A DNA stretch of 64,000 nucleotides from Candidatus Parcubacteria bacterium (lineage in GTDB: Bacteria > Patescibacteriota > Minisyncoccia > UBA6257 > JAGOQP01). Each line of letters starts with the position of its first letter. Positions within the stretch are counted from its first letter, which is position 1. The notes beneath the pieces are model-generated. The model was not told the DNA's origin. It saw only the letters and a program-made list of their open reading frames with translations, and did no database searches. Of this stretch, positions 1 to 64,000 are shown in pieces. The stretch covers positions 367,487 to 431,486 of the forward strand of contig AP024682.1 in NCBI GenBank assembly GCA_025999395.1, read 5' to 3'. The position numbers and the translations under genes were made by a program.

Positions 1-5
1 GCTGC

Positions 6-125
6 GGTGAGCGCTGCAATCGCGCTCACCACAAAGAGGGAGAAGATACTCCCTCAGGAGACTTCTCTACCCTTTGTGGGTAGAGATCAGCACACATCGG
101 GTGACACAAGTCACCCGTTTTTTTT
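6..125 (+). ncRNA. GC-rich structured RNA segment: four consecutive perfect hairpins (6-30, 36-55, 65-85, 98-117) then T8; possibly 3' part of a structured ncRNA entering from upstream, or stacked terminators
   Basis: Read directly: stems GGTGAGCGC/GCGCTCACC, GAGGGAG/CTCCCTC, CTCTACCC/GGGTAGAG, CGGGTGAC/GTCACCCG; GC-rich island in AT-rich DNA; overlapping ORF 7..225 has no protein-like character. Confidence 0.3.
98..125 (+). terminator. intrinsic terminator (8-bp GC stem, ACAA loop, T8)
   Basis: CGGGTGAC-ACAA-GTCACCCG followed by eight T. Confidence 0.55.
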
Positions 126-172
126 AGATTTTGTTTTAGATATAATTCCCTTAGTAAAGATTTTTAGAAACT

Positions 173-1327
173 ATGCGTTTTCTTCAATTTCTTCGTTCTT
201 GGAAAAGAAAAGTTTCAAAAACTAGTGACACCTTTCTTGAAATTAGAATTAAAAAGGAAAGATTAGTAGAAAATCTAAACTTTTTTAAATCACTTTTTCC
301 TTACTGCCAGATAGCGGTTGTTTTAAAGAGCAATGCTTACGGTCACGGGCTAAAAGAAATAGGAACGTTTTTGGATAAAAGAGAAGAGGTTAGTTATTTG
401 GTAGTTGATAGTTTACTTGAAGCTTTAATTTTAAGAGATACTGGTGTTAAAAAGAGGCTTTTAATTTTGGGAAATGTTTTAGAAAATAATCTTTTTCTTT
501 TAAAAAAGATTAAAAAAGCAACTTTGTTAATTAACTCGCTCATCAATGCCAAACTTTTTTCTTCTAAAATTAATTTTCCTCTCTCAATTCATCTTAAAGT
601 AGATACAGGGATGAGACGGCAAGGAGTAAAGCTGGAAGAATTAGAAGAGGCAATAAGAATTCTTTCTTTGAATAAGAATCTTAAAATAGAAGGTTTGGCG
701 ACTCATTTAGCGGATGCGGATAATGTAGATGAAAAGGAAACTTTAAAACAGATTCAACTTTGGAAAGAGGCTTTAAAAATTTTTAAGTCTTTAGTCAGAG
801 AAGAGGGAATTTTTCATTTTTCAGCAACAGCAGGAACTAAATTTCTTTCTCCCTCTTTGGGAAATTTAATTCGCTTAGGAATAGGTTTTTATGGAATCGA
901 TACTACTTTAGATTCAAGGCTTAAAGTAAAGCCGGCGCTTTCTTTTTGGGCACGAGTGATAAATTTTAAAGAGATAAAAAGAGGTGAAGGAATAGGTTAT
1001 AATTTTAGCTGGAGAGCCGACGAAAACGGCTGGATAGGAATTTTGCCTTGTGGTTATTATGAGGGCCTCCCTTGGGCTTTAAGTAATAAAGGGGTTGTTT
1101 ATTTTGAAAATCAGCCTCTTAAAATAAGGGGAAGAATAAGTATGAATATGACTGCTATTGAAATAACGCCGGCTATTAATCAAATAAAGGAAAATGATTG
1201 GATAGAGGTTTACTCTGATGAAGTTGAAAAACTAAACTCTGTTCAGAAAATAGCTCAAGCTTGTAATACTCTTCCTTACGAAATTTTGGTAAGATTAGCT
1301 CCGACCATTAGAAGGGTTTTAATTTAA
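173..1327 (+). CDS. alr: alanine racemase
   Basis: PLP-lysine motif AVVLKSNAYGHGL near N-terminus; length and overall pattern typical of Alr. Confidence 0.85.
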   Translation: MRFLQFLRSWKRKVSKTSDTFLEIRIKKERLVENLNFFKSLFPYCQIAVVLKSNAYGHGLKEIGTFLDKREEVSYLVVDSLLEALILRDTGVKKRLLILGNVLENNLFLLKKIKKATLLINSLINAKLFSSKINFPLSIHLKVDTGMRRQGVKLEELEEAIRILSLNKNLKIEGLATHLADADNVDEKETLKQIQLWKEALKIFKSLVREEGIFHFSATAGTKFLSPSLGNLIRLGIGFYGIDTTLDSRLKVKPALSFWARVINFKEIKRGEGIGYNFSWRADENGWIGILPCGYYEGLPWALSNKGVVYFENQPLKIRGRISMNMTAIEITPAINQIKENDWIEVYSDEVEKLNSVQKIAQACNTLPYEILVRLAPTIRRVLI

Positions 1328-1347
1328 TTAAAGGTTCTAAAATTTTT

Positions 1348-3072
1348 ATGGCTAATGATCCGATCGAAGAAATAAAAGAAAAACTGGATATCGTTGAGGT
1401 TATTCAGGAAAGAATCCCTTTAACTCGGGCAGGAAAGAATTTTAAAGCTCTTTGTCCTTTTCATAAAGAGAAAACCCCTTCTTTTATTGTTTCTCCAGAA
1501 AGGCAAACCTGGCATTGTTTTGGTGCCTGTAATACAGGCGGGGATGTTTTTTCCTTTGTAATGAAATACGACAATCTTGAATTTTATGAAGCTTTAAAAA
1601 TGTTAGCCGAGAAAGCGGGAGTGGAACTAAAAAAAATTAGCCCTGCTAGTCAAAAAGAGTTTGGAGTACTTTTTGAAATTAACTTAGCAGCCAAAAACTT
1701 TTTTGTTAACCAACTTTCTTTATCAAAGGAAGCCGGGGATTATCTTTCCTCAAGAAATTTAAAAAAAGAAACAATTGAAGAATTTGAAATTGGCTTTGCT
1801 CCTTTGGAATCGGAGGCTTTAACTCTTCACTTAATAAACTTAGGATTTGAGGCTTCAGATATTGAAAAGGCGGGACTAATCTTTAAAGGTGAAAGGGGGA
1901 CTTACACTGATCGATTTCGAGGAAGGATTATGTTTCCTCTTTACAATAACTTTGGCAAGGTAGTTGGTTTTTCAGGGAGAATTTTGCCTCAGTGGGATGA
2001 TGGAAAAGCTGGTAAATACATCAATACTTCGGAAACCAATATTTTTAATAAATCTCGGATTCTTTACGGTTTTCATAAAGCCAAGCCTTTTATTAAGAAG
2101 GAAAATGAAAGTTTTTTGGTAGAAGGCCAGATGGATTTTTTGGCTCTTTGGCAAGAGGGGATAAAAAATGCAGTGGCTGTTTCGGGAACTGCCTTAACCT
2201 TAGAACATTTAAAAACCTTAAAAAGGATAAGCGATAAGTTAATTATTGGTTTTGATAATGATGAAGCTGGCAAAAAAGCCACCGAAAGAGCCATTGATTT
2301 AGCTAACAGTTTAGACTTTGAGGTAAAAGTCTTTTTAGTTTCTGCTAAAGATGTCGCGGAGTTTATTTCTCAAAATCCGGGAAAGATCAAAAACGAAATA
2401 AACTTAAAAAGTTTTTCGGCGCTTGAATTTTATTTGTCCACTTTTATTAAAGACCCTTCTTCTCCTTCTAAAAGTGAATTAAGATTAATTTTAGAGAAAG
2501 TTTCAAAACTTCTTAGCCCTCTAGAGCAAAATCGCTGGATTAAAAAAATTGCCGAGAAAACCAAAATTAGCGAACCCTTTCTTTTGGAGGAGCTTGCCTT
2601 GCTGAAAAAGAAAAAAACTTCTCCTTTACCCTCAACTCAGTCAGCTAATGAAAAAGAAGAGAAGGAACCTTTAAGTCGTTTGGAAAGTTTAGCTTTAGAA
2701 ATTATCACCTTGATTTTAGCGGATAAAAGAAATTTAAGTTTAGCTAAAGAATATCGAGATTATTTTCCTGCTGATTATTTAGTGGTGCTTGATTGGTTAG
2801 AGGGAAAGAAAGTTTCCTTGCCAGAAAAATTTAGTCATCTGATAGATATTTTAGAAATGAAAGTTTCTTTTAAGTATCAAGACACAAGTCAGGAAAAATT
2901 GTTTTCTGAAACCAATTTTCTCTTAAAAGAGTTAAAGAGAGAATTTTTAAAGGAAAGAAGAAAAACCTTGCTGGAGGCTATTCAAAAGAAAGAGCGGGAA
3001 AATGATTTACAAGCTCTCAAGCAGTTACTGGAAGAATTTGACCAAATAACAAAATTGTTAGATAATTCTTAA
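1348..3072 (+). CDS. dnaG: DNA primase
   Basis: Zinc-ribbon CPFHKEKTPSF...CFGC, TOPRIM motif EGQMDFLAL, DnaG order upstream of rpoD. Confidence 0.9.
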   Translation: MANDPIEEIKEKLDIVEVIQERIPLTRAGKNFKALCPFHKEKTPSFIVSPERQTWHCFGACNTGGDVFSFVMKYDNLEFYEALKMLAEKAGVELKKISPASQKEFGVLFEINLAAKNFFVNQLSLSKEAGDYLSSRNLKKETIEEFEIGFAPLESEALTLHLINLGFEASDIEKAGLIFKGERGTYTDRFRGRIMFPLYNNFGKVVGFSGRILPQWDDGKAGKYINTSETNIFNKSRILYGFHKAKPFIKKENESFLVEGQMDFLALWQEGIKNAVAVSGTALTLEHLKTLKRISDKLIIGFDNDEAGKKATERAIDLANSLDFEVKVFLVSAKDVAEFISQNPGKIKNEINLKSFSALEFYLSTFIKDPSSPSKSELRLILEKVSKLLSPLEQNRWIKKIAEKTKISEPFLLEELALLKKKKTSPLPSTQSANEKEEKEPLSRLESLALEIITLILADKRNLSLAKEYRDYFPADYLVVLDWLEGKKVSLPEKFSHLIDILEMKVSFKYQDTSQEKLFSETNFLLKELKREFLKERRKTLLEAIQKKERENDLQALKQLLEEFDQITKLLDNS

Positions 3073-3199
3073 GCAATAAAGAAAACAAGAAGGTCTTTGG
3101 GTTTTCGAAAAAAACCTCTTGTTTTTAACTTTGTTTTCTCCTAAATTTATAATTAGCTAACTTTAAACATTTTAGTTTTTGCTTTTTTAAGAGGGTAGT

Positions 3200-4492
3200 A
3201 TGAAAAAGAAAAATCTTGCCAAAAATAAAAAAAAGAGCCCAAAGAAATCCGCCTTAAATAAGGCTAAAAAGAAGAATCAAAAGAAGACTTTGAAATCAAA
3301 GACAAAACAAAAAAAGTCTTTAAAGAAGGCGGGCTTTGCCTTGCAGAAAAAAAACAAAGTAAATTCGAAGAAAGAAAAAAAGAGTTATCAAAAAAAAGAA
3401 CCAAGCATCAAGAAAAAGTCTTTCTTTGATGAAGAAGCTATTTCAGACTTGATAGAAAGAGGAAAGAGCCGAGGTTTTGTTACTGATTCAGAAATTCTCT
3501 CCTTCTTTCCTAATATTGAGAATGATGTTGAGTTTTTGGAAAAGGTTTACAGCCACTTAGAGAATCATAACATTAAGGTTATTGAGGTAGGAGAATTAAT
3601 TGAACCAACCACCAGTCCAGAGAAATCAGCTTCCGAAATAGACGAGCTACTTGAAACAACAGATTTGCCGGATGCGGTTCAAATGTATCTTAAATCAATC
3701 GGAAAAACTCCTCTTTTAACCGCTCAGGAAGAAAAAGAACTTGCTAAAAGAGCAGAAAAAGGCGATGAGGAAGCTCGCCAAAAATTGATTCAGGCTAACC
3801 TTCGCTTAGTGGTTTCGATTGCCAAGCATTATGTTAATCGAAGCGCTAATTTAAGCTTGTTGGATTTAATTCAAGAAGGAAATATTGGTCTTTCCCGAGC
3901 AGTAGATAAATTCGATTATCGAAAAGGCTTTAAATTTTCCACCTATGCTACCTGGTGGATTAGGCAAGCAATCACTCGTGCCTTAGCTGATCAGTCGCGA
4001 ACTATTCGAATTCCAGTACATATGGTAGAAACTATTTCCAAATACACTCAAGTTAAAAGAAGATTAGCTCAAGAGTTAGGAAGAGAACCCTTAGCCGAAG
4101 AGATTGCAATTGAGATGAAAACTTCGGTTGAAAAAATTCGCCACATTCAAGAAATTTCTCAAGAAGTTCTTTCTTTAGAATCTCCTCTGGGAGATGACGA
4201 AGAAAGCTCCACTCTTTCTGAATTTATTAAAGATGAAAAGAGTTTAACTCCGGATCAAGTGACGGCTCGCTCATTGTTGCGGGAAAAAATTTTGGAAATT
4301 ATGAAAGATCTTACTCCGCGAGAAAGAGAAATAATTTCGATGAGGTTTGGTTTAGAAGATGGAGTTAATCACACCTTAGAAGAAGTAGGAAAGAAATTTG
4401 GAGTTACTCGGGAGCGGATCAGACAAATTGAAGCAAAGGCTTTGGAAAGAATGAGAGAACATGAGAAATCTAAGGCTTTAGAAGAATATTGA
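3200..4492 (+). CDS. rpoD: primary RNA polymerase sigma factor (sigma-70 family) with poly-lysine N-terminal tail
   Basis: Regions 2-4 conserved ([22 protein letters not shown], helix-turn-helix [14 protein letters not shown]); first ~75 aa are ~half lysine. Confidence 0.9.
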
Positions 4493-4508
4493 GCTAGAAA
4501 ATATTCTT

Positions 4509-6320
4509 ATGTATTTTTACAAATTAAGAGAAGATTTTTTAAATTTCTTTAAGGAAAGAGGGCATACAATTGTCCCTTCCTCCTCTTTAATTCCCGATGA
4601 TCCTTCGGTGCTTTTAACAACGGCGGGAATGCAGCAGTTTAAAAGGTATTATACCGGAGAATTAAATCCTTTTTCTGATTTTGGTTCAGCACGCACTGCT
4701 TCAATCCAAAAATGTTTTCGAACGAGTGATATAGAAGAGGTGGGAGATAACACTCATCTAACCTTTTTTGAAATGTTGGGAAATTTTTCTTTTGGGCCGG
4801 TAGGGGAGGATGATCCCAAAAATTTTGGAAAGGAGGGTTATTTTAAAAGAGCAGCAATCGGATGGGGGTTTGAATTGGTTACTCAAGTTTTAAAAATTGA
4901 CCCGGCAAAAATTTTTGTTACTGTTTTTGGGGGTGATAAGGAAATTCCTTTTGATGAGGAATCTTTTAAAATTTGGTCTCAAGAAATTGGTTTACCTAAG
5001 GAGAGAATTAAATTAGGCTCAAGAGAGGACAATTTCTGGGGGCCTACAGGAAGCGAGGGTCCTTGCGGTCCAACAACTGAAATTTATGTGGCTTCGGATG
5101 AAAATCAAGCCCTTCAAGGAAAAGGGGTAGAAGTGTGGAATATTGTTTTTAATGAGTTTTATAAGAATAAGAGTGGAGAATATAAGAAATTAGAAAATCC
5201 GGGAATTGATACCGGTGCTGGTTATGAGAGATTGTTAACTGTTTTAGAAAAGGTAGAAAGCGTTTTTGAAACTAGTGCTTTTTTGCCTTTAGTAGAAGTG
5301 ATTAAGAAAATGGCTCCCTCTCTTTCTTTAAAAGAGTTAAGAGTGCTGGCGGATCATATTCGGGGGGCGATCTTTTTAATTGCTGATGGAGTTGAGCCCT
5401 CTAATAAGGAAGCAGGTTATGTTTTAAGGCGTCTTTTAAGAAGAATAATTGCAATTAAGGTAAAGAACGATATTCACGAAGATATTTTTCAGTTGGGTTA
5501 TGAGGAGGTGAAAAAATTATTTGGAGACATTTATCCGGAGGTTAAGGATAAAGAAAAAATTATAAATGTTTGGCAAACAGAATTCTTTAAATTTGAAACT
5601 GCTATCAGTAGGGGAATAAAGGAACTAACTAAATATCAAACCATTTCTGGAAAAGATGCTTTTTATCTTTATGAAACTTTTGGATTGCCTTTTGAATTAA
5701 TAAAAGAATTAGCTCCTCCTCAAGCGGTGAAAAATCTTTCTTTTCAAGATTTTGAAGAAGAATTCAAAAAACACCAAGAGATTTCTCGAGCGGGCGTTCA
5801 AAAAAAATTTGGTGGTCATGGACTTATTTTGGACACTGGAGAATTGAAAGCAGAAACTCAAGAAGATTTAAAGAAAGTCTTAGCTCTTCATACTGCTACT
5901 CATCTTCTCCAATGGGCTTTAAGAAAGGTTTTAGGAGATCAGATTCGTCAAATGGGTTCGGATATTAATCCGGAAAGATTAAGGTTTGATTTTAATTTTG
6001 GCAGAAAATTAACCGAAGAGGAGTTAAAAAAGATAGAGGATTTAGTCAATGAACAAATAAAGAAAGATTTGCCTGTTTATTTTAAAGAAATGCCCAAAAA
6101 AGAAGCGGAAAAAATTGCTCTTTCTTTTTTTAAAGAAAAATATCCCGATATTGTTAAGGTTTATTTTATCGGCTCAGAAAAAAGTGGGGGAGTAATAAGC
6201 GCTGAGTTTTGTGGAGGGCCTCATGTTAACTCTACTAAGGAAATTGGTTCCTTTAAAATAATAAAGGAAGAATCAGTAGGAAAGGGAGTGAGGAGAATTC
6301 GCGCCACAGTAGAGTTTTAG
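4509..6320 (+). CDS. alaS: alanyl-tRNA synthetase, short form (catalytic + editing core, no C-Ala domain)
   Basis: N-terminal AlaRS signature TIVPSSSLIPDDPSVLLTTAGMQQFK; editing-domain HTATHLL and CGGPHV motifs; only 603 aa. Confidence 0.85.
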   Translation: MYFYKLREDFLNFFKERGHTIVPSSSLIPDDPSVLLTTAGMQQFKRYYTGELNPFSDFGSARTASIQKCFRTSDIEEVGDNTHLTFFEMLGNFSFGPVGEDDPKNFGKEGYFKRAAIGWGFELVTQVLKIDPAKIFVTVFGGDKEIPFDEESFKIWSQEIGLPKERIKLGSREDNFWGPTGSEGPCGPTTEIYVASDENQALQGKGVEVWNIVFNEFYKNKSGEYKKLENPGIDTGAGYERLLTVLEKVESVFETSAFLPLVEVIKKMAPSLSLKELRVLADHIRGAIFLIADGVEPSNKEAGYVLRRLLRRIIAIKVKNDIHEDIFQLGYEEVKKLFGDIYPEVKDKEKIINVWQTEFFKFETAISRGIKELTKYQTISGKDAFYLYETFGLPFELIKELAPPQAVKNLSFQDFEEEFKKHQEISRAGVQKKFGGHGLILDTGELKAETQEDLKKVLALHTATHLLQWALRKVLGDQIRQMGSDINPERLRFDFNFGRKLTEEELKKIEDLVNEQIKKDLPVYFKEMPKKEAEKIALSFFKEKYPDIVKVYFIGSEKSGGVISAEFCGGPHVNSTKEIGSFKIIKEESVGKGVRRIRATVEF

Positions 6321-6373
6321 TTTTTATTGTTTATTTTTTAATTTGAAATTCCTGAGAGAGATTTGAGGCAAAA

Positions 6374-7609
6374 ATGATCAAAACTGTTTTTCAAAAAATC
6401 AAAACTTTTTTAACTAACTTTAAACAAAGACAAAGGGTTCTTTTTGTTAGCTTTAAAGAGGAAGGGGTACTTTTGGAAAAAGTAGTTTTTTTATCAGAAG
6501 ATTTTGATCTTCAATGTTTTCGAAAAAAAATTCTTATTAAAGATTTAAACGAAAAAAATTTTAAGAATAATCTCTTTTTCAAGTTTTTTTTATTCTTTCT
6601 TTTCTTTCCTTTTCCTTACAAAGTGGTAGTTAATCTTTATCATCTTTATTGTTATTCTCAATGTTCTTTACTGGAAACTAAGAGAAAAAACCCTTCCCAA
6701 CCTTTAACTTCAGAAGAAATTAATTCCTTCTTTTTACAAAATATTTGGAAGCTAATTGAAGAGCAAAAAAGAAAGATCGTCAAAAAGAAAGAAATAGAAG
6801 AAGCCGAAATTTTATTGGTAGATAATCTTGTGTGCGGCATAAAAATTGACGCAAAAACTATTCCTCAGGATTTGAAAAATCTCTCTGATTTTCAAGGGCG
6901 GGATTTTAAGGTTAATCTTTTTCAAACTTTTGTAAAAAGATCTTTCTTTATTGACCTTACAAGAGTTCTTCCTCGTCGTGCTCAGCTGGCTGGTTTTTTT
7001 GAAGAAGGAATAACTTTGGCTACTTCTCTTTACTTGAAAGAGTTCTTTGAATCTCCTAAAAAAGAAAATCAACCCTTTCTTCTTTTTTTCTTAAGAGAAA
7101 AAGAAACCTCCGTTTTTCTTTTTGATAAAAAAGAAATTTATTCTTTTGATCATCTAAACTTTGGCTATTTCTATCTGTATCAGGTTTTTAATAATCTCTT
7201 GGGTATTAATAGGGAAGTTTTTGAAGAAATAATGAAAAGATTAGAAAGAAATGAACTTTCTGTAAAAGTGAGGGATTATTTCTTAAAGATTATTAGAAAG
7301 GAATTAAAGAATTTTTATTATGCAGTTTTTTCTCTAAAGAAAAGTTTGGGAGTTAAGAAGCATTATTTTTACGCAGAAAAGCTAACAAACTTTTTAAATA
7401 AATGGGAAAAGAAATATTTTTCTTCTTTGGTAAAAGAAGAAGCTCTCTTTTTTTCTTTTAAGAAGGATTCTTGCCTTAAAGAAGAGGATTTAGTGTTTCA
7501 ATCTCTTTTAAGTTTTTCTTTAGAAAACGTTTTTAGAAAAAGTTTGGCTAATAGCTTGGTTGTCAAATTAATTCGCTGGTTGATTCCTCATAATATACAA
7601 ATTGAATAG
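6374..7609 (+). CDS. hypothetical protein (Phe/Lys/Leu-rich, no recognisable domain)
   Basis: Long ORF with start and plausible RBS; no motif recognised. Confidence 0.5.
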   Translation: MIKTVFQKIKTFLTNFKQRQRVLFVSFKEEGVLLEKVVFLSEDFDLQCFRKKILIKDLNEKNFKNNLFFKFFLFFLFFPFPYKVVVNLYHLYCYSQCSLLETKRKNPSQPLTSEEINSFFLQNIWKLIEEQKRKIVKKKEIEEAEILLVDNLVCGIKIDAKTIPQDLKNLSDFQGRDFKVNLFQTFVKRSFFIDLTRVLPRRAQLAGFFEEGITLATSLYLKEFFESPKKENQPFLLFFLREKETSVFLFDKKEIYSFDHLNFGYFYLYQVFNNLLGINREVFEEIMKRLERNELSVKVRDYFLKIIRKELKNFYYAVFSLKKSLGVKKHYFYAEKLTNFLNKWEKKYFSSLVKEEALFFSFKKDSCLKEEDLVFQSLLSFSLENVFRKSLANSLVVKLIRWLIPHNIQIE

Positions 7610-7648
7610 ATTTGCTATAATAAAGAAAAATTTTGGGATTAAAAATCT

Positions 7649-8995
7649 ATGAAAAAAAAGAAAATAGTAAAAGTTTTAGATATTGTTCCTGTCTCGGGTA
7701 AAAGAACTCACCGAGCTAAAGTAAAAAAGGAAAGAACAGAAGAAGTTAATTTTGTTGAAAAGAAAGATGTTTTCCCTGAATTTGATTTAAAAAATGATAG
7801 CTTTTTAAAAGAAACTGAGTCTTTTGAAGGAGAAGAAAAAAAAAGTAAAAAAAGCGTTTTGAAAAAAGTTTTAAGACTTGTTCTTATTTTAGGAATAGGA
7901 GGAGGAGTTATCTATGTTGCTTTTTTTATTCTGCCTAAGGTGGAAGTAAGAGTTTTTAGTAAAAAAGTCCCCTGGTCTTTTGAAGGATCGGTGGTGGTGA
8001 ACAAAAATATTAATCAAATTGATCTAGCCTCTAAACAGATTCCGGGGGAAATTCTGGTAAAAAAAGGTAATCAAGTTTTTAAGTTTACTCCCAGCGGGAA
8101 AAAAATGGGGGAAAGTAAGGCGAGGGGAGTAATTACGGTGGTTAATAATTTTGGCCCCGTCTCTCAAAAATTAGTGGCTACTACTCGTTTTCAAACTGCG
8201 GATGGAAAAATATTTAGATTAGTTTCAGATGTAATTATTCCGCCGGCTAAAGTAGTTGACGGTAAAATTCAACCCTCTTCTATTGATGTTCAGGTAATAG
8301 CGGATAAAGCAGGTCCGGATTATAACATTGGTCCTCAAAGTAAATTTACTATTCCCGGTTTTCAAGGAACTCAGAAGTATCAAGGATTTTACGGCTATTC
8401 TACTCAACCAATGAAAGGAGGAGCGGTAGGAGAAATTTCCTTTGTTACCGAAGAAGACGCCGAGAAAGCAGAAGCAGAAGCAGAAACAAAATTAAAGGAA
8501 GCTCTTCTTTCTAGTCTTTTGATGAGCTTCCCTCAGGATTTAGTTTATTTAGATAATGCTTATGATTTTGCGGTTCTTAAAAAAGAGGTCGATTCTAATT
8601 TAGATGAGAACGGTCAATTTTCGGTTTTTGTTGATGGTCAAATTTCTTTAATTGTTTTTAAGAAAGAAAACTTAGTTGAACTTTTAAAGAAAATAGCTTG
8701 GGAAGAAAACATTCCTCAAAATTATGTCCAAACTCAAGAGAAGTTGGAATATCAAAAGCCTTTGGTTGATTGGAAAGCAGGAAGAGCAGAAATTCCTTTG
8801 AAGTATAAAACTGTCTTTGCTGCTCCTTTAGATGCTAATAAGTTAAAGAAAGAGATTTTGGGTAAAAAGGAAACCGAACTTAAATCTTACATTCTTTCTT
8901 TAGCGGGTATTGATAAGTTGAATGTTTCTTTTTGGCCTTTTTGGGTAAAGAGTGTTCCTCAAAAGGAAAATCGAGTTCAGATAATAGTTGAGTAG
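7649..8995 (+). CDS. hypothetical membrane-anchored protein (basic N-terminus, one TM helix, large extracytoplasmic domain)
   Basis: TM segment VLRLVLILGIGGGVIYVAFFIL after Lys-rich N-terminus; no catalytic motif recognised. Confidence 0.55.
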   Translation: MKKKKIVKVLDIVPVSGKRTHRAKVKKERTEEVNFVEKKDVFPEFDLKNDSFLKETESFEGEEKKSKKSVLKKVLRLVLILGIGGGVIYVAFFILPKVEVRVFSKKVPWSFEGSVVVNKNINQIDLASKQIPGEILVKKGNQVFKFTPSGKKMGESKARGVITVVNNFGPVSQKLVATTRFQTADGKIFRLVSDVIIPPAKVVDGKIQPSSIDVQVIADKAGPDYNIGPQSKFTIPGFQGTQKYQGFYGYSTQPMKGGAVGEISFVTEEDAEKAEAEAETKLKEALLSSLLMSFPQDLVYLDNAYDFAVLKKEVDSNLDENGQFSVFVDGQISLIVFKKENLVELLKKIAWEENIPQNYVQTQEKLEYQKPLVDWKAGRAEIPLKYKTVFAAPLDANKLKKEILGKKETELKSYILSLAGIDKLNVSFWPFWVKSVPQKENRVQIIVE

Positions 8996-9067
8996 CTCCT
9001 GTTGTTTTTAAGAGGCAATTTTTATTTTTCTTCTTGACTTTCTTCTTTATTTTTCTTATCATCTTTC

Positions 9068-9286
9068 TTGTTAATGGCTGGAAAAGATAAGTTTAATCTC
9101 TTAGAAGGGAAAGTGATCGAAGCTTTGCCTTCAGCTACTTTTAGAGTAGAGACCGCTGAAGGTGTTTTTCTTTGTCATCTTTCCGGCAAAATGAGGATTA
9201 ACTACATTAAGGTAACGCCGGGAGACAAAGTTCTTATTAGACCGAGTCCGGATAAAAAAAGAGGAATCATTGTTAAAAGAGTTTAA
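9068..9286 (+). CDS. infA: translation initiation factor IF-1
   Basis: S1-like OB fold sequence GKVIEALPSATFRVE...HLSGKMR.NYI...GDKV, 72 aa. Confidence 0.9.
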   Translation: MLMAGKDKFNLLEGKVIEALPSATFRVETAEGVFLCHLSGKMRINYIKVTPGDKVLIRPSPDKKRGIIVKRV

Positions 9287-9325
9287 AAAAATTAGAGAGA
9301 AATTTATTTTTAAGTTTGAACAATT

Positions 9326-9442
9326 ATGAAGGTACGCTCTTCAGTGAGAAGAATATGTAAGGATTGCAAAGTTGTTCGAAGAAAAGGAAAGCTGTATGTT
9401 ATCTGTAAAAAGAATGTTAAACACAAACAAAGACAAGGGTAA
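9326..9442 (+). CDS. rpmJ: 50S ribosomal protein L36 (zinc-binding type), missed by ORF track (<60 aa)
   Basis: Translated by hand: [38 protein letters not shown]; canonical L36 with C-x2-C...C...H. Confidence 0.9.
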
Positions 9443-9502
9443 TTAAATAAGAAGGCGGCGCCTTTTGTTTTTGGTTAGAATAAGAAATTTAATTTTTGAA
9501 TT

Positions 9503-9886
9503 ATGAGATTATTAGGAGTAAATCTTCCCGATCAAAAGAAAATAGTTTTTGCCTTAACCCATTTTTATGGGATAGGTCTTTCTTTGGCTGAAAAAATTTT
9601 AAAAGAAACTAATGTTGATTCCTCTAAAAAAACAAAAGAATTAACTCCCGAAGAAATTAACCGAATTAAAGAGTACATCGAAAAAAATTGCAAAGTTGAG
9701 GGGGAATTGCGACAAATTGTAAGAAGTAATATTGAGCGTTTAAAAAACATTTCCTGCTATCGAGGAATTAGGCATATAAAAAGATTGCCGGTTCGTGGGC
9801 AGAGAACCAAAACCAATTCTCGAACGGTAAGAGGCAATGTAAGAAAAACTGCAGGCAGTGGAAAGAGAAAAGTTGAGCTCAAGTAA
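9503..9886 (+). CDS. rpsM: 30S ribosomal protein S13
   Basis: MRLLGVNLPDQKKIVFALTHFYGIG N-terminus. Confidence 0.93.
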   Translation: MRLLGVNLPDQKKIVFALTHFYGIGLSLAEKILKETNVDSSKKTKELTPEEINRIKEYIEKNCKVEGELRQIVRSNIERLKNISCYRGIRHIKRLPVRGQRTKTNSRTVRGNVRKTAGSGKRKVELK

Positions 9887-9921
9887 AGTAATTAAATCAT
9901 TAATAAGATCATTCTATTAAT

Positions 9922-10368
9922 ATGGGAAAGAAAAAAGTTGTTTCCAAAGTAGAAGAATCGATTCCTTGGGAAGAAAAAATTGGAGAAACTGCTGGTAAAG
10001 GAGGGGCGGTTCCTTCAAAAAAAATTGAAAACGGCAGAATTTATATTAATGCTACCTATAATAATACTATTATTACTGTCACCGATAAAAATGGTAATGT
10101 TCTGGCTTGGGCTTCCTCAGGAAGTTTGGGTTTTTCTGGACCTAAAAAAGCTACTCCTTTTGCTGCTTCAAAAGTAGCAGCAGCAGTTTTGGAAAAGGTT
10201 AAAAAGACTGGTTTGGCAAACGTCGAAATTATTGTCAAGGGAGTAGGAAGTGGTCGCGATTCTGCTATCCGTACTATTGCCGCTCAAGGGATAAATATTG
10301 TTTCCCTTAAAGATGCTACCCCCATTCCTCATAATGGTCCTCGACCGCCAAAAGTAAGAAGAGTTTAA
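9922..10368 (+). CDS. rpsK: 30S ribosomal protein S11
   Basis: GSLGFSGPKKATPFAASKVAAAV motif. Confidence 0.93.
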   Translation: MGKKKVVSKVEESIPWEEKIGETAGKGGAVPSKKIENGRIYINATYNNTIITVTDKNGNVLAWASSGSLGFSGPKKATPFAASKVAAAVLEKVKKTGLANVEIIVKGVGSGRDSAIRTIAAQGINIVSLKDATPIPHNGPRPPKVRRV

Positions 10369-10405
10369 TTATTTTAGATTTTATTTTGTAAGAAATTTTT
10401 AAAGT

Positions 10406-11020
10406 ATGAGATTGCTTAAATCCAAAGAAAAAAAAGAAAGAGCGTTAGGAGTTAAATTGGGCTTGAAAGCTTTTCGCTGCAATTCTCCCAAATGTGCTTT
10501 GGTACGCCGTCCTTATCGACCGGGAATGCACGGAAAAAAGTTTTCTCGATCAGCTTCGGAATTTAAGCTTCAGTTGATGGAGAAGCAAAAAATTAAATTC
10601 ACTTACGGTTTAACCGAGAGACAAATGAAAAATATCTTTAAAAAAGCTTCTGCTGCCAGAGAATCGGCTTTAGATTTTATCGGCAAAAAATTAGAAATGA
10701 GATTGGATAACATTGTTTTCAGAATGGGGTTGGCTCCCTCAATTATTATGGCAAGACAACTGGTAAGTCACGGGCATTTTTTGGTCAATAGCAGGAAGGT
10801 GACTGTTCCTTCTTATCAAGTAAAAGTAGGAGATGTGATTAAAGTAAGAGAAAAAATGAAGGATCATCCTCTTTTCAAGGATTTGAAAAATACCTTAAAA
10901 AATCAAAAGAGCGATTGGTTTGTTTTGGATGCAGAAAAATTGGAGGGAACGATTAAAGCTAATCCTCCTTTAGAACTTCCTTTCAACATTAACTTAGTGG
11001 TCGATTACTATTCGAGGTAA
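10406..11020 (+). CDS. rpsD: 30S ribosomal protein S4
   Basis: S4 domain RLDNIVFRMGLA...ARQLVSHGHFLVN. Confidence 0.93.
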   Translation: MRLLKSKEKKERALGVKLGLKAFRCNSPKCALVRRPYRPGMHGKKFSRSASEFKLQLMEKQKIKFTYGLTERQMKNIFKKASAARESALDFIGKKLEMRLDNIVFRMGLAPSIIMARQLVSHGHFLVNSRKVTVPSYQVKVGDVIKVREKMKDHPLFKDLKNTLKNQKSDWFVLDAEKLEGTIKANPPLELPFNINLVVDYYSR

Positions 11021-11077
11021 TTTTTAATTTTTTAGACATTAAATATAAAGGTCTAATTTTTAGTAATTTGTAAAAAT

Positions 11078-11833
11078 ATGGACTACACTCTTTTAAGTAA
11101 AAACGTTAGCATTAAAACTCTTTCTGAAACAGAAAATAAAGGAGTTTTTGAAATCTCGGGTCTTTATCGGGGATACGGAATGACCTTGGGTAATTCTTTA
11201 AGAAGAATTTTACTTTCTTCTTTACCGGGAGCAGCTATTACTCAGGTAAAAATAAAGGGAGTTAAGCACGAATTTTCTACTTTACCGGGAGTGTTGGAAG
11301 ATATAGTAGATATAACTCTTAATCTTAAGAGGGTAAGGTTTAGAATTTTTTCTAATGAGCCCCAAACAGTAACTTTGAAAAAGAAGGGAGAAGGAGAGGT
11401 GACGGCGGCTGATATTAAAACTACTTCTGAGGTAGAGGTGGTTAATCCTGAAGTTCATATTGCTACTCTTACTTCTAAAAGCGCTGAGTTAGAAATGGAG
11501 ATGGTAGTAGAAAAAGGTTTGGGTTACTCACCAGTGGAAACAAGAAAAACCGAAAAGCTTCCTATTGGTTCAATTGCAATCGATGCTCTTTTTTCTCCAG
11601 TGGTGAATGTGGGCTTTGAGGTGGAGAATATGAGAGTAGGAGAAAGAACTGATTATAATCGCTTAATTTTGACAATCGAAACTGATAAAACTATTACTCC
11701 TTCTCAAGCTCTGCATAAGGCCGCTAGTATTTTTAAGGATCATATAGAGATAGTTTTGGGTGTTGAAGTAAAGGAAATCTCTTCTGAGAAAAAAAGTGAA
11801 TCTTCTTCACAATCAAAGAAAGCAAAAAAGTAA
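11078..11833 (+). CDS. rpoA: DNA-directed RNA polymerase alpha subunit, N-terminal domain only (no alpha-CTD; Lys/Ser-rich tail)
   Basis: alpha-NTD motif LRRILLSSLPGAAITQVKI; protein ends after NTD with KEISSEKKSESSSQSKKAKK; rplQ starts 40 nt later. Confidence 0.88.
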   Translation: MDYTLLSKNVSIKTLSETENKGVFEISGLYRGYGMTLGNSLRRILLSSLPGAAITQVKIKGVKHEFSTLPGVLEDIVDITLNLKRVRFRIFSNEPQTVTLKKKGEGEVTAADIKTTSEVEVVNPEVHIATLTSKSAELEMEMVVEKGLGYSPVETRKTEKLPIGSIAIDALFSPVVNVGFEVENMRVGERTDYNRLILTIETDKTITPSQALHKAASIFKDHIEIVLGVEVKEISSEKKSESSSQSKKAKK

Positions 11834-11873
11834 CTAAATAGCTAAATAGTCATTTTAATTTTTTGGTGAAATT

Positions 11874-12227
11874 ATGAGACATTTAAAAAAAGGAAGAAAA
11901 TTTGGAAGAAAGAAAGGGCAAAGAAAGGCTTTTTTAAAGAGCTTACTTAATAGCTTGATTTTAAATGAGAAAATTGTTACCACTACCGCTCGAGCTAAAA
12001 CTCTTAAAAGTCAGGCTGAAAAATTAGTTACTCTGGCTAAAAAGCAAAATTTATCTTCTCTCAGAATTCTTCTTTCTAAACTTCCGAAAAAATCAGCCCA
12101 AAAGCTTTATTACGAAATTGCTCCCCGCTTTTTAGAAAGAAGAGGAGGATACCTAACAATCACTCACCTGGCTAAAAAGAGAAAGGGAGACGGAGCTCAG
12201 ATGAGTAAGGTGGAGTTTGTGGCTTAA
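11874..12227 (+). CDS. rplQ: 50S ribosomal protein L17
   Basis: MRHLKKGRKFGRKKGQRKA...TTTARAKTLK. Confidence 0.93.
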   Translation: MRHLKKGRKFGRKKGQRKAFLKSLLNSLILNEKIVTTTARAKTLKSQAEKLVTLAKKQNLSSLRILLSKLPKKSAQKLYYEIAPRFLERRGGYLTITHLAKKRKGDGAQMSKVEFVA

Positions 12228-12271
12228 TTTTTAAAGCTAGGCTACAAGTAATTAAATAGTTAATAATTAAA

Positions 12272-12484
12272 ATGTCGTCGCTTTTTTCAAAAATCAAAAA
12301 TTTCTTAGAAAAGGAAGATGCTTGTACCATCTCTCAAAATGGGCGTCCGTTATTTGTTGTTTTGAAATGGGAAAAGTTTCAGGAAATTATAAAAGAAAAA
12401 AAAGATCTAGAATCTCTTAAACAAAAAGTTGAATTAACTCAAAAAGAAGAAGAAGGTATTGACATTAACAGCATCCCTGTGTAG
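12272..12484 (+). CDS. small hypothetical protein, Phd/YefM antitoxin-like N-terminus (tentative)
   Basis: QNGRPLFVVLKWEKFQEI resembles Phd/YefM '...PVaVlsveeYe.l'; 70 aa; no adjacent toxin ORF. Confidence 0.35.
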   Translation: MSSLFSKIKNFLEKEDACTISQNGRPLFVVLKWEKFQEIIKEKKDLESLKQKVELTQKEEEGIDINSIPV

Positions 12485-12573
12485 GATTATTTTTGTCTAG
12501 AAATAAGCACTTAGCGACTAAATTTTAGGTCATTAATTAACATTATTTATAATTAATAATAATAAGAAAAACT

Positions 12574-13773
12574 ATGGCAGAAAAAGCAAAATTCGAAAGA
12601 ACAAAGCCTCATGTTAACGTTGGAACAATCGGCCATGTTGATCATGGAAAAACCACCTTAACAGCGGCGATTACTCACGTTTTGAGGCTGAAAGGTTTAA
12701 TTAATAAAGAAGAGACAGTTGATCAAATTGATAACGCGCCCGAAGAAAAAGCGCGAGGAATTACCATTGCTCTTCACCACTCTGAGTATGAGTCAGAAAA
12801 AAGACATTATGCTCATATCGATGCTCCGGGGCATGCTGACTACATTAAGAATATGATCACTGGAGCAGCTCAGATGGACGGAGCGATTTTGGTAGTTGCA
12901 GCCACTGATGGTCCAATGCCTCAAACCCGAGAACACATTCTTTTGGCTAGACAAGTCGGCGTTCCAAGGATTGTAGTTTTTCTTAATAAAATTGATCAGG
13001 TTTCTGATCCAGATTTGATTGATTTGGTGGAATCAGAGGTAAGGGAGCTTTTGAAAAAGTATGAGTTTCCGGGAGATGAAGTTCCAGTGATTAGGGGTTC
13101 AGCTCTGAAGGCTTTGGAGGCAACTTCAGCAGATGATGAGGCAGCTAAACCGATTTTGGAATTGGTTAAAGCTTTAGATGAATATATTCCTGAGCCAGTA
13201 AGAGAAATCGATAAACCTTTCTTAATGCCGATTGAAGATATCTTCTCAATTGAAGGTCGGGGAACAGTGGTTACTGGAAAGGTAGAAAGAGGTGTGATTA
13301 AAGTCAACGAAGAGGTAGAAATTGTTGGTTTAAGAGAAACTCAAAAAACCGTTGTTACTGGTATTGAAATGTTTAATAAAGTTTTGGATGAAGGAAGAGC
13401 GGGAGATAACATCGGTATTTTGCTTCGTGGTCTTAAAAAGGAAGATGTAGAAAGAGGGCAGGTAGTTGCCAAACCCGGCAGCATTACTCCTCACACCGAA
13501 TTTGAGGCTCAGGTTTATGTTTTAACCAAGGAGGAAGGTGGTCGTCATACTCCTTTCTTTAAGGGTTATAAACCTCAATTTTATTTCAGAACTACTGATG
13601 TTACTGGTGAAGTTATTTTGCCAGAAGGAGTAGAGATGGTAATGCCGGGGGATACTATTACTTTGAAAGTTCAGTTAATTGCACCAGTAGCTTTGGAAGA
13701 GAAGCAAAGATTTGCTATTCGTGAGGGAGGAAAAACGGTTGGTGCAGGTTCGATTACTAAAATTATTAAGTAG
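12574..13773 (+). CDS. tuf: elongation factor Tu
   Basis: [23 protein letters not shown]-motifs; 399 aa. Confidence 0.97.
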
Positions 13774-13845
13774 TTAAGTTAAGTTAAGATTAAGTAAATT
13801 TAAAACAAAAAGGCAAATTAAGAGAAAAATCTCAAGAAGGAAGAT

Positions 13846-14172
13846 ATGAATCGCAAGAACATTGAAAAAAGTAAAATTCGCTTAAAGATTAAATCTTACG
13901 ATCACCGCTTGATTGATTCTTCTACCAAGCAAATAATTGAGAACGCCAAAAGAAATGGCGCTGAAATTGTGGGACCTATTCCTTTGCCCACCGAAATAAG
14001 AAGGTACACCGTTAATCGTTCTACCTTTGTTCACAAGAATTCTCGAGATCAGTTTGAAATTCGAGTTCATAAGCGCTTGGTAGAAATCTTGAATCCGGAA
14101 CAAAAAATAATTGAGTCTCTTTCTAATCTTAATTTGCCTTCAGGAGTGGAAGTGGAAATAAAAATAATTTAG
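13846..14172 (+). CDS. rpsJ: 30S ribosomal protein S10
   Basis: RLKIKSYDHRLIDSS...EIRVHKRL. Confidence 0.93.
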   Translation: MNRKNIEKSKIRLKIKSYDHRLIDSSTKQIIENAKRNGAEIVGPIPLPTEIRRYTVNRSTFVHKNSRDQFEIRVHKRLVEILNPEQKIIESLSNLNLPSGVEVEIKII

Positions 14173-14203
14173 TTGACTGGGAAAAATATTTTTCAATCAA
14201 AAA

Positions 14204-14232
14204 GAAGCCTCATAAACCGAGGCTTCTTTTTT
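14204..14232 (+). terminator. intrinsic terminator after rpsJ
   Basis: GAAGCCTC-ATAAACC-GAGGCTTC then TTTTTT. Confidence 0.6.
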
Positions 14233-14347
14233 ATTTAGATCTTTAAATTTTTTGAAAAGCAATTATTATTTAATTAACTAATTAACTTAAATAAATAATC
14301 AAATTGAAAAAAAGAGAAACAAAACAAGCTCTTTTCTCTCTGAAATA

Positions 14348-14376
14348 TTGACACTAATCTTTATTTTTGCTAACCT
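14348..14376 (+). promoter_or_regulatory. candidate sigma-70 promoter for rplC operon (TTGACA - 17 nt - TAACCT)
   Basis: Consensus -35 hexamer read directly; weak -10. Confidence 0.25.
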
Positions 14377-14413
14377 TAATTTGCTCTTACACTAAAGGTT
14401 AAAAACAAAAAAG

Positions 14414-14441
14414 ACAGCCGAGGTGTAGAGACCTTGGCTGT
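14414..14441 (+). promoter_or_regulatory. leader hairpin upstream of rplC (10-bp stem ACAGCCGAGG/CCTTGGCTGT with one G-U) followed by TTTT; possible attenuator / r-protein autoregulatory site
   Basis: Read directly in 5' UTR of rplC. Confidence 0.25.
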
Positions 14442-14481
14442 TTTAGTGATATTTAGTCATTAAATAAATTAAAGTTTTTTT

Positions 14482-15087
14482 ATGTTTCTTATAGGAAGAA
14501 AAGTCGGTATGAGTCAGATCTGGAATGAAGAAGGAAAGGTTATCCCGGTAACCGTAGTTCAGGCTGGGCCGGTAGTGGTTACTCAGATTAAAACAGAAGA
14601 AAAAGATGGCTATCAAGCTTTTCAAGTAGGATATGATCCTTCCAAGAAAAAGCTTTCTAAACCTCTAAAAGGGCATCTAAAAGATTTGGGAAATTTTCGA
14701 TTTTTAAGGGAGTTTAAACCAACCCAGTCAGAAATAAGTTACAATGTTGGAGACAAAATCGATGTTTCGGTTTTTAATCAGGGAGATAAGGTAAAAGTAA
14801 TCGGATATGAAAAGGGTAGAGGTTTTCAAGGAGTAGTTAAAAGACATGGTTTTCATGGTGGTCCCAAAACTCACGGTCAAAAAAATAGATTGAGAGCGCC
14901 CGGATCATTAGGACCAACCGCTCCTCAAAGGGTAATCAAAGGAAGAAAAATGGCTGGAAGAATGGGCAATGAAAGAGTAACTATAAAAAGTGAAGTGGTG
15001 GGGGTCGACAAAGAAAATAATCTTTTATTGATAAAAGGGCCCTTGCCAGGGAATAAAAAGAATATTTTATTGATTCAGAAAGTTTAA
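14482..15087 (+). CDS. rplC: 50S ribosomal protein L3
   Basis: LIGRKVGMSQIW... Confidence 0.93.
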   Translation: MFLIGRKVGMSQIWNEEGKVIPVTVVQAGPVVVTQIKTEEKDGYQAFQVGYDPSKKKLSKPLKGHLKDLGNFRFLREFKPTQSEISYNVGDKIDVSVFNQGDKVKVIGYEKGRGFQGVVKRHGFHGGPKTHGQKNRLRAPGSLGPTAPQRVIKGRKMAGRMGNERVTIKSEVVGVDKENNLLLIKGPLPGNKKNILLIQKV

Positions 15088-15112
15088 TTGATATTTGGTA
15101 ATTTAGATTAAC

Positions 15113-15751
15113 ATGGAAGTAACCGTTTACAATTTGAATAAGGAAAAGGTAGACACTTTGAAAGTGCCAGATTTTGTTTTTAATGCTAAATGGAATCCGG
15201 ATTTAGTTCATCAGGTATTAGTAGCCCAACAAGCCAACAGTCGCTCTCCAGTAGCTCATGCTAAGGGGAGAGGAGAAGTAAGCGGAGGAGGAAAAAAACC
15301 TTGGAGGCAAAAAGGAACCGGAAGGGCGCGTCACGGATCTATTCGTTCTCCTTTGTGGAAGGGAGGAGGAGTTACTCATGGTCCCACTAAAGAAAAAAAG
15401 TTTGAGAAAGAGATTCCCAAGAAAATGAAAAGAGGAGCAATTTTTTCTGTTCTCTCAAAAAAATATCTAGAAGGAGATGTTTTAATCGTTGATTCGCTGA
15501 ATTGGAGTGGAAATTTAAAAACCAAAGAAGCTAAAAAAGCAGTTGAAAAAATTGCTGATTTTAGAAGTCCTCATCTCTTTATTTTAGGAACCTCTAATAA
15601 AGAAAAGGAAAAAGCTTTGAAAAATATTCCTCGTTTTGATTGTTTGTCACCACTTTCTTTAAATGTGTATGATCTACTCAAACCCAAGAAAATTATTTTA
15701 GAAAAAGAAGCCGTTGAAGAGATAATTAATCATTACAAGTTAAGGAAATAA
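15113..15751 (+). CDS. rplD: 50S ribosomal protein L4
   Basis: GRGEVSGGGKKPWRQKGTGRARHGS motif. Confidence 0.93.
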   Translation: MEVTVYNLNKEKVDTLKVPDFVFNAKWNPDLVHQVLVAQQANSRSPVAHAKGRGEVSGGGKKPWRQKGTGRARHGSIRSPLWKGGGVTHGPTKEKKFEKEIPKKMKRGAIFSVLSKKYLEGDVLIVDSLNWSGNLKTKEAKKAVEKIADFRSPHLFILGTSNKEKEKALKNIPRFDCLSPLSLNVYDLLKPKKIILEKEAVEEIINHYKLRK

Positions 15752-15763
15752 TTTTTCTTTTCT

Positions 15764-16150
15764 ATGTCTATTTTTAGGAAGAAAAAAGAAGAAAAGAAGG
15801 AAGAGAAGAAAGAAGAAAAGGAAGGAAAAACCCAAGGAGATCAAACCTCTCAATTTAAAGTTTTAATAGGGGAGAGGCTCATTCTTGATCGCCCGTTAAT
15901 TACTGAAAAAACTTTATCTCTGACGGAAGAGGGAAAGTATGTTTTTTTAGTTCCTCGAGATGTAAATAAAACAGAAGCTAAAAAACAAATTGAGAGATTG
16001 TATTCAGTTAAAGTCACGAAAGTTTCTTCTTTAAGACAAAAGCCAAAACCTCGCTATTTTCGAGGGATAAGGGGAGAAAAGTTAGGATTAAAGAAGATTA
16101 TTGTTACTTTAAGAAAAGGCCAAAAAATAGAAATTGGCGGCAATAAGTAA
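15764..16150 (+). CDS. rplW: 50S ribosomal protein L23 with N-terminal (KKEE)n extension
   Basis: ITEKTLSL...YVFLVPRDVNKTEAKKQIERLY core; repeat KKEEKKEEKKEEKE at N-terminus. Confidence 0.9.
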   Translation: MSIFRKKKEEKKEEKKEEKEGKTQGDQTSQFKVLIGERLILDRPLITEKTLSLTEEGKYVFLVPRDVNKTEAKKQIERLYSVKVTKVSSLRQKPKPRYFRGIRGEKLGLKKIIVTLRKGQKIEIGGNK

Positions 16151-16182
16151 AAAATGTAAAAAATTAAGCAAATTTTGTTTTT

Positions 16183-17019
16183 ATGAAGAAATATTCACCT
16201 ACAACTCCATCGCGCCGGCATATGACAGTGGTAGAAATGAAAGAGCTTTCTAAGGAAGGGCCCTTAAAGAGCCTAACCAAAAGACTTAAAAGTCATTCCG
16301 GACGCAACAATCAAGGCCGAATCACCGTTCGTCATCAGGGTGGAGGGAATAAAAAACTTTATCGAATGGTTGATTTTAAGCAAAACATTTTAGATGTTCC
16401 TGCTAAAATTGAAGCCTTGGAATATGATCCTTACCGAACTGCTTTTATCGCTAGAATTCTTTATCAGAATGGAAAAAGAAGCTATATTCTCGCTTTTCAA
16501 TCTGCGAAGGTGGGAATGACGATTGTTACTTCTCAGAAAGCTCCTTTGAAAAAAGGCAATCGAATGCTTTTAAAAAACATTCCAGTTGGTTATCAAGTTC
16601 ATAATATTGAAATTGTTCCGAGAGGAGGAGGAAAATTAGCCCGCTCAGCTGGTTCTTATGCGGAAATACTAGCTCATGATAATGGTTACACCACTTTAAA
16701 AATGCCTTCCGGAGAAATAAGAAAGGTGCTCTGGGATGGATTTGCTTCTATTGGTCAAGTTTCTAATGTTGATCATTCACTAGTTAATTTAGGAAAAGCT
16801 GGTCGCTCTCGCTGGTTGGGAATTCGGCCAACGGTAAGGGGATCAGCGATGAATCCAGTTGATCATCCCTACGGAGGTGGAGAAGGCCGACAAAGAAGAG
16901 GAACAAGAAGACCTAAAACTTTGTGGGGCAAGGTGACGGGTGGACATAAAACCAGAAATAAGAAGAAATGGTCGACTAAATTAATCGTAGCTCGAAGGGT
17001 AAAGAAGAGCAGAAAGTAG
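16183..17019 (+). CDS. rplB: 50S ribosomal protein L2
   Basis: GRNNQGRITVRHQGGG, GSAMNPVDHPYGGGEG. Confidence 0.95.
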   Translation: MKKYSPTTPSRRHMTVVEMKELSKEGPLKSLTKRLKSHSGRNNQGRITVRHQGGGNKKLYRMVDFKQNILDVPAKIEALEYDPYRTAFIARILYQNGKRSYILAFQSAKVGMTIVTSQKAPLKKGNRMLLKNIPVGYQVHNIEIVPRGGGKLARSAGSYAEILAHDNGYTTLKMPSGEIRKVLWDGFASIGQVSNVDHSLVNLGKAGRSRWLGIRPTVRGSAMNPVDHPYGGGEGRQRRGTRRPKTLWGKVTGGHKTRNKKKWSTKLIVARRVKKSRK

Positions 17020-17059
17020 TTTAATATTGTCATTAAAATTGAGATAATAAGTTTGTTAT

Positions 17060-17362
17060 ATGTCACGAAGTTTAAAAAAAGGTCCCTATATTGATCCTAA
17101 GCTTTTAAAGAAAGTTCTTAGACAAAAGCCTGATGATGGCCCGATTAAGACTTGGGCGAGAGATTCAATGATTGCCCCAGAAATGGTAGGCTATACTTTT
17201 CTTGTTCATAACGGCAAGGATTTTATTCCAGTAAAAGTAACCGAAGAAATGGTCGGACATCGATTAGGGGAATTTTCTCCAACCAGAAAGTTTATTAAGC
17301 ATGGAGGAAAGATGCAGAGAGAATTGGAGAAAAAGGCAGCTAGTCCCACAGCAGCTAAATAA
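17060..17362 (+). CDS. rpsS: 30S ribosomal protein S19
   Basis: [19 protein letters not shown]... Confidence 0.93.
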
Positions 17363-17396
17363 TGATTTAAAGTTAATTTAATTTTTATTTGGGTTT

Positions 17397-17981
17397 ATGA
17401 AAGAAAATTCAAAAGTTAGCGTTGCTGAAAAAAATGAAAATCTTGCCACAGCAAGATTAAGATATTTAAGGATTGCTCCTCGGAAGGTGAGGTTAGTTGC
17501 TAATTTAATAAAGAAAATGCCGGCTAATCAGGCTTTGGCTCAGCTTTCTCTTTCTCCCCGTCGAGCAGCCGAACCTCTTTTAAAACTTCTTAAATCAGCG
17601 ATAGAAAACGCCAAGAGCAAAAACTTGAAAGTTGAGAGATTAGTAGTTAAAGAGATTAAGGTTGATAAAGGACCAATTTTAAAGAGATGGATGCCCAGAG
17701 CTCAAGGAAGAGCTACTCCTATTCATAAGATTACTAGTCATGTTTTTATTGCTTTGACCGAAGCAGAGAAAGAATTGGAGCCAAAATTTGTTATCGAAAC
17801 CAAAAAACCCGCCAAAAAGAAAGAAAAAGCAAGTTCTGAAAAAGCTGAGCATCAAGCTCAAGAATCAGAGAAAAAGAAGGAAGAAAAGAAATTAGAAATA
17901 AGAGAAGAGAAATTAAAGGGCGAGCAAAAAAAGGATCAGAAAGGATTTTTGAAGAGAATGTTTAGAAGAAAGTCGATTTAG
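17397..17981 (+). CDS. rplV: 50S ribosomal protein L22 with ~75-aa Lys/Glu-rich C-terminal extension
   Basis: L22 core ATARLRYLRIAPRKVRLVANLIKKM...; tail KKPAKKKEKASSEKAEHQAQESEKKKEEKKLEIREEKLKGEQKKDQK. Confidence 0.9.
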   Translation: MKENSKVSVAEKNENLATARLRYLRIAPRKVRLVANLIKKMPANQALAQLSLSPRRAAEPLLKLLKSAIENAKSKNLKVERLVVKEIKVDKGPILKRWMPRAQGRATPIHKITSHVFIALTEAEKELEPKFVIETKKPAKKKEKASSEKAEHQAQESEKKKEEKKLEIREEKLKGEQKKDQKGFLKRMFRRKSI

Positions 17982-18042
17982 TTTATTTATTGAATAAGTA
18001 GAAAAAATTTATTATCTTTTTATTGCCTTTTTATAAAAAATT

Positions 18043-18726
18043 ATGGGACAAAAGATAAAACCAACATTACTCAGACTGGGAATTACCAAAGATTGGAAAT
18101 CAAAATGGTTCCCCAAAAACTTTAAGTTTGGGAGAGGCCTTTTTGAAGATTTTTTGATTCGTCAAATTATTCGCCAGAAAATAGAAATGGCGGGGTTAGA
18201 TTCGATAAACATTGAAAAAACAGCTAATAACTACAAGATTCTCATTAAGGCTGCACGCCCCGGATTAATTATTGGAAGAGGAGGAAAAGGGGTAGAAGAA
18301 TTAACAGAATTGATTAGTAAGGAAATCAATCTTTTTAGAAAGAAGGCGGGGATTAAAGAAAAGGCAGTTATTAATTTAAGCGTAGAAGAAGTAAAAAGAT
18401 ATGAAGCTTCTGCTCAAATTATTGCTCAAAATATTGCTTGGGATATAGAAAAAAGAATGCCTTTTCGAAAAACAGCTAAAAAATATTTGGAAAAAATAAT
18501 GCAAAGCAGAGAAGTAAAAGGAGCTAAGATAAAAGTTTCTGGTCGGCTAGATGGCGCAGAAATTTCACGTTCGGAATGGTTTGCAGCTGGAAGTTTGCCT
18601 TTGCAAACCTTAAGAGCTGATATTGATTATGGAGAAGCGACTGCTTTTACGACTTATGGAACGGTAGGAATAAAAGTCTGGATTTACAAAGGTGAGATTT
18701 TAAAAAATCAAAATCAAATCAAATAA
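18043..18726 (+). CDS. rpsC: 30S ribosomal protein S3
   Basis: MGQKIKPTLLRLGITKDW, KH domain GRGGKGVEEL. Confidence 0.95.
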   Translation: MGQKIKPTLLRLGITKDWKSKWFPKNFKFGRGLFEDFLIRQIIRQKIEMAGLDSINIEKTANNYKILIKAARPGLIIGRGGKGVEELTELISKEINLFRKKAGIKEKAVINLSVEEVKRYEASAQIIAQNIAWDIEKRMPFRKTAKKYLEKIMQSREVKGAKIKVSGRLDGAEISRSEWFAAGSLPLQTLRADIDYGEATAFTTYGTVGIKVWIYKGEILKNQNQIK

Positions 18727-18738
18727 GTTTTTTACTGT

Positions 18739-19158
18739 ATGCTTCAACCTAAGAAAACAAAACATCGCAAATGGCAGAAAGGAAGATCAAGAAAGAGAAT
18801 GAAAGAAACCCGCGGGACCCAAATTCATTTTGGAAGTTTTGGGCTTCAGGCTTTATCAGCAGCTTATGTTGACTCCAAACAAATTGAAGCTGCCAGAAAA
18901 GCAATTTCTCATTTTACTAAAAGAGGAGGTAAGCTGTGGATTAGAATTTTTCCTGATAAACCAATCACTAAAAGGCCTCCCGAATTAACAATGGGTGGAG
19001 GAAAAGGAGCGGTTGATCATTATGTTTTTCCAGTGAAACCGGGAAGAATTATTTTCGAAATTGATGGAGTTTCTCCAGAGCAAGCCAGAGAAGCCTTAAG
19101 AAGAGCGGCTCACAAATTACCCTTAAAAACACGAATTGTTGAAAAAGAGTCATTATAA
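18739..19158 (+). CDS. rplP: 50S ribosomal protein L16
   Basis: [16 protein letters not shown]... Confidence 0.95.
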
Positions 19159-19205
19159 TTTGATTGACTTTAAGGCATAAGTAAGGATATTCTAATAAAA
19201 TTCCT

Positions 19206-19409
19206 ATGAAAGCTGATAAACTTAAAGAATTAAGAACAAAAGAAGTGAAAGAATTGGAAACGATGGTGATGGATTTGAAAGAGAAGTTGGAAAAACTAAG
19301 ATTTGATTTGAAATCAGGAAAGACAGCAAGTATTAAGGATATCCGACGAATCAGAAAAGAAATTGCGGTGATAATGACAATAATTAATGAGAAGAAGAAA
19401 CATGGCTAA
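19206..19409 (+). CDS. rpmC: 50S ribosomal protein L29
   Basis: [30 protein letters not shown]. Confidence 0.9.
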
Positions 19410-19761
19410 CAAAAAAGTTGTTAAAAAAAGAAGACTGATGGGAGAGGTGGTCTCTGACAAAATGAATAAAACACGAGTAGTGTTGGTAACTCGCTTAAAG
19501 AAACATCCTCTCTATCAGAAATTTTATAAAGTGAGCTCGAGATTTAAGGCTCACGATGAAAAAAATGAGTTTAAAGTGGGGGATGTGGTAATAATCGAAG
19601 AAACCCGTCCTCTTTCAAAAGAAAAAAGATGGAGGATTGTTGGGTTGGTTAAAAGAAAGGAAGCAAAGAATGGAAAAGAGGTTAGTTTAAAAGCGGAGCT
19701 AGAAAGTTCTCTTGGTGGCGAAGAAAAGAATGCGGATATTCCTCAGTTATTAAATGAATAG
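19402..19761 (+). CDS. rpsQ: 30S ribosomal protein S17 (start taken at MANKK; overlaps rpmC stop by 8 nt)
   Basis: [18 protein letters not shown]... Confidence 0.9.
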
Positions 19762-19815
19762 AAGATATTATTAAATTATTAAGTTTAGAAAAATCATTTG
19801 TTTTAAAGAAAAAGT

Positions 19816-20184
19816 ATGATTCAAGAACGTTCTATTTTAAAAGTGGCTGATAATTCTGGGGCGAAAATTATTCGCTGTTTTCGAATTTTAGGAGGAACCA
19901 GAAGACGCTACGCTCAAATTGGCGATATTATTGTTGCTTCTGTTCAGGTAGCAGAACCCAGAAAACCTATTGCCAAAAAAGACAAGGTAAAGGCAGTAAT
20001 TGTCAGACAAAGAAAAGCCTTTCGAAGAAAAGATGGCTCTTATATCCGCTTTGATGAGAATGCGGCAGTGATTATTGATAATAAAAAAGAACCTCGAGCA
20101 ACTAGAATTTTTGGTCCAATTCCCCGAGAAATCCGAGAAAAAGGATTCGAAAAGATATTTACTATGGCTCAAGAGGTAGTTTAA
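19816..20184 (+). CDS. rplN: 50S ribosomal protein L14
   Basis: [17 protein letters not shown]... Confidence 0.95.
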
Positions 20185-20214
20185 TTTTAAAAAGTTATTT
20201 TTCGATTAGATATT

Positions 20215-20520
20215 ATGAAGTTAAAAAAAGGAGACATTGTTAAAGTGATTGCTGGAAAAGATAAAGGAAAGACAGGAAAGATCATCAAAGCCTTTCCTTC
20301 CCAAAATAAAGTTTTAGTGGAAGGAATTAATCAATACAAAAAGCATGTTCGCCCAAAAAGAGTGGGGGAGAAAGGAGAAATTATTCTCATTTCTCGTCCT
20401 CTTGATGTTTCCAAGGTGATGTTGGTTTGCTCATCTTGTGGGCAAGCAACGCGGGTGGGCTATTTAATTAAAGACAATGAAAAAACTCGCTATTGTAAAA
20501 AGTGCAAAGCAACGGTCTAA
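20215..20520 (+). CDS. rplX: 50S ribosomal protein L24 with C-terminal Cys4 zinc-ribbon-like tail
   Basis: KOW motif KKGDIVKVIAGKDKGKTGKI; C-terminus CSSCGQATRVGYLIKDNEKTRYCKKCKATV. Confidence 0.9.
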   Translation: MKLKKGDIVKVIAGKDKGKTGKIIKAFPSQNKVLVEGINQYKKHVRPKRVGEKGEIILISRPLDVSKVMLVCSSCGQATRVGYLIKDNEKTRYCKKCKATV

Positions 20521-20545
20521 GTTATAAGTATTTAAGATAGCTTTT

Positions 20546-21097
20546 ATGGAAACTTTAATGGAAAAATACAATAAAAAGATAAGGTTAGAATTGAAAGATG
20601 AGTTGGGATTAAAAAATATCCACTTAGTTCCGCGTTTGGAAAAAGTGGTGGTTAATACGGGAATTGGGCGGTTAAGTCAAAATCCTAATTTTACTGATAA
20701 GATTCTTCCTGAGGTAATGAAGGAGATTTCTCTAATTTGTGGTCAAAAGCCAGCTATTTGCAAGGCAAAAAAATCAATCGCCGGATTTAAGTTAAGAGAA
20801 GGTCAAATAGTGGGATTAAAAGTGACTTTAAGAGGAAAAAGGATGTATGATTTTGTTGAAAGATTAATCAAAATTGCCCTTCCCCGAGTAAGAGATTTTA
20901 AGGGAATCAACTTGAAAAATGTTGATAGTAAAGGTAATCTCAATCTTGGTTTTAAAGAACAAGTAGTTTTTCCGGAAATTGATCAGGATACTTCTTGGGT
21001 TGATTTTGGATTGCAGGTAACGATAACGGTTAATGCTAGAAAAAGGGAAGAGGCAATTGAGTTATATAAAAAATTAGGATTTGTTTTTAAAAAATAG
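20546..21097 (+). CDS. rplE: 50S ribosomal protein L5
   Basis: Position in spc block; LVPRLEKVVVNTGIG. Confidence 0.93.
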   Translation: METLMEKYNKKIRLELKDELGLKNIHLVPRLEKVVVNTGIGRLSQNPNFTDKILPEVMKEISLICGQKPAICKAKKSIAGFKLREGQIVGLKVTLRGKRMYDFVERLIKIALPRVRDFKGINLKNVDSKGNLNLGFKEQVVFPEIDQDTSWVDFGLQVTITVNARKREEAIELYKKLGFVFKK

Positions 21098-21110
21098 TTT
21101 TATTTAAATT

Positions 21111-21296
21111 ATGGCTAAAAAATCAGTTATTGCTCGGGCTAAAAAGAAACCAAAATACTCGACTCGAATTGTAAGAAGGTGTTTTCGTTGTGGAAGGAAA
21201 AGGGGTTATTTGAGAGATTTCGATCTGTGTCGTATTTGTTTTCGGGAGATGGCTTCCAGAGGAGAAATTCCGGGAATTAAAAAAGCTTCTTGGTAA
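21111..21296 (+). CDS. rpsN: 30S ribosomal protein S14 type Z (zinc-binding, 61 aa)
   Basis: [23 protein letters not shown]. Confidence 0.93.
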
Positions 21297-21307
21297 TTTT
21301 AATTACT

Positions 21308-21688
21308 ATGTATATAAATCTTTTAACACAACTGAAGAATGCTCAAATGGCAGGAAAGGAAAAGATAAAATTCCCATTTTCCAAAATGGATGAGAAGATT
21401 GCTTCTTTATTAGCGGAAAATGGTTTTATTGCCAGTGTAGAAAAGAAGGGAAGAGGAACCAAAAGATTTTTGGAAATTTTTCTTTCTTATAAGAATAAAA
21501 AGGGCGCTATTGCCGGTTTTAGATTTGTTAGCCTTCCTTCCAGAAGAATTTATAAAAGCTACAAAATGCTTAAGCCGGTTAGGCAAGGATTTGGATTGGC
21601 AATTCTTTCTACTTCTCAAGGAATTATGACGGATAAGGAAGCAAGAAAGAAAAAAATAGGGGGTCAAGTTCTTTTTGAGATTTGGTAA
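21308..21688 (+). CDS. rpsH: 30S ribosomal protein S8 (start taken at MYINLL)
   Basis: S8 pattern and position. Confidence 0.9.
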   Translation: MYINLLTQLKNAQMAGKEKIKFPFSKMDEKIASLLAENGFIASVEKKGRGTKRFLEIFLSYKNKKGAIAGFRFVSLPSRRIYKSYKMLKPVRQGFGLAILSTSQGIMTDKEARKKKIGGQVLFEIW

Positions 21689-21733
21689 TTAAGACAAGAG
21701 TTTTGTTAATTTTTAAAGTAGTTTTAGAAAAAT

Positions 21734-22279
21734 ATGTCAAGATTAGCAAAAAAACCCTTAAATATCCCGGCGCAGGTTACAGTGGATTTTCAAGATCACG
21801 CAGTTAAAGTTGACGGTCCTAAAGGATCTCTTTTAATTCCTAAATTAGATGGGGTGGAGATAACTATTACAGGAGATCAGATTTTTCTTCAAGCAATCAA
21901 TTCCTTAAAGCAAACGAAAATGAATTTAGGAACAATGTGGTCTTTGTTAAGAAATTCTTTGGAGGGAGTTACTAATGGTTTTTCTAAGGTTTTGGAAATT
22001 GAAGGAGTAGGCTATAAGGCTTCGGTGGAAGGAAAAGAATTGGTGCTGAAAATAGGTCTTTCTCATCCGGTAAGATTGCCTATTCCTGAGGGAATTGATA
22101 TAAAGGTAGAAAAAAACGAAATAACTGTTTCCGGGATTGATAAACAACTAGTGGGTCAAGTAGCTGCCAACATTCGCAAGCAGAAGAAACCAGAACCTTA
22201 CTTAGGCAAGGGTATTCGTTACAAAGGCGAGATAATTAGAAGAAAGGCAGGTAAGAAAGCAGGAGCAGCAGCTAAGTAA
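21734..22279 (+). CDS. rplF: 50S ribosomal protein L6
   Basis: MSRLAKKPLNIPAQVTVD... Confidence 0.93.
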   Translation: MSRLAKKPLNIPAQVTVDFQDHAVKVDGPKGSLLIPKLDGVEITITGDQIFLQAINSLKQTKMNLGTMWSLLRNSLEGVTNGFSKVLEIEGVGYKASVEGKELVLKIGLSHPVRLPIPEGIDIKVEKNEITVSGIDKQLVGQVAANIRKQKKPEPYLGKGIRYKGEIIRRKAGKKAGAAAK

Positions 22280-22312
22280 AAAAGTATTTATTGATTAAAG
22301 GCATTTTCAAGT

Positions 22313-22672
22313 ATGAATAAAAGAAAAGTTTTAAATAAAATAAGAGAAAGAAGGGAAAGAAGAGTGAGAGCAAAAATTTCCGGGACAGCTGAAAAGCCAA
22401 GGATTTCTGTTTTTAAGAGTAATCGTGATATTTTCATTCAAGCTATTGATGACACTTTAGGAAAAACAATTACCAGCAGCTCTTTGAGATTAATAGAAAA
22501 GAAGCATTCTTTGAAAAAAGAGCAAGCTCTGGAAAAATTGGCGGAAACAATAGCCAATGATTTAAAATCGCGACAGATAGAAAAAGCAGTTTTTGACAGA
22601 GGTCGGTATAAATTTCACGGAGTGATTAAAAAAATAGCTGAAAATTTGAGAAAGAATGGAATAAAAATTTAA
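22313..22672 (+). CDS. rplR: 50S ribosomal protein L18
   Basis: PRISVFKSNRDIFIQAIDD, position. Confidence 0.9.
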   Translation: MNKRKVLNKIRERRERRVRAKISGTAEKPRISVFKSNRDIFIQAIDDTLGKTITSSSLRLIEKKHSLKKEQALEKLAETIANDLKSRQIEKAVFDRGRYKFHGVIKKIAENLRKNGIKI

Positions 22673-22694
22673 TTGACTTTAATTTGATAAAAAT

Positions 22695-23192
22695 ATGATT
22701 GCCAAAGGAAACAACAAACAAAAATTTTCTGCTGATACTAAATCAAGTTTTAAAGAAAAGGCTATTGATTTAAGGAGAGTCGCAAGAGTAGTAGCCGGAG
22801 GAAAAAGATTTTCTTTCCGGTGTACTTTGATTATTGGAGATGAAAAGGGAAATGTTGGAGTGGGGATTGCTAAGGGAGCTGATGTTTCTTTGGCGATAGA
22901 GAAAGCAAGAAATCAAGCCAAGAAAAATATTTTTACTGTTCCTTTAAAGGGGACAACTATTCCTCATGAGGTGGAAGCAAAATTTAGTGCGGCTAAAGTT
23001 CTTATTAAACCAGCTCCCAAGGGTGCTGGTTTAAAGGCAGGAGGAGCAGTAAGAACAGTGCTTTTGATGGCAGGGATAAAAGATGCTTCGGCTAAGTGTT
23101 TAGGAAGAACTAAAAACAAATTAACCAATGCTTTAGCAGCTATTGAAGCCTTAAAGAAAATTAAACATTTTAGTAAAGAAGTTCAGTCTTAA
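22695..23192 (+). CDS. rpsE: 30S ribosomal protein S5
   Basis: RVARVVAGGKRFSFRCTLIIGDEKGNVGVGIAKG. Confidence 0.95.
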   Translation: MIAKGNNKQKFSADTKSSFKEKAIDLRRVARVVAGGKRFSFRCTLIIGDEKGNVGVGIAKGADVSLAIEKARNQAKKNIFTVPLKGTTIPHEVEAKFSAAKVLIKPAPKGAGLKAGGAVRTVLLMAGIKDASAKCLGRTKNKLTNALAAIEALKKIKHFSKEVQS

Positions 23193-23213
23193 AATTTATT
23201 TTAAATTAAAAGT

Positions 23214-23630
23214 ATGCAACTTCATCAATTAAAACCAAAAACTAAAAGTAAAAAGATAAAAAGAGTAGGAAGAGGAGGAAAGAGAGGTACTTATTCAGGA
23301 AGAGGCCAAAAGGGGCAAAAAGCGAGAGCTGGAAGAAAATTGTTTCCTCATCGCCGGGAAATTGTTGCCCGCTTTCCTAAAAAGAGAGGTTTTAAAAATA
23401 AGCCTAAAAAACCAAAACCAGCAGTAGTTACTCTTGATCAGCTTAATAAAATAAAAGAGATCGTGATTAATTTAGATGTTTTAAAGAAATACAATCTTAT
23501 TCCTAAAAAAGAAAAATTGGCTAAAATTCTTAATAAGGGGAAAATAACTTCTGCTAAAGAAATTGTGGGAATTTCTTGCTCCCGAGCAGCTCGAGAAGCC
23601 ATTTTGAAAGCTGGGGGTAAAGTAAGTTAG
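23214..23630 (+). CDS. rplO: 50S ribosomal protein L15 (follows S5 directly; no L30 gene)
   Basis: KRVGRGGKRGTYSGRGQKGQKAR. Confidence 0.93.
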   Translation: MQLHQLKPKTKSKKIKRVGRGGKRGTYSGRGQKGQKARAGRKLFPHRREIVARFPKKRGFKNKPKKPKPAVVTLDQLNKIKEIVINLDVLKKYNLIPKKEKLAKILNKGKITSAKEIVGISCSRAAREAILKAGGKVS

Positions 23631-23652
23631 AGTTAGATTTTTAAAATAGAAT

Positions 23653-24924
23653 ATGTCTAAGATTATTCAAATTTTCAAAATTAAAGATCTGAGAAAAAGG
23701 ATTTTGATTGTTTTTGTTTGGCTGATTATTTTTCGATTGCTTACCGCAATTCCTATTCCTGATATTGATATTTCGAAATTAAAATCTTTTTTTGCTAATA
23801 ACCAGTTATTAGGATTTTTGAATATTTTTTCGGGAGGAGGTTTGGCTAATCTTTCAATTGCAATGTTGGGGGTGGGTCCTTACATTACTGCAACCATTAT
23901 TATGCAACTACTGACAATGATTTTTCCTCGACTGAAAGAGATGTACTATGAAGAGGGAGCTGTAGGAAGGGCTAAATTTAATCGGATCTCCAAATATTTA
24001 ACTGTTCCTCTTTCTTTTCTTCAAAGTTATGGGTTTTTAAATATTCTTATTTCTCAACAAGTTTTGCCGCCGATTGATACTCTGAGTTTATTAAAGGATT
24101 CTTTAATTATTAGCGCTGGATCGATGGTTTTGGTTTGGATTGGTGATTTAATTAGCGAGCAGAAAATTGGTAATGGTGTTTCTTTAATTATTTTTGCAGG
24201 AATTGTTAGCCGCTTACCAGCTATTGTTCAGCAGCTTTTTGTTTCCTTTAATCCTGCTGATTTAGTTAACTACATTGCTTTTGCAGTAATTGCGATAGCA
24301 GTAATTGCGGGAGTGGTCTTTATTAATGAAGGAGAAAGAAAAGTACCAGTTACTTACGCTCGTCGAGTAAGAGGAATTAAGATGTTCGGAGGGGTTCAAA
24401 GTTATCTTCCTTTAAAGGTTAATCAGGCAGGAGTAATTCCAATTATCTTTGCTATCTCAGTTCTTCTTTTCCCTCAATTTATTTCTCAGGCAACAGCTAT
24501 TTTTTCTAAAGATGTCTCTTTAAAATTATCAGAAATAGTTAATAGAATTTTTTCTAACATTTATCTTTACGCTTTGTTTTACTTCTTTTTAGTTTTTATC
24601 TTTACTTATTTCTATACTTCTATCACCTTTGATCCCAAAGAAATCGCTAAAAACCTTCAGAGATCAGGCGGATTTATTTTAGGAATTAGACCGGGAGAAT
24701 CAACAGCTTTGTATCTTTCCAGAATCATTTCTCGAACTACTTTTTGGGGAGCGATTTTTTTGGGGATTGTAGCAATTTTGCCTAACCTTACCACGATGGC
24801 TACAGGAATTAAGATTGCTTCTATTGGGGGAACGAGTATTTTGATCGTAGTTTCAGTAGCCTTAGAGGTATTACGTCAAATTAATGCTCAATTGGTTATG
24901 AGAGAATATGAGGGTTTTGAGTAA
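23653..24924 (+). CDS. secY: preprotein translocase SecY
   Basis: 10-TM pattern, GNGVSLIIFAGIV plug/hinge region, position. Confidence 0.95.
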   Translation: MSKIIQIFKIKDLRKRILIVFVWLIIFRLLTAIPIPDIDISKLKSFFANNQLLGFLNIFSGGGLANLSIAMLGVGPYITATIIMQLLTMIFPRLKEMYYEEGAVGRAKFNRISKYLTVPLSFLQSYGFLNILISQQVLPPIDTLSLLKDSLIISAGSMVLVWIGDLISEQKIGNGVSLIIFAGIVSRLPAIVQQLFVSFNPADLVNYIAFAVIAIAVIAGVVFINEGERKVPVTYARRVRGIKMFGGVQSYLPLKVNQAGVIPIIFAISVLLFPQFISQATAIFSKDVSLKLSEIVNRIFSNIYLYALFYFFLVFIFTYFYTSITFDPKEIAKNLQRSGGFILGIRPGESTALYLSRIISRTTFWGAIFLGIVAILPNLTTMATGIKIASIGGTSILIVVSVALEVLRQINAQLVMREYEGFE

Positions 24925-24965
24925 AGATTGAGTTTTTCTTTGATTTAAGAAGAAAAACTTTTAAA

Positions 24966-25664
24966 ATGTCAAATTTAAAGAAAAAAGTAGTTGTTATTTT
25001 TGGAACTCCCGGTTCAGGAAAGGGAACGCAGGCAAGATTAATTTCTCAAAAGTTTGATCTTTTTAATTTAGATACGGGCAGTCTTTTAAGAAGCATTTTT
25101 TCTAATCCCGTTTTTCTTAAGGATAAAAGAATAAGAGAAGAAAAAAAACTTAATGAATCTGGAAGACTTAATACTCCGGAGTTTGTGCTTGATTTGTTAA
25201 AGAAAAAAGTTGATCAACTTTTTAAAGAAGGATTAGGAATTGTCTTTTCTGGTTCTCCGAGGACTTATTTTGAAGCTTTTGGAGACGAAAAAAGCGAGGG
25301 TTTGATTTCTTTTTTGGAAAAAAGGTATAAGAGAAAAAATCTCTTCTTCTTTTTTATTAAAACTTCTGAAGGAGAATCAATTAAAAGAAATTCTCAAAGA
25401 ACCATTTGCTCTGTTTGTCAAACTCAACTTTTAAGATCAGAAATAATTGGAACGAAGTTAAAGCGTTGCCCTTTTTGCGGAGGAAAATTAGTAAGAAGAA
25501 AAGATGATAATCCTAAAGTGATAAAAACTAGATTTCAGGAATTTCAAGAAAGAACTCAGCCGGTTTTAGAAGAACTTAAAAAGAAAGGATATAAAATTCA
25601 TTTGATTAATGGTAATCTTTTACCTTATAAGGTTTTTCAATTGATAGTGGAAAAAATTAAATAG
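24966..25664 (+). CDS. adk: adenylate kinase with zinc-ribbon lid
   Basis: P-loop GTPGSGKGTQ; lid CSVCQ...CPFCGG. Confidence 0.9.
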   Translation: MSNLKKKVVVIFGTPGSGKGTQARLISQKFDLFNLDTGSLLRSIFSNPVFLKDKRIREEKKLNESGRLNTPEFVLDLLKKKVDQLFKEGLGIVFSGSPRTYFEAFGDEKSEGLISFLEKRYKRKNLFFFFIKTSEGESIKRNSQRTICSVCQTQLLRSEIIGTKLKRCPFCGGKLVRRKDDNPKVIKTRFQEFQERTQPVLEELKKKGYKIHLINGNLLPYKVFQLIVEKIK

Positions 25665-25669
25665 CTTAA

Positions 25670-26428
25670 ATGATTTTTCTTAAAAACGAAAAAGAGATAA
25701 TGCTTTTAAAAGAATCAGGAAGAATTTTAAGATTTATCCTGAATTCTTTAGAAAAAAAAGCTAAAAAGGGGACTAATCTTTTGGAATTAGAAGAGCTTGC
25801 TCAAAAGCTGTGCAAAGAATATAAGGTTGTGCCGATTTTTTTGGGGTATCAACCAGAAGGAGCAAAAAAGCCATTTCCGGCCGCTATTTGTACCTCCTTA
25901 AATGATGTTGTAGTTCACGGTGTTCCCAGAGATTATTTTTTAAAAGATGGTGATGTTTTAAAAATTGATATGGGAATTGCTTATCAGGGAATGATTACTG
26001 ATGCGGCTCTAACGGTTATTATTGGGAAAATCTCTCCTTTAGCTAAAAAGTTAGTGGAGGCTACTAAAAAGTCTTTGGAAGCGGCAATTAAAGTAGCCAA
26101 AAAGGGAAGAAGCTTAGGAGATATCGGATGGGCTATAGAAAATCAAGCTAAAAAATACGGTTTCTCAGTACTAAAAAGCTTAACCGGTCATGGGGTAGGT
26201 TTTCAGCTTCATGAAGATCCAGTAATCTTTAATTATGGGAAAAAAGGGGAAGGGGAGAAATTAAGGGAGGGAATGGTTTTAGCCATTGAGCCGATGCTTT
26301 CGGTTTCATGCCAAGAGGTTGTTCAAAAAGAAGATGAAAGTTATGCTACTTTGGATGGAAGTTTAGCGGCTCACTTTGAACACACAATTGCTATTACTAG
26401 TAAGGGAACTATTGTTTTAACTGAGTAA
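25670..26428 (+). CDS. map: methionine aminopeptidase type I
   Basis: Pita-bread metal ligands region ...DMGIAYQGMITD..., HGVGFQLHEDP. Confidence 0.9.
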   Translation: MIFLKNEKEIMLLKESGRILRFILNSLEKKAKKGTNLLELEELAQKLCKEYKVVPIFLGYQPEGAKKPFPAAICTSLNDVVVHGVPRDYFLKDGDVLKIDMGIAYQGMITDAALTVIIGKISPLAKKLVEATKKSLEAAIKVAKKGRSLGDIGWAIENQAKKYGFSVLKSLTGHGVGFQLHEDPVIFNYGKKGEGEKLREGMVLAIEPMLSVSCQEVVQKEDESYATLDGSLAAHFEHTIAITSKGTIVLTE

Positions 26429-26466
26429 AATAATTATAATTTTTAAAATTGTTTTAATTTAAAATT

Positions 26467-27216
26467 ATGAAAAAACCCTATCTTTCTGTTATTATTCCTG
26501 CCTATAACGAAGCCAAGAGGCTTCCCTTAACTTTGATTGATATAGATAAGCATCTGGCAACTGTTAACTTTGATTATGAAATTATTGTAGTGGATAACAA
26601 TTCCAGTGATGCTACTTTAGAAATTGCTCAGCGCTTTATTCCTTTGATAAAAAACTTAAAAGTTATCGAGTGTAAAATTCAAGGTAAGGGAGCGGCGGTT
26701 AAAAAGGGAATTTTAGAAGCAAAGGGGGAAATTCGGCTTTTCACAGATGCTGATAATTCTACTTCTATTGATCACTTTTTTAAAATGGAGCCCTATTTTA
26801 AAGAGGGTTATGAGGTAGTGATTGGATCACGAGATGTCCCGGGAGCTCAGCTTGATCCTCCTCAACCTTGGTATCGAAATTTATTAGGGGATTTAGGAAA
26901 TATTTTTATTCAATTAATGGTTTTAAAAGGAATCAAGGATACTCAATGTGGCTTTAAGGCTTTCAGTGAAAAAGCAGCTCTTTCCATTTTTCCCTTGTCA
27001 GAGATTAAGGGGTGGGGGTTCGATGTCGAAATTTTGGCTTTAGCAAGAAAAATGGGCTATAAAATAAAAGAAATTCCCGTTCATTGGGTAAACAGCTCTT
27101 TTTCTCATGTAAAACCTTCCGCTTACTTAAATGTTTTATTAGAGGTAGTAAAAATAAAAATAAGACTAATGAGAAATAAGTATGGAATCGAAAATCAATC
27201 CAGAAAATCAGCTTAA
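26467..27216 (+). CDS. GT2 family glycosyltransferase (polyprenyl-phosphate sugar synthase, DPM1/GtrB-like)
   Basis: LSVIIPAYNEAKRL, DxD region FTDADNST. Confidence 0.8.
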   Translation: MKKPYLSVIIPAYNEAKRLPLTLIDIDKHLATVNFDYEIIVVDNNSSDATLEIAQRFIPLIKNLKVIECKIQGKGAAVKKGILEAKGEIRLFTDADNSTSIDHFFKMEPYFKEGYEVVIGSRDVPGAQLDPPQPWYRNLLGDLGNIFIQLMVLKGIKDTQCGFKAFSEKAALSIFPLSEIKGWGFDVEILALARKMGYKIKEIPVHWVNSSFSHVKPSAYLNVLLEVVKIKIRLMRNKYGIENQSRKSA

Positions 27217-27311
27217 GGTTGACTGGTTTTTTATTAATGTTTAAACTTTTCATCTATCAGGTTTTTGAATTATTAAATTTTTAGATATCATTATTTTTAA
27301 GGAATTTTCAT

Positions 27312-27770
27312 ATGACTCAGTATTTAAGCAAGGAAAAAGTAGAGGAGTTAAAAAAGCGCCTTCAAGAGCTTAAAACGACTAAGCGTTTTGAGATTGCTGA
27401 TAAATTAAAGAGGGCTAAAGAGCACGGGGATCTCTCGGAAAATTTTGAATATGCCCAGGCAAAAGATGAACAGGAAAAGCTGGAAAAGGAGATTTTTGAT
27501 TTAGAAAATTTAATCAAAAATGCTCAAATTATTACCAAACCCAAAAATAAAAATGTTGTAAGCGTTGGCTCCACAGTTTCTTTAAAACAAGATGGAAAGT
27601 TGGTTTCTTATACTATTGTAGGCTCTCAGGAATCAGATCCGTTGAATTATAAAATCTCTAATGTTTCTCCAATTGGAAAGGCTTTATTGGGTAAGAAAGT
27701 GGGAGATAAGGTAAAAGTAAAAACTCCCAAGGGATTAGAAATAGAGCTTGAGATCTTAAAGATTGAATAA
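27312..27770 (+). CDS. greA: transcription elongation factor GreA
   Basis: N-terminal coiled coil with EHGDLSENFEYAQAKDEQ acidic tip region; FKBP-like C-domain. Confidence 0.9.
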   Translation: MTQYLSKEKVEELKKRLQELKTTKRFEIADKLKRAKEHGDLSENFEYAQAKDEQEKLEKEIFDLENLIKNAQIITKPKNKNVVSVGSTVSLKQDGKLVSYTIVGSQESDPLNYKISNVSPIGKALLGKKVGDKVKVKTPKGLEIELEILKIE

Positions 27771-27801
27771 GAGTTGAAGTAAAACTATTTAAATTTTATT
27801 T

Positions 27802-29251
27802 ATGTTGGAGGATTTAATTAAAGAAAGAAAGAAAAAAGTAAAAGAATTGAGAGAACAAGGAATTAATCCTTATCCTATTTTTAGTCAACGAACCGCCTCT
27901 ATTAAAGAGGCTCTGGATTCTTTTTCCGCTTGGTCAAAATCGCGCAAAAAAATTTATTTGGTGGGAAGGATTAGAAGTCTTCGCGATCAAGGAAAGATTG
28001 TTTTTTTAGATCTAGAAGATATGAGTGAAAAGATTCAGGTGGTTTTTAAAAAAGAAGAAACTCAAAATTTTTCTTTCTTTAAAAAATATTTAGATATTGG
28101 AGATTTTTTGGAGGTATATGGCTATCTTTTTAAAACTCAAAGAGGAGAAAAAAGTATTCTAGCGTTGCGATTAAAAATTTTAGCTAAAAGTTTACGCCCA
28201 CTTCCTTCTGATTTTTATGGGTTAGTTGATACCGAAACAAGATTAAGAAAAAGATACTTGGATTTAATTTTAAACAAGGAAACCAAAGAACTTTTTATTA
28301 AGAAAAGTAAGTTTTGGAAAGCAGTAAGAGAATTTTTGGATAAAGAAGGTTTTTTGGAGGTAGAAACTCCTGTTTTTGAAATGATTCCCGGAGGAGCGGA
28401 AGCAGAGCCTTTTGTTACTCACCATAATGCTTTGGATCAGGATTTTTATTTAAGGATTTCTTTAGAAATTGCCTTAAAAAAAGCTAATAGTGGGAGGATT
28501 TGAAAAAATTTATGAGATTGGCAGGGTTTTTAGAAATGAAGGAATTGATGCTGAACACCTTCAGGATTACACTCAAATGGAGTTTTATTGGGCTTACGCG
28601 GATTATCGCCAGTTGATGACTTTTTTAAAGAAAATGTATCGGTTTGTAATAAAAAAGACATTTGGAACTTTAGTTTTTAAGTGGCAGGGTAAAAAAATTG
28701 ATTGGGGAAAAGAATGGAAGGTTTATGATTACTGCAAGCTTTTTTTTAAGGAAAATAAAATTGATCCCAAAACCGCTTCGTTAGAGGAATTATTAAAGAA
28801 AGCACAATCTTTACAAATCGAAGTTCCTCAGGGAGCGGGGAAGGGGCGATTGATTGACTTAATTTATAAAAAGACAGTCAGACCAAAATTAATTCAGCCT
28901 TGTTTTTTAATTAATCCTCCGGTAGAAATAGAGCCTTTAGCCAAAAGAAGCGAAAAAGATCCGCGAGTAGTAGAACGACTTCAAGTAATGGCTTATGGAA
29001 CAGAATTAGGAAAGGGTTTTTCCGAATTAAATGATCCTCAAGATCAAAGAGAAAGGTTTGAGGAGCAAATGAAGTTAAGAGCAGCAGGAGACAAAGAGGC
29101 CCAAATGTTAGACGAAGATTTTTTGGAAGCTTTGGAGTATGGAATGCCACCCACCGCAGGATTTGGAATGTCAGAGCGTCTTTTTGCGGTTTTGGCAAAC
29201 AAACCTATCCGAGAAACTATTTTCTTTCCTCCAATGAAAAAAAAGAGTTAA
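27802..29251 (+). CDS. lysS: lysyl-tRNA synthetase (class II), interrupted by a +1 frameshift in an A7 run at 28476-28482
   Basis: ORFs 27802..28503 and 28490..29251 are N- and C-halves of LysRS; removing one A restores [27 protein letters not shown] (motif 2 region); motif 3 GFGMSERL present. Confidence 0.8.
28476..28482 (+). other. A7 homopolymer at lysS frameshift point
   Basis: cctt-aaaaaaa-gcta read directly. Confidence 0.9.
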
Positions 29252-29331
29252 GATTTAAAAACTAATTTTAAAATCTCATATTTCAGAATTTACTATAATA
29301 TTTATTAAAGTTAGTTTTTTGTGATTTATAA

Positions 29332-29610
29332 ATGAGAAAGTATCTTTTTATTTTTCTTTTGATAATTTTAATTCTGCTTGTCATCTACTTTTTAGGAGGG
29401 ATTTTTTCGTTCAGATATCATCACAAAAAATGCCCTCAAATTGTAGATGAATTTGGGATGCCAATACTTGATTTTAGAAAGAAAAGTACTTTCTGTCTAA
29501 TTATAGAGAGAGCTTTTAAACTAAATTTGATTTTAAATCCGGAAACGGCACGGTCAATAATGCTTAAATGGCGTGAATTTCATTATAATCTTATAAAAAC
29601 GTTGAAATAG
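29332..29610 (+). CDS. small hypothetical membrane protein
   Basis: N-terminal TM helix FIFLLIILILLVIYFLGGIF; no homolog recognised. Confidence 0.4.
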   Translation: MRKYLFIFLLIILILLVIYFLGGIFSFRYHHKKCPQIVDEFGMPILDFRKKSTFCLIIERAFKLNLILNPETARSIMLKWREFHYNLIKTLK

Positions 29611-29668
29611 CAAAGTGGCTATGAGATAATTTACATCATTACAATTATTGCTCTGAGTTGTATCATCT

Positions 29669-30898
29669 ATGCTTGATATTGAACTTATTCGCCAAAATTC
29701 TCAAAAAATAAAGGATATGATGATTGCTCGCAATCTTTCTGTCGAGATAGTCGATAAGTTTCTTTCTCTTGATGAAAGATGGAGAACTTTGGTAAACCAA
29801 TTGGATCAAGCTCGAGCTCTTCAAAAAAGACTTTCGGAAGAAAAAAAAATTGAAGAAGCTAAGAAGAATAAAGAGTTAATCAAAGAAAAAGAAGAAGAAT
29901 TATCAAAATTAGAAGAAGAAAGATTTAATCTTCTTTTAGAAATTCCTAATATTCCCTTTGATGATGTTCCTCGAGGAAAGGATGAATCGGAAAATGTAGT
30001 ATTGAGAGTGGTTGGGGAGATTCCTCAATTTAGTTTTACTCCCAAGGATCATTTAGATTTAGGGGAAGCTTTGGATATTATTGATACTAAAACTGCTTCT
30101 GAAGTAGCAGGAAGTCGCTTTGGTTATCTAAAAAAAGAAGCGGCTTTATTAGAAATTGCCTTAGTAAACTATGCCTTTGAAATTTTAACTAAAGAAGGCT
30201 TTGAACCTGTAATTCCTCCGGTTTTTATTAAACCGGAAGTTTATAAAAAAATGGGTCGTCTTTCAGAAAGTCAAAAGGAAGAAAGATATTATTTAGAAAA
30301 AGACGATCTTTACTTGGTAGGAAGTGCTGAACACACCTTAGGTCCTTTGGGAATGAATAAAGTTTTTTTGGAAGAAGAACTTCCTAAAAGATATGTTGGT
30401 TTTTCCACCTGTTTTAGAAGGGAGGCAGGAAGTTATGGGAAGGATGTAAAAGGAATTTTAAGGGTTCATCAATTTGATAAAGTGGAGATGTATTCTTTTG
30501 CTCATCCGGAAAAATCAGAAGAAGAACATCTTTTCCTTTTATCGATGCAGGAAAAGATTTTTCAAGGATTAAAAATCCCTTATCGAGTGGTGGCTATTTG
30601 CACCGGTGATATGGGGCCTACTGATGCTCGCCAGTTTGATATAGAAGCTTGGATGCCTTCTCAAAATAAGTACCGAGAAATAGCCTCTTGTTCTAATACT
30701 ACTGATTATCAAACAAGAGGAATCGGAGCAAAGGTAAAAACAAAAGACTCCACAAAATTAGTGCACGCTCTTAATGCCACCGCTATTGCTATTGGGAGAA
30801 CAATTATTGCTATTTTAGAGAATTTTCAACAGGAAGATGGAAAAGTCTTAGTTCCAGAAGCCCTTTGGAAATATACGGGTTTTCGAGTAATAGGATAG
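29669..30898 (+). CDS. serS: seryl-tRNA synthetase
   Basis: N-terminal coiled coil, class II motifs, FRREAGS, GDMGP. Confidence 0.93.
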   Translation: MLDIELIRQNSQKIKDMMIARNLSVEIVDKFLSLDERWRTLVNQLDQARALQKRLSEEKKIEEAKKNKELIKEKEEELSKLEEERFNLLLEIPNIPFDDVPRGKDESENVVLRVVGEIPQFSFTPKDHLDLGEALDIIDTKTASEVAGSRFGYLKKEAALLEIALVNYAFEILTKEGFEPVIPPVFIKPEVYKKMGRLSESQKEERYYLEKDDLYLVGSAEHTLGPLGMNKVFLEEELPKRYVGFSTCFRREAGSYGKDVKGILRVHQFDKVEMYSFAHPEKSEEEHLFLLSMQEKIFQGLKIPYRVVAICTGDMGPTDARQFDIEAWMPSQNKYREIASCSNTTDYQTRGIGAKVKTKDSTKLVHALNATAIAIGRTIIAILENFQQEDGKVLVPEALWKYTGFRVIG

Positions 30899-30926
30899 TT
30901 TAAAACCCTACCAAATCAAAAGAAAA

Positions 30927-31757
30927 TTGGATATGTTTGATTATTATCAGGAAAAGAAAAGAGAGGAAGTTATTAGAAAAAGAAGAAAGAAAAAATTTAT
31001 ATTAGCTTCTATTGTTTTTTTTCTTTTTTTAGGATTTTTGTTTTTTCTTTTTCATTCCAGTTTTTTTCAAATTAAAGCTTTAGAGGTTGAAGAAAAAGAC
31101 AATCATCAGCAGATAGCTGAAAAAAATTTAATCTCTGAAGTTTTTAGAGAAGAACTAAACAATCTTAGCTGGCCTTTAAACTGGATTTTTTCCAAAGATA
31201 ACCTCGTTCCTGTGCTTTTTAAAAAAGAAGTAATTATTGAAAAAGTTTTTCAATCTTTTCCTCTTTTTCGAGAAGTTGATTTAAAGGTTAATTTTTTCGA
31301 GAAAAAAGTTATTTTTCTGGTTAAAGAAAGAAATAAATTTGCTTTGTGGTGTAAAAAAACAAAAGAAGAATGCTTTTGGTTTGATGAAGAGGGAATTGCT
31401 TTTTTGGAGGCTCCCGTGGTAGAAGGAGAACTTATTTTCAAAGTTATTGATTATTCTGAAGGTGAAGTTAGAAAAGGGGAAAAAGTTCTTGCTGACAAAG
31501 ATTATTTAAAGAACTTAATCTCTGGTTTTGATTTTTTAAACAAAGCCGGCATTCCTTTGAGAACTTTGGAGTTAAAAGATTTAAGTTTAGCTGAGATTTC
31601 AACCCAAAAATTAAGTAATTTTCCTCAGATTCGTTTTAGTTTAAGGCATTCTCCCTTTTTTGCTTTGGAGGCAATTGAAAAAATAAGAAACATCTTTCCT
31701 CGACTTGAATATATAGATTTAACCGTTGAAAACAAAATATTTTACAAAGAGATATAG
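30927..31757 (+). CDS. FtsQ/DivIB-like cell division protein (TM + POTRA-like domain)
   Basis: Basic N-terminus, TM, then FtsQ-like pattern VDLKVNFFEKKVIFLVKERNKFALW...FDEEGIAF. Confidence 0.5.
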   Translation: MDMFDYYQEKKREEVIRKRRKKKFILASIVFFLFLGFLFFLFHSSFFQIKALEVEEKDNHQQIAEKNLISEVFREELNNLSWPLNWIFSKDNLVPVLFKKEVIIEKVFQSFPLFREVDLKVNFFEKKVIFLVKERNKFALWCKKTKEECFWFDEEGIAFLEAPVVEGELIFKVIDYSEGEVRKGEKVLADKDYLKNLISGFDFLNKAGIPLRTLELKDLSLAEISTQKLSNFPQIRFSLRHSPFFALEAIEKIRNIFPRLEYIDLTVENKIFYKEI

Positions 31758-31768
31758 TAAAGCTAAAT

Positions 31769-33682
31769 TTATTCTAGTTCTAGATAATAAACAAAGATCG
31801 ATGTTCCAACACGAGCAAACGGCTGGCTGTAGCGACTCAGCCAGCTATATTCATCTTCGGGTTTTCTTTGAAAACCTTTTGTTGGGCGGGCGGTTGCTCC
31901 CTGAAGAGAGTTGATAGAAATAGCTAACCATTTAATACCAAAGTCAGCAGGATTTCCTTTGGCTGATTGCCAACTTACCGCCCTATCTTTAAGGTAGTAA
32001 AAAATATCTCCTCCTCCAAAGTAATCAACAGCAATTTTTTCTATCCCGTTTTTTTCTACAAAGTTTTTTAAACGGAGAAGATCTTGTCCCCAGTCATAAT
32101 TTGAATCAGTAACAAAGCGATAGCCATTTTTTACCCCTCCTCCAATTTGATTAAAATAAGAAATAAAGTAGGGAGTAGCTACGACCGTTTCTATTAATGC
32201 CCATACAAGCAAAAATAGAATAATCCCTATTTTTAGATGTTTAGAAGTAATTTTTTGAATTTCTTGCCTTAAATTAATTTTCGCTTCGTTTTTCTTATCA
32301 ACCCATTTTTTTAGAGATCCTGTTGCCAAAATGTAGATAAAGGGAATAGTGGGGAGAATGTGACGAAAACCAATGTTAAGAGGGCTGTTAATGCTATAAA
32401 GCCAATAAAAGATAACCATTACTAACATTGAAAATTCAGCGAAATTCATCATTAAATATTCTCTCAAAGAATTAAGATGACGAATCTTTTTGATAAATAT
32501 TCTACCTAGTCCCAAAATTATTCCTAAGAGAGTAATTATTAAAGCCGGCAAGCTTTCTTTAAGAAGAAAAACAACCGGGAAATAATACCACCAGCCTCCA
32601 CCACTAATTTCTCCCAAAAAGTAAGCAGTATTTCCCCCAGCTGATCTTTGCATTACCATCAATATTCCTAAAAGATAATGTCCCAAAGCCCTAAGAACAG
32701 GTACTTTAGCCATCCAAATATCTAAGTTAGCCAAACATCTTAAAGAGAGAGATTTGAGTTGACAACTTTTCCATTCTTTATCGGGGCCACCGGCAAAAGA
32801 ACTTAAGATAAACTCGGTGTCGGCTTGTTGTTTGGAAGCCGGGTAATTTAAGGTAAAGATGAAATAAACTAGCCAAACAACTGCTAATCCTATCAAAAAG
32901 ATAATTACTAAAGACTTTAGATAACTAATTAAAAAAGAAAAGGAATTTTTTGATTTTAAAAGGATATTTTTTTCCTTACAAGAAATAATCCAATGAATAA
33001 TCGTCAGAAAAAGAAAGAGCGGAACCAAAAGAATAACCGAAAATTTCATCAATTGAGCAATTCCAAAAAAGATTCCGGCCAGAATAGTGTTTTTGGGGGT
33101 AGGGGAGTTTAATTGCTTGTTAAAGAAGTAAAGTCCAATAAAAAAACCCAAAGTAGCTCCTACATCTGTAGTTACATAGTGACCGTGAGCCAAAAAGTGA
33201 GGAGAAAAAGCAACTAAAAAGGCGGGAATTTGAGCCCACCATTTTCCAAAAAGCTTTCTTGACCACCAGTAAACAAAGACAACAAGAGTAATCGTAAGAA
33301 AAATAGGAAAGATTCTTGCTAGAAAAATGATCTCATCGGCTTTGTTTTCATTAAGCCAATAGATAAATTGATTACCTACTGCCCATTGCCCATTTACTTC
33401 TTTTGTCCAAATTTCTTGATTGAGAGGAAAATTTAGTTTTTTAAAAACCAAAGGAATAGCCGCTAAAACCTTTACTAAGGGTGGATGTTCGGGATTAAGC
33501 CGATAATCAAAAAATCGAAGGTAGCTGTAAGCAGCAGGAATATGGGCTAATTCATCCATAATAGCTGCTTCTTGAGAAGCGGAAAGAACCATTAAAAAAG
33601 TTGAAGATAAAATTATTAAGCTTAATAGAAGCCAAGAAAAAAAGCTCGAAATTTTGTTTTTTAAGTGATTAATTTGATCCAT
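31769..33682 (-). CDS. GT-C fold glycosyltransferase (GT39/PMT_2/ArnT-like), polytopic membrane protein
   Basis: Many TM helices; first-loop DE motif AIMDELAHIPAAYSY; large size. Confidence 0.75.
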   Translation of the reverse strand: MDQINHLKNKISSFFSWLLLSLIILSSTFLMVLSASQEAAIMDELAHIPAAYSYLRFFDYRLNPEHPPLVKVLAAIPLVFKKLNFPLNQEIWTKEVNGQWAVGNQFIYWLNENKADEIIFLARIFPIFLTITLVVFVYWWSRKLFGKWWAQIPAFLVAFSPHFLAHGHYVTTDVGATLGFFIGLYFFNKQLNSPTPKNTILAGIFFGIAQLMKFSVILLVPLFLFLTIIHWIISCKEKNILLKSKNSFSFLISYLKSLVIIFLIGLAVVWLVYFIFTLNYPASKQQADTEFILSSFAGGPDKEWKSCQLKSLSLRCLANLDIWMAKVPVLRALGHYLLGILMVMQRSAGGNTAYFLGEISGGGWWYYFPVVFLLKESLPALIITLLGIILGLGRIFIKKIRHLNSLREYLMMNFAEFSMLVMVIFYWLYSINSPLNIGFRHILPTIPFIYILATGSLKKWVDKKNEAKINLRQEIQKITSKHLKIGIILFLLVWALIETVVATPYFISYFNQIGGGVKNGYRFVTDSNYDWGQDLLRLKNFVEKNGIEKIAVDYFGGGDIFYYLKDRAVSWQSAKGNPADFGIKWLAISINSLQGATARPTKGFQRKPEDEYSWLSRYSQPFARVGTSIFVYYLELE

Positions 33683-33765
33683 TTTTTTATTTTTAAAGTT
33701 AATCTTTCTATATTATAATATAAGTTAAGAGTTATTTGAATTCCTTTGCTTTTTAAAAGAAAAAA

Positions 33766-34170
33766 ATGATAAAATCCAAGTATTTTTGGACTCAGCACGC
33801 TCTCCGGAAAATGAAATTTTATCAACTTTCTGAGAGTCGAGTTCGGCGAGTAATCAAAAGCCCCTTAAGAATAGAGGAGGGGATTGCTTATGGAACCATT
33901 GCGGTGATGCAGCCATCAAGTTATAAGGTGAGAAATAATCAAAAAACTTGGAGTCAGGAAATTTGGGTAATGTATCAAATTGCTAGTCCAAAACCATCGA
34001 TAGATAAAAAAAGTAAAGAAAAAGGGAAAGGACAATCAAAAATTGTTTCTTCGGGTGATAAACTAATAAAGATAATTTCTGCTTGGCGGTATCCGGGAAA
34101 AACTAATCCCGGAAGGAAACTACCTCCCGAAGTAATAAATGAAATTGAAGAAGCCCTAAATAGCTTGTAG
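33766..34170 (+). CDS. hypothetical protein with DUF4258-like N-terminal motif (tentative)
   Basis: TQHALRKMKFYQLSESRVRRVIKSP resembles DUF4258 H-A-x-x-R-M...I-S...V signature. Confidence 0.35.
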   Translation: MIKSKYFWTQHALRKMKFYQLSESRVRRVIKSPLRIEEGIAYGTIAVMQPSSYKVRNNQKTWSQEIWVMYQIASPKPSIDKKSKEKGKGQSKIVSSGDKLIKIISAWRYPGKTNPGRKLPPEVINEIEEALNSL

Positions 34171-34214
34171 TTTTGAAATATTGAAGAAATTAAAAAATGT
34201 GATATAATTTAAAA

Positions 34215-35411
34215 ATGTCATCAAAAGTTAGTAAAGAAGAAATTGAAGAGATTTTAGAAAGGGGAGTGGCAGAGGTGATTGATAAGGAAGATTTAAGAAA
34301 AAGGCTTTTGGGAAGAAGCAAGTTGAGAGTGAAATTAGGTATTGATCCAACAAGCCCTAATATCCATTTGGGAAGGGCGGTTTCTCTTTTAAAATTAAGA
34401 GATTTTCAAAGATTAGGGCATAAAATTATTTTTATTATCGGTGATTTTACCGGGGTAATTGGTGACACTTCTGATAAAGAAAGCGAAAGGCCGATGCTGG
34501 ATGAAAAAACAGTTAAAGCTAATTTAAAGACTTATATTCAGCAAGTTTCAAAAATTTTGGATATCAAAAAAGTTGAAATAAAATACAATTCCTCTTGGCT
34601 TTCTAAGTTAACTTATAAGGAAATTGCTTATCAAGCCAATCTTTTTTCTCTTTCGGATTTTATTGACAGGGAAAACATTAAAAGAAGATTAATAGAAGGG
34701 AAACGCGTTTCTTTAAGAGAAGTCCTTTATCCCTTAATGCAAGCTTATGATAGCGTAATGGTAAAAGCGGATGTGGAGGTTGGAGGAACGGATCAAAAAT
34801 TTAATCTTTTGGCGGGTAGAGAAATGCAGCGGTATTATAAACAAAGGCCTCAAAATATTTTGATGGTCAATCTTATCGAAGGAACAGACGGACGCAAGAT
34901 GAGTTCGAGTTGGGGCAATACTATCAATATTAATGATAAACCGAACGATATGTTTGGCAAAGTAATGAGAATTGATGATGATTTAATTATTAAATATTTT
35001 ATTCACTGCACCCGAGTTCCTTTGAAAGAGGTTCACGATTATGAGAGACAACTCAAGCAAGGAATTAATCCAAGAAATATTAAAATGATTTTAGCCTACG
35101 AAATTACAAAGCTTTATTGGGGAGAAGAAGAAGCAGAAAAAGCTCGAAACTTTTTTATTTCTGCTTTTCAAAAAAAAGAAGCTCCCTTATCAGGGATTAA
35201 AACCTTAAAAGCAAAGAAAGGGACTACTTTTTTTGAGGTGTTATTAGCTAGCGGCTTTTTTAAAAGCAAGAGCGAATTAGCGCGACTTTTCAAGCAAGGA
35301 GCGGTTAAAACAATTGAGCCTCGATTAAGAATTGTTAACTTTCAGGATTTAGCGGTTGAAAGTGTAGTGAAAGTAGGGAAAAAGATCTTTTTCCGAGTTG
35401 AAATAGTTTAG
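34215..35411 (+). CDS. tyrS: tyrosyl-tRNA synthetase
   Basis: HIGH-type motif PNIHLGR, KMSSS, C-terminal S4-like domain. Confidence 0.9.
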   Translation: MSSKVSKEEIEEILERGVAEVIDKEDLRKRLLGRSKLRVKLGIDPTSPNIHLGRAVSLLKLRDFQRLGHKIIFIIGDFTGVIGDTSDKESERPMLDEKTVKANLKTYIQQVSKILDIKKVEIKYNSSWLSKLTYKEIAYQANLFSLSDFIDRENIKRRLIEGKRVSLREVLYPLMQAYDSVMVKADVEVGGTDQKFNLLAGREMQRYYKQRPQNILMVNLIEGTDGRKMSSSWGNTININDKPNDMFGKVMRIDDDLIIKYFIHCTRVPLKEVHDYERQLKQGINPRNIKMILAYEITKLYWGEEEAEKARNFFISAFQKKEAPLSGIKTLKAKKGTTFFEVLLASGFFKSKSELARLFKQGAVKTIEPRLRIVNFQDLAVESVVKVGKKIFFRVEIV

Positions 35412-35434
35412 TTTTCTTTTCTTTTTAAGAAAAG

Positions 35435-35605
35435 ATGAAAAGCTATTTTTTGAGATTAAAGATTTTTTTAAAAGAGAGAAAAAAAGAAATACTTCTTATT
35501 ATTTTGGCTTTTTTAATAATTGCTTTGGCTTTTGCTTTGGGCTATTTAACCGGAAGGGATTTTTTGGAAAAAACTCCTATTATTATCAATAAATATTCTT
35601 GTTAA
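35435..35605 (+). CDS. putative 56-aa single-TM peptide (not in ORF track)
   Basis: Hand translation MKSYFLRLKIFLKERKKEILLIILAFLIIALAFALGYLTGRDFLEKTPIIINKYSC. Confidence 0.25.
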   Translation: MKSYFLRLKIFLKERKKEILLIILAFLIIALAFALGYLTGRDFLEKTPIIINKYSC

Positions 35606-35644
35606 AGGTTTAAAGGGGGAGAGAGAGAAAGTTTAAATTTACTC

Positions 35645-36427
35645 TTACTCTAAGTAGCCTATTTGTTTTAACCAGTATTCATTTTCCCATTCCCAAAGTT
35701 TTTTGGCTCCTAAGAAAGCTTGATAATCGCTTTTCCAATAAGGAAATTCTTTTAGTTCTATTTCTCCCACTAACTCACTCCATTCATGTTGACAAGCTTC
35801 TGATTTGGTTTTGATGTTTTTATCGTTTGGATCCCAAGCAAGACGAATTTTTTCTCTCCCTCCTTTAGGGCGTAAAGTAGCTCCACATTTAAGACATTTC
35901 TTGTGTTGATCGACTCTTAAAATCCAACGGGTTTGAAGATTGGGAAAATCTTTTTCTAAGGCTGCCATATAAGCGGAAGTTTGAAGATTATAGTCTCGAT
36001 AAATAGATTGGGAAGTTTTAATATCCAAAACTCCGAATTTCCCGTTAATTAAAGCTAAAGCATCAAGAGTTCCCGCGTAGCGCTCTTCAAAATTAATTAT
36101 TCTTTTTTCTACTTGTTCAGGGTCTACTTGAATGCGATTTTGTTCAATAAAATTTAGAAAAGCTTCAATGGCTGGTTTAATAGATTCATCAATAGTAGGG
36201 GATTTACCTGTCAAAATTCCTTCTATAGTTTCGTGAATAAGCGTTCCCTCGGAGGCAGATTTAGCTTTAATATCTTCTCCCTCAGCAAAAGAGTTCATTT
36301 CAGCATAAAACTTATAAAGGGCGGGTTTAGCTTTAATTTCAACGATTTTAGTTACTCGCGGATACCAGACTCCATCTATTTCGTAGCCGGCAACCTCTTT
36401 AAAGTGTTTGACATCAAAATAGTTCAT
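35645..36427 (-). CDS. PD-(D/E)XK nuclease, RecB/Cas4-like (stand-alone)
   Basis: Motifs GTLIHETIE, GTLDAL, VLDIKTS (D-x-K), QTSAYMAAL (QxxxY); Cys cluster CLKCG...C.H. Confidence 0.65.
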   Translation of the reverse strand: MNYFDVKHFKEVAGYEIDGVWYPRVTKIVEIKAKPALYKFYAEMNSFAEGEDIKAKSASEGTLIHETIEGILTGKSPTIDESIKPAIEAFLNFIEQNRIQVDPEQVEKRIINFEERYAGTLDALALINGKFGVLDIKTSQSIYRDYNLQTSAYMAALEKDFPNLQTRWILRVDQHKKCLKCGATLRPKGGREKIRLAWDPNDKNIKTKSEACQHEWSELVGEIELKEFPYWKSDYQAFLGAKKLWEWENEYWLKQIGYLE

Positions 36428-36615
36428 AAGAGTAGATTAAAGGATATTTACTAAAGACTCTGAGGATAGTTTAAAATAGAACCTTAAATAAGTAAAGTTT
36501 TCGCATAAAAAGCATAGTGTTTCAAGCCGGGGAAGAGTAGAAAAAGATTTAATAAAGTGTCGCACAATATACCTTTTATGATATATTATTATTGATTGAG
36601 ACTAAGATAAGGTTT

Positions 36616-36918
36616 TTATTTAAATAGATTAAGAAGCCAATTAAAGATATCGATTAAGATATTAAAAAGAGCTATAAAAAGATTGATGATCAGCTTAAAA
36701 ACAGACAAAAGAAAGTCAACCAATTCCTTACCTATCTTAGTAGAATTAATAAAGAAAAATATCTTCTTAAAGAAAGAAACAATCAAAGAAAAGAGCTCAA
36801 CTAATTTTTCCCATAGATCCTTTTCTTTCAGAAAGTTGACTATAGAGCCCAAGCTCTCTCCCCATTTTTCCAGATTAAAAAGGCTATTTAAATCTGGTTG
36901 TTGAGATGGAAAAGACAT
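36616..36918 (-). CDS. hypothetical small protein with very hydrophobic C-terminal half
   Basis: ORF only; overlapping + strand ORF 36683..36904 also possible; uncertain. Confidence 0.25.
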   Translation of the reverse strand: MSFPSQQPDLNSLFNLEKWGESLGSIVNFLKEKDLWEKLVELFSLIVSFFKKIFFFINSTKIGKELVDFLLSVFKLIINLFIALFNILIDIFNWLLNLFK

Positions 36919-36952
36919 ATCTTTTTAATTATAGCAAATTTTAATAATGAGA

Positions 36953-38233
36953 TTAGAGTGCCAGATAGTTACGAGGATTAATATCACCGCCATAAGGCAT
37001 TTTAGGACCACAGGATTTACTGTTATCAATTCTGAAGGTAGAAGAATCATAAACAGTGAAGTGAAGATGAGGACCGGTAGCATAACCAGTGCTCCCCACA
37101 TAGCCAATAATTTGTCCTCTTTCTACTTTTTCTCCTTCTTTAACAACATACAAAGAAAGATGGGCATACAAAGTGGTAAGGCCAGAATAATGACGAATGG
37201 CTACATACTTTCCGTAAGCGCCTTTATAGCAATATCGATCTTGATTTTCTGCAGCTACTACTATTCCCTCTTGAGCAGCATAAACTGGAGTTCCCAAAGG
37301 GGCGGCAAAGTCTAATCCGTTATGCCATTTTCCTCGGTAAGCTCTTTGAGCAAATTTTGTTGCGCCATAATCTTGGGTAATAGAAGAAAAAGTAGCTAAA
37401 GGTAAGCTTAAAAATCCCGGTGCTTGTTGAGGAAGATTTTTGTAATTAATTTGAGTTCTTAATTGAGCCTCCATTTTTTCTATTTCTAAAGCAATGGCTA
37501 ATTGTCTTTCTTCTAATTCTTTAAGGTAGGCTTGGTAAATTTTTTCCTTATTTTTGGTTTCTTCTAAAAATTTTGCTTTTTCTTTTCTTATTTCGTCAGC
37601 AATGATTTTCTTGTTTTTTAAATTCTGATGTTCAATTTCTTTTTGAGTTTTAATGGCAGCGGTTTTTTCTAAGATCGAGTTAAGATTGTCTTTTGCTTGT
37701 TTTAGCTCGTTAATACTTATTAAAATGTTGCTATTAATGTCATAAAGAGATTGGACATCTGAAATCCCTTCAGAGAGAGTTTTGTTTCTTAAAAAAATAA
37801 GAAGAAGGTTATCTTCTTCTTTTTGTTGTAGTTGTCTTAAAACTTCTCCTAAAGCTTTTCCTTTAAGTTCGATTTCTTTTTCTGCCTGACTAATGTCTTT
37901 CTGCAAAGAATCCATTTCCAATTCTAATTTTTCAAGAGTAACTTGACTGGAATAAATATTAAGCTCAATTTCTTTTAAATCAGCATTTATCTTTTTTAAC
38001 TCTGACGAAAGAGTATTTTTTTGAAGTTGGGTTTCTTCTATCTTTTTTCTTTGTTCTAAAATCTCTCTATTGATTTTTTGAAGCTCTAAGGTTTTGGCAT
38101 CTATTTGAGCCTTCAAATTTTCTTTATTGGCTACTTCAGCTAAACCAAAATTGATAGGAAAAATTATTTGATTTAGCAAAAAGATGATAAATACAAAAAA
38201 ACTTGTTGTTGCTGAAAGGTAAGAATTTTTCAT
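36953..38233 (-). CDS. M23 (LytM) family peptidase with N-terminal signal/TM and long coiled coil (EnvC-like)
   Basis: HNGLDFAAPLGTPVYAA, YGKYVAIRHYSGLTTLYAHLS, GSTGYATGPHLHF. Confidence 0.85.
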   Translation of the reverse strand: MKNSYLSATTSFFVFIIFLLNQIIFPINFGLAEVANKENLKAQIDAKTLELQKINREILEQRKKIEETQLQKNTLSSELKKINADLKEIELNIYSSQVTLEKLELEMDSLQKDISQAEKEIELKGKALGEVLRQLQQKEEDNLLLIFLRNKTLSEGISDVQSLYDINSNILISINELKQAKDNLNSILEKTAAIKTQKEIEHQNLKNKKIIADEIRKEKAKFLEETKNKEKIYQAYLKELEERQLAIALEIEKMEAQLRTQINYKNLPQQAPGFLSLPLATFSSITQDYGATKFAQRAYRGKWHNGLDFAAPLGTPVYAAQEGIVVAAENQDRYCYKGAYGKYVAIRHYSGLTTLYAHLSLYVVKEGEKVERGQIIGYVGSTGYATGPHLHFTVYDSSTFRIDNSKSCGPKMPYGGDINPRNYLAL

Positions 38234-38265
38234 GAAACCAATATTTTTTCAGGAAGTTTCTTGAT

Positions 38266-39723
38266 TTAAAGAAGTTCGGAAGCTTTCTTAATGGCAGCCT
38301 CGATTCTTGAGAGCGTTTCTTTTTTTCCTAAAACCCACATAATTTCAAATGGTCCGGGAGAGCTTTTTCGTCCGGAAAGGGCAACTCTTAAGGGCCAAAG
38401 CGACTCCCCTCTTCCTAAAGTTTCTGCTAAAGGCATTATTTCTTTTTCTAATTTACTGATTTCAAAATCTTTTTCGTCTATTTTGTTGATAGCGTCATAA
38501 AGATTTTTAAGATTAAGAACCACTTTATTAAGGGACATTCCTTGCCATCTTAAAGTTTCTACTTCCCACTCCCCTATTTCAAAGAAAAATTCGGCTAATT
38601 CTTTAAATTCAGAAAGTTTTTTCATTCGATCTCTTTCTACCACCACTGCTTTTTTCAAAATTTCTTCTTTTTCTAACCACGCAGCGGGAACAAAATTTTT
38701 AATTCTTTCAACTAATGTTTCTAAAGGAAGATTTTTAATATACTGAGCATTAAACCAATCCAACTTTTCTACACTAAAAACTGCTCCACTTTTTTGAATT
38801 CTTTTAAGATTAAAAAGTTTTATCATTTCTTCCAAACTGAGAATTTCCTGATCGTTTTCTGGGTGCCATCCTAGTAGCACCAGAAAGTTTAAAATTGCTT
38901 CAGGAAGATAACCTTCTTTTAGATATTCAACAAAAGATGTTTCCATTTTTCTTTTGGAAAGTTTGCTTCTGTCGGGAGCTAAAATTAGAGGTAAATGAGC
39001 GTATTTGGGAATTTCGAAATTAAGGGCCTTTTGAATGATAATCTGACGAGGAGTGTTGGAAATATGATCTTCTCCTCTGATTACATGAGTAATTTTCATT
39101 AAACTATCATCAATTGCATTCGCTAAAAGAAAAAGAGGGGTTTCTTCATCTTTAGCGATTACAAAATCCCCGATAATCTCTGAGCTAACGGTAATTTTTC
39201 CTCTGATTAAGTCGTTAAATTCGATGGTGGTAGAAGTTGGGGCAATTATTCGAATTACCCCCTTTTGACCGCTTTTTATTTTTTCCTCGACTTCTTTTTG
39301 AGTAAGATGGCGGCACTTTCCACTGTATTTAGGGGCAATACCAGCTGCTAACATTGCTTTTCTTTCCTCCTCTAATTCTTGTGGAGAGCAAAAACACCAA
39401 TAGGCTTTTTTTTCGTCTAAAAGTTTTTTAATGTATTCTCGATAAATTTCTTTTCTCTCGCTTTGACGATAAGGGCCATAAGGGCCTCCAATATCAGGTC
39501 CTTCGTCCCAGCTAATTCCTAAGGTTTTAAGGCCTTCTATGATGTCTTTTTCGTAAATTGGCAGCGATCTCTCGGTATCAGTATCTTCTATTCTAAGGAT
39601 AAATATTCCCTTTTCTTTTTTAGCAAAAAGATAGTTAAAAAGGGCGGTTCTAATAGTCCCTAAATGTAAATAACCAGTCGGAGAAGGAGCGATTCTTACT
39701 CTTGGAGCGGTATTTTCCGTCAT
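38266..39723 (-). CDS. gltX: glutamyl-tRNA synthetase
   Basis: RIAPSPTGYLHLGT (HIGH), KLSKRK (KMSKS). Confidence 0.92.
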   Translation of the reverse strand: MTENTAPRVRIAPSPTGYLHLGTIRTALFNYLFAKKEKGIFILRIEDTDTERSLPIYEKDIIEGLKTLGISWDEGPDIGGPYGPYRQSERKEIYREYIKKLLDEKKAYWCFCSPQELEEERKAMLAAGIAPKYSGKCRHLTQKEVEEKIKSGQKGVIRIIAPTSTTIEFNDLIRGKITVSSEIIGDFVIAKDEETPLFLLANAIDDSLMKITHVIRGEDHISNTPRQIIIQKALNFEIPKYAHLPLILAPDRSKLSKRKMETSFVEYLKEGYLPEAILNFLVLLGWHPENDQEILSLEEMIKLFNLKRIQKSGAVFSVEKLDWFNAQYIKNLPLETLVERIKNFVPAAWLEKEEILKKAVVVERDRMKKLSEFKELAEFFFEIGEWEVETLRWQGMSLNKVVLNLKNLYDAINKIDEKDFEISKLEKEIMPLAETLGRGESLWPLRVALSGRKSSPGPFEIMWVLGKKETLSRIEAAIKKASELL

Positions 39724-39774
39724 TTTTCCATAATATCACAAAAATCGCCTAATTTAAAGAGCTTTGGCTAATTT

Positions 39775-40923
39775 TTAAGCTTTTGTGACTATTTTGGCAA
39801 TTTCTCTGGCAATAATGTTAGCGGCTTGGGGTTTAGCAAAATTGCCTATTTTTTCTACCATTGATTGGTACTTCTCTTTGTTGAAAAGAAGGGAATCTAG
39901 TTGGGAAAAAAAGATTGCTGGTCTTAAATTGTCTTCTTCAATTACAATACAGCCCCCTTCCTGAGCATATTCATAGGCATTATAGTATTGATGGTTATTA
40001 GCTGATTCCTTTAAGGGAATAAGAATTGAGGGCTTTTTAAAATAAGCGATTTCAAAGATAGCATTACTCCCGGCTCGAGAAATAACTACATCAGCTGCAA
40101 TGAAAGCTTCTTTTAGGTTTTCTTTAAAGAAATCTATAATTTTGTAGCGGTTTCTTTCTTGAGGAATAAAATCTTTGGTTGCTATCGCTAATTCTGCTTT
40201 AAAACTATTAAAATTGGCAATACCTGTTTGATGAAGAACTTGGCAACGCGAAACCAACTGCTTAACATTATCTAACATAAAATCATTAATTCTTACTGAA
40301 CCCTGTGAACCACCTAAAATTAAAACTAAAGGAAAATCAGGATCAAAACCAAAAATTTGTTTAGCTTTGGCTTGGGTTAACTCCTCATCTTTTTCTAAAA
40401 GAAAAGGGCGAAGCGGGTTTCCTACTAAAGCTGTCTTTTTTTCATCAAAAAACTCTAAAGTTTTACTGAAAGCAACAGCAATTCTTTTAGCAAAATTAGC
40501 AGAAAGAGCATTAGTTGTTCCCGGAATAGAATCTGATTCGTGAATGAAGATGGGAATTTTAAAAAAATAAGCCGCTAAAACTACCGGAAAAGCACCCGTC
40601 CCCCCCTTGGAAAAAAGTAAATCTGGCATCTTCCAAAACATTTTCCAGAAAGCTACCATTAAGGCAAAAGGAAATTTGATAATGTCTAGAAAATTTTCTA
40701 AAGAAAAATAGCGTCTTATTTTTACTTCGACTATTTTTACAATTTCAATATTTAGTTTTTTAAATTCGGGAGCAAAAAATCCGGGATTGCCAAAGTAATA
40801 CATTTTTAAATCAAACTCTGGCAAATTAGTAAATACTTTTTGTAACTCTTGAGCAACCGCTAAGATTGGATTAATGTGCCCTCCCGTTCCCCCTCCTGTA
40901 AAAGCAATTCTAATCTTTTTCAT
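39775..40923 (-). CDS. murG: undecaprenyldiphospho-muramoylpentapeptide beta-N-acetylglucosaminyltransferase
   Basis: FTGGGTGGHINPILAV G-loop; dcw context. Confidence 0.9.
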   Translation of the reverse strand: MKKIRIAFTGGGTGGHINPILAVAQELQKVFTNLPEFDLKMYYFGNPGFFAPEFKKLNIEIVKIVEVKIRRYFSLENFLDIIKFPFALMVAFWKMFWKMPDLLFSKGGTGAFPVVLAAYFFKIPIFIHESDSIPGTTNALSANFAKRIAVAFSKTLEFFDEKKTALVGNPLRPFLLEKDEELTQAKAKQIFGFDPDFPLVLILGGSQGSVRINDFMLDNVKQLVSRCQVLHQTGIANFNSFKAELAIATKDFIPQERNRYKIIDFFKENLKEAFIAADVVISRAGSNAIFEIAYFKKPSILIPLKESANNHQYYNAYEYAQEGGCIVIEEDNLRPAIFFSQLDSLLFNKEKYQSMVEKIGNFAKPQAANIIAREIAKIVTKA

Positions 40924-40978
40924 AAGAAAAATATTAAGGCTATCAAGAATAGATTTTTGAAATTATTTTAACATATTT

Positions 40979-42136
40979 TTAAGTAGAAGAATAACGGGAA
41001 ATATTAGCGATAATCCCTATCATTGTGAGAGTAACCGCAAAAGAAGTTCCTCCGTAACTTATTAAGGGCAACGGCACTCCGGTAAAAGGAAGCACTCCAG
41101 AATTAGCTCCTATATGAATTATTGCTTGAAGAGATATAACTGAAAGAAATCCCAAAAGGCAAAGTTTAGCAAAATCATCATGAGTTTTTTTCATTAATTT
41201 TGTTCCTCTCCAAAAAATAATCATATAAGACGAAATCACTGCTAGACTTCCTATAAATCCAAATTCTTCAGCAATTACTGCGAAAATAGAATCTCCCATT
41301 GGCTCTGGCAAGACACTATATTTACTGGTAGATTTTCCAAAACCTACTCCTTTTAAGCCACCAGCGCTAATAGAAGAAAGAGCCTGCTCTAAATGAAATT
41401 TGTCGACCTTTTCAATATTATCTTTTAAGATTAGAGAGGGAAAAAATTTTTCGGCTAAGATATTCCAATAGGGAGCAATCCGATAAAGTCGATAAGGGGT
41501 TATTAAGGCTAAAAGAGCAATTGCAGTTAAGCCCAAAAGAAAAGTTAGAGTAATTTGTTTCCAAGAAGCGCCGCTAAAAAGATAAATTATTGCTCCGGCC
41601 GAAAGGATAATAACGGCAGTGGTAGTGGCTGGTTGAAGAAAAATTAATCCTCCCACAACGGCAGAAACAAAAAAGAAAATCCAATAAACCTTCCAACTTT
41701 TTTTTAGATCTCTTAGTTGATTACTTGAAAGAAGTCCGGCCAAATAAAGAATAAAGGTTATTTTTAAAAACTCTGAGGGTTGAAAAGAAATAAATCCTAA
41801 ATCAATCCATCGGGCTGAGCCGTGAGATTTAAAGCCCAAAGGAGTAAAAACCAAAAAGAGAGCTAATAAATTAGCAGCAAAGAGAAACGGGGAAATTTTT
41901 TTTAGATAGCGGTAGTAAATAAAGTAAGCAAATATAAAACCCACTAAACCCGGTAAAAAACCCTTAAAAAATTGATTCTTAACAAAAAAAAGAGCATCAT
42001 TATATTTTATTTTAGCTAAATCTGAAGAAGCTGAAGAAAGAAAAAAGAATCCAGCAATGATTAAAAAAAGAGTTACCCCCAAAAAGATATAATCAGGTTT
42101 ATGTCTTGAGGATAAGACTATTTTTTTAAAAATCAT
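40979..42136 (-). CDS. ftsW: SEDS family lipid II flippase/peptidoglycan polymerase (FtsW/RodA)
   Basis: 10-TM SEDS pattern, location between mraY and murG. Confidence 0.85.
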   Translation of the reverse strand: MIFKKIVLSSRHKPDYIFLGVTLFLIIAGFFFLSSASSDLAKIKYNDALFFVKNQFFKGFLPGLVGFIFAYFIYYRYLKKISPFLFAANLLALFLVFTPLGFKSHGSARWIDLGFISFQPSEFLKITFILYLAGLLSSNQLRDLKKSWKVYWIFFFVSAVVGGLIFLQPATTTAVIILSAGAIIYLFSGASWKQITLTFLLGLTAIALLALITPYRLYRIAPYWNILAEKFFPSLILKDNIEKVDKFHLEQALSSISAGGLKGVGFGKSTSKYSVLPEPMGDSIFAVIAEEFGFIGSLAVISSYMIIFWRGTKLMKKTHDDFAKLCLLGFLSVISLQAIIHIGANSGVLPFTGVPLPLISYGGTSFAVTLTMIGIIANISRYSST

Positions 42137-42173
42137 TTTTCAATGAAAAGCTAATACTTTTGCTTTTTGATTA

Positions 42174-43691
42174 TTAAGGTCGATGTCTTAAAACCTCTCC
42201 CCCGCCTTTAAAATTGGGATTTAACTCTCCTTCATCAACCGCTATTTGACCGTTAACAAAAACGGTTTTAATTTCAAAATCTTTATTAAAAATTACTAAA
42301 TCGGCAAAATACCCATCACTAATCATTCCCCTTTTTTCTAACTTTAAGATTTTTGCTGGGAGTCCAGAGATTTTATAAATTGCTTTTTCTATACTTAATC
42401 CTAAACTAGATGTTTTTTTCAAGAAGGCAGGAAAGCTTTTGAAAGCTCTTTCTGGTTTAAAGGTTAGCGGTAAGTCATCAAAATTAGGACTGTTAGAAGA
42501 AATTAAAGAGCGAGAAGAAAGAAGTGATTTTTCTATTTCGGAGTCATTTAAATTTCTATAAAGAATAACCGCTCTTAAGCGAGTCTCTTTCATTAAACTT
42601 AAAAGAACCTCCTTTTCTTCTTTTAAGTTTCTATTTGAAGCAAATTCTTTTAGTGTTTTACCATTAAGTTTTTCTAATCCCGGAGCGTTAAGAATAACAA
42701 CTTCTTCTAGTTTTAAAGAAGGAAGCAGCTTTTTAACTTCTTTAGCAATTTTGGAATCATCAAGTTTTTCTAAAATTAATTCTCGATCGGCATTTTTGAT
42801 GGATTCCGGAATAAAGTTATCTATGGGAACAGCGCTTAAATCAAAAGGATTAACATCAAAATAGACTTCTACTTGATTGCTTTTTTCCTCAATTAAACTT
42901 AAGGCTTGATTAAAATTTTCTTCAAATCCCAAAAACGGCCTTAAGTGACTAATAACCGTTACTATTCCTATTTCTTGAGCTAATCGAAGAATTTCCTTAA
43001 CTGAATCAATGATAAATCTTTTTTCATCTTTTAAATGGACGGTGAAAATTCCTTTTAATTGTTTAACAATGTCTAACAAAGCTCTTAATTCGTAATAAGA
43101 GATATTTTGGTAAGGGTAATAACCTAACCCCGCCGACATTCCAAAAGCTCCTTCTTTTAAAGACTGGGAAAGGATAAAACGAAAAACGCGAATTTCGTTG
43201 GCAGTTAAATCTCTGAAAGTTTGAGGGTTTTTCATAATATCTTCCCGAATTACCCGGTGTCCCACTAAAGTTGCTAGATTTGGGCCAATTTTTCCCTGTT
43301 TTTCTAAGGAATTAAGAAATTCCCCCACCCCCTTCCAATCAAGGTTGATATGATTAGTTTTTGACCAGCTCCAAAGATGATTGAGTGATCCGTAAAGATT
43401 AGGAGCTAAAGAAAATCCGCAATGACCAATAAGAATAGTAGTCACTCCTTGTTTAAGAAAATCCTTGCAAAGAGGCGAAGAAAAAAGAGTTAAGTATCTA
43501 TCAGAAGTGTTATTAAAATCAATAAAGCCCGGAGCTAAATAAGATTCGTTTCCTAAAATAACTTTATCTGCCTTATAAGAAGGAAAACTCCCAATGGCAA
43601 TAATTTTTTTATCTCTAACTAAAACATCAGCCTTGTGGGAACTGCGACCACTTCCATCTATCAAAATAACATTTTTGATTAAAGTGGTCAT
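42174..43691 (-). CDS. amidohydrolase-fold protein (D-aminoacylase-like) with degenerate metal-binding motif
   Basis: N-terminus IKNVILIDGSG...ADVLVRDKKIIAIG...APGFIDFNNTSD where family consensus is GFID-H-x-H. Confidence 0.7.
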   Translation of the reverse strand: MTTLIKNVILIDGSGRSSHKADVLVRDKKIIAIGSFPSYKADKVILGNESYLAPGFIDFNNTSDRYLTLFSSPLCKDFLKQGVTTILIGHCGFSLAPNLYGSLNHLWSWSKTNHINLDWKGVGEFLNSLEKQGKIGPNLATLVGHRVIREDIMKNPQTFRDLTANEIRVFRFILSQSLKEGAFGMSAGLGYYPYQNISYYELRALLDIVKQLKGIFTVHLKDEKRFIIDSVKEILRLAQEIGIVTVISHLRPFLGFEENFNQALSLIEEKSNQVEVYFDVNPFDLSAVPIDNFIPESIKNADRELILEKLDDSKIAKEVKKLLPSLKLEEVVILNAPGLEKLNGKTLKEFASNRNLKEEKEVLLSLMKETRLRAVILYRNLNDSEIEKSLLSSRSLISSNSPNFDDLPLTFKPERAFKSFPAFLKKTSSLGLSIEKAIYKISGLPAKILKLEKRGMISDGYFADLVIFNKDFEIKTVFVNGQIAVDEGELNPNFKGGGEVLRHRP

Positions 43692-43698
43692 AGGGGGT

Positions 43699-44748
43699 TT
43701 AATTTAAAATCATTCTAGAGAGGAAAAAGAGAACTAATCCTAAACCATTAGAAACCGCCGTAATTATCCAAAATCTCATTGTAACACGAGATTCATGCCA
43801 ACCCAAAGCTTCGAAATGATGATGAATAGGAGTAGAAAGGAAAATTTTTCTTTTAAAAAGTTTTTTGGAGATTGTTTGAATAATTACTGATAGTGACTCA
43901 ATAACTAAGATTGGAGCAAATAAAGGCAAGAAAAGAATAGTGTTAGTTAATAAAGAAATGGTTCCCAAAGTAATTCCTAAAGCCATCGAGCCGGTATCTC
44001 CCATAAAAAATTTTGCTGGATAAATATTAAACCACAAAAAAGCCAAAAGCGCTCCTGCTAGTGTTGCAGAGAAAGCTCCTAATTCGTATCTTCCTAAAGC
44101 AAAGGCTACTACCGTTAAAGAACCAAAGGAAAAAAGTGAAACTCCTGCCAGAAGGCCATCTAAACCATCGGTTTCATTTGCAGAAAAAGCCGAAGCGAAA
44201 ATAATAAAGATAAAAAGAGGAATATACCAGCCATCTATCTCAATGTTGCCTACAAAAGGAATGTGAAGTACTGTCCAGTTAAGCTTAAAATAAAACCAAT
44301 AAGCGCCCAACAAAGAAATTAAGAAATAAAGAAGAAGCTTTCTTTTAATAGACATTCCTCCTCCGTTAGGACCTTTTTTAAAAACTCCAAATAAGTCATC
44401 AATAAGCCCTAAAATAGCTGCTATTAACATCGCCGCCAAAGGTAAGTAGGTTTGGGCTCTATCTACAAAATTAAAATATCTCCAAAAACCATCAAAAATT
44501 TTATCTAAAAGGAGAAAAAGAAAGGCCAACCCAATAACTGTTCCCCAAATAATTACTCCTCCCATAGTGGGAGTTCCTTCTTTGTTTTTGTGCAAAGATG
44601 AAAAAATTGGAGTTTCAGGACTTTGTCTTATTTGTTTTCCTATTTTGTAACGGTAAAGAATTTTAATCACTACTGGCGTTAAAGCTAAAGCAGTAAAGAA
44701 AGAAATTCCCATTAAAATTAGAATTCTAACAACTTGAGAGGTAAGCAT
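43699..44748 (-). CDS. mraY: phospho-N-acetylmuramoyl-pentapeptide transferase
   Basis: PTMGG, DGLDGLAG, FMGDTGS motifs. Confidence 0.93.
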   Translation of the reverse strand: MLTSQVVRILILMGISFFTALALTPVVIKILYRYKIGKQIRQSPETPIFSSLHKNKEGTPTMGGVIIWGTVIGLAFLFLLLDKIFDGFWRYFNFVDRAQTYLPLAAMLIAAILGLIDDLFGVFKKGPNGGGMSIKRKLLLYFLISLLGAYWFYFKLNWTVLHIPFVGNIEIDGWYIPLFIFIIFASAFSANETDGLDGLLAGVSLFSFGSLTVVAFALGRYELGAFSATLAGALLAFLWFNIYPAKFFMGDTGSMALGITLGTISLLTNTILFLPLFAPILVIESLSVIIQTISKKLFKRKIFLSTPIHHHFEALGWHESRVTMRFWIITAVSNGLGLVLFFLSRMILN

Positions 44749-44764
44749 AAGTCTTTAAATTAAG

Positions 44765-45865
44765 TTAATTATTTTGTTGTTCAAGACACTTAAGCAACTT
44801 TTCTACATCACTAAAACGATTGCGGCTCGCCAAAACTCCTATAAAAAAGGTTCCTTGATTCTTCTTAAATAATGTTACCAAATTTTCACCCGAAGCATCA
44901 ATAAAGCCAGTTTTCCCTCCAAAAAAGTTTGGTTGACCGGCAAAAAGATTAATATTGGAAAAAGTTTTTATTTTACCACTCCCCTCTTCTCTTAAAGAAA
45001 CACTTTTCTTTCGACTAATATCCAAAATAAGTGGATTGTTATGATAAATGTAATTTATTAAAAGATAAATATCTTCTAAAGTTGATTGGTTCAGATAAGA
45101 AAGTCCCGTTGGTTCATCAAAGGAAGTATTTTTCATTCCCAATTCCTTAGCTTTTTGATTCATTTTTAAAATAAAATCATTGTAGCCAAATCCTTCTGCC
45201 AAAGAATAAGCCGCTTCATTACTAGAAAAAACTAAAGCAGCTTTAATTAGACTTTCTACAGAGTATTTCTCTTTTTCCAATAAGATGTGACTATTATAAG
45301 CCTTTTGAAAGGCTTGAGGACTAATTTCTAAAACACTTGAAAGATTCATGTTCTCTAAAGCAACTAAGGCGGTCATTAGTTTAGTAATAGAAGCAATTGG
45401 CCAGCGATAGTTAGAGCGGTTTTCAAAAATTGTTTTATTGTTTTCTATATTTTTAACCAAAAAGAATTCTGTTTCTAAAGAAGAACAATTTTGTTTAGAA
45501 TCTTTTTCTTTAGCCAGAGAAGATTCTTCAACTAAAGTCGTTTCCGAAATTTTCCTGTTTTCCGAAATTTTAGAGTAAGATAAATTTTGGCTTTCGCTGC
45601 TATTGGCGTTGCGAAGCAGCAGAGTTTTTTCTTGGCTTTGAGGGATTTCTTTTTGAGAAGGTTGAGGGGGTAAATTAGAATTAGTTTCCTGATTTTTTGA
45701 AAGAATATCTGAATCATCTGCTTTTTCTCTTAAAACAACAAAAGCTGCTGTTTGATTTTTTTCAGAAAAGAATTGATTTCTCGAGAAAACATTCGTCTTG
45801 GAAGAAAGAGACAAGGAAATAAAGATTATAAAGATAAGAATTAAAGCTTGAAACTTTACGCTCAT
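44765..45865 (-). CDS. dacA: D-alanyl-D-alanine carboxypeptidase (S11, PBP5-like) with long low-complexity N-terminal region
   Basis: SITK (SxxK), SSN (SxN), KTG motifs. Confidence 0.85.
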   Translation of the reverse strand: MSVKFQALILIFIIFISLSLSSKTNVFSRNQFFSEKNQTAAFVVLREKADDSDILSKNQETNSNLPPQPSQKEIPQSQEKTLLLRNANSSESQNLSYSKISENRKISETTLVEESSLAKEKDSKQNCSSLETEFFLVKNIENNKTIFENRSNYRWPIASITKLMTALVALENMNLSSVLEISPQAFQKAYNSHILLEKEKYSVESLIKAALVFSSNEAAYSLAEGFGYNDFILKMNQKAKELGMKNTSFDEPTGLSYLNQSTLEDIYLLINYIYHNNPLILDISRKKSVSLREEGSGKIKTFSNINLFAGQPNFFGGKTGFIDASGENLVTLFKKNQGTFFIGVLASRNRFSDVEKLLKCLEQQNN

Positions 45866-45879
45866 TTTCTAAATAAAGT

Positions 45880-46464
45880 TTAATTTTTATTTTCTCTTTG
45901 GTTTTCTTCCTGAAAAAGGCTGTTTTTAATCTCTGAAAATTTCTGAAAGTTAGGAAGTTCTTCTATTTTACTTAAACCTAAATATTTCAGTAATTCAAAA
46001 CTTGGTTGATAAAGATAGAAGTTTCCTTTTGTTTTTCTTTCAATTAATCCTCGGATAAGTAAATTTCTTAAGGTAAAACTGGAGTTTACTCCTCGAATAT
46101 AGTCAATTTGAGCTCGGGAAATTGGTCCAAAATAAGCAATTATAGAAAGAGTTTCTAAAGCAGCGGGAGTTAATTCTTCTTTCAAATTTTCTTTTACAAA
46201 GGCTTCAAGAAGCGGAGCAAATTGTGGTTTAGTTACTAAAGCGTAAGTTTCTTCTTTTTCCACCAGCATTATTCCTCTTTTTTCTTGTTTTGTTTCTTCT
46301 GCTAATTGATTGAGAGCCTCTTTTATTTCCTGCAAAGAAACTCCAAAAATTTTACATAACTTTTCTTTTTCAATAGGTTCTCCGTAAAGAAAAAGAAAAG
46401 CTTCTAAAGCAGCTAAAAGGTTGTTATTTGAGGAAAAATTATAAAGTTGATTATTCTCGCTCAT
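45880..46464 (-). CDS. scpB: segregation and condensation protein B
   Basis: Winged-helix ScpB pattern, position after scpA with 4-nt overlap. Confidence 0.85.
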   Translation of the reverse strand: MSENNQLYNFSSNNNLLAALEAFLFLYGEPIEKEKLCKIFGVSLQEIKEALNQLAEETKQEKRGIMLVEKEETYALVTKPQFAPLLEAFVKENLKEELTPAALETLSIIAYFGPISRAQIDYIRGVNSSFTLRNLLIRGLIERKTKGNFYLYQPSFELLKYLGLSKIEELPNFQKFSEIKNSLFQEENQRENKN

Positions 46465-47231
46465 ATTTTTCTTTCTTCTCTTTTACTGTTAGATAATTGC
46501 TCTATTTCTATTTCTCCAAAAGTAATTTTCTGGCTGACCTTAAGAATCTGATCTCTTAATAAGTGAAGCAAAGCCAGAAACATAACGATTATTTCTTCTT
46601 TTGGCTTTTGAGTTATCATTTGAGAAAAGTGAGAAATTCCTTGAGATATTTTTTTAAAAATTTCTTTGATTTTGTCTTCCAAGCTAAAAAGCTGTCTTTC
46701 TATTTTTTCTGTTTCAATAAAAAAAGAGTGTAAAGAATCTAATATTGAATTAAGACTAAAGGCTAAAGTTTCTGGAGAAATATTTTTGGAGGGATAAAAA
46801 ACAGGGTTTACCGACAAAAGCATTTCTCGAGAAAAAGATTGTTCTTGTTTATTCCATTGTTGTTTCATATTTAAGAAAATGGGGCGAATTTTTTGATAAA
46901 TTTCTAATCTCTTTTCTAGATCTTGAATGCTTTGCTCTTCTTCTTGGGATAGCTCTAAATTGGGAATTAGCGCTTTTGATTTAATCAGAATTAACTGAGC
47001 CGCTACCACTAAAAAATCAGCCAGGATTTTCGGACTTACTTGACTTTTTGTTTGATTATTTTCGTCTGATTCTTTTGGGCCTTGCTGAGAAAGAGAACGA
47101 ACATAATTTAAAAAATCTGCTGTTACTTCTGCTAAGCTAATTCTTGTTATATCTAACTTTTTAGACTCAATCAATTCCAGCAGTTTTTCTAAAGGCCCAG
47201 AAAATTCAGCTGATTTCACTTCAAAATCCAT
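46461..47231 (-). CDS. scpA: segregation and condensation protein A
   Basis: ScpA-like N-terminus FSGPLEKLLELIESKKLDITRISLAEVTADFL. Confidence 0.85.
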   Translation of the reverse strand: MDFEVKSAEFSGPLEKLLELIESKKLDITRISLAEVTADFLNYVRSLSQQGPKESDENNQTKSQVSPKILADFLVVAAQLILIKSKALIPNLELSQEEEQSIQDLEKRLEIYQKIRPIFLNMKQQWNKQEQSFSREMLLSVNPVFYPSKNISPETLAFSLNSILDSLHSFFIETEKIERQLFSLEDKIKEIFKKISQGISHFSQMITQKPKEEIIVMFLALLHLLRDQILKVSQKITFGEIEIEQLSNSKREERKI

Positions 47232-47362
47232 ACTTTCTCAATTATACTGGAGAAAAACACCTCTTTCAATGAATAGAAAAGAATTTATTTCTGCTTTGAA
47301 ATTAGGATTTTTACAATTAGATAAATTTAATTTATACTTATTTTAGATTTAATTTTTGTTTA

Positions 47363-48475
47363 ATGTTGGCTATTTATCGTAAATATCGCCCTAAAAATCT
47401 TTCGGAGATTTTTGGGCAAGAAGAGACAATAAAAATCCTTCAAAGCTCAGCTGCCGAAGGAAAAATTTCTCATGCTTACCTTTTTTACGGACCGCGCGGA
47501 ACTGGAAAGACAACAACCGCTCGAATATTTTCCAAGGTAGTCAACTGCCAAAAAAGACAAGAAGATTCTTCTTTTTTTAAAAAAGGAGAACCTTGTAATC
47601 AATGTTTAGTTTGTCATCAAATCGACGATGGCCAAGCACTAGATATTATTGAGATTGACGCAGCTTCTAACAGAGGCATCGATGAAATTCGAGATTTGAA
47701 GGAAAAGGTAAAAACTTTACCAGTTTACTATAAATATAAGGTTTTTATCATCGATGAGGTTCATATGCTTACCCCTCAGGCTTTTAATGCTCTTTTAAAA
47801 ACTTTAGAAGAGCCGCCTTCTTATGTGATTTTTATTCTTGCTACTACTGAATACGAAAAACTGCCGGCCACTATTGTTTCCCGCACTCAAAGGTTTTATT
47901 TTCGTAAATTAACCCTACAAGAAATAACTAAAAAACTTGAGTTAATCAGTGAAAAAGAAAAAATTAGTTTTGAAAAAGAGGCTTTAGAAATGATTGCTTA
48001 TTTAGCTGATGGCAGTTTGAGAGATGCTGAATCTCTCTTGGATCAAATTATTTCTCTAAAAGGAAAAAAAGTTACTGTAGATTATGTTGAAACTATTTTA
48101 GGAAAGGTAGGTTTTATGAAGGTAATTAAAATGGCGGAATTTATCCTAAAAAAAGATTTAAAAGAAGCCTTAAATTTTCTTTATGAGATTAATAACGAAG
48201 GTCATAATCTTTTTCAATTTAACAAAGATTTAACAGAATATTTGAGAAGAATTCTTTCTCTTTCTCTTAATCCTCAGTTAGAAAAAATTTTCGAAAAAGA
48301 AATTTCTCAAAGTCAGCTTAAAGAAATAAAAAAACAATCAACTAAAATAGATACCTCTTACCTTATTAAAGTTATAAAATCGTTAATCGAAGCTTATAGC
48401 CAAATGAGATATAACCCCTTCCCCATTGTTCCTTTTGAGGTGGCCCTTATTGAAAATTTGAGGGAAAAGGAGTAA
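47363..48475 (+). CDS. dnaX: DNA polymerase III subunit gamma/tau, gamma-length only (370 aa)
   Basis: HAYLFYGPRGTGKTT, zinc module C..C..C, IDAAS, IDEVHML, SRTQRF. Confidence 0.9.
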   Translation: MLAIYRKYRPKNLSEIFGQEETIKILQSSAAEGKISHAYLFYGPRGTGKTTTARIFSKVVNCQKRQEDSSFFKKGEPCNQCLVCHQIDDGQALDIIEIDAASNRGIDEIRDLKEKVKTLPVYYKYKVFIIDEVHMLTPQAFNALLKTLEEPPSYVIFILATTEYEKLPATIVSRTQRFYFRKLTLQEITKKLELISEKEKISFEKEALEMIAYLADGSLRDAESLLDQIISLKGKKVTVDYVETILGKVGFMKVIKMAEFILKKDLKEALNFLYEINNEGHNLFQFNKDLTEYLRRILSLSLNPQLEKIFEKEISQSQLKEIKKQSTKIDTSYLIKVIKSLIEAYSQMRYNPFPIVPFEVALIENLREKE

Positions 48476-48500
48476 CTTATTTAGAGAATTTTAGAAGATT

Positions 48501-48571
48501 TGGGGGATCGTCTAACGGTAGGACAGCGGCCTTTGGAGCCGTTAATCCAGGTTCGAATCCTGGTCCCCCAG
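48501..48571 (+). tRNA. tRNA-Gln (anticodon UUG)
   Basis: Folded by hand: U1-A72 acceptor, D stem GTCT/GGAC, anticodon loop CTTTGGA, T arm CCAGG-TTCGAAT-CCTGG, discriminator G. Confidence 0.85.
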
Positions 48572-48606
48572 CTAATAACGTTTTTATTTAAGAACTCGTT
48601 TTCTCT

Positions 48607-49698
48607 TTATTCTCTTTTTTTGAAAGCAAGAAAGATGAGTAAAATGAGGATAATAAACAAGAGAATCAATCCAAGAGTAACTAAGTTATTGTTAGTTCCT
48701 ACTGTTTGAAGAATAGAGGCTTGAAGCGAATTATTATTTGAATAATAGTTTGGGCTAGCTTCCCCACTTCCTGTATAAACATACTGATGAGAAGGAACTA
48801 TAGAAACACTGTAGCCGGGGAAGTTGTTATAAGGAGGATTGACGGAATAAGAGAGATTGTTTGAATATGAATCTTCTGGATAAAGATAAACATATTTTAC
48901 TTGAGGTTCTTGATAAGAAGGATTATTAGTTGAAACACCAAGAGTAGTAAAGCTTAAAATTTGACCGAAAACGGTATTATTTCCACTTGCTAAAACCGCT
49001 CGATAATAGTAAGTGGTAGCCGGATTAAGCCCTCTAACCGTAGCCCAAAAAGTAGGAATTAAATTTTGGGAAGAATAATAAGAAGATGGAAAAATAGTGA
49101 TAGCAGAAGTTCTTTGGTTTAGATTATTAGGAGAAGTTCCATACTCAAACCAAGCTACTCTGTTTTCATTACTCGTTGAAGCTAATCCCCATAAAACCGC
49201 CTCGTAGCTTCCTATGTTTTGGGCGGGATTAGTTGAAACAGTTAGATAGTTACTATCAGAATAATTGTTTTGAGTAATAAAGCTAAGAGTATTTCCGTAA
49301 GTAGTTCCATAAGTATTAAAAGCCACTAAACGAAAATAATAAGTTGTATAAGGATTAAGGTTATTCAAAGTATAGGAAACATTTCCTGCTGAAGAGGTTA
49401 GTTGAAGAGGGGTTATCGAATCAAAAGAAGGACTTCGGCTGTATTCAAAATAATAGGTAGTCTGATAGCCCTTGGGATCAACATAACCATTTAAAGTGGC
49501 GGAGGTAGTAGAAATGTTAGTTGCTGAAAATGTTTGAACAAAGGGAGCATTATTAGTGGTTTGAGAAAAAACTAATTCTCTACTTCCGGCAATTATTAGC
49601 ACAAGAGATAACAAAATTGGTAAAAAGTAGGCCTTTTTCATATTCTTAAAATAGAAATAATTATTTTTGAGAATATCACAAAATTTATAAATCGGCAA
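48607..49698 (-). CDS. secreted/cell-surface protein: signal peptide, two FN3-like repeats, Tyr/Ser/Asn-rich stalk, C-terminal TM anchor + KKRE
   Basis: Repeats ...LNPYTTYYFRLVAFNTYGTTYG... and ...LNPATTYYYRAVLASGNNTVFG...; C-terminal LVTLGLILLFIILILLIFLAFKKRE. Confidence 0.7.
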   Translation of the reverse strand: MPIYKFCDILKNNYFYFKNMKKAYFLPILLSLVLIIAGSRELVFSQTTNNAPFVQTFSATNISTTSATLNGYVDPKGYQTTYYFEYSRSPSFDSITPLQLTSSAGNVSYTLNNLNPYTTYYFRLVAFNTYGTTYGNTLSFITQNNYSDSNYLTVSTNPAQNIGSYEAVLWGLASTSNENRVAWFEYGTSPNNLNQRTSAITIFPSSYYSSQNLIPTFWATVRGLNPATTYYYRAVLASGNNTVFGQILSFTTLGVSTNNPSYQEPQVKYVYLYPEDSYSNNLSYSVNPPYNNFPGYSVSIVPSHQYVYTGSGEASPNYYSNNNSLQASILQTVGTNNNLVTLGLILLFIILILLIFLAFKKRE

Positions 49699-49719
49699 GA
49701 GTGGGATCAGCTGTAAAAT

Positions 49720-50691
49720 TTAAGATATTTGATCTTCGATTATCTCAAAATTTTCTCTTAAGAAAGTTGGTTTTTGAAAAAATATCTTTAGTTCTTCTAT
49801 TTGAGCTGAAGGCGGTCCTTTCTTAAGAATTTCCAAAAAACGGCTCAAACTTATTAAATCTCCTTGAGCTACAACTCTAATGGCAGGCAAATCAACTAAA
49901 TTACAACAAAACCCCTTTATTCCTAAATTTGAGGCAGATTGAAGAGCCAGAAAGCGATAACCTACCCCTTGAACTTTTCCCTTAGCTTCAAAATTCATCT
50001 CAATAGCCCCTTTTAAATCTTCTAAAGCTAAAGCGGAATCTAGAGAAAAATAACCGATTTTTGTTCTAGTTAGTTCTTTAACATACCCTCCAGTTTTCAA
50101 AATTTCTCCTAAATCTCTGGCAAAACTTCTTACATAAAACCCAGCCGAAACTTTAAGCTCTAATTCTAGTTCAATAGTTTCTTTTAAGTAAGAAACAGAT
50201 TTAATTTTGTAGCTGATTAAAGAAACTTCTTTTTCTTTTACTTCGAAATTAATTTTCTGGCGACTTAATTTATAAGCCGGAGTCCCCTTTATTTTAACAG
50301 CAGAAAATCGAGGAGGTTTTTGAGTTCTTTTTTGAGCTAATTGATTAATAGCTACCTCAATTTCTTGACAACTGGGTAATCTTTTTAAGGAATGAAAGAT
50401 CTTTTCTCCTTCAATATCATCAGTAGAAGAGCTAACTCCTAAAACAATTTTTGCTTGGTAAGTTTTATCTAATTTTTTGAGAAAAAGAAAGAGGCTTTTA
50501 GTAAATTCTCTTCCGACTGCTGTAATTAAAAGTCCATTTGCAAAGGGATCGAGTGTTCCTCCGTGACCAATTTTTGTTTTTTTCTGAAAATTTTCTTTCA
50601 GTATTTCTTTTAAAGATAGCTTAAACTTATTTAAAAACTTGGCGGAACTAATGCCGCTTGGTTTGTTTAGAAGAAAAAACCCCTCAATCAT
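49720..50691 (-). CDS. truB: tRNA pseudouridine-55 synthase fused to C-terminal acylphosphatase-like domain
   Basis: TruB KIGHGGTLDPFANGLL catalytic Asp motif; C-terminal ~95 aa AKGKVQGVGYRF...GFCCN matches acylphosphatase signature 1. Confidence 0.8.
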   Translation of the reverse strand: MIEGFFLLNKPSGISSAKFLNKFKLSLKEILKENFQKKTKIGHGGTLDPFANGLLITAVGREFTKSLFLFLKKLDKTYQAKIVLGVSSSTDDIEGEKIFHSLKRLPSCQEIEVAINQLAQKRTQKPPRFSAVKIKGTPAYKLSRQKINFEVKEKEVSLISYKIKSVSYLKETIELELELKVSAGFYVRSFARDLGEILKTGGYVKELTRTKIGYFSLDSALALEDLKGAIEMNFEAKGKVQGVGYRFLALQSASNLGIKGFCCNLVDLPAIRVVAQGDLISLSRFLEILKKGPPSAQIEELKIFFQKPTFLRENFEIIEDQIS

Positions 50692-50751
50692 ATCTTCTAA
50701 TCAAAAACAAAACCAATTTTTTAAAATGAGTACTTTAAAGTAATTGAAAGG

Positions 50752-51660
50752 TTAATCTTTAAGATATTTACCAATAGCAATAAAACTGGAAACTAATCCT
50801 ACTCCCACTCCAAAAATTAGTTGGTAAGAGAAGAAAACAAGAATATCACTCATAAATTTCTGCCACAAATTAAGCTCGGGTATCATTACTTTTATATAAG
50901 GAGAAGCAAAATAGACTACTGGTCCAATAACTAAAAGACTTAAGAAAGCCGAAATGATTCCGTAAATCACCCCTTCCACAAGAAAAGGAGTGCGAATAAA
51001 GAAATTAGAACCCCCTACCAGTTTCATAATATTGATACTTTCGCGGCTTGAATAAATAGCCAAGCGAATAGTATTGAAGGTAATAAGAATAGCAATTAAA
51101 GTCATTACAATCGTTAAAATCATTCCTCCGTTACGAGAAATCGAAAGAATTTTGTTGAGTCGGTTAATAACAGCAGCGTTTTGACTATAAGAAACTTTCT
51201 CCACAAAAGGCTTAATCGAGTCGTTGTTTAAATAGCCGGCGATTACCGAGTATTCTTCCGGTTGACGAGCTTTAATGTTTAAAGAAGCCAGCAAGGGATT
51301 TTCATTAAGCTGTTCCAAGGCTTGAGAAATGGTGGCGTCATCTTTGTGTTTTTCCTTAAAAATAGATAAAGCTTCTTCTTTAGAAACATATTCCACCATT
51401 TTGACTTCCGGTAAACTTTCTAAAATAGATTTTATTCTTAAAATTTCATCTTCAGGGGAATCATTTTTAAAATAAACACTAATGTCAATCTTTTCCTGAA
51501 TGCTGTTAATCACTGTGCGAGCAATTATGTTTCCAATAATCAATCCGCCAAAAACAGTTAAAGTCATTACCATCACTACAATCGTTGCTCCCGAAAGCCA
51601 AGCATTTCTTAAAAAATTTTGAATTCCGTATTTAATAACGCGAACAAGAGCAGTAATCAT
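50752..51660 (-). CDS. ftsX: cell division ABC transporter permease FtsX
   Basis: 4-TM FtsX topology with large loop; follows ftsE. Confidence 0.85.
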   Translation of the reverse strand: MITALVRVIKYGIQNFLRNAWLSGATIVVMVMTLTVFGGLIIGNIIARTVINSIQEKIDISVYFKNDSPEDEILRIKSILESLPEVKMVEYVSKEEALSIFKEKHKDDATISQALEQLNENPLLASLNIKARQPEEYSVIAGYLNNDSIKPFVEKVSYSQNAAVINRLNKILSISRNGGMILTIVMTLIAILITFNTIRLAIYSSRESINIMKLVGGSNFFIRTPFLVEGVIYGIISAFLSLLVIGPVVYFASPYIKVMIPELNLWQKFMSDILVFFSYQLIFGVGVGLVSSFIAIGKYLKD

Positions 51661-51680
51661 ATTTTTTTATTATTTAAAAA

Positions 51681-52373
51681 TTAAAAAAGTATATATTTCC
51701 CTTCTTCTTCATCTCTTACAATTTGCCCTTCTTCTAAACTAATCACTCTTTTGTTAATGCTGTTGACTACATCTCGATTGTGAGTAGCCAAAATAATAGT
51801 CGTTCCTAATTCGTTAATTTTTAAAAGCAGTTTAATAATTTCACTGGAATTAATAGGATCCAAATTTCCTGTAGGTTCATCAGCGATAATCACATCCGGA
51901 TTATTTACCATTGCTCGAGCAATAGCTACTCTTTGTTTTTCTCCTCCCGAAAGCTCTCGAGGAAAGTTATCAGCTTTTGAAGAAAGGCCTACCATTTCTA
52001 AAGCCTTAGGCACCAACTCGTGAATTTCCTCTTCTGGCCTTCCGGAAACCTCCAAAGCAAAAGCTACATTTTCATAGGCAGTTTTTTCAGGTAAAAGTTT
52101 GAAGTCCTGAAAAATAGTGCCAATATGCCTTCTCATCCGGTAAAGCTCGCTTTGTTTTAAGCGAGTTACATCCCAAGAGCCAAAAATGATTCTTCCCTTT
52201 GTCGGCTTTTCCTCGCCAATTAAAAGCTTAATAATGGTTGATTTTCCTGCTCCGGAACGACCTACTAAAGAAACAAATTCTTTGGGGTTTATTTTAAAGC
52301 TTACATTATCCAACGCAATCACTGAATGACTGTTGCTTTTATAGATCTTAGAAACCGATTGGAAAATAATCAT
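51681..52373 (-). CDS. ftsE: cell division ATP-binding protein FtsE
   Basis: Walker [18 protein letters not shown] signature, Walker [12 protein letters not shown]. Confidence 0.9.
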
Positions 52374-52416
52374 ATTTAAAGATTATAACAAAGAAAATAG
52401 AAAATACCAGAACCTG

Positions 52417-53509
52417 TTAAGGTAAACAGGTTAATTCTGCTTCAATAAAATCATCTAAATCTCCTTCTTCCAGAACTCTTTCCACTTGTGTAGTTTCGCA
52501 GCCAGTTCGATGATCCTTAATAAGTTTATAAGGATTCAGTACATAAGATCGAATTTGACTCCCCCATTCTGGTTTTACTTTGGTTTTTAATTTATCCAGC
52601 TCTTGAATTTTTTCTTTTTCCATAAGCTGGATTAATTTGGCTTCCAAAATTTTTAAGGCTTTTTCCCGATTTTGAGATTGAGAACGCTCGGCTTGAGAAG
52701 AAGCAACCAAACCCGTTGGCAAATGTACAATTCTCACTGCGGTTTCTACCTTGTTGACATTTTGCCCTCCGGGTCCAGAAGAGCGAAAAAATTCTATTTT
52801 TAAATCTTTCTCGGGAATATTTAACCTTTGAAAATTATTGTCGTAATTTAATTCCGGCAAAACTTCAACCAAAGCAAAAGAAGTGTGTCTTAATTGTTGA
52901 GCAGAAAAGGGCGAAATTCTTACTAAGCGGTGAACGCCGCTTTCTTTCTTTAAATACCCAAAAGCAAAGTTTCCTTCGATTTCAAAAGTAATATTTTTTA
53001 AAGGGATTCGGCCGGTTCTTTCTTCGTTGGATTCTTGGGAATAATCCAAAATGATTACCTTCCAATTTTTTCTTTCTGCATAGGCTTTATACATTAAAAA
53101 GAGCATATGAACCCAATCAGCGGCATCTTTTCCTCCAGCTCCAGCGTAAATAGAAACAATAGCATTATTTTTATCCCATTTGCCCGTAAAGATTTTCTTT
53201 ATCTCTAATTTTCTTATTAACCCTTCTACTCTTAAAATTTCTGACTCATCAATTTTTTCTTTTTGAGCAATAAGATGAGCTAAAGAATTTTGAGCATCAA
53301 AAAAGATTTCCAGTATTTCTTTTATTTCGCCAATTTCTTCTAAAACCAGATCAACTTTCTTTTTGTCTTTCCAGAAATCACTATCCTGAAGTAAAAATTC
53401 CTTCTCCTTAAGGAAATTTTGTTTTTTCTCTACCTCAAAGCCAGCCTCCTATTTGGCGGAGGCGGACCGTTAAATCGTTCAGTTTTTGTTGATAATCTTT
53501 TTCTAACAT
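52417..53509 (-). CDS. prfB: peptide chain release factor 2 with programmed +1 frameshift
   Basis: 0-frame MLEKDYQQKLNDLTVRLRQIGGWL then UGA; +1 frame continues EVEKKQ...; GGQ motif SSGPGGQNVNKVETAV. Confidence 0.9.
53435..53450 (-). promoter_or_regulatory. prfB autoregulatory frameshift site: internal SD AGGAGG, spacer CUGG, CUU UGA G
   Basis: Reverse complement of 53435-53450 reads AGGAGGCTGGCTTTGA. Confidence 0.85.
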
Positions 53510-53530
53510 TTTTAAAAAATTTTTACCTAG

Positions 53531-53602
53531 AGCCGGAGGGGAGATTCGAACTCCCGACCTTGGCTTTACGAAAGCCCCGCTCTACCCCTGAGCTACTCCG
53601 GC
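53531..53602 (-). tRNA. tRNA-Thr (anticodon CGU)
   Basis: Hand fold of reverse complement: acceptor GCCGGAG/CTCCGGC, U8, D arm GCTC-AGGGGTA-GAGC, anticodon loop TTCGTAA, T arm GGGAG-TTCGAAT-CTCCC. Confidence 0.85.
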
Positions 53603-53662
53603 TAAAGTGTTTAAAGAAAGAATATCAAAAAAGATAAGAAAAATAAATGAGAAATACTTTTT

Positions 53663-56038
53663 TTATTCTCTTAATCTTAAAAGAATTTCTTTTTCTACAA
53701 TCTCTCTTTCGGTGCCATACTTCAGGAAGGAAATTTCCTTTATTTTTTCTGCTAATTGGTAGTCAGAAGGCGGATAAAGAGGAGTTCTTATATTAAACGG
53801 TTTAGAAGTTTGACCATTGATGAGAATTTTTACACAAGCTCTTAGGTTGTCTAGATTGATTAAATCATTTTGGCTAAATTCTGGTTCGAATTGTTTTACT
53901 AAATATTCAGCATCATCAGCTCCTACTCGAAAAGAAATAATTGAACCAACATTTCCAAAAACCGCGTCCCTGATTTTTTCTGGCAACTGTTTAATATACT
54001 GGTTAGCCACCACCAAGTTTAAGTGAAACTTTCTGGCTTCTGCCAAAATAGAAGCCACCGAATCGGTAGTAAAGTTTTGAAACTCATCAATATAAAGATT
54101 AAAATCTTTTCTTTCTTTATCCGGAACATCAATTCGAGAAAAGGCAGCCATTAAAATTTTTCCAATAATAATCATCCCTAAAAGATTAGCATTAATTTCC
54201 CCTACTCTTCCCTTGGCTAAGTTAATAAGAAAGATTTTCCCTTCATCCATAATCTTGCGGAAGTTAAAGGAAGATTTTACCTGTCCAATAATAGGACGCA
54301 TATAGTCGTTCGCGATAAAATTATTGAATTTTGAAGTAATATAAGGAGTAATATTTGCCAAGGAGGCTTCTCCTCCTACGCGGATGGCTTCTTTTTCCCA
54401 GAAATCGATGACAACGGGATTGTTAATTCTAGCTAACTTTCTTCTTCTAAAAAGATCATCCGAAAAAACTCGCGGCACCTCCATCAGAGTGGCTGGTTCA
54501 TTGACGGCATCTTCCATTAAAAGCAAAAGAGCATTTCTCATATACTGCTCAAACATCGGTCCACCAGTAGCCTTTAAATCATAGAGTTTATCAAAGATGC
54601 TAAGCATTTCATTAACAATAAAAGTCTTTTGTTCCGGTTTATCAAAATCGTATTCCAGCATATTTAATCCAACAGGTTTTTTAACATTTGCCGGATCAAA
54701 ATAAATAACATCATCTATTCTTTGAGGAGGAATTAAAGCAAGCAGTTTTTCCGCTAATTCTCCGTGAGGATCCATTACTGCTACCCCCTTTCCTTTTTGA
54801 ATATCATCCAAAGCCATATTAGTAATTAAAGCTGTCTTTCCGGTGCCGGTTTGCCCGATAATGTAAACATGACGCCTTCTATCTTCTTCGGTTATATAAA
54901 CAGGCTTTATTACTCCATTAAAGACGCTTTCACCAATTTTAGTACCATCTGAAGGAAGATTAGGAGGAGGAGCAACTTCTTTCGATTTTAGCCATTTTAC
55001 TCGCGGAGAAAGAGTGGAGGTGGTGGGAAAATGAAAAACACCAGCTAATTCTTCGGTGTTTAAAATCATTTTTTGACTTTCGTCAAATTCTCTAAAGGAA
55101 AATTGATAAGCTAATTTTTTAAGGTTCTTTACTTTGACAATTTTTATTTTGTTTTTTAAAGGAGCTTCAAATTGAGAAAAAGATCCAGCAATTGCTTCCA
55201 TAATCCTTTCGGTTTGATATTGACTTAAAGAAGAAACCACTACTCGATAATTAATTTCAAACAAAGGTTTAGAAACTTTCTTTTCTAATTCTTTAATAGA
55301 AGTTTCATCAACAATGGAAGGAGAAGATTTCTTCTTTTCCTCCTCTTCAGGATTAATAGCTTCACTAATTTCTTTTAAATCGATTAAACTTTCTGAACTA
55401 ACTTTTTTAAAACTTTCTCCTTTGCGCAATTGATTAATCATTTCAAAAATTGATTTTTTATATGATTCGGCTGCTGGTCTAATAATAAGCTGAATAGCTG
55501 CTCCTTCTCCTACCTGATTTAGTCGAGAAAGTCCGCTTAAAATAGGAGAAAAGGTATCCACTTCACTTTCTAAGTAGGTTCTCAACATTAAGGAGTAATG
55601 TTTATCTTGCTTTAAATAAAAACCAGCCGAATATCCTTGGGGTTGAAAAATATTATACTCAGGAGCCAACTCTACTTGAGAATCTTTGAAAATTCCTTCT
55701 ATTTGCCGACTAACAAAAGAAACATCTTTCTCCGGCACAGCTAAATAAAAATGAATTTCTTCTCCTATATGATGAACCGCTGCCTCAAAAACTACCCCCT
55801 CCTTTATTGCCGAAAAAACATTAAATAGCTGTTCTGAAAGATTAATTTCTTCTTTAAACTTTCCTAGTGAAGTTTCTTTATCAGTAGCTGAAGGAGAAGG
55901 AAGCCTTACCAAAAGAAGTTTTAATCCCAGAGATCTTTTTAATCTCTCTTTTTTAAAAGAAAAAATTCCATAAAGAAAAACCCCCAACGCCAAAAAAGAA
56001 AGAAAGAAAACAGTTATTACTATCAAAAGATCATTCAT
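53663..56038 (-). CDS. membrane-anchored FtsK/HerA-superfamily P-loop ATPase resembling type IV coupling proteins (TraD/VirD4/TrwB) with large novel N-terminal domain
   Basis: N-terminal TM; Walker A RRHVYIIGQTGTGKT then VMDPHGE (T4CP-like DPxGE), Walker B LYIDEFQNF, C-terminal RKFHLNLVVANQYIKQL. Confidence 0.6.
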   Translation of the reverse strand: MNDLLIVITVFFLSFLALGVFLYGIFSFKKERLKRSLGLKLLLVRLPSPSATDKETSLGKFKEEINLSEQLFNVFSAIKEGVVFEAAVHHIGEEIHFYLAVPEKDVSFVSRQIEGIFKDSQVELAPEYNIFQPQGYSAGFYLKQDKHYSLMLRTYLESEVDTFSPILSGLSRLNQVGEGAAIQLIIRPAAESYKKSIFEMINQLRKGESFKKVSSESLIDLKEISEAINPEEEEKKKSSPSIVDETSIKELEKKVSKPLFEINYRVVVSSLSQYQTERIMEAIAGSFSQFEAPLKNKIKIVKVKNLKKLAYQFSFREFDESQKMILNTEELAGVFHFPTTSTLSPRVKWLKSKEVAPPPNLPSDGTKIGESVFNGVIKPVYITEEDRRRHVYIIGQTGTGKTALITNMALDDIQKGKGVAVMDPHGELAEKLLALIPPQRIDDVIYFDPANVKKPVGLNMLEYDFDKPEQKTFIVNEMLSIFDKLYDLKATGGPMFEQYMRNALLLLMEDAVNEPATLMEVPRVFSDDLFRRRKLARINNPVVIDFWEKEAIRVGGEASLANITPYITSKFNNFIANDYMRPIIGQVKSSFNFRKIMDEGKIFLINLAKGRVGEINANLLGMIIIGKILMAAFSRIDVPDKERKDFNLYIDEFQNFTTDSVASILAEARKFHLNLVVANQYIKQLPEKIRDAVFGNVGSIISFRVGADDAEYLVKQFEPEFSQNDLINLDNLRACVKILINGQTSKPFNIRTPLYPPSDYQLAEKIKEISFLKYGTEREIVEKEILLRLRE

Positions 56039-56078
56039 AGATAATTCGTTATTTGCTTATAAAAAAAGAGTTAAAAAA

Positions 56079-56486
56079 TTAAATTAACTCTCTTCTTTTT
56101 AACTCATCAAGCACTTTTTCTACTAAAGCATCGTGATAAAGATCTAAAAGATAAGGGTCATTTTCTTTTAAAGCCAACCTAACTCCGGCACTAATCCCCT
56201 TTTCTAAAGTTATTTCAATCAATTTTTTTACCTTTTCTTTAACATCTTCTTCGGCAGAAAGAGCGTAGCTTGGAAAAACTTCTGATGAAACATTTTGAGG
56301 GATTAAGCTTGGAGATGGCTGAGTTGCTTTGCTTAAGGTAGCGGCTTCTTCTACTTTTTTCTTAACAATTGATTCTATTATTTCTCTTTCGGAGGGCTTT
56401 TCAACAGCATCGAGACGTTGAAGGTTTTCTTTGTATTCTTGAGCAATTTGTTCGTAATTGATATTATGAAGATTGTTATCAGGCAT
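56079..56486 (-). CDS. hypothetical soluble protein immediately upstream of (same strand as) the T4CP-like ATPase
   Basis: ORF with no TM and no recognised motif. Confidence 0.45.
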   Translation of the reverse strand: MPDNNLHNINYEQIAQEYKENLQRLDAVEKPSEREIIESIVKKKVEEAATLSKATQPSPSLIPQNVSSEVFPSYALSAEEDVKEKVKKLIEITLEKGISAGVRLALKENDPYLLDLYHDALVEKVLDELKRRELI

Positions 56487-56504
56487 AATAAAATTTTTAA
56501 AATT

Positions 56505-58064
56505 ATGAATGACTATAAAAAATACTTTTGGCTTGCTTTGGGAGTTATTTTTATTTTAACAGTTTTCTTCCGATTTTACAATTTGGCCACAGTTCCGCCA
56601 GGACTTTACCCAGATGAGGCAATGAATGGCAATAATGCTTTAGAGGCAATAAAAACTGGAAAATTTAAAGTTTTTTATCCAGAAAATAACGGTCGAGAAG
56701 GTCTTTTTATAAACTTTCAAGCTTTGCTCTTAAAAATTTTTCAAAAAAGAGAACCCTGGGTTTTGCGTTCTGCCAGCGCTCTTTTTGGGAGTTTAACAGT
56801 AATTGGAATCTTCTTTCTGATTGTTGAAATTTTAAAAATCAATTCTTGGGAAAAAAACAAATCTTTTTTACTTTTACCCTTTTTAAGCTCTTTTTTAGTA
56901 GCTATAAGTTTTTGGCATATTAACTTTTCCCGCATTGGTTTTCGAGCAATTATGGCGCCGGCTTTTTTGGTATGGTCCATTTATTTTTTGATAAAATCAT
57001 TTAATAGAGAAAAAGAAACTCGCGAAAGAATAATAAATCCTTTTTTGTTAGCTGGCTTAGCCGGCTTTCTTTATGGATTAGGAATGCATTCTTATATTGC
57101 TTATCGTGTTACTCCTCTTTTAATAATTTCTATTTATTTTCTTTATTGGAAATTTAATCCTGAGAGTATCAGTAAAAAAAGAATTTTTTTAAATTTTCTT
57201 ACTTTTACTATTTTTGCTTTGATAGCTTTTGCTCCCTTAGGAATTTATTTTCTAAAAAATCCTGCTGACTTTTTTGGGAGGACTGGCCAACTTTCCATTT
57301 TTTCCTCCCCTACTCCTTTAAAGGATTTGATTGAAAATACTCTTAAAACTTTAGCGATGTTTCATTTTAAAGGGGATGCTAATTGGAGACACAATTATTC
57401 TGGCAGTCCTCAACTTTTTTGGTTAACAGGATTATTCTTTGTTTTGGGAATTTTAAAGGGAATAGCTTGGGTAATTGATAAAAAAACAAAGGAAGTCACT
57501 AGAGATAATCAAAAAAATAATCTAAAATTTATCTTTCTTCTTTCGCTTATTTGGTTGATTTTAGCATTTTTGCCGGTGGTTATTTCTAATGAAGGTATTC
57601 CTCACGCTTTGCGCTCGATTTTAATGATTCCTCCAGTTTTTATTATCTCCGGAATAGGTGGTTTTTATTTTTTTGAGTTTATTTATCGAAAAACAAATAA
57701 AAAAATAACTTATTTAGTTGGAATAATTCTAATGCTGGCGATGATCCTTCAATCTTTTATCTTCTATTTTATTCTTTGGGCAAAAAATCCCAATGTCGCT
57801 GATGCCTTCAGTGTTAGATATTTAGAAATCGGTCGGCAAATAAATGAAATTTCTGAAAAAGTAAAAAAATATGTTGTTGTTAATGCGTCAGGAATAGAAG
57901 TTCGAGGAATTCCTATGCCTGCTCAAATCATAATGTTTATTACTGATTCCTTTAGCTTCGAAGATCAAGAAAAAAAGCAAATCTTTTATATTTCTCCCGA
58001 AAAAGAAAAAGAAGTTGATGAAAATAATTCCTTAATCTTTTATTTAGAGGAAAAAAGAGATTAG
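56505..58064 (+). CDS. GT-C fold glycosyltransferase (GT39/PMT_2/ArnT-like); start taken at MNDYKKYFW to avoid overlap with divergent gene (ORF track starts at TTG 56418)
   Basis: N-terminal TM then RFYNLATVPPGLYPDEAMNG first-loop DE motif; polytopic. Confidence 0.75.
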   Translation: MNDYKKYFWLALGVIFILTVFFRFYNLATVPPGLYPDEAMNGNNALEAIKTGKFKVFYPENNGREGLFINFQALLLKIFQKREPWVLRSASALFGSLTVIGIFFLIVEILKINSWEKNKSFLLLPFLSSFLVAISFWHINFSRIGFRAIMAPAFLVWSIYFLIKSFNREKETRERIINPFLLAGLAGFLYGLGMHSYIAYRVTPLLIISIYFLYWKFNPESISKKRIFLNFLTFTIFALIAFAPLGIYFLKNPADFFGRTGQLSIFSSPTPLKDLIENTLKTLAMFHFKGDANWRHNYSGSPQLFWLTGLFFVLGILKGIAWVIDKKTKEVTRDNQKNNLKFIFLLSLIWLILAFLPVVISNEGIPHALRSILMIPPVFIISGIGGFYFFEFIYRKTNKKITYLVGIILMLAMILQSFIFYFILWAKNPNVADAFSVRYLEIGRQINEISEKVKKYVVVNASGIEVRGIPMPAQIIMFITDSFSFEDQEKKQIFYISPEKEKEVDENNSLIFYLEEKRD

Positions 58065-58074
58065 AAATTGAATT

Positions 58075-59082
58075 TTACCCATGCCTTATAAAAAGAACGT
58101 CTCCGTCTTGAACGATATAATCCTTTCCTTCAATTCTGATTAACCCTTTCTGACGTGCCTGACTCCAACCTCCTGCTTCTATCAAATCTTTCCAAAAAAT
58201 AACTTCGGCTCGGATAAATTTGTTTTCAAAATCGGTGTGAATAGTACCAGCCGCTTGAGGAGCCTTCCAACCCCTTTTAATTGTCCACGCGCGCGTTTCC
58301 TCTTCGCCGGTAGTAAAGAAACTAATTAAATCAAGAATTTTGTAGGCTTCTTTAATTAAAGGACTTAAATCAGGCTCTTTTTTTAAATCAAAAACTAAGT
58401 AGGGAGACTGAAATTGAGCAATTTTTTCTTTTAATTCTAAAGAAACATCTTTTTCTTCGCCATTAAGAAGAAAGATCATTTTTTTAGCAGTAAGAAGATT
58501 TAAACCTTTAATAGCAGGATTGTTTAAAATTTCTTCTCCCAAAAGGAAAAGAAGCTTTCCTTCATTTAAAAAACTTTCAACTCTTTTAACTAACTCTAAT
58601 TCCTTTATCTTTTCCTTATTTCCGGTTCTCGCTTCTCCTTCTAACTTATCAATTCTTTTCTTAACTGTTTCCAAATCTTTAAGAATCAATTCGGTATTAA
58701 TAGTATCAATATCTCTTAAAGGATCGGGATGATTTTCAATATGAATAATTTCAGGATCAGAAAAGCAACGAACCACTTGAACAATCGCTGCCGTTTCCCG
58801 AATGTGAGAAAGAAATTGATTTCCTAACCCTTGACCTTGGCTAGCGCCTTTAACTAAACCAGCAATATCATAGAATTCAACGATCGCCGGAATCTTTTTG
58901 GCTGACCGACTAAGTTTGTAAAGAATATCTAGTCTTTCATCTGGAACCGCCACTACCCCAACATTCGGATCAATAGTAGCAAAAGGATAATTAGCAATAT
59001 GAACTTCGTTTTTAGTAAGAAGTTTGAAAAGAGTAGATTTTCCTACATTGGGTAATCCTACAATTCCCAAAGAAAGTTTCAT
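58075..59082 (-). CDS. ychF: ribosome-binding ATPase YchF (Obg family); start taken at MKLSLGIVG
   Basis: G1 GIVGLPNVGKST, ANYPFATIDPN, C-terminal TGS domain. Confidence 0.88.
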   Translation of the reverse strand: MKLSLGIVGLPNVGKSTLFKLLTKNEVHIANYPFATIDPNVGVVAVPDERLDILYKLSRSAKKIPAIVEFYDIAGLVKGASQGQGLGNQFLSHIRETAAIVQVVRCFSDPEIIHIENHPDPLRDIDTINTELILKDLETVKKRIDKLEGEARTGNKEKIKELELVKRVESFLNEGKLLFLLGEEILNNPAIKGLNLLTAKKMIFLLNGEEKDVSLELKEKIAQFQSPYLVFDLKKEPDLSPLIKEAYKILDLISFFTTGEEETRAWTIKRGWKAPQAAGTIHTDFENKFIRAEVIFWKDLIEAGGWSQARQKGLIRIEGKDYIVQDGDVLFIRHG

Positions 59083-59098
59083 AAATAGAAATAAAATT

Positions 59099-59713
59099 CT
59101 AATCAATAAAATTAATGGTTATTTCTCCTTCTCTTAAAACCGAAATTTTATTATCTTTTTCTATTTTTATTAAAGTAGAAGGCAAAGAATTGATTTTCCC
59201 TCCATCTACATAAAAATCTACTTTATCAGAAAAATATTTCTGAGCTTCTTTAATAGTAGCAGCTGGCTTTTGACCCTCGGGATTAGCACTAGGTGCCACT
59301 AAAGGACCTACCTTTTTGAGAAGACTTAAAAGAGATTTTTTAGGAGGAAACCGAAAGGCTAAACTTTTTGTCCCTCGATGAAGATAAGACATTTTTTTAT
59401 CTTTACAAGGCAAAGCAACGCTAATTTTTTCTGGCCAAATTTTACTCAAGAAAGACAAAACTACTTTCGAGAGAGAAAGATTGAATTTTTTTAAATCGTT
59501 TAGAGAAGAAATTAAAATAATAAAAGGTTTGTGAGGGTTTCTCTGGCGAAGTTGATAAATTCTTTCCACTGTTTCTTTGTTTTTGGCTAAACCAATAATT
59601 CCATAAAGAGTATCGGTTGGAATAACTCCAACTCCGCCAGCCTTTAGAATTTCAATTACCTTTTTGTTATTTAAAGATTTGAATACCTTTAATTTTTTGT
59701 TCTTTTTAACCAT
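59099..59713 (-). CDS. tsaC: threonylcarbamoyl-AMP synthase (YrdC/TsaC/Sua5 family)
   Basis: GGVGVIPTDTLYGI, KPFIILISS. Confidence 0.85.
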   Translation of the reverse strand: MVKKNKKLKVFKSLNNKKVIEILKAGGVGVIPTDTLYGIIGLAKNKETVERIYQLRQRNPHKPFIILISSLNDLKKFNLSLSKVVLSFLSKIWPEKISVALPCKDKKMSYLHRGTKSLAFRFPPKKSLLSLLKKVGPLVAPSANPEGQKPAATIKEAQKYFSDKVDFYVDGGKINSLPSTLIKIEKDNKISVLREGEITINFID

Positions 59714-59742
59714 CTTGGGTTTAATTTTCAGCCATTATTTTT

Positions 59743-60324
59743 TTAGAGATTATTTTTTTGGCTATTCTCATCCTCAATAAGGAGAACTGCCGCTGCAATC
59801 GTTGTTGTCCAAAGTCCATTTTTATCGCCTTCTGCTGATTGAGTAATATTTGTAGTTCGAATAATCTTTCCTGATGACTTATAAACCTGCTCTCTTTCAT
59901 CCCAAGCAGCACTAGGATCAAATTCCAATCCTAAAGTAGAAGCTAACATTGTTGCTGCCAAGTCTTCAGCATATTCTCCTGCTTTTTCTTCAGTTTCTCC
60001 AAAGGAATGATGTTCTGAAAGATAACCATATTGATTAGGATCAGCTGGTTGAGCCAAACCAATCGCTGAGGCGATTAAACGATTAGGTTCATTAGTTGAG
60101 TTTCTCGCTAAAACCACAAAAACAATTTGCCCCGGAGAAAGAAGTTTTTTACCCTCTTCTCTGGAAATCCTTTTACATCCCGGAGGAAAAATGGAACTTA
60201 CTGTTACTAAATTATATTCAGCAATCCCCGCGTTTCTTAAGGCCATCTCAAAAGATTGAAGGTAGTCTTTGTGACGACCAACTCCTTTGGTGAAAAACAT
60301 TTTAGTGGGTACAAGATTGTTCAT
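59743..60324 (-). CDS. pdaD: pyruvoyl-dependent arginine decarboxylase (PdaD/AaxB family)
   Basis: [28 protein letters not shown] (self-cleavage Ser-Ser). Confidence 0.8.
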
Positions 60325-60412
60325 GTTTTTTAATTTTTTTAAATTTTAACTTTTTAAAAGATTAAAATTAATAATAAAAATAAACAAAAATTAAAAAATA
60401 AACAATCTCTCT

Positions 60413-61384
60413 TCATCTTTTCAAGTAAAAAGAAATAATTTTCTTTACTTCTGTAGCATTTTGAGCGCCCATTAGTTTTAAGCGAATTTCTTTAGCACCA
60501 GCAAAATCAGAGATGTAAGCAGCTAAATGTTTCCTTAAATGACAAAAAGGTTTTATTTCTTTAAAGGTTTTCTCAAAAAGAAGCGCGTGCTTTAAGGCTA
60601 TTTTTAATTTTTCTCTTTTCATTCTTTCTTTATCCTTAGTTAAAATTAAATATTTTTTTTCATCAAAAAACCAGGGGTTACCCAAAACACCACGGCCAAT
60701 CATAACACCATCAACTCCGTATTGAAAAGCTTTTTTTCTAGCATCAGAAATATCTTTAACATCTCCATTACCAATAATTATAATCTTTTCTTTTTTGACA
60801 ATTTTAGCAGCTTTAGCAATCGACTCCCAATCAGCAGGGGTTTGATAATTTTCTTTTTGAAGTCTCCCATGAAGAGTAATAGCAACAGGCTTAGCTTTGA
60901 CTAATTCTTTAACCCATTTTTCTACTATGTTTTTATTAAAACCCAATCTTGTTTTTACTGAAACAGGCAATCCCCCTCCTCCCTCCTTGGCAGCTAAAAT
61001 TAGTTCTCTGGCTAATTTTGGCTTTAAAATCAAAGCTGCTCCTCCTCCATTTTTGACAACCTTTTTATCTGGACAACCCATATTTATATCAATTCCATCA
61101 AATCCTAAAGAAGCAATAATTTTAGAAGCTTGAAAAATTACCTGAGGAGAAGCTCCCCAAATTTGAGCCACAATCGGCCTTTCTTTTTGAGAAAATTTTA
61201 AGTAGTAATTGATAATTCTTTTTTGAGAAGAAGGATGACAAAGACCATCCGCCGAGACAAATTCAGTCATTAAAACATCTGGCTTTTTATAAAAACACAC
61301 AATCTGACGAAAAGCGGTGTCAGTTACTTCATGCATGGGAGCTAATATAAAAAACGGCCTTGGAAGTTTTTCCCAAAAATTCAT
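60413..61384 (-). CDS. dus: tRNA-dihydrouridine synthase
   Basis: ILAPMHEVTDTAFRQI N-terminus, DINMGCP, TIM-barrel FMN pattern. Confidence 0.88.
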   Translation of the reverse strand: MNFWEKLPRPFFILAPMHEVTDTAFRQIVCFYKKPDVLMTEFVSADGLCHPSSQKRIINYYLKFSQKERPIVAQIWGASPQVIFQASKIIASLGFDGIDINMGCPDKKVVKNGGGAALILKPKLARELILAAKEGGGGLPVSVKTRLGFNKNIVEKWVKELVKAKPVAITLHGRLQKENYQTPADWESIAKAAKIVKKEKIIIIGNGDVKDISDARKKAFQYGVDGVMIGRGVLGNPWFFDEKKYLILTKDKERMKREKLKIALKHALLFEKTFKEIKPFCHLRKHLAAYISDFAGAKEIRLKLMGAQNATEVKKIISFYLKR

Positions 61385-61394
61385 AGAAAAATGT

Positions 61395-62516
61395 TTAAAC
61401 TAAAATTACTCCCAATCCAAAAAATTTAATCCAAAAAGAATTTCCAAAAAAAGTAATTAAAGTAGCCAAAATAAAAGGCTCTCGCAAAAGAGTGTATTTT
61501 TCTTTTAAGAAAAAAGAACGAAAGAGGCTAAAAATGATTACCAACAAAAAGCTAAAAATCAAAAAAACAATAAACTGTGGCCAACCGCAAATCAAAGCTC
61601 CCAACAAACCAATTTCTTTATCTCCTTCTTCAAAAAACCGCGGATTGCTTTTCTCCAAAGAGTGAAGAAAAAATAACCACAAAAAAGATACCAAAAAAAC
61701 AATAAAAACTTTCAACCAAAACCTCCCCCATGAATAAAAAAGAAAATAGTTTAATTTTCCTTCCTTCCCAATTAATTTACTCAAAAAATTTTCTTTTTGA
61801 GTAAAAAGAAAGACCGGAGTTTTTAAGAAAGGCCTCGTAAAATCAAATCGACTCCAAAGATAATATTGAATAGCTGTTAAAAAGAGAGCGAATAAAATAT
61901 AAAAAACTAAAGCTCCAGTAACTAACTTTTTTAAAGCTTTTTTAAAAGAAAAAGACTCAGGTTTTTTTCTGGATTTAAAAAAGAAAAAGATTAAAAGCGC
62001 GGTTAAGAAGAAAAAGAAAATTTTTGGCAGCCACACAGAAAGCCACAAAAGATAACTAAAGATACTAAAAAAACTTCCCAAAGAAGGAACTACCAAAAAA
62101 ATACTTAAAATCGCCAAAAAAATAGAAATTAAAGCAGAAACTAAACAATAAAAACAAAAATTCTTTATTATAAAAGACTGAACTCCTACTAAAAATAAAG
62201 AAAAAAGAGCTCCCGAAACTAATAAGGCCATTAACAGCCATCCTAAAAGAGGAAAATTATTTCCTACCAAATACCAAGCTAAAGAAGTCGCTCCAACTAA
62301 AAAGTAAAAAACGATTCCTAATATCTCATTACTTACTCCTGAAATTTTCGCCCAAGAACTTTCGAGAACCGCTCGACAGTCATAATTAAGAGGACAAACA
62401 AAAGGCTTACCAGCTAACTTTTTCCTTTTTTTAAAAATATAAATAGAATCAATAGCCCCCGCCAAAGAGAGAAGGAGAAAAAGAATAAAAAGAAAAAGTC
62501 TTAGCATACTGACCAA
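61395..62516 (-). CDS. VKOR (vitamin K epoxide reductase) family membrane oxidoreductase with extra C-terminal TM region
   Basis: Loop cysteines VCPLNYDC and TM CxxC motif NFCFYCLVSAL. Confidence 0.75.
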   Translation of the reverse strand: MVSMLRLFLFILFLLLSLAGAIDSIYIFKKRKKLAGKPFVCPLNYDCRAVLESSWAKISGVSNEILGIVFYFLVGATSLAWYLVGNNFPLLGWLLMALLVSGALFSLFLVGVQSFIIKNFCFYCLVSALISIFLAILSIFLVVPSLGSFFSIFSYLLWLSVWLPKIFFFFLTALLIFFFFKSRKKPESFSFKKALKKLVTGALVFYILFALFLTAIQYYLWSRFDFTRPFLKTPVFLFTQKENFLSKLIGKEGKLNYFLFYSWGRFWLKVFIVFLVSFLWLFFLHSLEKSNPRFFEEGDKEIGLLGALICGWPQFIVFLIFSFLLVIIFSLFRSFFLKEKYTLLREPFILATLITFFGNSFWIKFFGLGVILV

Positions 62517-62531
62517 AAGTTTAATTCAAAA

Positions 62532-63353
62532 CTATTTGGAAAGAAGAGTATCGATAATTGATTTCATTTCTTGGTAAGGAATTGCTCCTGAAACTGCGTA
62601 CTTTCCTCCCTTAGGAGAAATGATAACTGAATAAGGCGTTCCCTCTCCTCCCGAGTTTAGAGCATCTTGCAGATGTTGAGCTACTTTTTGAGCATAACGA
62701 TTGCTTTCTAAACACTCCTGAAATTTATTTTTATCCAAACCAACAATTTGAGCAATTTCAGGAAGTTTAGAAGGATCAAGGTTGTTATTAGAAGGAGTAA
62801 TTTCAAAAAGCTTATCTAAATAATCCCAAAATTTTTCATTTCCTCCTAATTCGGCTGCGCACTCTGTTGCTTGTGCCTCTTTTCTTGATTTGGGATGAAT
62901 GGAATCTAAGGGAAAATGACGATAAACCCAAGCGATCTTTCCATTATAATCAGAAACTAATCTTTTTAGAGTCGGATGAAATGATTTACAAAAAGGACAT
63001 TCGGTGTCGGAAAATTCTATGATTTTAAGGCTAGCATCCGCTGGTCCATAAATATGATCTTCTGAAGAAATAGGAACAACTTTTGATGGTCCTTTATCTA
63101 TCTTAACAGCAGGATTCGATGGTGGTAAAGAATTATCTCCTTCTTGAACTTTTTTGAGGCTGCTTTGATTTGAATAAATAATAGCTCCCGCTATAACAAT
63201 ACCCGCCAAAACAATAGCGGCAGGTGTGGAAATATTTAGTTTTGATTGGTTAGATGAATTAGATGAAGTCGAATATTCTTCTTCCTCGAAGTATTCTTCT
63301 TCCCCAATTTCTTCTTCATTTTTTTTCTTTGTTTCTTCTCTGTCTTTTTTCAT
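62532..63353 (-). CDS. DsbA-like thioredoxin-fold protein, membrane-anchored
   Basis: Acidic N-terminus, one TM, then FSDTECPFCKSFHP (CxxC). Confidence 0.8.
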   Translation of the reverse strand: MKKDREETKKKNEEEIGEEEYFEEEEYSTSSNSSNQSKLNISTPAAIVLAGIVIAGAIIYSNQSSLKKVQEGDNSLPPSNPAVKIDKGPSKVVPISSEDHIYGPADASLKIIEFSDTECPFCKSFHPTLKRLVSDYNGKIAWVYRHFPLDSIHPKSRKEAQATECAAELGGNEKFWDYLDKLFEITPSNNNLDPSKLPEIAQIVGLDKNKFQECLESNRYAQKVAQHLQDALNSGGEGTPYSVIISPKGGKYAVSGAIPYQEMKSIIDTLLSK

Positions 63354-63427
63354 ATTTTAAAATATTTTTTAATTTTAAAGACTTTAAAAAGCCTACCACA
63401 AATAATAGTAAATGTGTAGGAAAAAAA

Positions 63428-63652
63428 TCAGTCTGTCTTTATCTCATAAATTTTGTTGCGATTTGTTTTTCCCGCTACTAGTTTTATCTTAGATAAGGGA
63501 ATATTAAAGTAATTAGCCAAAAGCTGAGCAATTGCTTTGTTAGCTTCTCCTTTTTGAGGAAGAGCTTTAACCTTCACCTCAAAGAGATTATCCCCTTTTC
63601 TTTCAACTATTTCCTTTTTAGAATGAGGTTTAGCTTTGACAAAAATTATCAT
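63428..63652 (-). CDS. DUF167/YggU family protein
   Basis: VKAKPHSKKEIVE...LPQKGEANKAIAQLLANYFNIPLSKIKLVAGKTNRNKI. Confidence 0.7.
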   Translation of the reverse strand: MIIFVKAKPHSKKEIVERKGDNLFEVKVKALPQKGEANKAIAQLLANYFNIPLSKIKLVAGKTNRNKIYEIKTD

Positions 63653-63662
63653 TTCACCATCA

Positions 63663-63809
63663 TCTAAAAATTAAAAGAGCAATTATCCAAACAATAGAAG
63701 CAAAAACTACTCCTGCTACAAAACCAGCAAGAGAAGAGGCTAATGTTTTTCCAATCTTAAATTTATATTCTCGAGATTCATGAGAAATGAAATCCTTCCA
63801 CCACATACT
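63663..63809 (-). CDS. putative 48-aa single-TM peptide
   Basis: Hand translation MWWKDFISHESREYKFKIGKTLASSLAGFVAGVVFASIVWIIALLIFR. Confidence 0.2.
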
Positions 63810-63873
63810 TTGTTTAAAGTTTTTACAAATAATTTTAATTAAAAAGACTTTTAAAGTGGTTCCTGATTATCAA

Positions 63874-64000
63874 TTAAAAAGAAATTTTATCTCTTAATCT
63901 ATCTAGAAACTCAGCTTGAGGTGAATAAATTTTTTCTTTGGCAGTTTCTAAATCAAAAAATTTAGCTCTATCCACCTCTGGGAATTCAATAAATCCTCTT
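63874..64000 (-). CDS. 3' end of a hypothetical CDS continuing beyond the window
   Basis: Open frame from window edge to stop at 63874-63876. Confidence 0.3.
   Translation of the reverse strand, partial: RGFIEFPEVDRAKFFDLETAKEKIYSPQAEFLDRLRDKISF

Follow-up and report, generated by a model that had tools for sequence, protein, structure and literature searches.

The window analysed here, a 64-kb stretch of the circular genome AP024682, contains on its + strand a lysS locus (27802-29251) that is split into two adjacent open reading frames (ORFs). The first ORF (27802-28503, + strand) encodes 233 aa, which comprise an OB-fold domain for anticodon binding and the beginning of the catalytic core with motif 1. 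It matched the Pfam profiles tRNA_anti-codon (PF01336) and tRNA-synt_2 (PF00152), the latter over profile positions 2-85. The second ORF (28490-29251, + strand) encodes 253 aa in the +1 frame, contains motif 2 (GRVFRNEG) and motif 3, and matched tRNA-synt_2 (PF00152) over profile positions 88-307. As the PF00152 match covers positions 2-85 in one product and 88-307 in the other, the two ORFs represent adjacent pieces of one domain. Their +1 relation is given by the offset between the two starts (28490-27802 = 688 = 3x229+1). The frame is thus broken within the catalytic core, immediately ahead of motif 2.

Direct reading of the window sequence identified a homopolymer of exactly seven A's (A7) at 28476-28482 of the + strand (GCCTTAAAAAAAGCT). 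This run is the site of the frame break and is one A longer than in all of the related assemblies (A6). Frame 0 across the break (28471-28503) reads GCC TTA AAA AAA GCT AAT AGT GGG AGG ATT TGA, and the first ORF ends with the out-of-frame tail ANSGRI and a premature frame-0 TGA at 28501-28503. In the +1 frame, the earliest possible start is the GTG at 28490, while the correct reading runs on from the AAG at 28481-28483. No Shine-Dalgarno (SD) sequence was identified upstream of this GTG.

Deletion of one A from the A7 run fused the two lysS ORFs into a single ORF of 482 aa. The repaired protein showed 100% identity over 100% of its length to MCX7616217.1, which is annotated as lysine--tRNA ligase (Patescibacteria group bacterium). 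It scored 514.9 bits against the NCBIfam model TIGR00499 (cut-off 427.6) and 562 against NF001756 (cut-off 468). The protein also aligned end to end with solved lysyl-tRNA synthetase (LysRS) structures (PDB 3a74, E = 6.6e-118), and the frame junction fell within the aligned stretch of 3a74. An OB-fold domain followed by a class II (D/K/N) core, together with a score above the equivalog cut-off, places the repaired window gene as a full-length member of bacterial LysS (TIGR00499, PRK00484), above the curated cut-offs. It differs from this family in that the ORF is interrupted in the window as deposited (A7), whereas one uninterrupted frame is present in six related assemblies (A6). The two ORFs are the halves of one class II LysRS, and chance resemblance is excluded. 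An earlier note on this DNA had read the two ORFs in this way, had placed a +1 break at the A7 run, and had proposed that six A's would give one continuous frame. The split Pfam match, the NCBIfam scores and the identity to MCX7616217.1 confirmed the first of these claims, the run of exactly seven A's and the offset of 688 the second, and the 482-aa ORF, in which the motif-2 region reads as the note had given it, the third.

Contigs encoding the intact protein were found in four assemblies (Logan SRR32929653, Logan DRR290133, GCA_026419535.1 and Logan ERR15113712), and look-ups with the neighbouring greA added two more (GCA_900175145.1 and Logan SRR11582150). All six of these independent, same-species public assemblies read TTAAAAAAGCT, that is, A6, and lysS was intact in each. 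The SRR11582150 contig ends early and shows 308 aa straight through the run; apart from the extra A, it matched the window at every position of the 1,694 nt aligned. Relative to the related loci covering the lysS site (8/8), the A at 28476 is a window-specific insertion. All window indels were tabulated against 22 related loci, and the lysS indel alone disrupts a window ORF. The remaining indels were intergenic, in-frame, located at a gene end, or gene-breaking in the other assembly. Among the best 120 of 8000 LysRS hits, the distant homologues (63-76% identity) were uninterrupted and ~480 aa in length, and query coverage was 96-100% in each of the 120.

The window was cross-checked against the DRR290133 assembly over 17802-48546. 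Logan contig DRR290133_13831 aligned with window 17802-39251 (locus L002) over 21,449 nt without a mismatch, and its 1 gap was the lysS A. The same contig aligned with window 33699-48546 (locus L010) over 14,848 nt with 1 mismatch, a substitution at 41757. The window thus differed from the DRR290133 assembly at two positions in 30.7 kb, one substitution and the extra A, which was the sole indel.

An exact look-up among ~15 billion proteins found the half-products in one record only, as BCX16156.1 (KatS3mg098_385), identical to the 27802-28503 product, and BCX16157.1 (KatS3mg098_386), identical to the 28490-29251 product. Both are annotated as hypothetical protein (Candidatus Parcubacteria bacterium) and lie on a single contig of 561,860 nt. 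A gene-position index gave no exact match for either half. The site pattern with A6 to A9 gave no match in genome and metagenome contig collections, in which the source stretch may be masked or absent.

KatS3 is a hot-spring sediment sample from Katase (Kato et al. 2022, PMC9671151). Table S3 of that paper lists KatS3mg098 with a coverage of 6.8x and 1 contig of 561,860 bp, circular, under the accession AP024682, and with the taxonomy Paceibacteria, o__UBA6257, f__UBA9933, g__GWA1-42-9 (PMC9671151). The KatS3 MAGs were assembled from PacBio HiFi reads using metaFlye 2.8.3, and the methods mention no polishing (PMC9671151). The run DRR290133 has been described as metagenomic PacBio HiFi reads (PMC11646566) and as hot-spring reads (bioRxiv 10.1101/2025.08.20.671380). 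It is the sole DDBJ accession named in the data availability of BASALT, where the hot-spring sediment HiFi data set is credited to Kato et al. (PMC10928208); Kato et al. give DRA011957 and PRJDB11609, without a run number (PMC9671151). From the descriptions of DRR290133 and the BASALT citations, we infer that one read set underlies both the window and the Logan contig, which would have been assembled from it separately. DRR290133 appears to be the read set behind KatS3mg098, a link assembled from three papers. Two assemblies of apparently the same reads therefore appear to disagree at the lysS homopolymer, the independent Logan DRR290133 assembly being without the indel, and its A6 agrees with five further assemblies.

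Because the extra A occurs solely in one low-coverage long-read assembly (KatS3mg098, HiFi/metaFlye, 6.8x), we consider it highly probable that the seventh A is a homopolymer-length consensus error of that assembly and not biology. The organism would carry an ordinary, intact and single class II lysS with A6, in which TTA AAA AAG encodes Leu-Lys-Lys. The seventh A would have arisen on metaFlye assembly of KatS3mg098 from PacBio HiFi reads at just 6.8x, with the reads themselves presumably favouring A6. The split gene would then have been annotated as two hypothetical proteins, and no recoding mechanism would be involved. The earlier note had offered three options, and the homopolymer sequencing or assembly error is the one that has held up, with A7 in one 6.8x assembly and A6 in six; the pseudogene and slippage or programmed frameshifting have not.

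Wrong homopolymer lengths are the type of error that characteristically persists in long-read consensus sequences. The lysS case resembles such PacBio and Nanopore errors in that a one-base indel in an A/T run splits a conserved single-copy gene into adjacent ORFs, and in that the indel is unique to one 6.8x assembly and absent elsewhere. Long-read consensus has been reported to retain homopolymer indels that lead to frameshift errors in gene calling (PMC9262707). The accuracy of the assembly counts against an artefact, since AP024682 was otherwise accurate over the 30.7 kb compared, with the lysS A as the sole such error. It also sets the case apart from typical long-read errors, as assemblies built from HiFi reads usually reach very high accuracy. 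With independent errors among the HiFi reads, a wrong call would rarely gain the majority at ~7x, and the artefact reading must therefore assume a local coverage dip or a polisher bias.

Gene-breaking 1-nt indels were also observed in other assemblies of this species, namely in Logan contigs of the runs SRR15510187 and SRR15510186. Contig L021 (1140-1199) had A8 in place of A7 early in lysS, at the position of window 27946-27952, and the gene was broken. A 1-nt deletion in L009, corresponding to window 40072, breaks murG, and L014 had T8 in place of T7 near the start of a peptidase S11 gene (window 45751). None of these indels was common to other assemblies, which suggests read or assembly noise; as such indels are scattered across assemblies, they would not reflect a property of the lysS site.

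With a consensus error as the explanation, the 'finished' circular genome AP024682 most likely carries a one-base error, which merits a correction note. The split of lysS into two 'hypothetical proteins' could mislead inventories of Patescibacteria metabolism or essential genes through an apparent loss of LysRS.

It is unlikely, in our assessment, that the sampled strain, or a sub-population of it, truly acquired the seventh A through a +1A mutation in the very recent past. LysRS would then be inactivated in cells that are being lost, or the mutation would be tolerated via a trickle of full-length LysRS, produced by the non-programmed transcriptional loss of one A or by tRNA-Lys slipping +1 on A AAA AAA G. 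The extra A is present in the deposited record, A-runs mutate readily through replication slippage, and removing any single A, whether from the mRNA or during decoding, brings back exactly the wild-type LKKL reading. There are precedents for rescue in Buchnera and Blochmannia (PMC5009743) and in Citrobacter tssM (PMC4256274). However, A7 was present in no other assembly, and A6 was found in the independent assembly that apparently derives from the same reads. LysRS is, moreover, essential, and no substitute was visible within the 64-kb window.

The length of the run was compared with slippage thresholds taken from PMC5009743, PMC6260861 and PMC4256274. The RNA polymerase of E. coli requires at least seven T's, and still more A's, for indel bypass (PMC6260861), and efficient slippage has been documented at runs of 9 (PMC5009743) and, in tssM, of 11 (PMC4256274). 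Productive slippage calls for an A/T run of ~9 or more (the RNA:DNA hybrid length), and the lysS run is 7. With seven A's, the run at most just reaches the length needed for appreciable slippage by bacterial RNA polymerase (PMC6260861, PMC5009743). The slippage-rescued poly(A) tracts of Buchnera and Blochmannia, of Citrobacter rodentium tssM1 (A11) and of Thermus dnaX (9 T in the template) resemble the lysS run in that an A-run frameshift lies in a needed gene and in that mRNAs with fewer or more A's could be back in frame. These tracts are of 9-11 or more bases and their frameshifted state is fixed or conserved (PMC4256274, PMC5009743), whereas the lysS run is of 7 bases and occurs in one assembly. 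The direction of the error is a further difference. Across the transcriptome, insertions prevail in homopolymer runs and deletions are rare (PMC5574713). The rescue of lysS would require a deletion or a +2 insertion. No frame-restoring error was found in Buchnera transcripts (PMC5574713).

The statement in the earlier note that A-runs of at least seven are classic slippage sites was too generous. Intact ORFs of the window contain 69 A7, 18 A8 and 2 A9 runs on the sense strand (89 in total); a run of seven is thus commonplace at the 33% G+C of this genome and cannot act as a strong signal for slippage. That the Katase hot-spring population of this ultra-small Paceibacteria member truly carries the seventh A, and that the essential single-copy lysS is rescued by low-level loss of an A or by tRNA-Lys +1 slippage, is decidedly improbable, and nothing found points toward a real A7 with decoding rescue. 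If true, it would represent a 'savior/compensatory' frameshift, and no run as short as this has been shown to function in bacteria. A real A7 would be a modest addition to the known homopolymer frameshifts that are tolerated through decoding infidelity.

It is very unlikely that lysS is a true pseudogene compensated elsewhere in the 562-kb genome by a class I lysK or a second lysS, and equally so that a functional LysRS is made from two polypeptides. The repaired window lysS was identical to the intact DRR290133 allele (L002). Three strains differed from it at 2 synonymous and no nonsynonymous codons, and a fourth strain (GCA_900175145.1) at 12 synonymous codons and 1 nonsynonymous codon. As nearly all of the differences are synonymous, lysS is under purifying selection in the lineage and the window copy gives no hint of pseudogene drift. 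Neither further disabling changes nor relaxed selection were seen, near-identical strains retain an intact lysS, and the pseudogene option of the earlier note accordingly found no support. Within the 64-kb window, no second lysS was found using tblastn, and no class I LysRS (PF01921) or extra PF00152 was present among the annotated genes; the aminoacyl-tRNA synthetases annotated there were AlaRS, SerS, a class Ib enzyme and a GluRS-type tRNA-synt_1c. A split, two-subunit LysRS was considered and rejected, as the second half is without a ribosome-binding site and the two halves would meet inside the catalytic core.

Programmed recoding, in which a conserved +1 ribosomal frameshift or transcriptional slippage would regulate LysRS synthesis, is very unlikely, to the point of carrying next to no weight, and is in practice refuted by the absence of conservation among the sequences compared: relatives from 100% to 63% identity have one ~480-aa ORF (best 120 of 8000 hits), and the six same-species assemblies have A6. 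An A-run is present, and a GGGAGG (28492-28497) lies just before the frame-0 ATT TGA, by coincidence. However, the GGGAGG is located downstream of the run, simply consists of the Gly-Gly codons within the conserved VGGFE, and adjoins ATT TGA directly without a spacer, and a shift at ATT TGA would put ANSGRI in place of LIVGGF. An ordinary GCT codon follows the run, no slow or stop codon adjoins it, and the frame-0 stop is six codons on. No stimulatory RNA structure was identified downstream of the A7 run, where folding was no more stable than in shuffled controls (z = 0.03). Slippage or programmed frameshifting, as offered in the earlier note, was thus not upheld, the frameshift being not conserved, the site having no stimulatory signal and the run being at best just long enough for appreciable slippage.

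Specific shift sites were also considered and rejected. A prfB-like shift at GGGAGG-ATT-TGA has the wrong spacing, AUU cannot re-pair in the +1 frame, and the conserved LIVGGF would be lost. Frameshifting by -1 on a dnaX-like A AAA AAG would need a register that this heptamer has in the repaired frame alone, and the C-terminal lysS frame is out of reach for a -1 shift that starts in frame 0.

A genuine example of +1 recoding is present in the same window in prfB (RF2; 52417-53509, - strand), which served as a positive control. The gene has a canonical programmed +1 site (shift site 53433-53449). Its short ORF0 (MLEKDYQQKLNDLTVRLRQIGGWL) ends ...GGA GGC TGG CTT TGA G, the +1 frame enters the PCRF/RF-1 ORF, and the reconstructed RF2 is 363 aa. 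The shift site was identical in 3/3 related contigs examined. In the public records, the gene callers called only a 229-aa or 147-aa downstream part of prfB. The lysS break shares the +1 direction of the shift. In prfB, however, a CTT TGA shift codon and stop and an upstream SD-like GGAGG are common to all strains examined, whereas the lysS site has none of these: neither conservation nor a shift codon and a stop or slow codon with a spaced upstream SD-like stimulator was found there.

The ~390 nt between lysS and serS (window 29257-29667) were present only in the window and the DRR290133 contig; the lysS-serS spacer is 31 nt in other strains. This insert contains a 92-aa ORF (29332-29610) with a hydrophobic N-terminus, for which neither Pfam nor an exact look-up among recorded proteins gave a match. 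A pattern from the strain-specific insert gave no match in the contig collections, in which the source stretch may be masked or absent. The PMT-family ORF at 31769-33682 (- strand) encodes 637 aa in the window and the DRR290133 strain and 635 aa in four other strains, the two extra residues being due to a 6-nt tandem duplication, TTCTAG TTCTAG, at its C-terminal end (31769-31777).

Three ORFs had no Pfam match, encoding 276 aa (30927-31757, + strand), 135 aa (56079-56486, - strand) and 548 aa (56418-58064, + strand); the latter two overlap head-to-head by 69 nt. The tRNA genes identified were tRNA-Gln(TTG) (48501-48572, + strand) and tRNA-Thr(CGT) (53530-53602, - strand). In L009, the tRNA-Gln gene has a C-run that is 1 nt shorter, within its 3' portion (window 48562). 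The cumulative GC skew peaked at about 34000-36600, and genes were oriented on the + strand over 1-35411 and mostly on the - strand from 35645 onward. The skew peak and the switch in orientation form the pattern expected at the replication terminus of the circular 562-kb genome.

Follow-up and report, generated by a model that had tools for sequence, protein, structure and literature searches.

A strongly conserved MGME1-like RecB-type nuclease with an inserted Cys/His module in a large Parcubacteria clade

The stretch of DNA analysed here (the window) is 64 kb in length and contains, on its minus strand, a gene encoding a protein of 260 amino acids. The features of this gene and its immediate surroundings are as follows (residue numbers refer to the 260-aa protein):

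35645..36427, minus strand: complete gene for a probable MGME1-like PD-(D/E)XK exonuclease, 260 aa, ATG start, stop codon at 35645-35647
36344..36385, minus strand: N-terminal beta-hairpin and 'YPRVT' motif, residues 15-28 (YEIDGVWYPRVTKI)
36212..36325, minus strand: predicted helical region, residues 35-72, putative counterpart of the MGME1 helical arch, ending in GTLIHExxE
36107..36109, minus strand: motif I glutamate E107, matching MGME1 E223
35969..36079, minus strand: catalytic core, residues 117-153, with D122 (motif II), D135-I-K137-T138 (motif III) and Q149...Y153 (motif IV)
35786..35896, minus strand: insertion, a C3H zinc-ribbon-like module, residues 178-214 (CLKC...CQH)
35648..35737, minus strand: C-terminal helix with LWEWEN and terminal Q-h-G-Y-L, residues 231-260
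36428..36615, no strand: true upstream intergenic region, 188 bp, from the nuclease start to the stop of the 100-aa ORF
36616..36918, minus strand: gene for a small hydrophobic protein of 100 aa, upstream neighbour, not part of the nuclease
35435..35605, plus strand: gene for a single-pass membrane protein of 56 aa, convergent downstream neighbour, context only

The nuclease ORF is a genuine gene and not a chance open reading frame. An identical protein is held by NCBI (KatS3mg098_394), and 2,221 homologues were identified at E<=1e-3, the best 120 of which show 68-81% identity over their full length. The gene is carried by at least 466 species genomes, in a clade made up of Wolfebacteria, Jorgensenbacteria, Liptonbacteria, Colwellbacteria, Harrisonbacteria, Wildermuthbacteria and their relatives (Parcubacteria, candidate phyla radiation, CPR). 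No second copy was found when the window was searched with tblastn. Among the database records listed, the gene is 'hypothetical' or has no name, and nothing relevant was found in the literature on the nuclease family or on CPR DNA-repair inventories.

The initial annotation had the gene standing in isolation below a 525-bp non-coding stretch (36428-36952), neither of which was borne out. A 100-aa ORF with positional homologues lies inside that stretch, leaving a gap of 188 bp, and the nuclease comes last in a conserved run of genes that share its strand (ftsW-murG-gltX-M23 peptidase-small protein-nuclease), the ftsW-murG-gltX-M23 synteny being conserved in related loci when neighbourhood conservation was checked as had been proposed. 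An M23 peptidase gene followed by a gene of 89-118 aa occupies the equivalent position in loci L001, L003 and L089, while BLAST with the 100-aa protein gave 21-37% identity in 10 loci and its hydrophobic C-terminal segment is conserved. An upstream non-coding RNA or regulatory element was considered and rejected: the upstream region gave no Rfam match at E<=1, the scan yielded 2 promoter-like consensus matches against a mean of 5.4 in shuffled sequence, one lying in the nuclease gene and the other in that of the M23 peptidase and neither in the 188-bp gap, and it detected no terminator-like site.

On the downstream side, 57 of 82 related loci (36 by direct BLAST) have a homologue of the 56-aa gene next to the nuclease and convergent with it, and the pairing persists although the gene preceding the 56-aa one is tyrS in the window and a 3'-5' exonuclease-like gene in other loci. 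That the nuclease stands alone, with no helicase, cas genes or repeats, was confirmed. Neither a CRISPR array nor an annealase gene was present in the 64-kb window, no cas gene or RecB/AddA-size helicase was present among the scanned window ORFs (the longest being at most 791 aa), and no helicase, cas genes or repeats were found beside the nuclease in about 85 related loci. Recurrent neighbours across the 82 loci are housekeeping genes. By tblastn, the window lacks the genes for the RNase_H_2-like exonuclease, murC-like ligase, L27, L9 and CtpA which flank the nuclease in relatives; a functional link to the convergent 3'-5' exonuclease-like or murC-like gene was not supported, as both are missing from the window and the neighbours of distant members differ (greA/iscS/mnmA in one; a P-type ATPase, transporters and small ORFs in another). 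The neighbours of the nuclease offer no functional clue.

The gene is native to the chromosome, since GC content is uniform (about 0.33), synteny is conserved and no copy of the zinc-type nuclease was found on IMG/VR viral contigs; recent horizontal transfer or a prophage was rejected on the same three observations. Median identity in the same loci was 69% for the nuclease, 57% for gltX and 45-48% for murG, ftsW and the M23 peptidase, a comparison that is biased upward because the loci were picked by nuclease similarity. The nuclease is probably a strongly constrained housekeeping enzyme, in a chromosomal context, of one large Parcubacteria clade.

The protein is a nuclease of the RecB-type PD-(D/E)XK class, in which all of motifs I-IV are preserved. 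This class had been assigned in the initial annotation and it holds: all of the motifs named there were found (GTLIHE at residues 61-66, GTLDAL at 119-124, VLDIKTS at 133-139 and QTSAY at 149-153), and the catalytic residues align and are invariant. Invariance of the core catalytic residues extends to 25/25 distant and 29/29 close relatives; in the 29 family members H65, E69, E107, D122, D135, K137, Q149 and Y153 are invariant, as is T138 (the counterpart of MGME1 T254). E107 is invariant in the close-family alignment and almost so in the diverse alignment, and D..(D/E)xK..QxxxY is kept by 108 of 109 full-length cluster representatives. The motifs are spaced E-15-D-13-D-x-K-12-Q-xxx-Y, in which E-15-D-13-D-x-K is as in MGME1 (15 residues separate E107 from D122, and likewise E223 from D238). 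The nuclease also has the restriction-endonuclease-like alpha/beta fold.

The Pfam comparison suggested earlier placed the protein at 21.3 bits (E 2.9e-4) on PDDEXK_1 (PF12705), 0.7 bit short of the gathering cut-off of 22 bits, and at 13.7 bits (E 0.068) on Cas_Cas4 (PF01930), for which the cut-off is 22.7 bits. PDDEXK_1 was matched by 20 of the 29 family members at E<=0.01, one close homologue has a precomputed PF12705 match, and the zinc-less relatives P0141, P0159 and P0164 scored 30-36 bits on this profile, above the Pfam cut-off.

Among characterised proteins the nearest is MGME1 and not Cas4, a relationship which the initial annotation had overlooked. A profile built from the diverse alignment matched MGME1 in the PDB with E 1.4e-14 (profile positions 19-171); it was the sole natural protein at E<=1, the two other matches being de novo designs, and it was also top-ranked in the single-sequence search. 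Identity is 15-20%, with a correspondence (nuclease/MGME1) of D122/D238, D135/D251, K137/K253, T138/T254, Q149/Q271 and Y153/Y275. E107 aligned with the glutamate of MGME1 'LESAV' in the profile match, and GTLIHExxE aligned with MGME1 'GKRFHEALE', pairing H65 with H180 and E69 with E184. In MGME1, H180 is a metal ligand (the roles of H180 and E184 are described in PMC6237815), and the enzyme is an ssDNA-preferring, end-dependent DNase without RNase activity (PMC3597694, PMC6237815). Human MGME1 (mitochondrial genome maintenance exonuclease 1) also appears under the synonyms Ddk1 and C20orf72, with PDB entries 5ZYT, 5ZYU, 5ZYV, 5ZYW and 8XA9.

The resemblance extends to the N-terminal region, where the 'YPRVT' motif has counterparts in YPSVT of phage relatives and, in the profile alignment, IPSVT of MGME1; among distant relatives T26 is invariant and P23 and V25 nearly so. 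Helices are predicted at residues 35-42 and 47-72, and the arch shape which they would form is only putative, because pLDDT is 50-64 over residues 1-50, a range that includes part of the arch. Of the two duplex-unwinding 'pin' aromatics of the MGME1 arch, W152 aligns with the invariant F40, whereas F173 aligns with A58 and so lacks a counterpart.

The Cys cluster seen previously is present (CLKC at residues 178-181, CQH at 212-214) and forms part of a 37-residue insertion carrying C178, C181, C212 and H214. This insertion is missing entirely from the zinc-less phage-type relatives and is absent as a block from about 98 zinc-less relatives in which the catalytic core is kept. C178, C181 and H214 are invariant in the 29 family members, where C212 reaches at least 90% conservation; the pattern CxxC..Cx(1-4)HxW is present in 118 of 120 close homologues. 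The three Cys of the insertion are the only ones in the whole protein, and exactly three Cys occur in 113 of the best 120 homologues. The insertion also bears a conserved basic hairpin, LRPKGGREKIR, which the structural model shows as a beta-hairpin (residues 184-195) flanked by two long strands. When this segment alone was searched against the PDB, its only matches, none of them significant, were to S27e and L40e, ribosomal proteins that contain a zinc ribbon. Judged from sequence, a C3H zinc ribbon is the most likely identity of the inserted Cys/His segment, which would bind zinc, and the basic residues of the hairpin (R186, K188 and K193) probably provide DNA contact or fold stability.

The Cas4 architecture proposed initially was not borne out. 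Cas4, AddB and Dna2 carry a 4Fe-4S cluster whose four Cys join the N-terminal part of the domain to its C-terminal part; in Cas4 one N-terminal and three C-terminal Cys hold this cluster. In the nuclease all three Cys lie in one insertion, and a four-Cys Fe-S cluster is impossible because there are only three and none is N-terminal. The Cas4/Fe-S reading was rejected on the Cys count, the placement of the ligands within one insertion, the profile scores (that for PF01930 being below cut-off) and the context.

In the C-terminal region F238, K242, L244, W245, E246, W247, E248, N249, W252, L253, G257 and Y258 are invariant. Residues 231-255 are helical in the model and the final five are not; these five, Q-[AVLIM]-G-Y-[LIF], form the C-terminal end of almost all homologues.

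Taken together, we interpret the protein as a divalent-metal-dependent, stand-alone RecB-type DNA exonuclease of the MGME1/phage recombination exonuclease branch, and assign a probability of roughly 0.7 to this class and chemistry. A mechanism is proposed because of the residue-for-residue correspondence with MGME1. Two Mg2+ or Mn2+ ions would be bound by H65, D122, D135 and the backbone carbonyl of I136, with E107 giving water-mediated support to the second metal and K137 orienting the attacking water, while Q149, Y153 and T138 would support the active site and the scissile strand. Under the helical region (residues 35-72), a free ssDNA end would be threaded towards the active site. If the mechanism is MGME1-like, the nuclease should therefore need DNA ends, favour ssDNA, overhangs or flaps, and spare RNA.

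The specific cellular role is a more tentative matter, for which housekeeping DNA-end processing is our suggestion. The most plausible job would be 5'-strand resection for RecA-dependent repair or, alternatively, the trimming of flaps and ssDNA tails in replication and repair. The initial annotation, in naming repair, recombination or a phage-type exonuclease, had the general area right; the unrecognised defence function which it also raised is unlikely, because of the very high sequence conservation and the stable chromosomal position.

An unlikely variant of this role would have the C-terminal peptide bind the beta-sliding clamp, making the protein a clamp-tethered, MGME1-like flap- or end-trimming nuclease and an essential, clade-specific replisome accessory. 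The tail, which is predicted to be flexible, may resemble the clamp-binding consensus QL[SD]LF; more distant zinc-type members are without the C-terminal Q-h-G-Y-L motif. Were the clamp reading true, the enzyme would be an analogue of FEN1-PCNA, or of MGME1 with Pol gamma, it might stand in for a Pol I 5'-nuclease, RecJ or RecBCD function that is reduced or absent, and its zinc ribbon would recognise the ss/ds junction.

It is similarly improbable that the enzyme is a salvage nuclease, breaking down linear DNA, such as ssDNA taken up via a ComEC competence channel, to nucleotides. Bacteria of this clade are not known to make nucleotides de novo. End-dependent ssDNA exonuclease chemistry, as predicted here, would suit such a function, the very strong conservation in reduced genomes fits an indispensable metabolic one, and in the related locus L005 a ComEC-like gene is present at a distance of about 4 kb; however, competence genes are not consistently linked to the nuclease in the 82 loci, and the characterised relatives serve genome maintenance or recombination.

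There is little to be expected of a third reading, in which a domesticated or resident prophage recombination exonuclease plays the lambda Exo/RecE role together with a single-strand annealing protein. The best library match is indeed a phage family, PHROG 298 'exonuclease' (E 1.6e-21), the BFVD structural matches are phage exonucleases, phage relatives show 28-32% identity over residues 15-176, and in phage HXX_Dennis the homologous gene lies between an adjacent ERF annealase gene and a nearby SSB gene. MGME1-like proteins and phage exonucleases are moreover grouped in one branch (PMC3597694). Against this, no annealase, SSB or phage gene was found near the nuclease in the window or in related loci, GC content is uniform, at least 466 species share the chromosomal synteny, and the zinc-type protein was not found on viral contigs of IMG/VR. 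It is possible that the whole branch is of ancient phage origin, as history and not as present function. Examples of PHROG 298 include Pseudomonas phage Itty13 gp68 and Xanthomonas phage HXX_Dennis gp46, and the annotations of the phage relatives read 'exonuclease', 'RecE-like' or 'Cas4 family exonuclease'.

Slimmer still is the prospect that the substrate is RNA instead of DNA, as in rRNA/tRNA maturation or decay. The weakest candidate, an orphan Cas4 or other defence nuclease, can be set aside given the Cas4 profile score and the four-Cys cluster that cannot form, the lack of a CRISPR array in the window and of cas neighbours in related loci, a median identity across candidate phyla and a fixed position that are unlike those of defence genes, and the far better match to MGME1. 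PADLOC yielded only weak Cas4 and Csx1 noise, the best Cas4 model spanning just 51 residues (E 3e-4), and a defence system was rejected.

The gene can now be annotated as encoding an MGME1-like DNA exonuclease, which is among the most conserved genes, in the loci compared, of a very large uncultivated and genome-reduced bacterial group. For CPR biology, in which little is known of repair and replication accessories, it offers a specific DNA-end-processing candidate, and the family, so far treated chiefly in the context of mitochondria and phages, gains a free-living bacterial branch that carries a zinc-ribbon insertion.

Compared with known systems, the nuclease is treated as a relative of MGME1 and not as MGME1 itself, because it is encoded on a Parcubacteria chromosome, with bacterial housekeeping genes around it, whereas MGME1 proper is mitochondrially targeted and acts with Pol gamma. 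MGME1 is eukaryotic and without the Cys/His insertion; the bacterial protein has the 37-residue C3H insertion and adds a family-specific N-terminal 'HFK' helix, a Trp-rich C-terminal helix and the conserved terminal peptide. The PHROG 298 exonucleases have the N-terminal motif and catalytic core in common with it, but are of about 200 aa, without the zinc-ribbon insertion and extended C-terminus, and are encoded in phage genomes, while the window gene lies on a chromosome beside housekeeping genes. RecE (E. coli) and lambda Exo are toroidal oligomers acting with annealases; the nuclease has no annealase nearby, its neighbours being the M23 peptidase, small membrane proteins and tyrS. The nuclease domains of RecB, AddA, AdnA and Dna2 are fused to helicase motors, in contrast to this 260-aa single domain, which has no adjacent helicase in the window or related loci and so differs from the RecBCD/AddAB/AdnAB type. 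Cas4 has the same RecB-type core with D, DxK and QxxxY and a stand-alone size of about 200 aa, and differs in its four-Cys layout. The enzyme class, chemistry and fold are already well known, and the nuclease represents a slightly new form of them and not a new category of system.

The nuclease gene was located exactly where the initial annotation had placed it, and every motif quoted there was found in its translation. The features of the gene and of two small neighbouring ORFs were as follows.

Features of the nuclease locus (window coordinates, or residues of the nuclease)
35645..36427, minus strand: nuclease ORF, ATG start, 260 aa
residues 61-66: GTLIHE
residues 119-124: GTLDAL
residues 133-139: VLDIKTS
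residues 149-153: QTSAY
residues 178-181: CLKC
residues 212-214: CQH
36616-36918, minus strand: 100-aa ORF, flanked by the M23 peptidase and nuclease genes
35435-35605, plus strand: 56-aa ORF, single-pass membrane protein, convergent on the nuclease 3' end

The protein is identical to the database entry 'hypothetical protein KatS3mg098_394' from a Candidatus Parcubacteria MAG. A total of 2,221 homologues were identified at E<=1e-3; the best 120 of these shared 68-81% identity along their full length, and every one was annotated as 'hypothetical' or nameless. Approximately 90 columns were invariant in an alignment of 29 family members, including H65, E69, E107, D122, D135, K137, Q149 and Y153, as well as C178, C181, H214 and a C-terminal LWEWEN motif. 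This is a genuine gene under strong purifying selection. It also contains a 21-nt direct repeat (86% identical; window 36254-36274 and 36320-36340) encoding the peptides EIKAKPA (residues 30-36) and DIKAKSA (52-58), which lie in a putative helical-arch region and are both conserved in the family.

The earlier assignment to the RecB-type PD-(D/E)XK nucleases was upheld by the catalytic motifs. Pfam PDDEXK_1 matched the nuclease 0.7 bit below its cut-off (21.3 bits, E 2.9e-4) and 20 of 29 family members at E<=0.01, and more distant relatives passed the cut-off at 30-36 bits. No meaningful match was obtained from NCBIfam, and PHROGs returned family 298, 'exonuclease' (E 1.6e-21). [quoted passage not shown] The AF2 model (mean pLDDT 79.6, pTM 0.75) matched MGME1 in Foldseek (E 2e-7), and its structural matches in BFVD were phage PD-(D/E)XK exonucleases, one labelled MGME1-like. 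On every test the nearest solved relative is MGME1, and the nuclease qualifies as a member of both the RecB-type class and its MGME1-like branch.

In MGME1 the metal ligands are H180, D238, D251 and the W252 backbone, K253 orients water, E223 is a second-shell residue, and motif IV includes Q271 and Y275 (PMC6237815; PMC3597694).

Equivalent residues, nuclease and MGME1
H65: H180
E69: E184
E107: E223
D122: D238
D135: D251
K137: K253
T138: T254
Q149: Q271
Y153: Y275

The spacing E-15-D-13-D-x-K-12-Q-xxx-Y is the same in both proteins, and from this spacing and the residue match two-metal-ion phosphodiester hydrolysis on DNA can be predicted on good grounds.

The nuclease contains only three cysteines, as do 113 of 120 close homologues, and C178, C181, C212 and H214 are confined to one 37-residue segment. 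When 1.84 billion cluster representatives were searched, 3,618 relatives were identified; among 109 full-length representatives the catalytic signature was kept in 108 and the CxxC...CxH pattern in only 10. In an alignment of distant relatives, the insertion and all four ligands occurred together or not at all. In the AF2 model the segment forms a beta-hairpin (184-195), in which the basic residues R186, K188 and K193 are conserved, plus a short helix, between two long strands. Its sole sequence matches in the PDB, both non-significant, were S27e and L40e, ribosomal proteins with a zinc ribbon. We read the segment as a modular C3H zinc ribbon, with zinc as the presumed metal. In the 'iron staple' of Cas4, AddB and Dna2, four cysteines link the two ends of that domain; this arrangement was rejected for the nuclease, given its three cysteines and single ligand-bearing segment. 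The Cas4 architecture initially proposed was likewise not borne out (Cas_Cas4 13.7 bits, cut-off 22.7).

GC content of the window was uniform (near 0.33), and the Rfam scan gave no match beyond two tRNA genes. The scanned ORFs were housekeeping genes (DnaG, sigma-70, AlaRS, alanine racemase, DnaX, TruB, YchF, Dus and a PMT-type glycosyltransferase), and a further run of ORFs is consistent with the ribosomal-protein operon. As initially reported, no cas gene was found among the scanned ORFs and no CRISPR-like repeat in the window. The longest ORF (791 aa, 53663-56038, minus strand) gave only weak TrwB/HerA-type P-loop ATPase matches; the adjoining 548-aa ORF (56418-58064, plus strand) had no Pfam match and overlaps an opposite-strand 135-aa ORF (56079-56486) by 69 bp. 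A 134-aa ORF (33766-34170, plus strand) between the PMT-type glycosyltransferase gene and tyrS also had no Pfam match, with a homologue in one related locus only (L083, 41% identity).

On the minus strand the order is ftsW, murG, gltX, M23 peptidase, the 100-aa ORF, a 188-bp gap and the nuclease, with tyrS and the 56-aa ORF converging from the opposite side. The upstream stretch described as 525 bp of non-coding DNA is mostly coding, since it holds the 100-aa ORF, which has positional homologues (56-118 aa in related genomes) with a conserved hydrophobic C-terminus (K.I..LF..L...ID...W) and probably encodes a genuine small membrane protein.

Scanning one genome per GTDB species placed the nuclease gene in 466 genomes, labelled Wolfebacteria, Jorgensenbacteria, Colwellbacteria, Liptonbacteria, Harrisonbacteria and Paceibacterota, all of the Parcubacteria group. 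Many MAGs labelled 'uncultured Candidatus Saccharibacteria' and a 7.8-kb contig of a 'Spirochaetia bacterium' bin (L050, QYPD01000039.1; a 67%-identical Parcubacteria-type copy) also carry it, likely through bin contamination or generic mislabelling. Among 85 related loci in the BLAST table, genes upstream on the same strand included gltX (66), M23 (50), murG (41) and ftsW (37). After removal of duplicates (82 loci), a murC-like Mur ligase, found nowhere in the window, lay directly upstream on the same strand in 45 (median gap 37 bp; for example L005 4567-5994, L048 2419-3849), and the small membrane protein of the 56-aa ORF was convergent in 57, as it is in the window. The gene upstream of the latter varies, being tyrS in the window and a 3'-5' exonuclease-like gene elsewhere. 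This RNase_H_2/PolB-exonuclease-like gene, absent from the 64-kb window, was convergent downstream in 41 of 82 loci, and L27, L9 and CtpA follow it and the small membrane protein. Its product (230-240 aa; PF13482, PF10108; L001 9039-9737, L003 7092-7787, L005 6968-7690) is a predicted 3'-5' exonuclease, so that two predicted nucleases adjoin in much of the clade. Housekeeping synteny was kept in close loci; the more distant members carrying the insertion (39-43% identity) had other neighbours, greA/iscS/mnmA in one and transporters with small ORFs in another. The nuclease has no fixed functional partner gene.

Median identity to the window proteins was 69% for the nuclease, a figure inflated because the loci (80 best of 466) were ranked by nuclease similarity, compared with 57% for gltX, 48% for murG, 46% for ftsW and 45% for M23 in the same loci. 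Clustering independently points the same way, towards high conservation: at 90% identity there are over 2,200 clusters, and at 50% these merge into some ten full-length clusters of the zinc type.

We propose that the nuclease belongs to the branch of MGME1 and phage Exo, is a stand-alone ssDNA exonuclease that depends on metal and on DNA ends, and carries an additional zinc ribbon; we put this class and chemistry at roughly 70%. Native housekeeping DNA-end processing, by resection or by flap or tail trimming, is a tentative proposal for its cellular role. In nearly all close homologues the C-terminus (residues 254-260, window 35648-35668; unstructured in the AF2 model) ends in Q-[AVLIM]-G-Y-[LIF], which we take to resemble the bacterial beta-clamp-binding pentapeptide. 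Through this putative motif the nuclease could be a clamp-tethered flap or end nuclease; the motif is absent from distant zinc-type members, which weakens this reading.

Nucleotide salvage of imported DNA is an improbable alternative role. Zinc-less phage relatives exist, and the copy of Xanthomonas phage HXX_Dennis, between ERF annealase and SSB genes, is in the classical recombination-exonuclease position; no zinc-type protein was found on IMG/VR viral contigs, and a prophage recombination exonuclease is quite unlikely here. RNA processing is very unlikely. An orphan Cas4 or defence nuclease is scarcely credible, PADLOC having returned weak Cas4 fragments only.

A published study already places MGME1 together with exonucleases of phages and archaea (PMC3597694). 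What is new is an unannotated, unusually conserved chromosomal branch of MGME1-like exonucleases in Parcubacteria, with a zinc-ribbon insertion, a family-specific N-terminal helix and a C-terminal tail. None of the Cas4-specific features tested was found in the nuclease. Its bacterial origin and additional modules distinguish it from MGME1 itself. It would be expected to work like both MGME1 and the phage PD-(D/E)XK exonucleases.

Follow-up and report, generated by a model that had tools for sequence, protein, structure and literature searches.

Known systems

Much of bacterial diversity is contributed by Patescibacteria, whose cells live attached to a host. They have a T4SS-like apparatus, which is essential in the one tractable species and which has no recognised coupling protein, no relaxase and no known substrate. 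In the survey of Quinonero-Coronel et al. 2025, there were 5,713 VirD4-like matches in 2,918 of 3,035 genomes, 148 of these matches being near virB4 (PMC12102498). T4CP-like genes occurred in approximately 500 more genomes than VirB4 (96% vs 80%), and exaptation of these patescibacterial homologues was suggested in bulk (PMC12102498). Thus T4CP-like genes far from virB4 are already known. However, the survey did not split them into subfamilies and noted no N-domain fold, small partner or fusion.

The type IV coupling proteins (T4CPs) TrwB, VirD4, TraD and TraG usually have two TM helices followed directly by the nucleotide-binding domain, with no VirB4-like N-terminal domain in between. VirB4, TrwK and TraC carry no TM helix of their own, and the partner VirB3 is a membrane protein. 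CedD, like CedB, is an ATPase of the Ced system, by which Crenarchaeota import DNA (PMC11868833). [quoted passage not shown] It is encoded apart from the other genes of its system and works without a relaxase. It is also induced by DNA damage, and no small partner has been described for it. Finally, Cagbeta-CagZ, DotL-IcmS/W and TraD-TraM are regulated pairs of a T4CP and a small protein, the latter binding to the all-alpha domain or to the C-terminal tail.

The locus and its genomic contexts

The window is a stretch of 64,000 nucleotides from a Candidatus Parcubacteria genome, and all coordinates refer to it. The two ORFs in question are on the minus strand, both located as described in the initial annotation. 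The downstream gene (53663-56038, 791 aa) encodes a membrane-anchored ATPase of the VirB4/VirD4 clade belonging to the DUF8128 family, and the upstream gene (56079-56486, 135 aa) encodes a small, soluble, acidic protein. Since relatives are 60-68% identical over the full length, the genes are real. They are presumably co-transcribed. The spacer between them (56039-56078, minus strand) is 40 nt long, not 4 nt as originally thought, and ranges from -4 to 183 nt in relatives. The tRNA-Thr(CGT) gene (53530-53602, minus strand) indeed lies downstream of the ATPase gene, at a distance of 60 nt. A gene encoding a PMT_2-like membrane protein is divergent from the 135-aa gene, its ATG being 18 nt away. 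The GC content at the locus is unremarkable.

A comparison of 20 large ORFs of the window with Pfam, together with genes called on identical contigs, yielded no relaxase, VirB6/B8 or pilin genes. All scanned ORFs and called genes around the pair are housekeeping ones. This agrees with the initial description of the surroundings as core genes rather than a conjugative island.

The 791-aa protein is 100% identical to a protein from a Candidatus Parcubacteria MAG and has more than 6,000 homologues. The family numbers 5,761 representatives at E<=1e-30 (more than 5,700 clusters at 50% identity), and the ATPase can hardly be called an orphan. The DUF8128 ATPase genes were observed in several contexts, namely YchF/PrfB/FtsEX, SecY-Adk-Map-Ndk, DnaX and YifB/GyrBA. 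No T4SS, relaxase or mobile-element genes were found beside the ATPase gene in the window and 88 related loci, unlike the relaxase and T4SS association of T4CPs. Nor do these exclusively housekeeping contexts resemble the T4SS cluster with VirB3, VirB6 and VirB8 that is typical for VirB4. The pair, split or fused, is conserved throughout the ultrasmall Patescibacteria and counts among their core genes.

The PMT_2-like gene and YchF were considered as additional members of the system and rejected. They are retained in close relatives only (12 of 37 split-type loci), which is background synteny. A role in defence was rejected as well, as the HerA/mad8 matches in PADLOC are weak and restricted to the P-loop level, and there are no defence genes in the neighbourhood.

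Domain structure of the ATPase

The protein starts with a single TM helix (aa 5-27, LIVITVFFLSFLALGVFLYGIFS; 55958-56026, minus strand), as had been claimed, compared to the usual two in T4CPs. The charge distribution corresponds to the N-out, C-in topology: the K+R count is 0.15 before and 3.92 after the helix, and 47 of the 48 TM-type members obey the positive-inside rule. Next comes the N-terminal domain (approximately aa 38-335; 55034-55927, minus strand). Initially, no recognisable motif was seen in the N-terminal 350 aa. However, this region is Pfam family PF26449/DUF8128, with a precomputed match on the identical protein and on nearly all homologues. Structures were predicted for the full-length ATPase and for its N-domain. 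According to these models, the DUF8128 domain is folded like the N-terminal domain of VirB4/TrwK.

The C-terminal RecA-like ATPase domain of the VirB4/VirD4/HerA clade (approximately aa 365-755; 53774-54946, minus strand) contains all motifs listed in the initial annotation. These are Walker A GQTGTGKT (54833-54856, minus strand) with the invariant K401, VMDPHGE some 25 aa after it, Walker B LYIDEF(QNF) (54080-54097, minus strand) with nearly invariant D651 and E652 and invariant F653, and NLVVANQYIKQL. The catalytic residues are retained in members 33-55% identical to the window ATPase. An all-alpha insertion is situated between Walker A and Walker B (approximately aa 465-600; 54239-54646, minus strand), where T4CPs have their all-alpha domain, and consists of eight helices (H468-598) in the AF2 model (pLDDT 80). 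The alignment with TrwB spans about 460 columns. Some members of the family have long C-terminal extensions (up to 2,006 aa) of low complexity, rich in Pro and Ala. These contain no Pfam domains and were rejected as functional fusions.

Sequence profiles relate the C-terminal NTPase to T4CPs. The window ATPase scores 29.9 bits with TrwB_AAD_bind, which exceeds the Pfam cutoff (20.5), over aa 383-431 only. The scores with SXT_TraD (53 bits, cutoff 366) and with the VirB4 profile TIGR00929 (15.9 bits, cutoff 643) are far below the thresholds. Among 30 diverse members, Pfam domain TrwB_AAD_bind (PF10412) was found in 26, TraG-D_C (PF12696) in 22, and T4SS-DNA_transf (PF02534) in 14, and CagE_TrbE_VirB was found neither in these members nor in the window ATPase. 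The TraD/VirD4 models matched 25-29 members and the VirB4 models 7-10, weakly. None of the 30 members reached the curated NCBIfam T4CP cutoffs, and none matched FtsK models, so that the initial distinction from FtsK is upheld. Thus sequence profiles favour T4CPs over VirB4, but the predicted fold does not.

The architecture has features of both families. In contrast to T4CPs, about 300 aa of the VirB4-type DUF8128 domain separate the anchor from the ATPase, and the protein is encoded by a chromosomal core gene with an obligate small upstream partner. In contrast to VirB4, TrwK and TraC, it has its own TM helix, its partner is soluble, unlike VirB3, and a separate bona fide VirB4 is encoded in the T4SS cluster of Patescibacteria. 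The family has neither the alpha/beta motor with a gamma domain and the multi-pass membrane domain of FtsK/SpoIIIE, nor the HAS-barrel N-domain with the HerA ATPase and the NurA partner. The domain order is the same as in CedD, whose profile matches 24 of the 30 members. However, the score of the window ATPase with the CedD model NF053655 is 33.5 bits (cutoff 600), the match is weak and confined to the P-loop region, and by sequence the protein is not a CedD. The large subunit is related to both T4SS motors, VirB4 and the coupling protein.

The partner protein

The 135-aa protein (pI 5.0, maximum KD19 0.78) belongs to no family in Pfam, NCBIfam, PADLOC or PHROG. It has a conserved C-terminal helical core L..KGI..A..VA.K..DP..D.FHD.LV at approximately aa 88-125. 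A direct homologue search returned two near-identical proteins and nothing else, and thus homology was recovered via positional counterparts, one of which (locus L004) is 31% identical to it. Single-sequence phmmer found homologues directly upstream of the ATPase gene in 37 of 78 loci. With a profile built from the free-standing copies, all 40 of 40 ORF matches were directly upstream of the ATPase gene. The same profile also matched 29 fused ATPases in their N-terminal extensions, with E-values from 6e-16 to 7e-6, and the reversed control gave no matches. Iteration past one round led to drift (88-89 matches elsewhere), and the profile seeded with a single sequence was retained.

Indeed, the partner domain is fused to the N-terminus of the ATPase at 30 loci. 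These make up one derived, monophyletic clade that branches from within the split forms. The TM helix is present in 37 of 38 split loci and in none of the 30 fused ones, so its loss coincides exactly with the fusion, and membrane anchoring is dispensable. Co-conservation in position -1 and the fusion in a sister clade bear out the suggestion of a two-gene system, and sequence comparison strongly supports the 135-aa protein as a genuine, dedicated partner of the ATPase. It has no sequence similarity or demonstrated structural similarity to CagZ, IcmS/W or TraM, and differs from them in that its fusion point is the N-terminus of the ATPase.

In other lineages, unrelated small genes occupy the same -1 position. 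There are three partner families, the 135-aa type of Paceibacteria, the 'IPGVNKFF' type of the ABY1-like group, and the 'DPHKL...RWD' type of Saccharibacteria. No homology among them was detected by hmmsearch, and the hhalign probability was 0.2%.

Probable counterparts in Southlakia

The DUF8128 ATPases are almost certainly the T4CP homologues of the 2025 survey, which cites the T4CP homologue of Southlakia as non-essential (PMC12102498). This description fits SEML1_0293, scored NE in Table S1. However, the same table lists SEML1_0142 as essential. The published Tn-seq scores both SEML1_0141 (139 aa) and SEML1_0142 (1,019 aa, P-loop domain 381-800) of Southlakia epibionticum ML1 as essential, with no discussion of this in the paper. 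The genes are located between YifB and GyrB, as are the DUF8128 genes of other Saccharibacteria. Judging by synteny, length and domain layout, they are apparently the counterparts of the pair, and no homology could be detected between the saccharibacterial small partner and the 135-aa protein. Through them, the pair appears to be essential in the single species for which this was tested, and the window genes may be essential as well. The T4SS of Southlakia (Se) is also essential, and its own cluster contains no recognisable coupling protein.

Possible function

We suggest that the products of the pair form a conserved motor of two subunits, encoded in the patescibacterial core genome and acting as the second motor of the T4SS-like apparatus. 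This reading is tentative, with a probability of about 0.45. The large subunit combines a single-pass N-out/C-in anchor, a cytoplasmic VirB4-type NTD, and a catalytically intact RecA-like ATPase in which an all-alpha segment is inserted as in T4CPs. Like all its characterised relatives (TrwB, VirB4, HerA, CedB/CedD), it should form a ring beneath the membrane and use ATP for pushing or pulling a polymer. Judging by the fusion, in which it takes the place of the TM helix, the partner most probably attaches to the motor at its membrane-proximal N-terminal end, and could be an adaptor, docking or regulatory subunit. The pair would be a dispersed, coupling-type motor of a pilus-bearing, relaxase-less, essential apparatus, feeding or receiving a macromolecule, either protein or DNA, in the exchange with the host cell. 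DNA import by the archaeal CedD is the closest characterised precedent. The link to the T4SS is supported by the fact that no coupling protein is recognisable in the cluster of the essential T4SS of Southlakia, and by the occurrence of T4CP-like genes in 2,918 of 3,035 genomes, mostly away from virB4. On the other hand, the ATPase gene never clusters with virB4, and it has no relaxase or DNA-processing partner. Moreover, distant full-length homologues from Firmicutes phages reside in early or replication regions, which hints at DNA-handling roles unrelated to secretion. A repurposed non-conjugative role, as suggested in the initial annotation, is plausible, and the same was proposed for the homologues in bulk (PMC12102498).

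More genomes contain T4CP-like genes than VirB4, and thus a T4SS may not be required for the function of the family. Together with the lack of virB4 nearby and the housekeeping context, this is consistent with a self-contained translocase using another channel, such as the ComEC/type IV pilus competence machinery or some other pore, and importing DNA or nucleotides or exporting proteins in cells unable to make their own nucleotides. CedD shows that an ATPase with a TM segment and a VirB4-type NTD can serve as an import motor. However, the pair is not accompanied by any conserved channel gene, and the fused form has no membrane anchor. Besides, deletion of comEC is viable in Southlakia, whereas SEML1_0142 is scored essential, and thus competence alone is not the role. 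We consider this explanation possible, if somewhat unlikely. It is improbable that the protein is a cytoplasmic motor of the HerA/FtsK kind, handling DNA or the chromosome in segregation, repair or replication, and resembles secretion ATPases by chance. Replacement of FtsK was rejected, as FtsK is structurally distant, and Southlakia has a canonical FtsK of its own, which is essential.

Genes of tRNA are common integration sites, and the adjacent tRNA-Thr could mark what is left of a conjugative element or phage that had integrated there, with an ordinary mobile-element T4CP. In PHROGs there is a full-length family, phrog_5156 (E 6.6e-85), and the genes between the ATPase gene and prfB differ among relatives. 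However, genes for an integrase, a relaxase or a T4SS are absent, synteny is retained across genomes with 60-68% protein identity, and the family is phylum-wide, its tree tracking class-level lineages. Viral contigs of IMG/VR yielded CTD-only relatives and no other kind. The latter result, the GC content and the housekeeping context effectively refute an origin by mobile-element or tRNA-associated integration, and this explanation is extremely improbable.

One further scenario, rather unlikely at present, is that the pair forms an essential patescibacterial machine not recognised before, the family being a lineage intermediate between VirB4 and T4CPs, with the N-domain of the former and the motor of the latter. 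It would then be the substrate-selecting motor of the essential, relaxase-less T4SS-like organelle, with a fast-evolving, lineage-specific adaptor setting the exchange with the host. If true, the family might be an evolutionary link showing the origin of coupling proteins from VirB4. In any case, the co-occurrence of a VirB4-type N-domain and T4CP-like motor motifs in one protein bears on the divergence of the T4SS ATPase families.

Three findings appear to be new: the assignment of the fold, the obligate partner, and the link to essentiality. They set one of the scattered "T4CP-like" genes apart as the gene of a core protein found throughout the phylum, with a predicted VirB4-type N-domain and an obligate small partner. 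They also correct the view that the T4CP homologue of Southlakia is dispensable, as this holds for one of the two paralogues only. With an apparently essential counterpart in Southlakia, the pair is a candidate for the missing motor and adaptor of the apparatus that is concrete enough to be tested.

The ATPase and its partner gene

The ORFs of the 791-aa ATPase (53663-56038, minus strand) and of the 135-aa protein (56079-56486, minus strand) are present in the window, as are tRNA-Thr(CGT) (53530-53602, minus strand) and, within the ATPase, the Walker A motif GQTGTGKT (54833-54856, minus strand), the Walker B motif LYIDEF (54080-54097, minus strand) and a single N-terminal hydrophobic helix (55958-56026, minus strand). 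The ATPase also contains the motifs VMDPHGE and NLVVANQYIKQL, as noted initially, and is 100% identical to KatS3mg098_411 from a Candidatus Parcubacteria MAG. The spacer between the two genes is 40 nt rather than the 4 nt assumed initially, and a PMT_2-like membrane-protein gene (56505-58064, plus strand) abuts the 135-aa gene divergently, with the start codons 18 nt apart. Its 519-aa product has no Pfam match here and a weak PMT_2 match in orthologues. The window contains two such PMT_2/GT39-like polytopic membrane glycosyltransferase-type genes, the other being at 31769-33682 (minus strand).

The GC content of the pair (0.345-0.35) is close to that of the window (range about 0.29-0.37). Comparison of 20 large ORFs with Pfam, together with gene calls on identical contigs, upheld the view that the surroundings are housekeeping: primase, sigma-70, tRNA synthetases, SecY/Adk/Map, MurG, FtsW, MraY, ScpAB, DnaX, FtsEX, PrfB and YchF are encoded, and no relaxase, VirB or pilin genes were found in this set. 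No second paralogue of the ATPase is present in the window. Three ORFs amid these genes (6374-7609, 411 aa; 30927-31757, 276 aa; 33766-34170, 134 aa; all plus strand) have no Pfam match at E<=1e-3. In the related loci L004, L006 and L008, an unannotated gene of similar size follows seryl-tRNA synthetase, and an unannotated gene of 125-139 aa follows the large PMT_2 gene.

The release factor 2 gene prfB (52417-53509, minus strand) has a classical programmed +1 frameshift. ORF0 (MLEKDYQQKLNDLTVRLRQIGGWL) stops at CTT-TGA (53440-53435), with an internal Shine-Dalgarno-like AGGAGG (53450-53445) ahead of it, and the downstream frame is a 229-aa ORF (52417-53106). Some gene callers split or shorten this gene (229 aa; 147 aa in one assembly).

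Distribution of the ATPase family

The ATPase was initially described as an orphan. However, a word-index search yielded more than 6,000 homologues, and comparison with 1.84 billion 50%-identity representatives produced 21,675 matches at E<=1e-3 and 5,761 at E<=1e-30, many of them aligning from residue ~5 to ~790. The best 120 word-index matches are about 790 aa long, with 59-68% identity over the full length, and come from Patescibacteria wherever named. Searching one genome for each GTDB species gave at least 600 matches. The best 80 of these loci are from Patescibacteria MAGs (by label, otherwise by sequence similarity), including Nomura-, Staskawicz-, Moran-, Falkow-, Komeili-, Uhr-, Azam-, Zambryski-, Taylor-, Vogel- and Niyogibacteria.

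Saccharibacterial members are about 1,000 aa long and have a disordered Ala/Pro-rich tail; in the loci L091-L093 the tails are 180-250 aa and end with a conserved ...(E/D)DG(V/T)VLRWR motif. The family proteins P0162, P0166, P0177 and P0178 (1,706-2,006 aa) have Pro/Ala-rich low-complexity C-terminal extensions of up to about 1,200 aa, and no Pfam domains were found in those of P0162, P0166 and P0178. A locus of a Candidatus Nomurabacteria MAG encodes a 496-aa paralogue (L050:2390-3880, plus strand; DRRRHLYIVGKSGVGKT, IDPHGD) that consists of the C-terminal domain only, without the TM helix and DUF8128, four genes upstream of the fused-type gene. Taken with the three T4CP matches published for RAAC4_OD1_1, it shows that a genome can hold several T4CP-like paralogues.

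Distant homologues occur in phages of Firmicutes (JN638751.1 91048-93156; KY565347.3 30542-32806, locus L089:5755-8019; OQ317942.1 25589-28132, locus L090:4077-6620). These are gp156 of Bacillus phage G (24% identity over aa 97-770), a protein of Geobacillus phage TP-84 and the "DNA helicase or translocase" of 0105phi7-2. The phage G and TP-84 proteins span both the DUF8128 region and the motor domain (20-24% identity, about 85% of the query), and phrog_5156 of PHROGs matches the ATPase at full length (E 6.6e-85). In TP-84 and 0105phi7-2 the gene is flanked by the lysis cassette on one side and replication/partition genes on the other, and small genes come before it, one encoding a putative membrane protein.

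The small partner and its fusion to the ATPase

A database search with the 135-aa protein, a soluble, acidic protein with a pI of about 5, found almost no homologues. In a relative with 64% identity in the ATPase, the gene at this position encodes a protein with 31% identity to the 135-aa protein (E 7e-22). With single-sequence phmmer, 37 of the 78 loci with sufficient upstream sequence had a partner homologue as the next gene upstream, in the same orientation, at spacers of -4 to 183 nt; the divergent PMT_2-like gene is kept in close relatives only (12 of 37 split-type loci). A profile built from free-standing copies matched 40 small ORFs in all 88 loci, every one at position -1. The partner diverges faster than the ATPase (mean identity 32% vs 51%; the partner has the lower value in 60 of 60 genome pairs). 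At -1, the more distant TM-type loci (Falkow-, Komeili- and Uhrbacteria-like) have a same-strand gene of another family (156-181 aa, motif IPGVNKFF[LI]EQExKIKTDKIL), and Saccharibacteria have a third type (159-210 aa, ...DPHKL...RWD...GDGLNG). Profile-profile comparison revealed no homology between the partner types.

A further set of about 30 loci have an ATPase ORF of 890-970 aa. In 29 of these proteins the partner profile covers the complete N-terminal extension (positions ~7-123 of its 134; E 6e-16 to 7e-6), with no matches in a reversed-sequence control. The TM helix is present in 37 of 38 split-type ATPases (KD19 >= 1.8) and in none of 30 fused ones (KD19 <= 1.38). Thus fusion and the membrane anchor are mutually exclusive. 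The fused ATPases group as one clade nested within the split ones in a neighbour-joining tree with a phage homologue as root. This implies one event of fusion plus TM loss. The constant position and the fusion support the proposed two-gene system: the small protein is a genuine, dedicated partner tied to the N-terminus of the ATPase.

Architecture of the ATPase

The N-terminal region, initially considered unassigned, is Pfam PF26449 (DUF8128) in precomputed annotations. AlphaFold2 models of the full ATPase (pLDDT 80) and of residues 36-362 alone (pTM 0.81) were compared with the PDB. In the model, an all-alpha insertion of about 135 residues (eight helices) between Walker A and Walker B occupies the position of the T4CP all-alpha domain. 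Among 30 diverse members (32-55% identity to the window protein), K401 is invariant, and D651/E652 of Walker B, R669, Q680 and four polar N-domain residues (E85, K254, E330, H336) are nearly so. In 47 of 48 members the charges around the TM helix follow the positive-inside rule (K+R 0.15 before vs 3.92 after the helix), and thus both globular domains are cytoplasmic.

Sequence profiles detect only the ATPase domain of the 791-aa protein: TrwB_AAD_bind and DUF87 score 29.9 bits each (cutoff 20.5 for the former), SXT_TraD 53 bits against a cutoff of 366, CedD 33 bits, VirB4 16 bits, and FtsK E 0.26. Of the 30 diverse members, SXT_TraD matched 29, TOL_TraD 28, TrwB_AAD_bind 26, VirD4-like CD1115 25, CedD 24, TraG-D_C 22, T4SS-DNA_transf 14, VirB4 models 7-10, HerA six and FtsK none. 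The initial assignment to T4CPs rather than VirB4 agrees with the profiles, but not with the VirB4-type architecture. The ATPase thus has a VirB4-type architecture and its own membrane anchor together with motor motifs of T4CP type, and fits the full definition of neither family. It is an anchored, cytoplasm-facing, catalytically intact member of the VirB4/VirD4 clade.

Genomic contexts and essentiality

The contexts of the ATPase genes vary by lineage and are all housekeeping: YchF, PMT_2-like and PrfB-FtsE-FtsX for the split type, SecY-Adk-Map-[ATPase]-Ndk at the end of the ribosomal-protein operon for the fused type, DnaX for the 'C' type, and YifB ... [partner][ATPase]-GyrB-GyrA in Saccharibacteria. 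In the window, Map is followed by a GT2 glycosyltransferase gene. No gene family besides the partner is co-conserved across lineages.

In Southlakia epibionticum, SEML1_0141 precedes SEML1_0142 in the same orientation, with a gap of 12 nt, between YifB (0138) and GyrB (0145), and DUF8128 ATPases of other Saccharibacteria have the same gene order. From this synteny, length and domain layout, we infer that SEML1_0141 and SEML1_0142 correspond to the pair in the window. Two T4CP-like proteins appear in the Tn-seq tables of Wang et al. 2023, of which SEML1_0142 (1,019 aa) scored essential and SEML1_0293 (921 aa, adjoining Cas9) non-essential; the 139-aa hypothetical protein SEML1_0141 is listed as GD/ES/ES with zero insertions. 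The main text mentions neither SEML1_0141 nor SEML1_0142, and describes an essential T4SS cluster without recognisable coupling and relaxase proteins. The Southlakia T4CP homologue was elsewhere noted as not essential (PMC12102498).

Possible role

T4CP-like genes far from virB4 are already known in Patescibacteria, as is the Pfam family of the N-domain. Quinonero-Coronel et al. 2025 found 5,713 VirD4-like T4CP homologues in 2,918 of 3,035 genomes, only 148 of them near virB4, itself present in 2,417 genomes; they saw hardly any relaxases and put forward exaptation as an explanation (PMC12102498). In the literature searched, we found no mention of the name DUF8128, and no description of its VirB4-NTD fold, an obligate small partner that evolves fast or is repeatedly replaced, the swap of anchor for fusion, the housekeeping contexts, or the inferred essentiality of the Saccharibacterial ATPase and partner. 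The initial observation was mostly right, with the labels orphan, unassigned N-domain and T4CP rather than VirB4 to be revised.

By analogy with TrwB, VirB4, HerA and CedB/CedD, the ATPase may assemble as a ring and translocate a polymer. The partner would sit at the membrane-proximal end as an adaptor or docking subunit, because its N-terminal fusion can replace the anchor. A translocase independent of T4SS is possible, though less probable than a role within such a system; it would fit the wider distribution of T4CP-like genes compared with VirB4. A cytoplasmic DNA-handling motor seems unlikely; the DNA-metabolism genes in the neighbourhood, the similarity to HerA/DptH and the distant full-length phage homologues near replication modules (phage G gp156, TP-84, 0105phi7-2) point in that direction. 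A mobile-element remnant is very improbable: given the housekeeping contexts and a family tree that follows class-level groupings, the ATPase is a vertically inherited core gene, in line with the initial view that this is not an intact conjugative island.

The most likely role, with a probability of about 0.45, is that of a dispersed second motor of the Patescibacterial T4SS-like apparatus. A precedent is CedD, needed for DNA import in Saccharolobus: it too joins a TM segment and a VirB4-NTD-like domain to an ATPase, and its gene lies away from the rest of the Ced genes (PMC11868833).

Follow-up and report, generated by a model that had tools for sequence, protein, structure and literature searches.

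DsbA-type oxidases paired with VKOR are an established feature of CPR genomes. An MdbA-like oxidoreductase family (fam000318) is enriched in these bacteria and adjoins VKOR (fam000898) in 88 of the 750 genomes that carry both families (Méheust et al. 2019, PMC6744442). The same study proposed that the CPR MdbA-like/VKOR pair folds pilins. A predicted pair of this kind is present in the window analysed here, the whole 64-kb stretch of a Candidatus Parcubacteria genome. The pairing as such is published and ordinary; the novelty of the locus is a C-terminal extension of the VKOR, hereafter EXT.

The oxidase and VKOR genes

Two adjacent open reading frames lie on the minus strand, 62532..63353 (273 aa) and 61395..62516 (373 aa), exactly where the sequence-only reading of this DNA had placed two genes. 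The intergenic gap is 15 nt. The VKOR-EXT frame starts with TTG; an ATG 9 nt downstream gives the 370-aa protein called by NCBI, a hypothetical protein on a 561,860-bp contig to which the window protein is identical over 99% of its length. The same-strand run comprises DUF167, the DsbA-like gene, VKOR-EXT, Dus, a 193-aa frame in the position held by PvlArgDC at a related locus (L006, below), Sua5/YrdC and YchF. The window is AT-rich (GC about 33%). A promoter and terminator scan of its 58–64 kb segment gave chance-level results, and no pilus genes were found in the 64 kb.

Sequence tests show that the first gene specifies an oxidase of the DsbA/MdbA type with a predicted membrane anchor, and the second a VKOR in which no catalytic hallmark is missing; judged from the protein sequences, the defining features of both families are all present in the pair (table 1). 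The oxidase had been read as a membrane-anchored thioredoxin-fold protein with a CPFC motif. This description holds: the hydropathy profile has a single hydrophobic segment, aa 41–59, preceded by a charged N-terminal tail with seven K/R, and the CPFC cysteines are C119 and C122. The check suggested at that stage, a search with two Pfam models, is positive for both Thioredoxin_4 (PF13462; 82.3 bits, cutoff 23.2) and DSBA (PF01323; 60.2 bits, cutoff 25.6), covering aa 98–268. The nearest solved structures in a PDB sequence search are 4n30 (E 7e-18), DsbA 4pwo and BdbD 3eu3. The catalytic domain follows the N-terminal anchor and is predicted to be extracytoplasmic.

The downstream protein had been assigned to the VKOR family on the motifs CPLNYDC and CFYC, whose cysteines are located at C41 and C47 and at C121 and C124. 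Failure of a VKOR model to match had been named as evidence against this assignment. The Pfam model (PF07884) scores 80.9 bits against a cutoff of 27.5, with aa 12–139 covering model positions 2–134 of 134; the NCBIfam VKOR equivalog scores 47.8 bits, below its strict cutoff of 120. In an alignment with the sequences of the Synechococcus VKOR crystal structures 4nv6 and 4nv2, the two Cys pairs and the Ser-Ser of the loop fall opposite their counterparts. AlphaFold2 (AF2) helices fall at 2–34, 63–84, 89–117 and 122–141, with lid helices at 48–52 and 55–59; this four-helix core and lid are predicted at a pLDDT of only 56–84. Cytoplasmic CxxC motifs had also been listed as a result that would overturn the reading, which survives this check as well, on homology. 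Homology to 4nv6/4nv2 puts both Cys pairs outside, whereas a KKRKK stretch directly after TM1 opposes a naive positive-inside placement of the loop on that side. Because KKRKK blocks this simple placement, the extracytoplasmic position of the loop rests on homology. By comparison with the Synechococcus enzyme, both VKOR Cys pairs would be extracytoplasmic.

Table 1. Features of the DsbA-like and VKOR-EXT genes. Nucleotide positions refer to the window; aa positions refer to the protein concerned.
Feature	Protein position	Window position	Strand	Basis or remark
DsbA/MdbA-type thiol-disulfide oxidoreductase (predicted)	273 aa	62532..63353	-	Pfam, PDB sequence matches, hydropathy
Thioredoxin/DsbA domain	aa ~98-268		-	Pfam Thioredoxin_4, DSBA
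CPFC active site	C119-C122	62988-62999	-	aligned to 4n30
cis-Pro loop	T239-P240		-	aligned to TP of 4n30
Second Cys pair	C165/C214		-	aligned to Cys in 4n30
VKOR domain	aa 1-141	62094..62516	-	Pfam VKOR, alignment to 4nv6, AF2 helices
VKOR loop Cys pair	C41/C47 (CPLNYDC)		-	in register with Synechococcus VKOR
VKOR loop Ser	S53/S54		-	in register with Synechococcus VKOR
VKOR CFYC	C121/C124, start of TM4		-	in register with Synechococcus VKOR
Hydrophobic linker, VVPSLGSFFSIFSYLLWLSVW	aa 142-162	62031..62093	-	hydropathy
EXT domain	aa 163-373	61398..62030	-	CPR-specific five-helix membrane domain, normally free-standing
EXT invariant residues	Q217-Y218, W221, Y257, W312-P313		-	family alignment
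EXT always-acidic position	D299	61620-61622	-	motif RFFEEG[ED]xxLG…GWP

A CPR-specific domain fused to VKOR

The sequence-only reading had noted about 230 aa of additional transmembrane region on the VKOR, outside the minimal family. The region is there, aa 145–373, with at least five further hydrophobic helices. The statement was correct and understated: the 230 aa form a conserved domain in their own right, specific to CPR and as a rule encoded by a separate gene, often in type IV pilus operons. A word-index search returned one match for the full protein and 10 for the EXT profile, the likely cause being hydrophobic, low-complexity sequence. Run exhaustively over 1.84 billion representative proteins, HMMER recovered 272 relatives, of which 177 have E<=1e-10. 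Among the 150 of the 272 matches listed, nearly all are free-standing (median length 217 aa), and only one, P0002 (369 aa), has the fused architecture. In about 97% of lineages EXT is encoded on its own, as a protein of about 217 aa. Thirty-eight EXT loci were confirmed in reference genomes, all of them MAGs of uncultured organisms; wherever a record gives a lineage it is Patescibacteria/CPR, and six records are titled only 'bacterium'.

No Pfam or NCBIfam family describes the domain. Searched alone, aa 145–373 give no Pfam match up to E 10 and no match to a PDB sequence; profile searches of Pfam, NCBIfam and PDB sequences found no family, and among 61 aligned members compared with Pfam and NCBIfam no family was matched consistently. 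The family consensus is QYxVW … GYFxFYSxGRFWL … RFFExG[ED]xxLGxLxALxVGWP … KExYTTLGxPFL. All 61 members have an acidic residue at position 299, Glu in 51 and Asp in 10, and it is their only invariant acidic position. No published description of EXT or of the VKOR-EXT fusion was found in the literature, nor any paper that links VKOR to a prepilin peptidase in such a way. The family and the fusion appear to be undescribed, and neither Pfam nor NCBIfam has a model for them.

Fusion to VKOR occurs in two of 79 clusters at 90% identity. Such rarity might mean that the organism has separate VKOR and EXT genes and that the fusion arose in assembly or annotation, through a chimeric contig or the loss of a stop codon. 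This explanation is effectively refuted. P0002 shares the architecture at 50% identity over its full length, keeps all VKOR hallmarks and comes, like two further fused copies of its lineage found in a metagenome scan (L046 and L047), from independent assemblies of other samples. Synteny is conserved: downstream of P0002, at locus L006, lie Dus, PvlArgDC and Sua5, as in the window. The frame is uninterrupted, and the NCBI annotation of the contig has a single gene. A DsbA-like gene precedes VKOR-EXT in both fused lineages, 275 bp upstream in each of L046 and L047, and the order DsbA to VKOR-EXT is conserved. The fusion is real, rare and linked to DsbA in both lineages.

Beyond the fusions, the neighbourhoods of free-standing EXT genes contain no free-standing VKOR to a distance of 10 kb, and the only nearby DsbA is at locus L001, about 4.5 kb away, where EXT adjoins a cluster of DoxX, thioredoxin reductase, glutaredoxin and DsbA. 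With no VKOR near free-standing copies, the redox link rests on the two related fusion lineages and L001. A small CSHC thioredoxin occurs 5–8 kb from EXT in about nine loci and looks like shared synteny, not linkage.

Pilus operons, topology and prepilin peptidases

Free-standing EXT genes form 77 clusters after de-duplication at 90%. Part of the family belongs to type IV pilus operons. At locus L002, EXT is flanked by a pilin/SH3 gene pair on one side and by PilB-PilC-pilin on the other, and PilM/N lie upstream; the order pilin-EXT-PilB-PilC recurs across many loci. PilB starts no more than 150 bp downstream of EXT in 12 of 67 informative clusters; in 12 of 64, a pilin with a class III signal ends upstream at a distance of 400 bp or less; and in 11 of 37, a type IV pilus gene of any kind is no farther than 3 kb away. 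The EXT proteins of these loci are only 33–55% identical to one another, and the window EXT is equally close to them (34–48%). The pilins next to EXT bear class III signal peptides of the canonical GFTLLE type and a conserved Cys pair, 92–104 residues apart, which makes them plausible DsbA/VKOR substrates. In these pilin-EXT-PilB-PilC operons, neither a canonical GxGDxK membrane protein nor a Pfam A24 match was found within ±8–10 kb. About 70–80% of free-standing EXT genes are in housekeeping contexts and not in pilus operons. Other recurrent neighbours are DUF5671, DUF167 and housekeeping genes that reflect shared synteny, including enolase, aldolase, PPDK and L25.

Positive-inside statistics for 59 free-standing EXT members give an average of 4.6 K+R in the loop after helix 1, and the end of helix 3 and the RFFEEG[ED] loop are likewise basic. 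This pattern favours a predicted N-out topology in which the invariant acid faces the cytoplasm, where prepilin peptidases act. In the fusion an extra membrane pass is then needed, because VKOR TM4 ends in the cytoplasm (by homology) while EXT is N-out. The hydrophobic linker, aa 142–162, could be this pass, a fifth VKOR-type TM; a TM5 is found in many bacterial VKORs (PMC4555120). AF2 run on the fusion makes 148–184 one helix, contrary to a linker pass, with a pLDDT of 56 at 141–150. The linker of P0002 is less hydrophobic than that of the window. The face that holds D299 depends on whether 142–162 crosses the membrane.

Several features bring EXT near the A24/GxGD prepilin peptidases. Its AlphaFold model, from the 61-sequence alignment, has a pLDDT of 93.7 and a pTM of 0.89. 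Two structure searches rank FlaK as the closest fold. Foldseek of EXT against the PDB gave nothing significant, presenilin making up five of 21 weak matches, and generic helical bundles reach the score of FlaK when the full-length model is used. The spacing of G[ED]xxL…GW in EXT is that of GDxKL…GW in PilD/GspO. Weak A24 HMM alignments covering the catalytic Asp number 41; 30 place it exactly on the EXT acidic residue, eight more place it within ±2, and the A24 GW falls on the invariant EXT W. At the level of sequence statistics the relationship is not significant. The A24 HMM scores 10 bits or less on EXT, with no significant difference from reversed sequences (p=0.097), and a Pfam A24 match is obtained for one of 61 members, weakly (E 0.0028). 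An hhalign comparison of EXT with 28 A24 peptidases gives a probability of 0.1%; the C-terminal halves align collinearly with a score of 15.2 against 13.9 for a reversed control.

The catalytic residues differ too. A24 peptidases use two Asp; EXT has the single invariant acid at 299, Glu in 51 of 61, and in the 61 members no conserved acidic residue lies upstream of it as a counterpart of the first catalytic Asp. Lacking this residue, EXT most likely binds or handles the pilin segment and is not a classical two-Asp peptidase. The genomic context of the A24 family, class III-signal pilins with PilB/PilC, is found for the EXT family and is absent from the window. EXT is accordingly described here as A24/GxGD-like in fold, motif and context, and we give a slightly better than even chance to its being a remote relative of the GxGD/A24 prepilin peptidases.

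Two proposals were set aside. Filing EXT as a member of A24 was abandoned when profile–profile comparison, expected to confirm it, did not. A Gln-Glu catalytic dyad of Q217 and E/D299 was dropped, the two residues being on opposite membrane faces under the favoured predicted topology.

A possible coupling of disulfide formation and pilin maturation

The reading preferred here, which we hold to be somewhat probable, is that DsbA and VKOR of this locus form a working pair, with VKOR attached to a peptidase-like module that handles pilins, so that disulfide formation is coupled to pilin maturation. The following steps are proposed. (i) DsbA, with its CPFC site outside the membrane, would oxidise Cys pairs of exported proteins, as is known for the family. 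(ii) VKOR would then reoxidise DsbA, electrons passing from C41/C47 to C121/C124 and on to a membrane quinone, again by analogy with its family. (iii) EXT would have retained, in helix 4, the G[ED]xxL…GW motif and its one invariant acid; its most likely task is to bind or handle pilins at their N-terminal membrane segment. (iv) The fusion would put the disulfide-regenerating enzyme where membrane-embedded pilins mature, as the fusion and the gene order suggest. (v) The disulfide of the pilin ectodomain may form while the pilin is being processed. More tentatively, EXT may be a CPR-specific branch of the GxGD type with a single acid, either a non-canonical peptidase that matures type IV pilins or a docking pseudo-peptidase, and VKOR-EXT, with DsbA upstream, the 'Rosetta stone' of the coupling; we consider this more specific version less likely than not.

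Two other explanations of EXT have to be weighed. It could be a true, non-canonical prepilin peptidase, the PilD of these operons, acting through the invariant Glu/Asp and a second residue; VKOR-EXT would then be bifunctional. EXT fills the slot between pilin and PilB/PilC, often the place of pilD; the GFTLLE signal peptides of the neighbouring pilins need a peptidase, and no canonical A24 gene lies within ±8–10 kb. The FlaK fold match and the in-register G[ED]…GW motif agree with such a role. The chemistry and the topology do not: one invariant acid, mostly Glu, has no counterpart of the first catalytic Asp, and N-out topology sets most invariant residues near the outer face, whereas cleavage is cytoplasmic. 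Sequence-level homology to A24 is not significant, and canonical PilD is reported to be widespread in CPR (PMC6744442), with a pilD also in TM7x (PMC12206443). A full peptidase role is therefore doubtful.

Conversely, EXT could have nothing to do with pili or peptidases and be a CPR membrane protein for, e.g., lipid or quinone handling or envelope biogenesis, the VKOR fusion being incidental or EXT helping VKOR to get quinone in an organism unable to make one. The housekeeping neighbourhoods of most EXT genes fit such a role, as do the non-significant A24 statistics, the redox cluster beside the free-standing EXT of L001 and the aromatic-rich motifs QYxxW, GYFxFYSxGRFW and YTTLGxPF, which could form a lipid or quinone site. 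Against this, in 18% of lineages after de-duplication PilB begins within 150 bp of EXT on the downstream side; the rate for a random gene would be well under 1%, an estimate rather than a computed value, on the assumption that a genome of several hundred genes has a few copies of pilB. The pilus arrangement persists at 33–55% identity, FlaK is the best structural match in both searches, and no VKOR is found near any free-standing EXT. A role unconnected with pili is rather improbable in our view.

If the more specific version above is true, disulfide formation and pilin processing would be physically joined in episymbionts, within one membrane complex. Type IV pili are central to attachment and life on hosts in CPR/Patescibacteria, and their pilins carry Cys pairs. 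A domain that is found only in CPR, stands beside pilins and PilB/PilC and is fused to VKOR in two lineages offers a testable handle on pilin maturation. Should EXT be a one-acid relative of the GxGD proteases, it would also bear on the evolution of intramembrane proteolysis. CPR genomes are generally considered to be without quinone synthesis, which raises the question of the electron acceptor that VKOR uses in such organisms.

Three known systems are closest to this locus. From the A24 peptidases (FlaK 3s0x; PilD/GspO, PF01478), EXT differs in having no significant sequence or profile similarity, in the missing first catalytic Asp and in a second Asp position that is Glu in 84% of members; it has five helices where they have six to eight, and the methyltransferase domain at the N-terminus is missing. 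The MdbA–VKOR systems of Actinobacteria and CPR are alike in the anchored DsbA-fold CxxC oxidase beside a four-Cys VKOR, in a monoderm-like host and in a proposed role in folding pilins and surface proteins. They differ in that the VKOR of the window bears the 230-aa five-helix domain, a fusion unmentioned in the papers found, and the actinobacterial pili concerned are of the sortase type, not type IV. The Synechococcus VKOR-thioredoxin fusion (3kp9, 4nv2, 4nv6) and other multidomain VKORs share the core, which in the Synechococcus protein aligns with the VKOR of the window over aa 12–140, together with an extra TM and a linked partner domain. The partner in Synechococcus is a soluble, Trx-like redox protein; in the window the DsbA is separate, and the domain linked to VKOR is polytopic and without a redox motif.

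The cysteine before WP in VKOR-EXT

C310 of the fused VKOR-EXT protein lies two residues N-terminal of the WP invariant in EXT, the CPR-specific membrane domain. Cysteine occupies this position in both fused proteins, that of the window and P0002, and in just two of about 145 free-standing EXT members, where V, A or S is usual. The residue may be a fusion-specific fifth cysteine in the central short helix, or its presence in the two fused proteins may be a coincidence of shared ancestry.

Gene neighbourhoods of EXT and the DsbA-like gene

At eight loci (L027, tabulated as the example, and seven others), a DUF5671 membrane protein is encoded within the four genes that follow free-standing EXT. 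DUF167/YggU genes recur near EXT (five loci), and in the window one adjoins the DsbA-like gene. At locus L001, one free-standing EXT gene is adjoined by a divergent thiol-redox cluster encoding an ArsR-type HTH protein, glutaredoxin, a thioredoxin-reductase-like protein, DUF3179, DoxX, DUF3105, AhpC/TSA (CPFC) and DsbA (CPFC). In the window, the inverted repeat CCTACACA…TGTGGTAGG, followed by CTTTTT, could form a terminator hairpin, in which case the DsbA-like gene would start a transcription unit. A simple scan did not call this repeat because its loop exceeds 8 nt.

Feature coordinates (window positions unless a locus is named)
Feature	Position	Strand	Remark
Large polytopic protein	31769-33682	-	matches PMT/PMT_2 glycosyltransferases
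505-aa protein	42174-43691	-	flanked by MraY-like and FtsW genes
TruB pseudouridine synthase	49720-50691	-	acylphosphatase domain, aa 234-317
prfB	52417-53509	-	229-aa listed ORF, upstream open frame, short ORF1
prfB ORF1 end	near 53435-53437	-	
tRNA-Thr (CGT)	53530-53602	-	flanked by VirD4/HerA-like ATPase gene and prfB
VirD4/HerA-like ATPase	53663-56038	-	791 aa; weak P-loop matches
Large polytopic protein	56418-58064	+	GT-C-like by eye
C310 codon	61587-61589		VKOR-EXT
Inverted repeat	63388-63416	-	between DUF167 and DsbA-like gene
Free-standing EXT gene with divergent thiol-redox cluster	L001 534-6651		
DUF5671 membrane protein	L027 10710-11657		downstream of free-standing EXT

Other genes of the window

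The plus-strand polytopic protein gave no match in a Pfam search; judged by eye, it looks like a GT-C type glycosyltransferase. Within the cell-wall cluster, the sole match of the 505-aa protein is a weak one to amidohydrolase, at its C-terminus. TruB carries its acylphosphatase domain at the C-terminus, and the combination of the two in one protein is an unusual fusion.

At its N-terminus the 791-aa protein carries a hydrophobic segment, and it weakly matches both the TrwB/VirD4 coupling protein and the HerA/DUF87 P-loop; it may be a DNA-translocation ATPase. The listed release-factor ORF begins within the PCRF domain. Upstream, the same frame is open for approximately 115 codons, and the short ORF1 (MLEKDYQQKLNDLTVRLRQIGGWL, then a stop) lies in a different frame. 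As predicted from these frames, the prfB arrangement is the classic programmed +1 frameshift.
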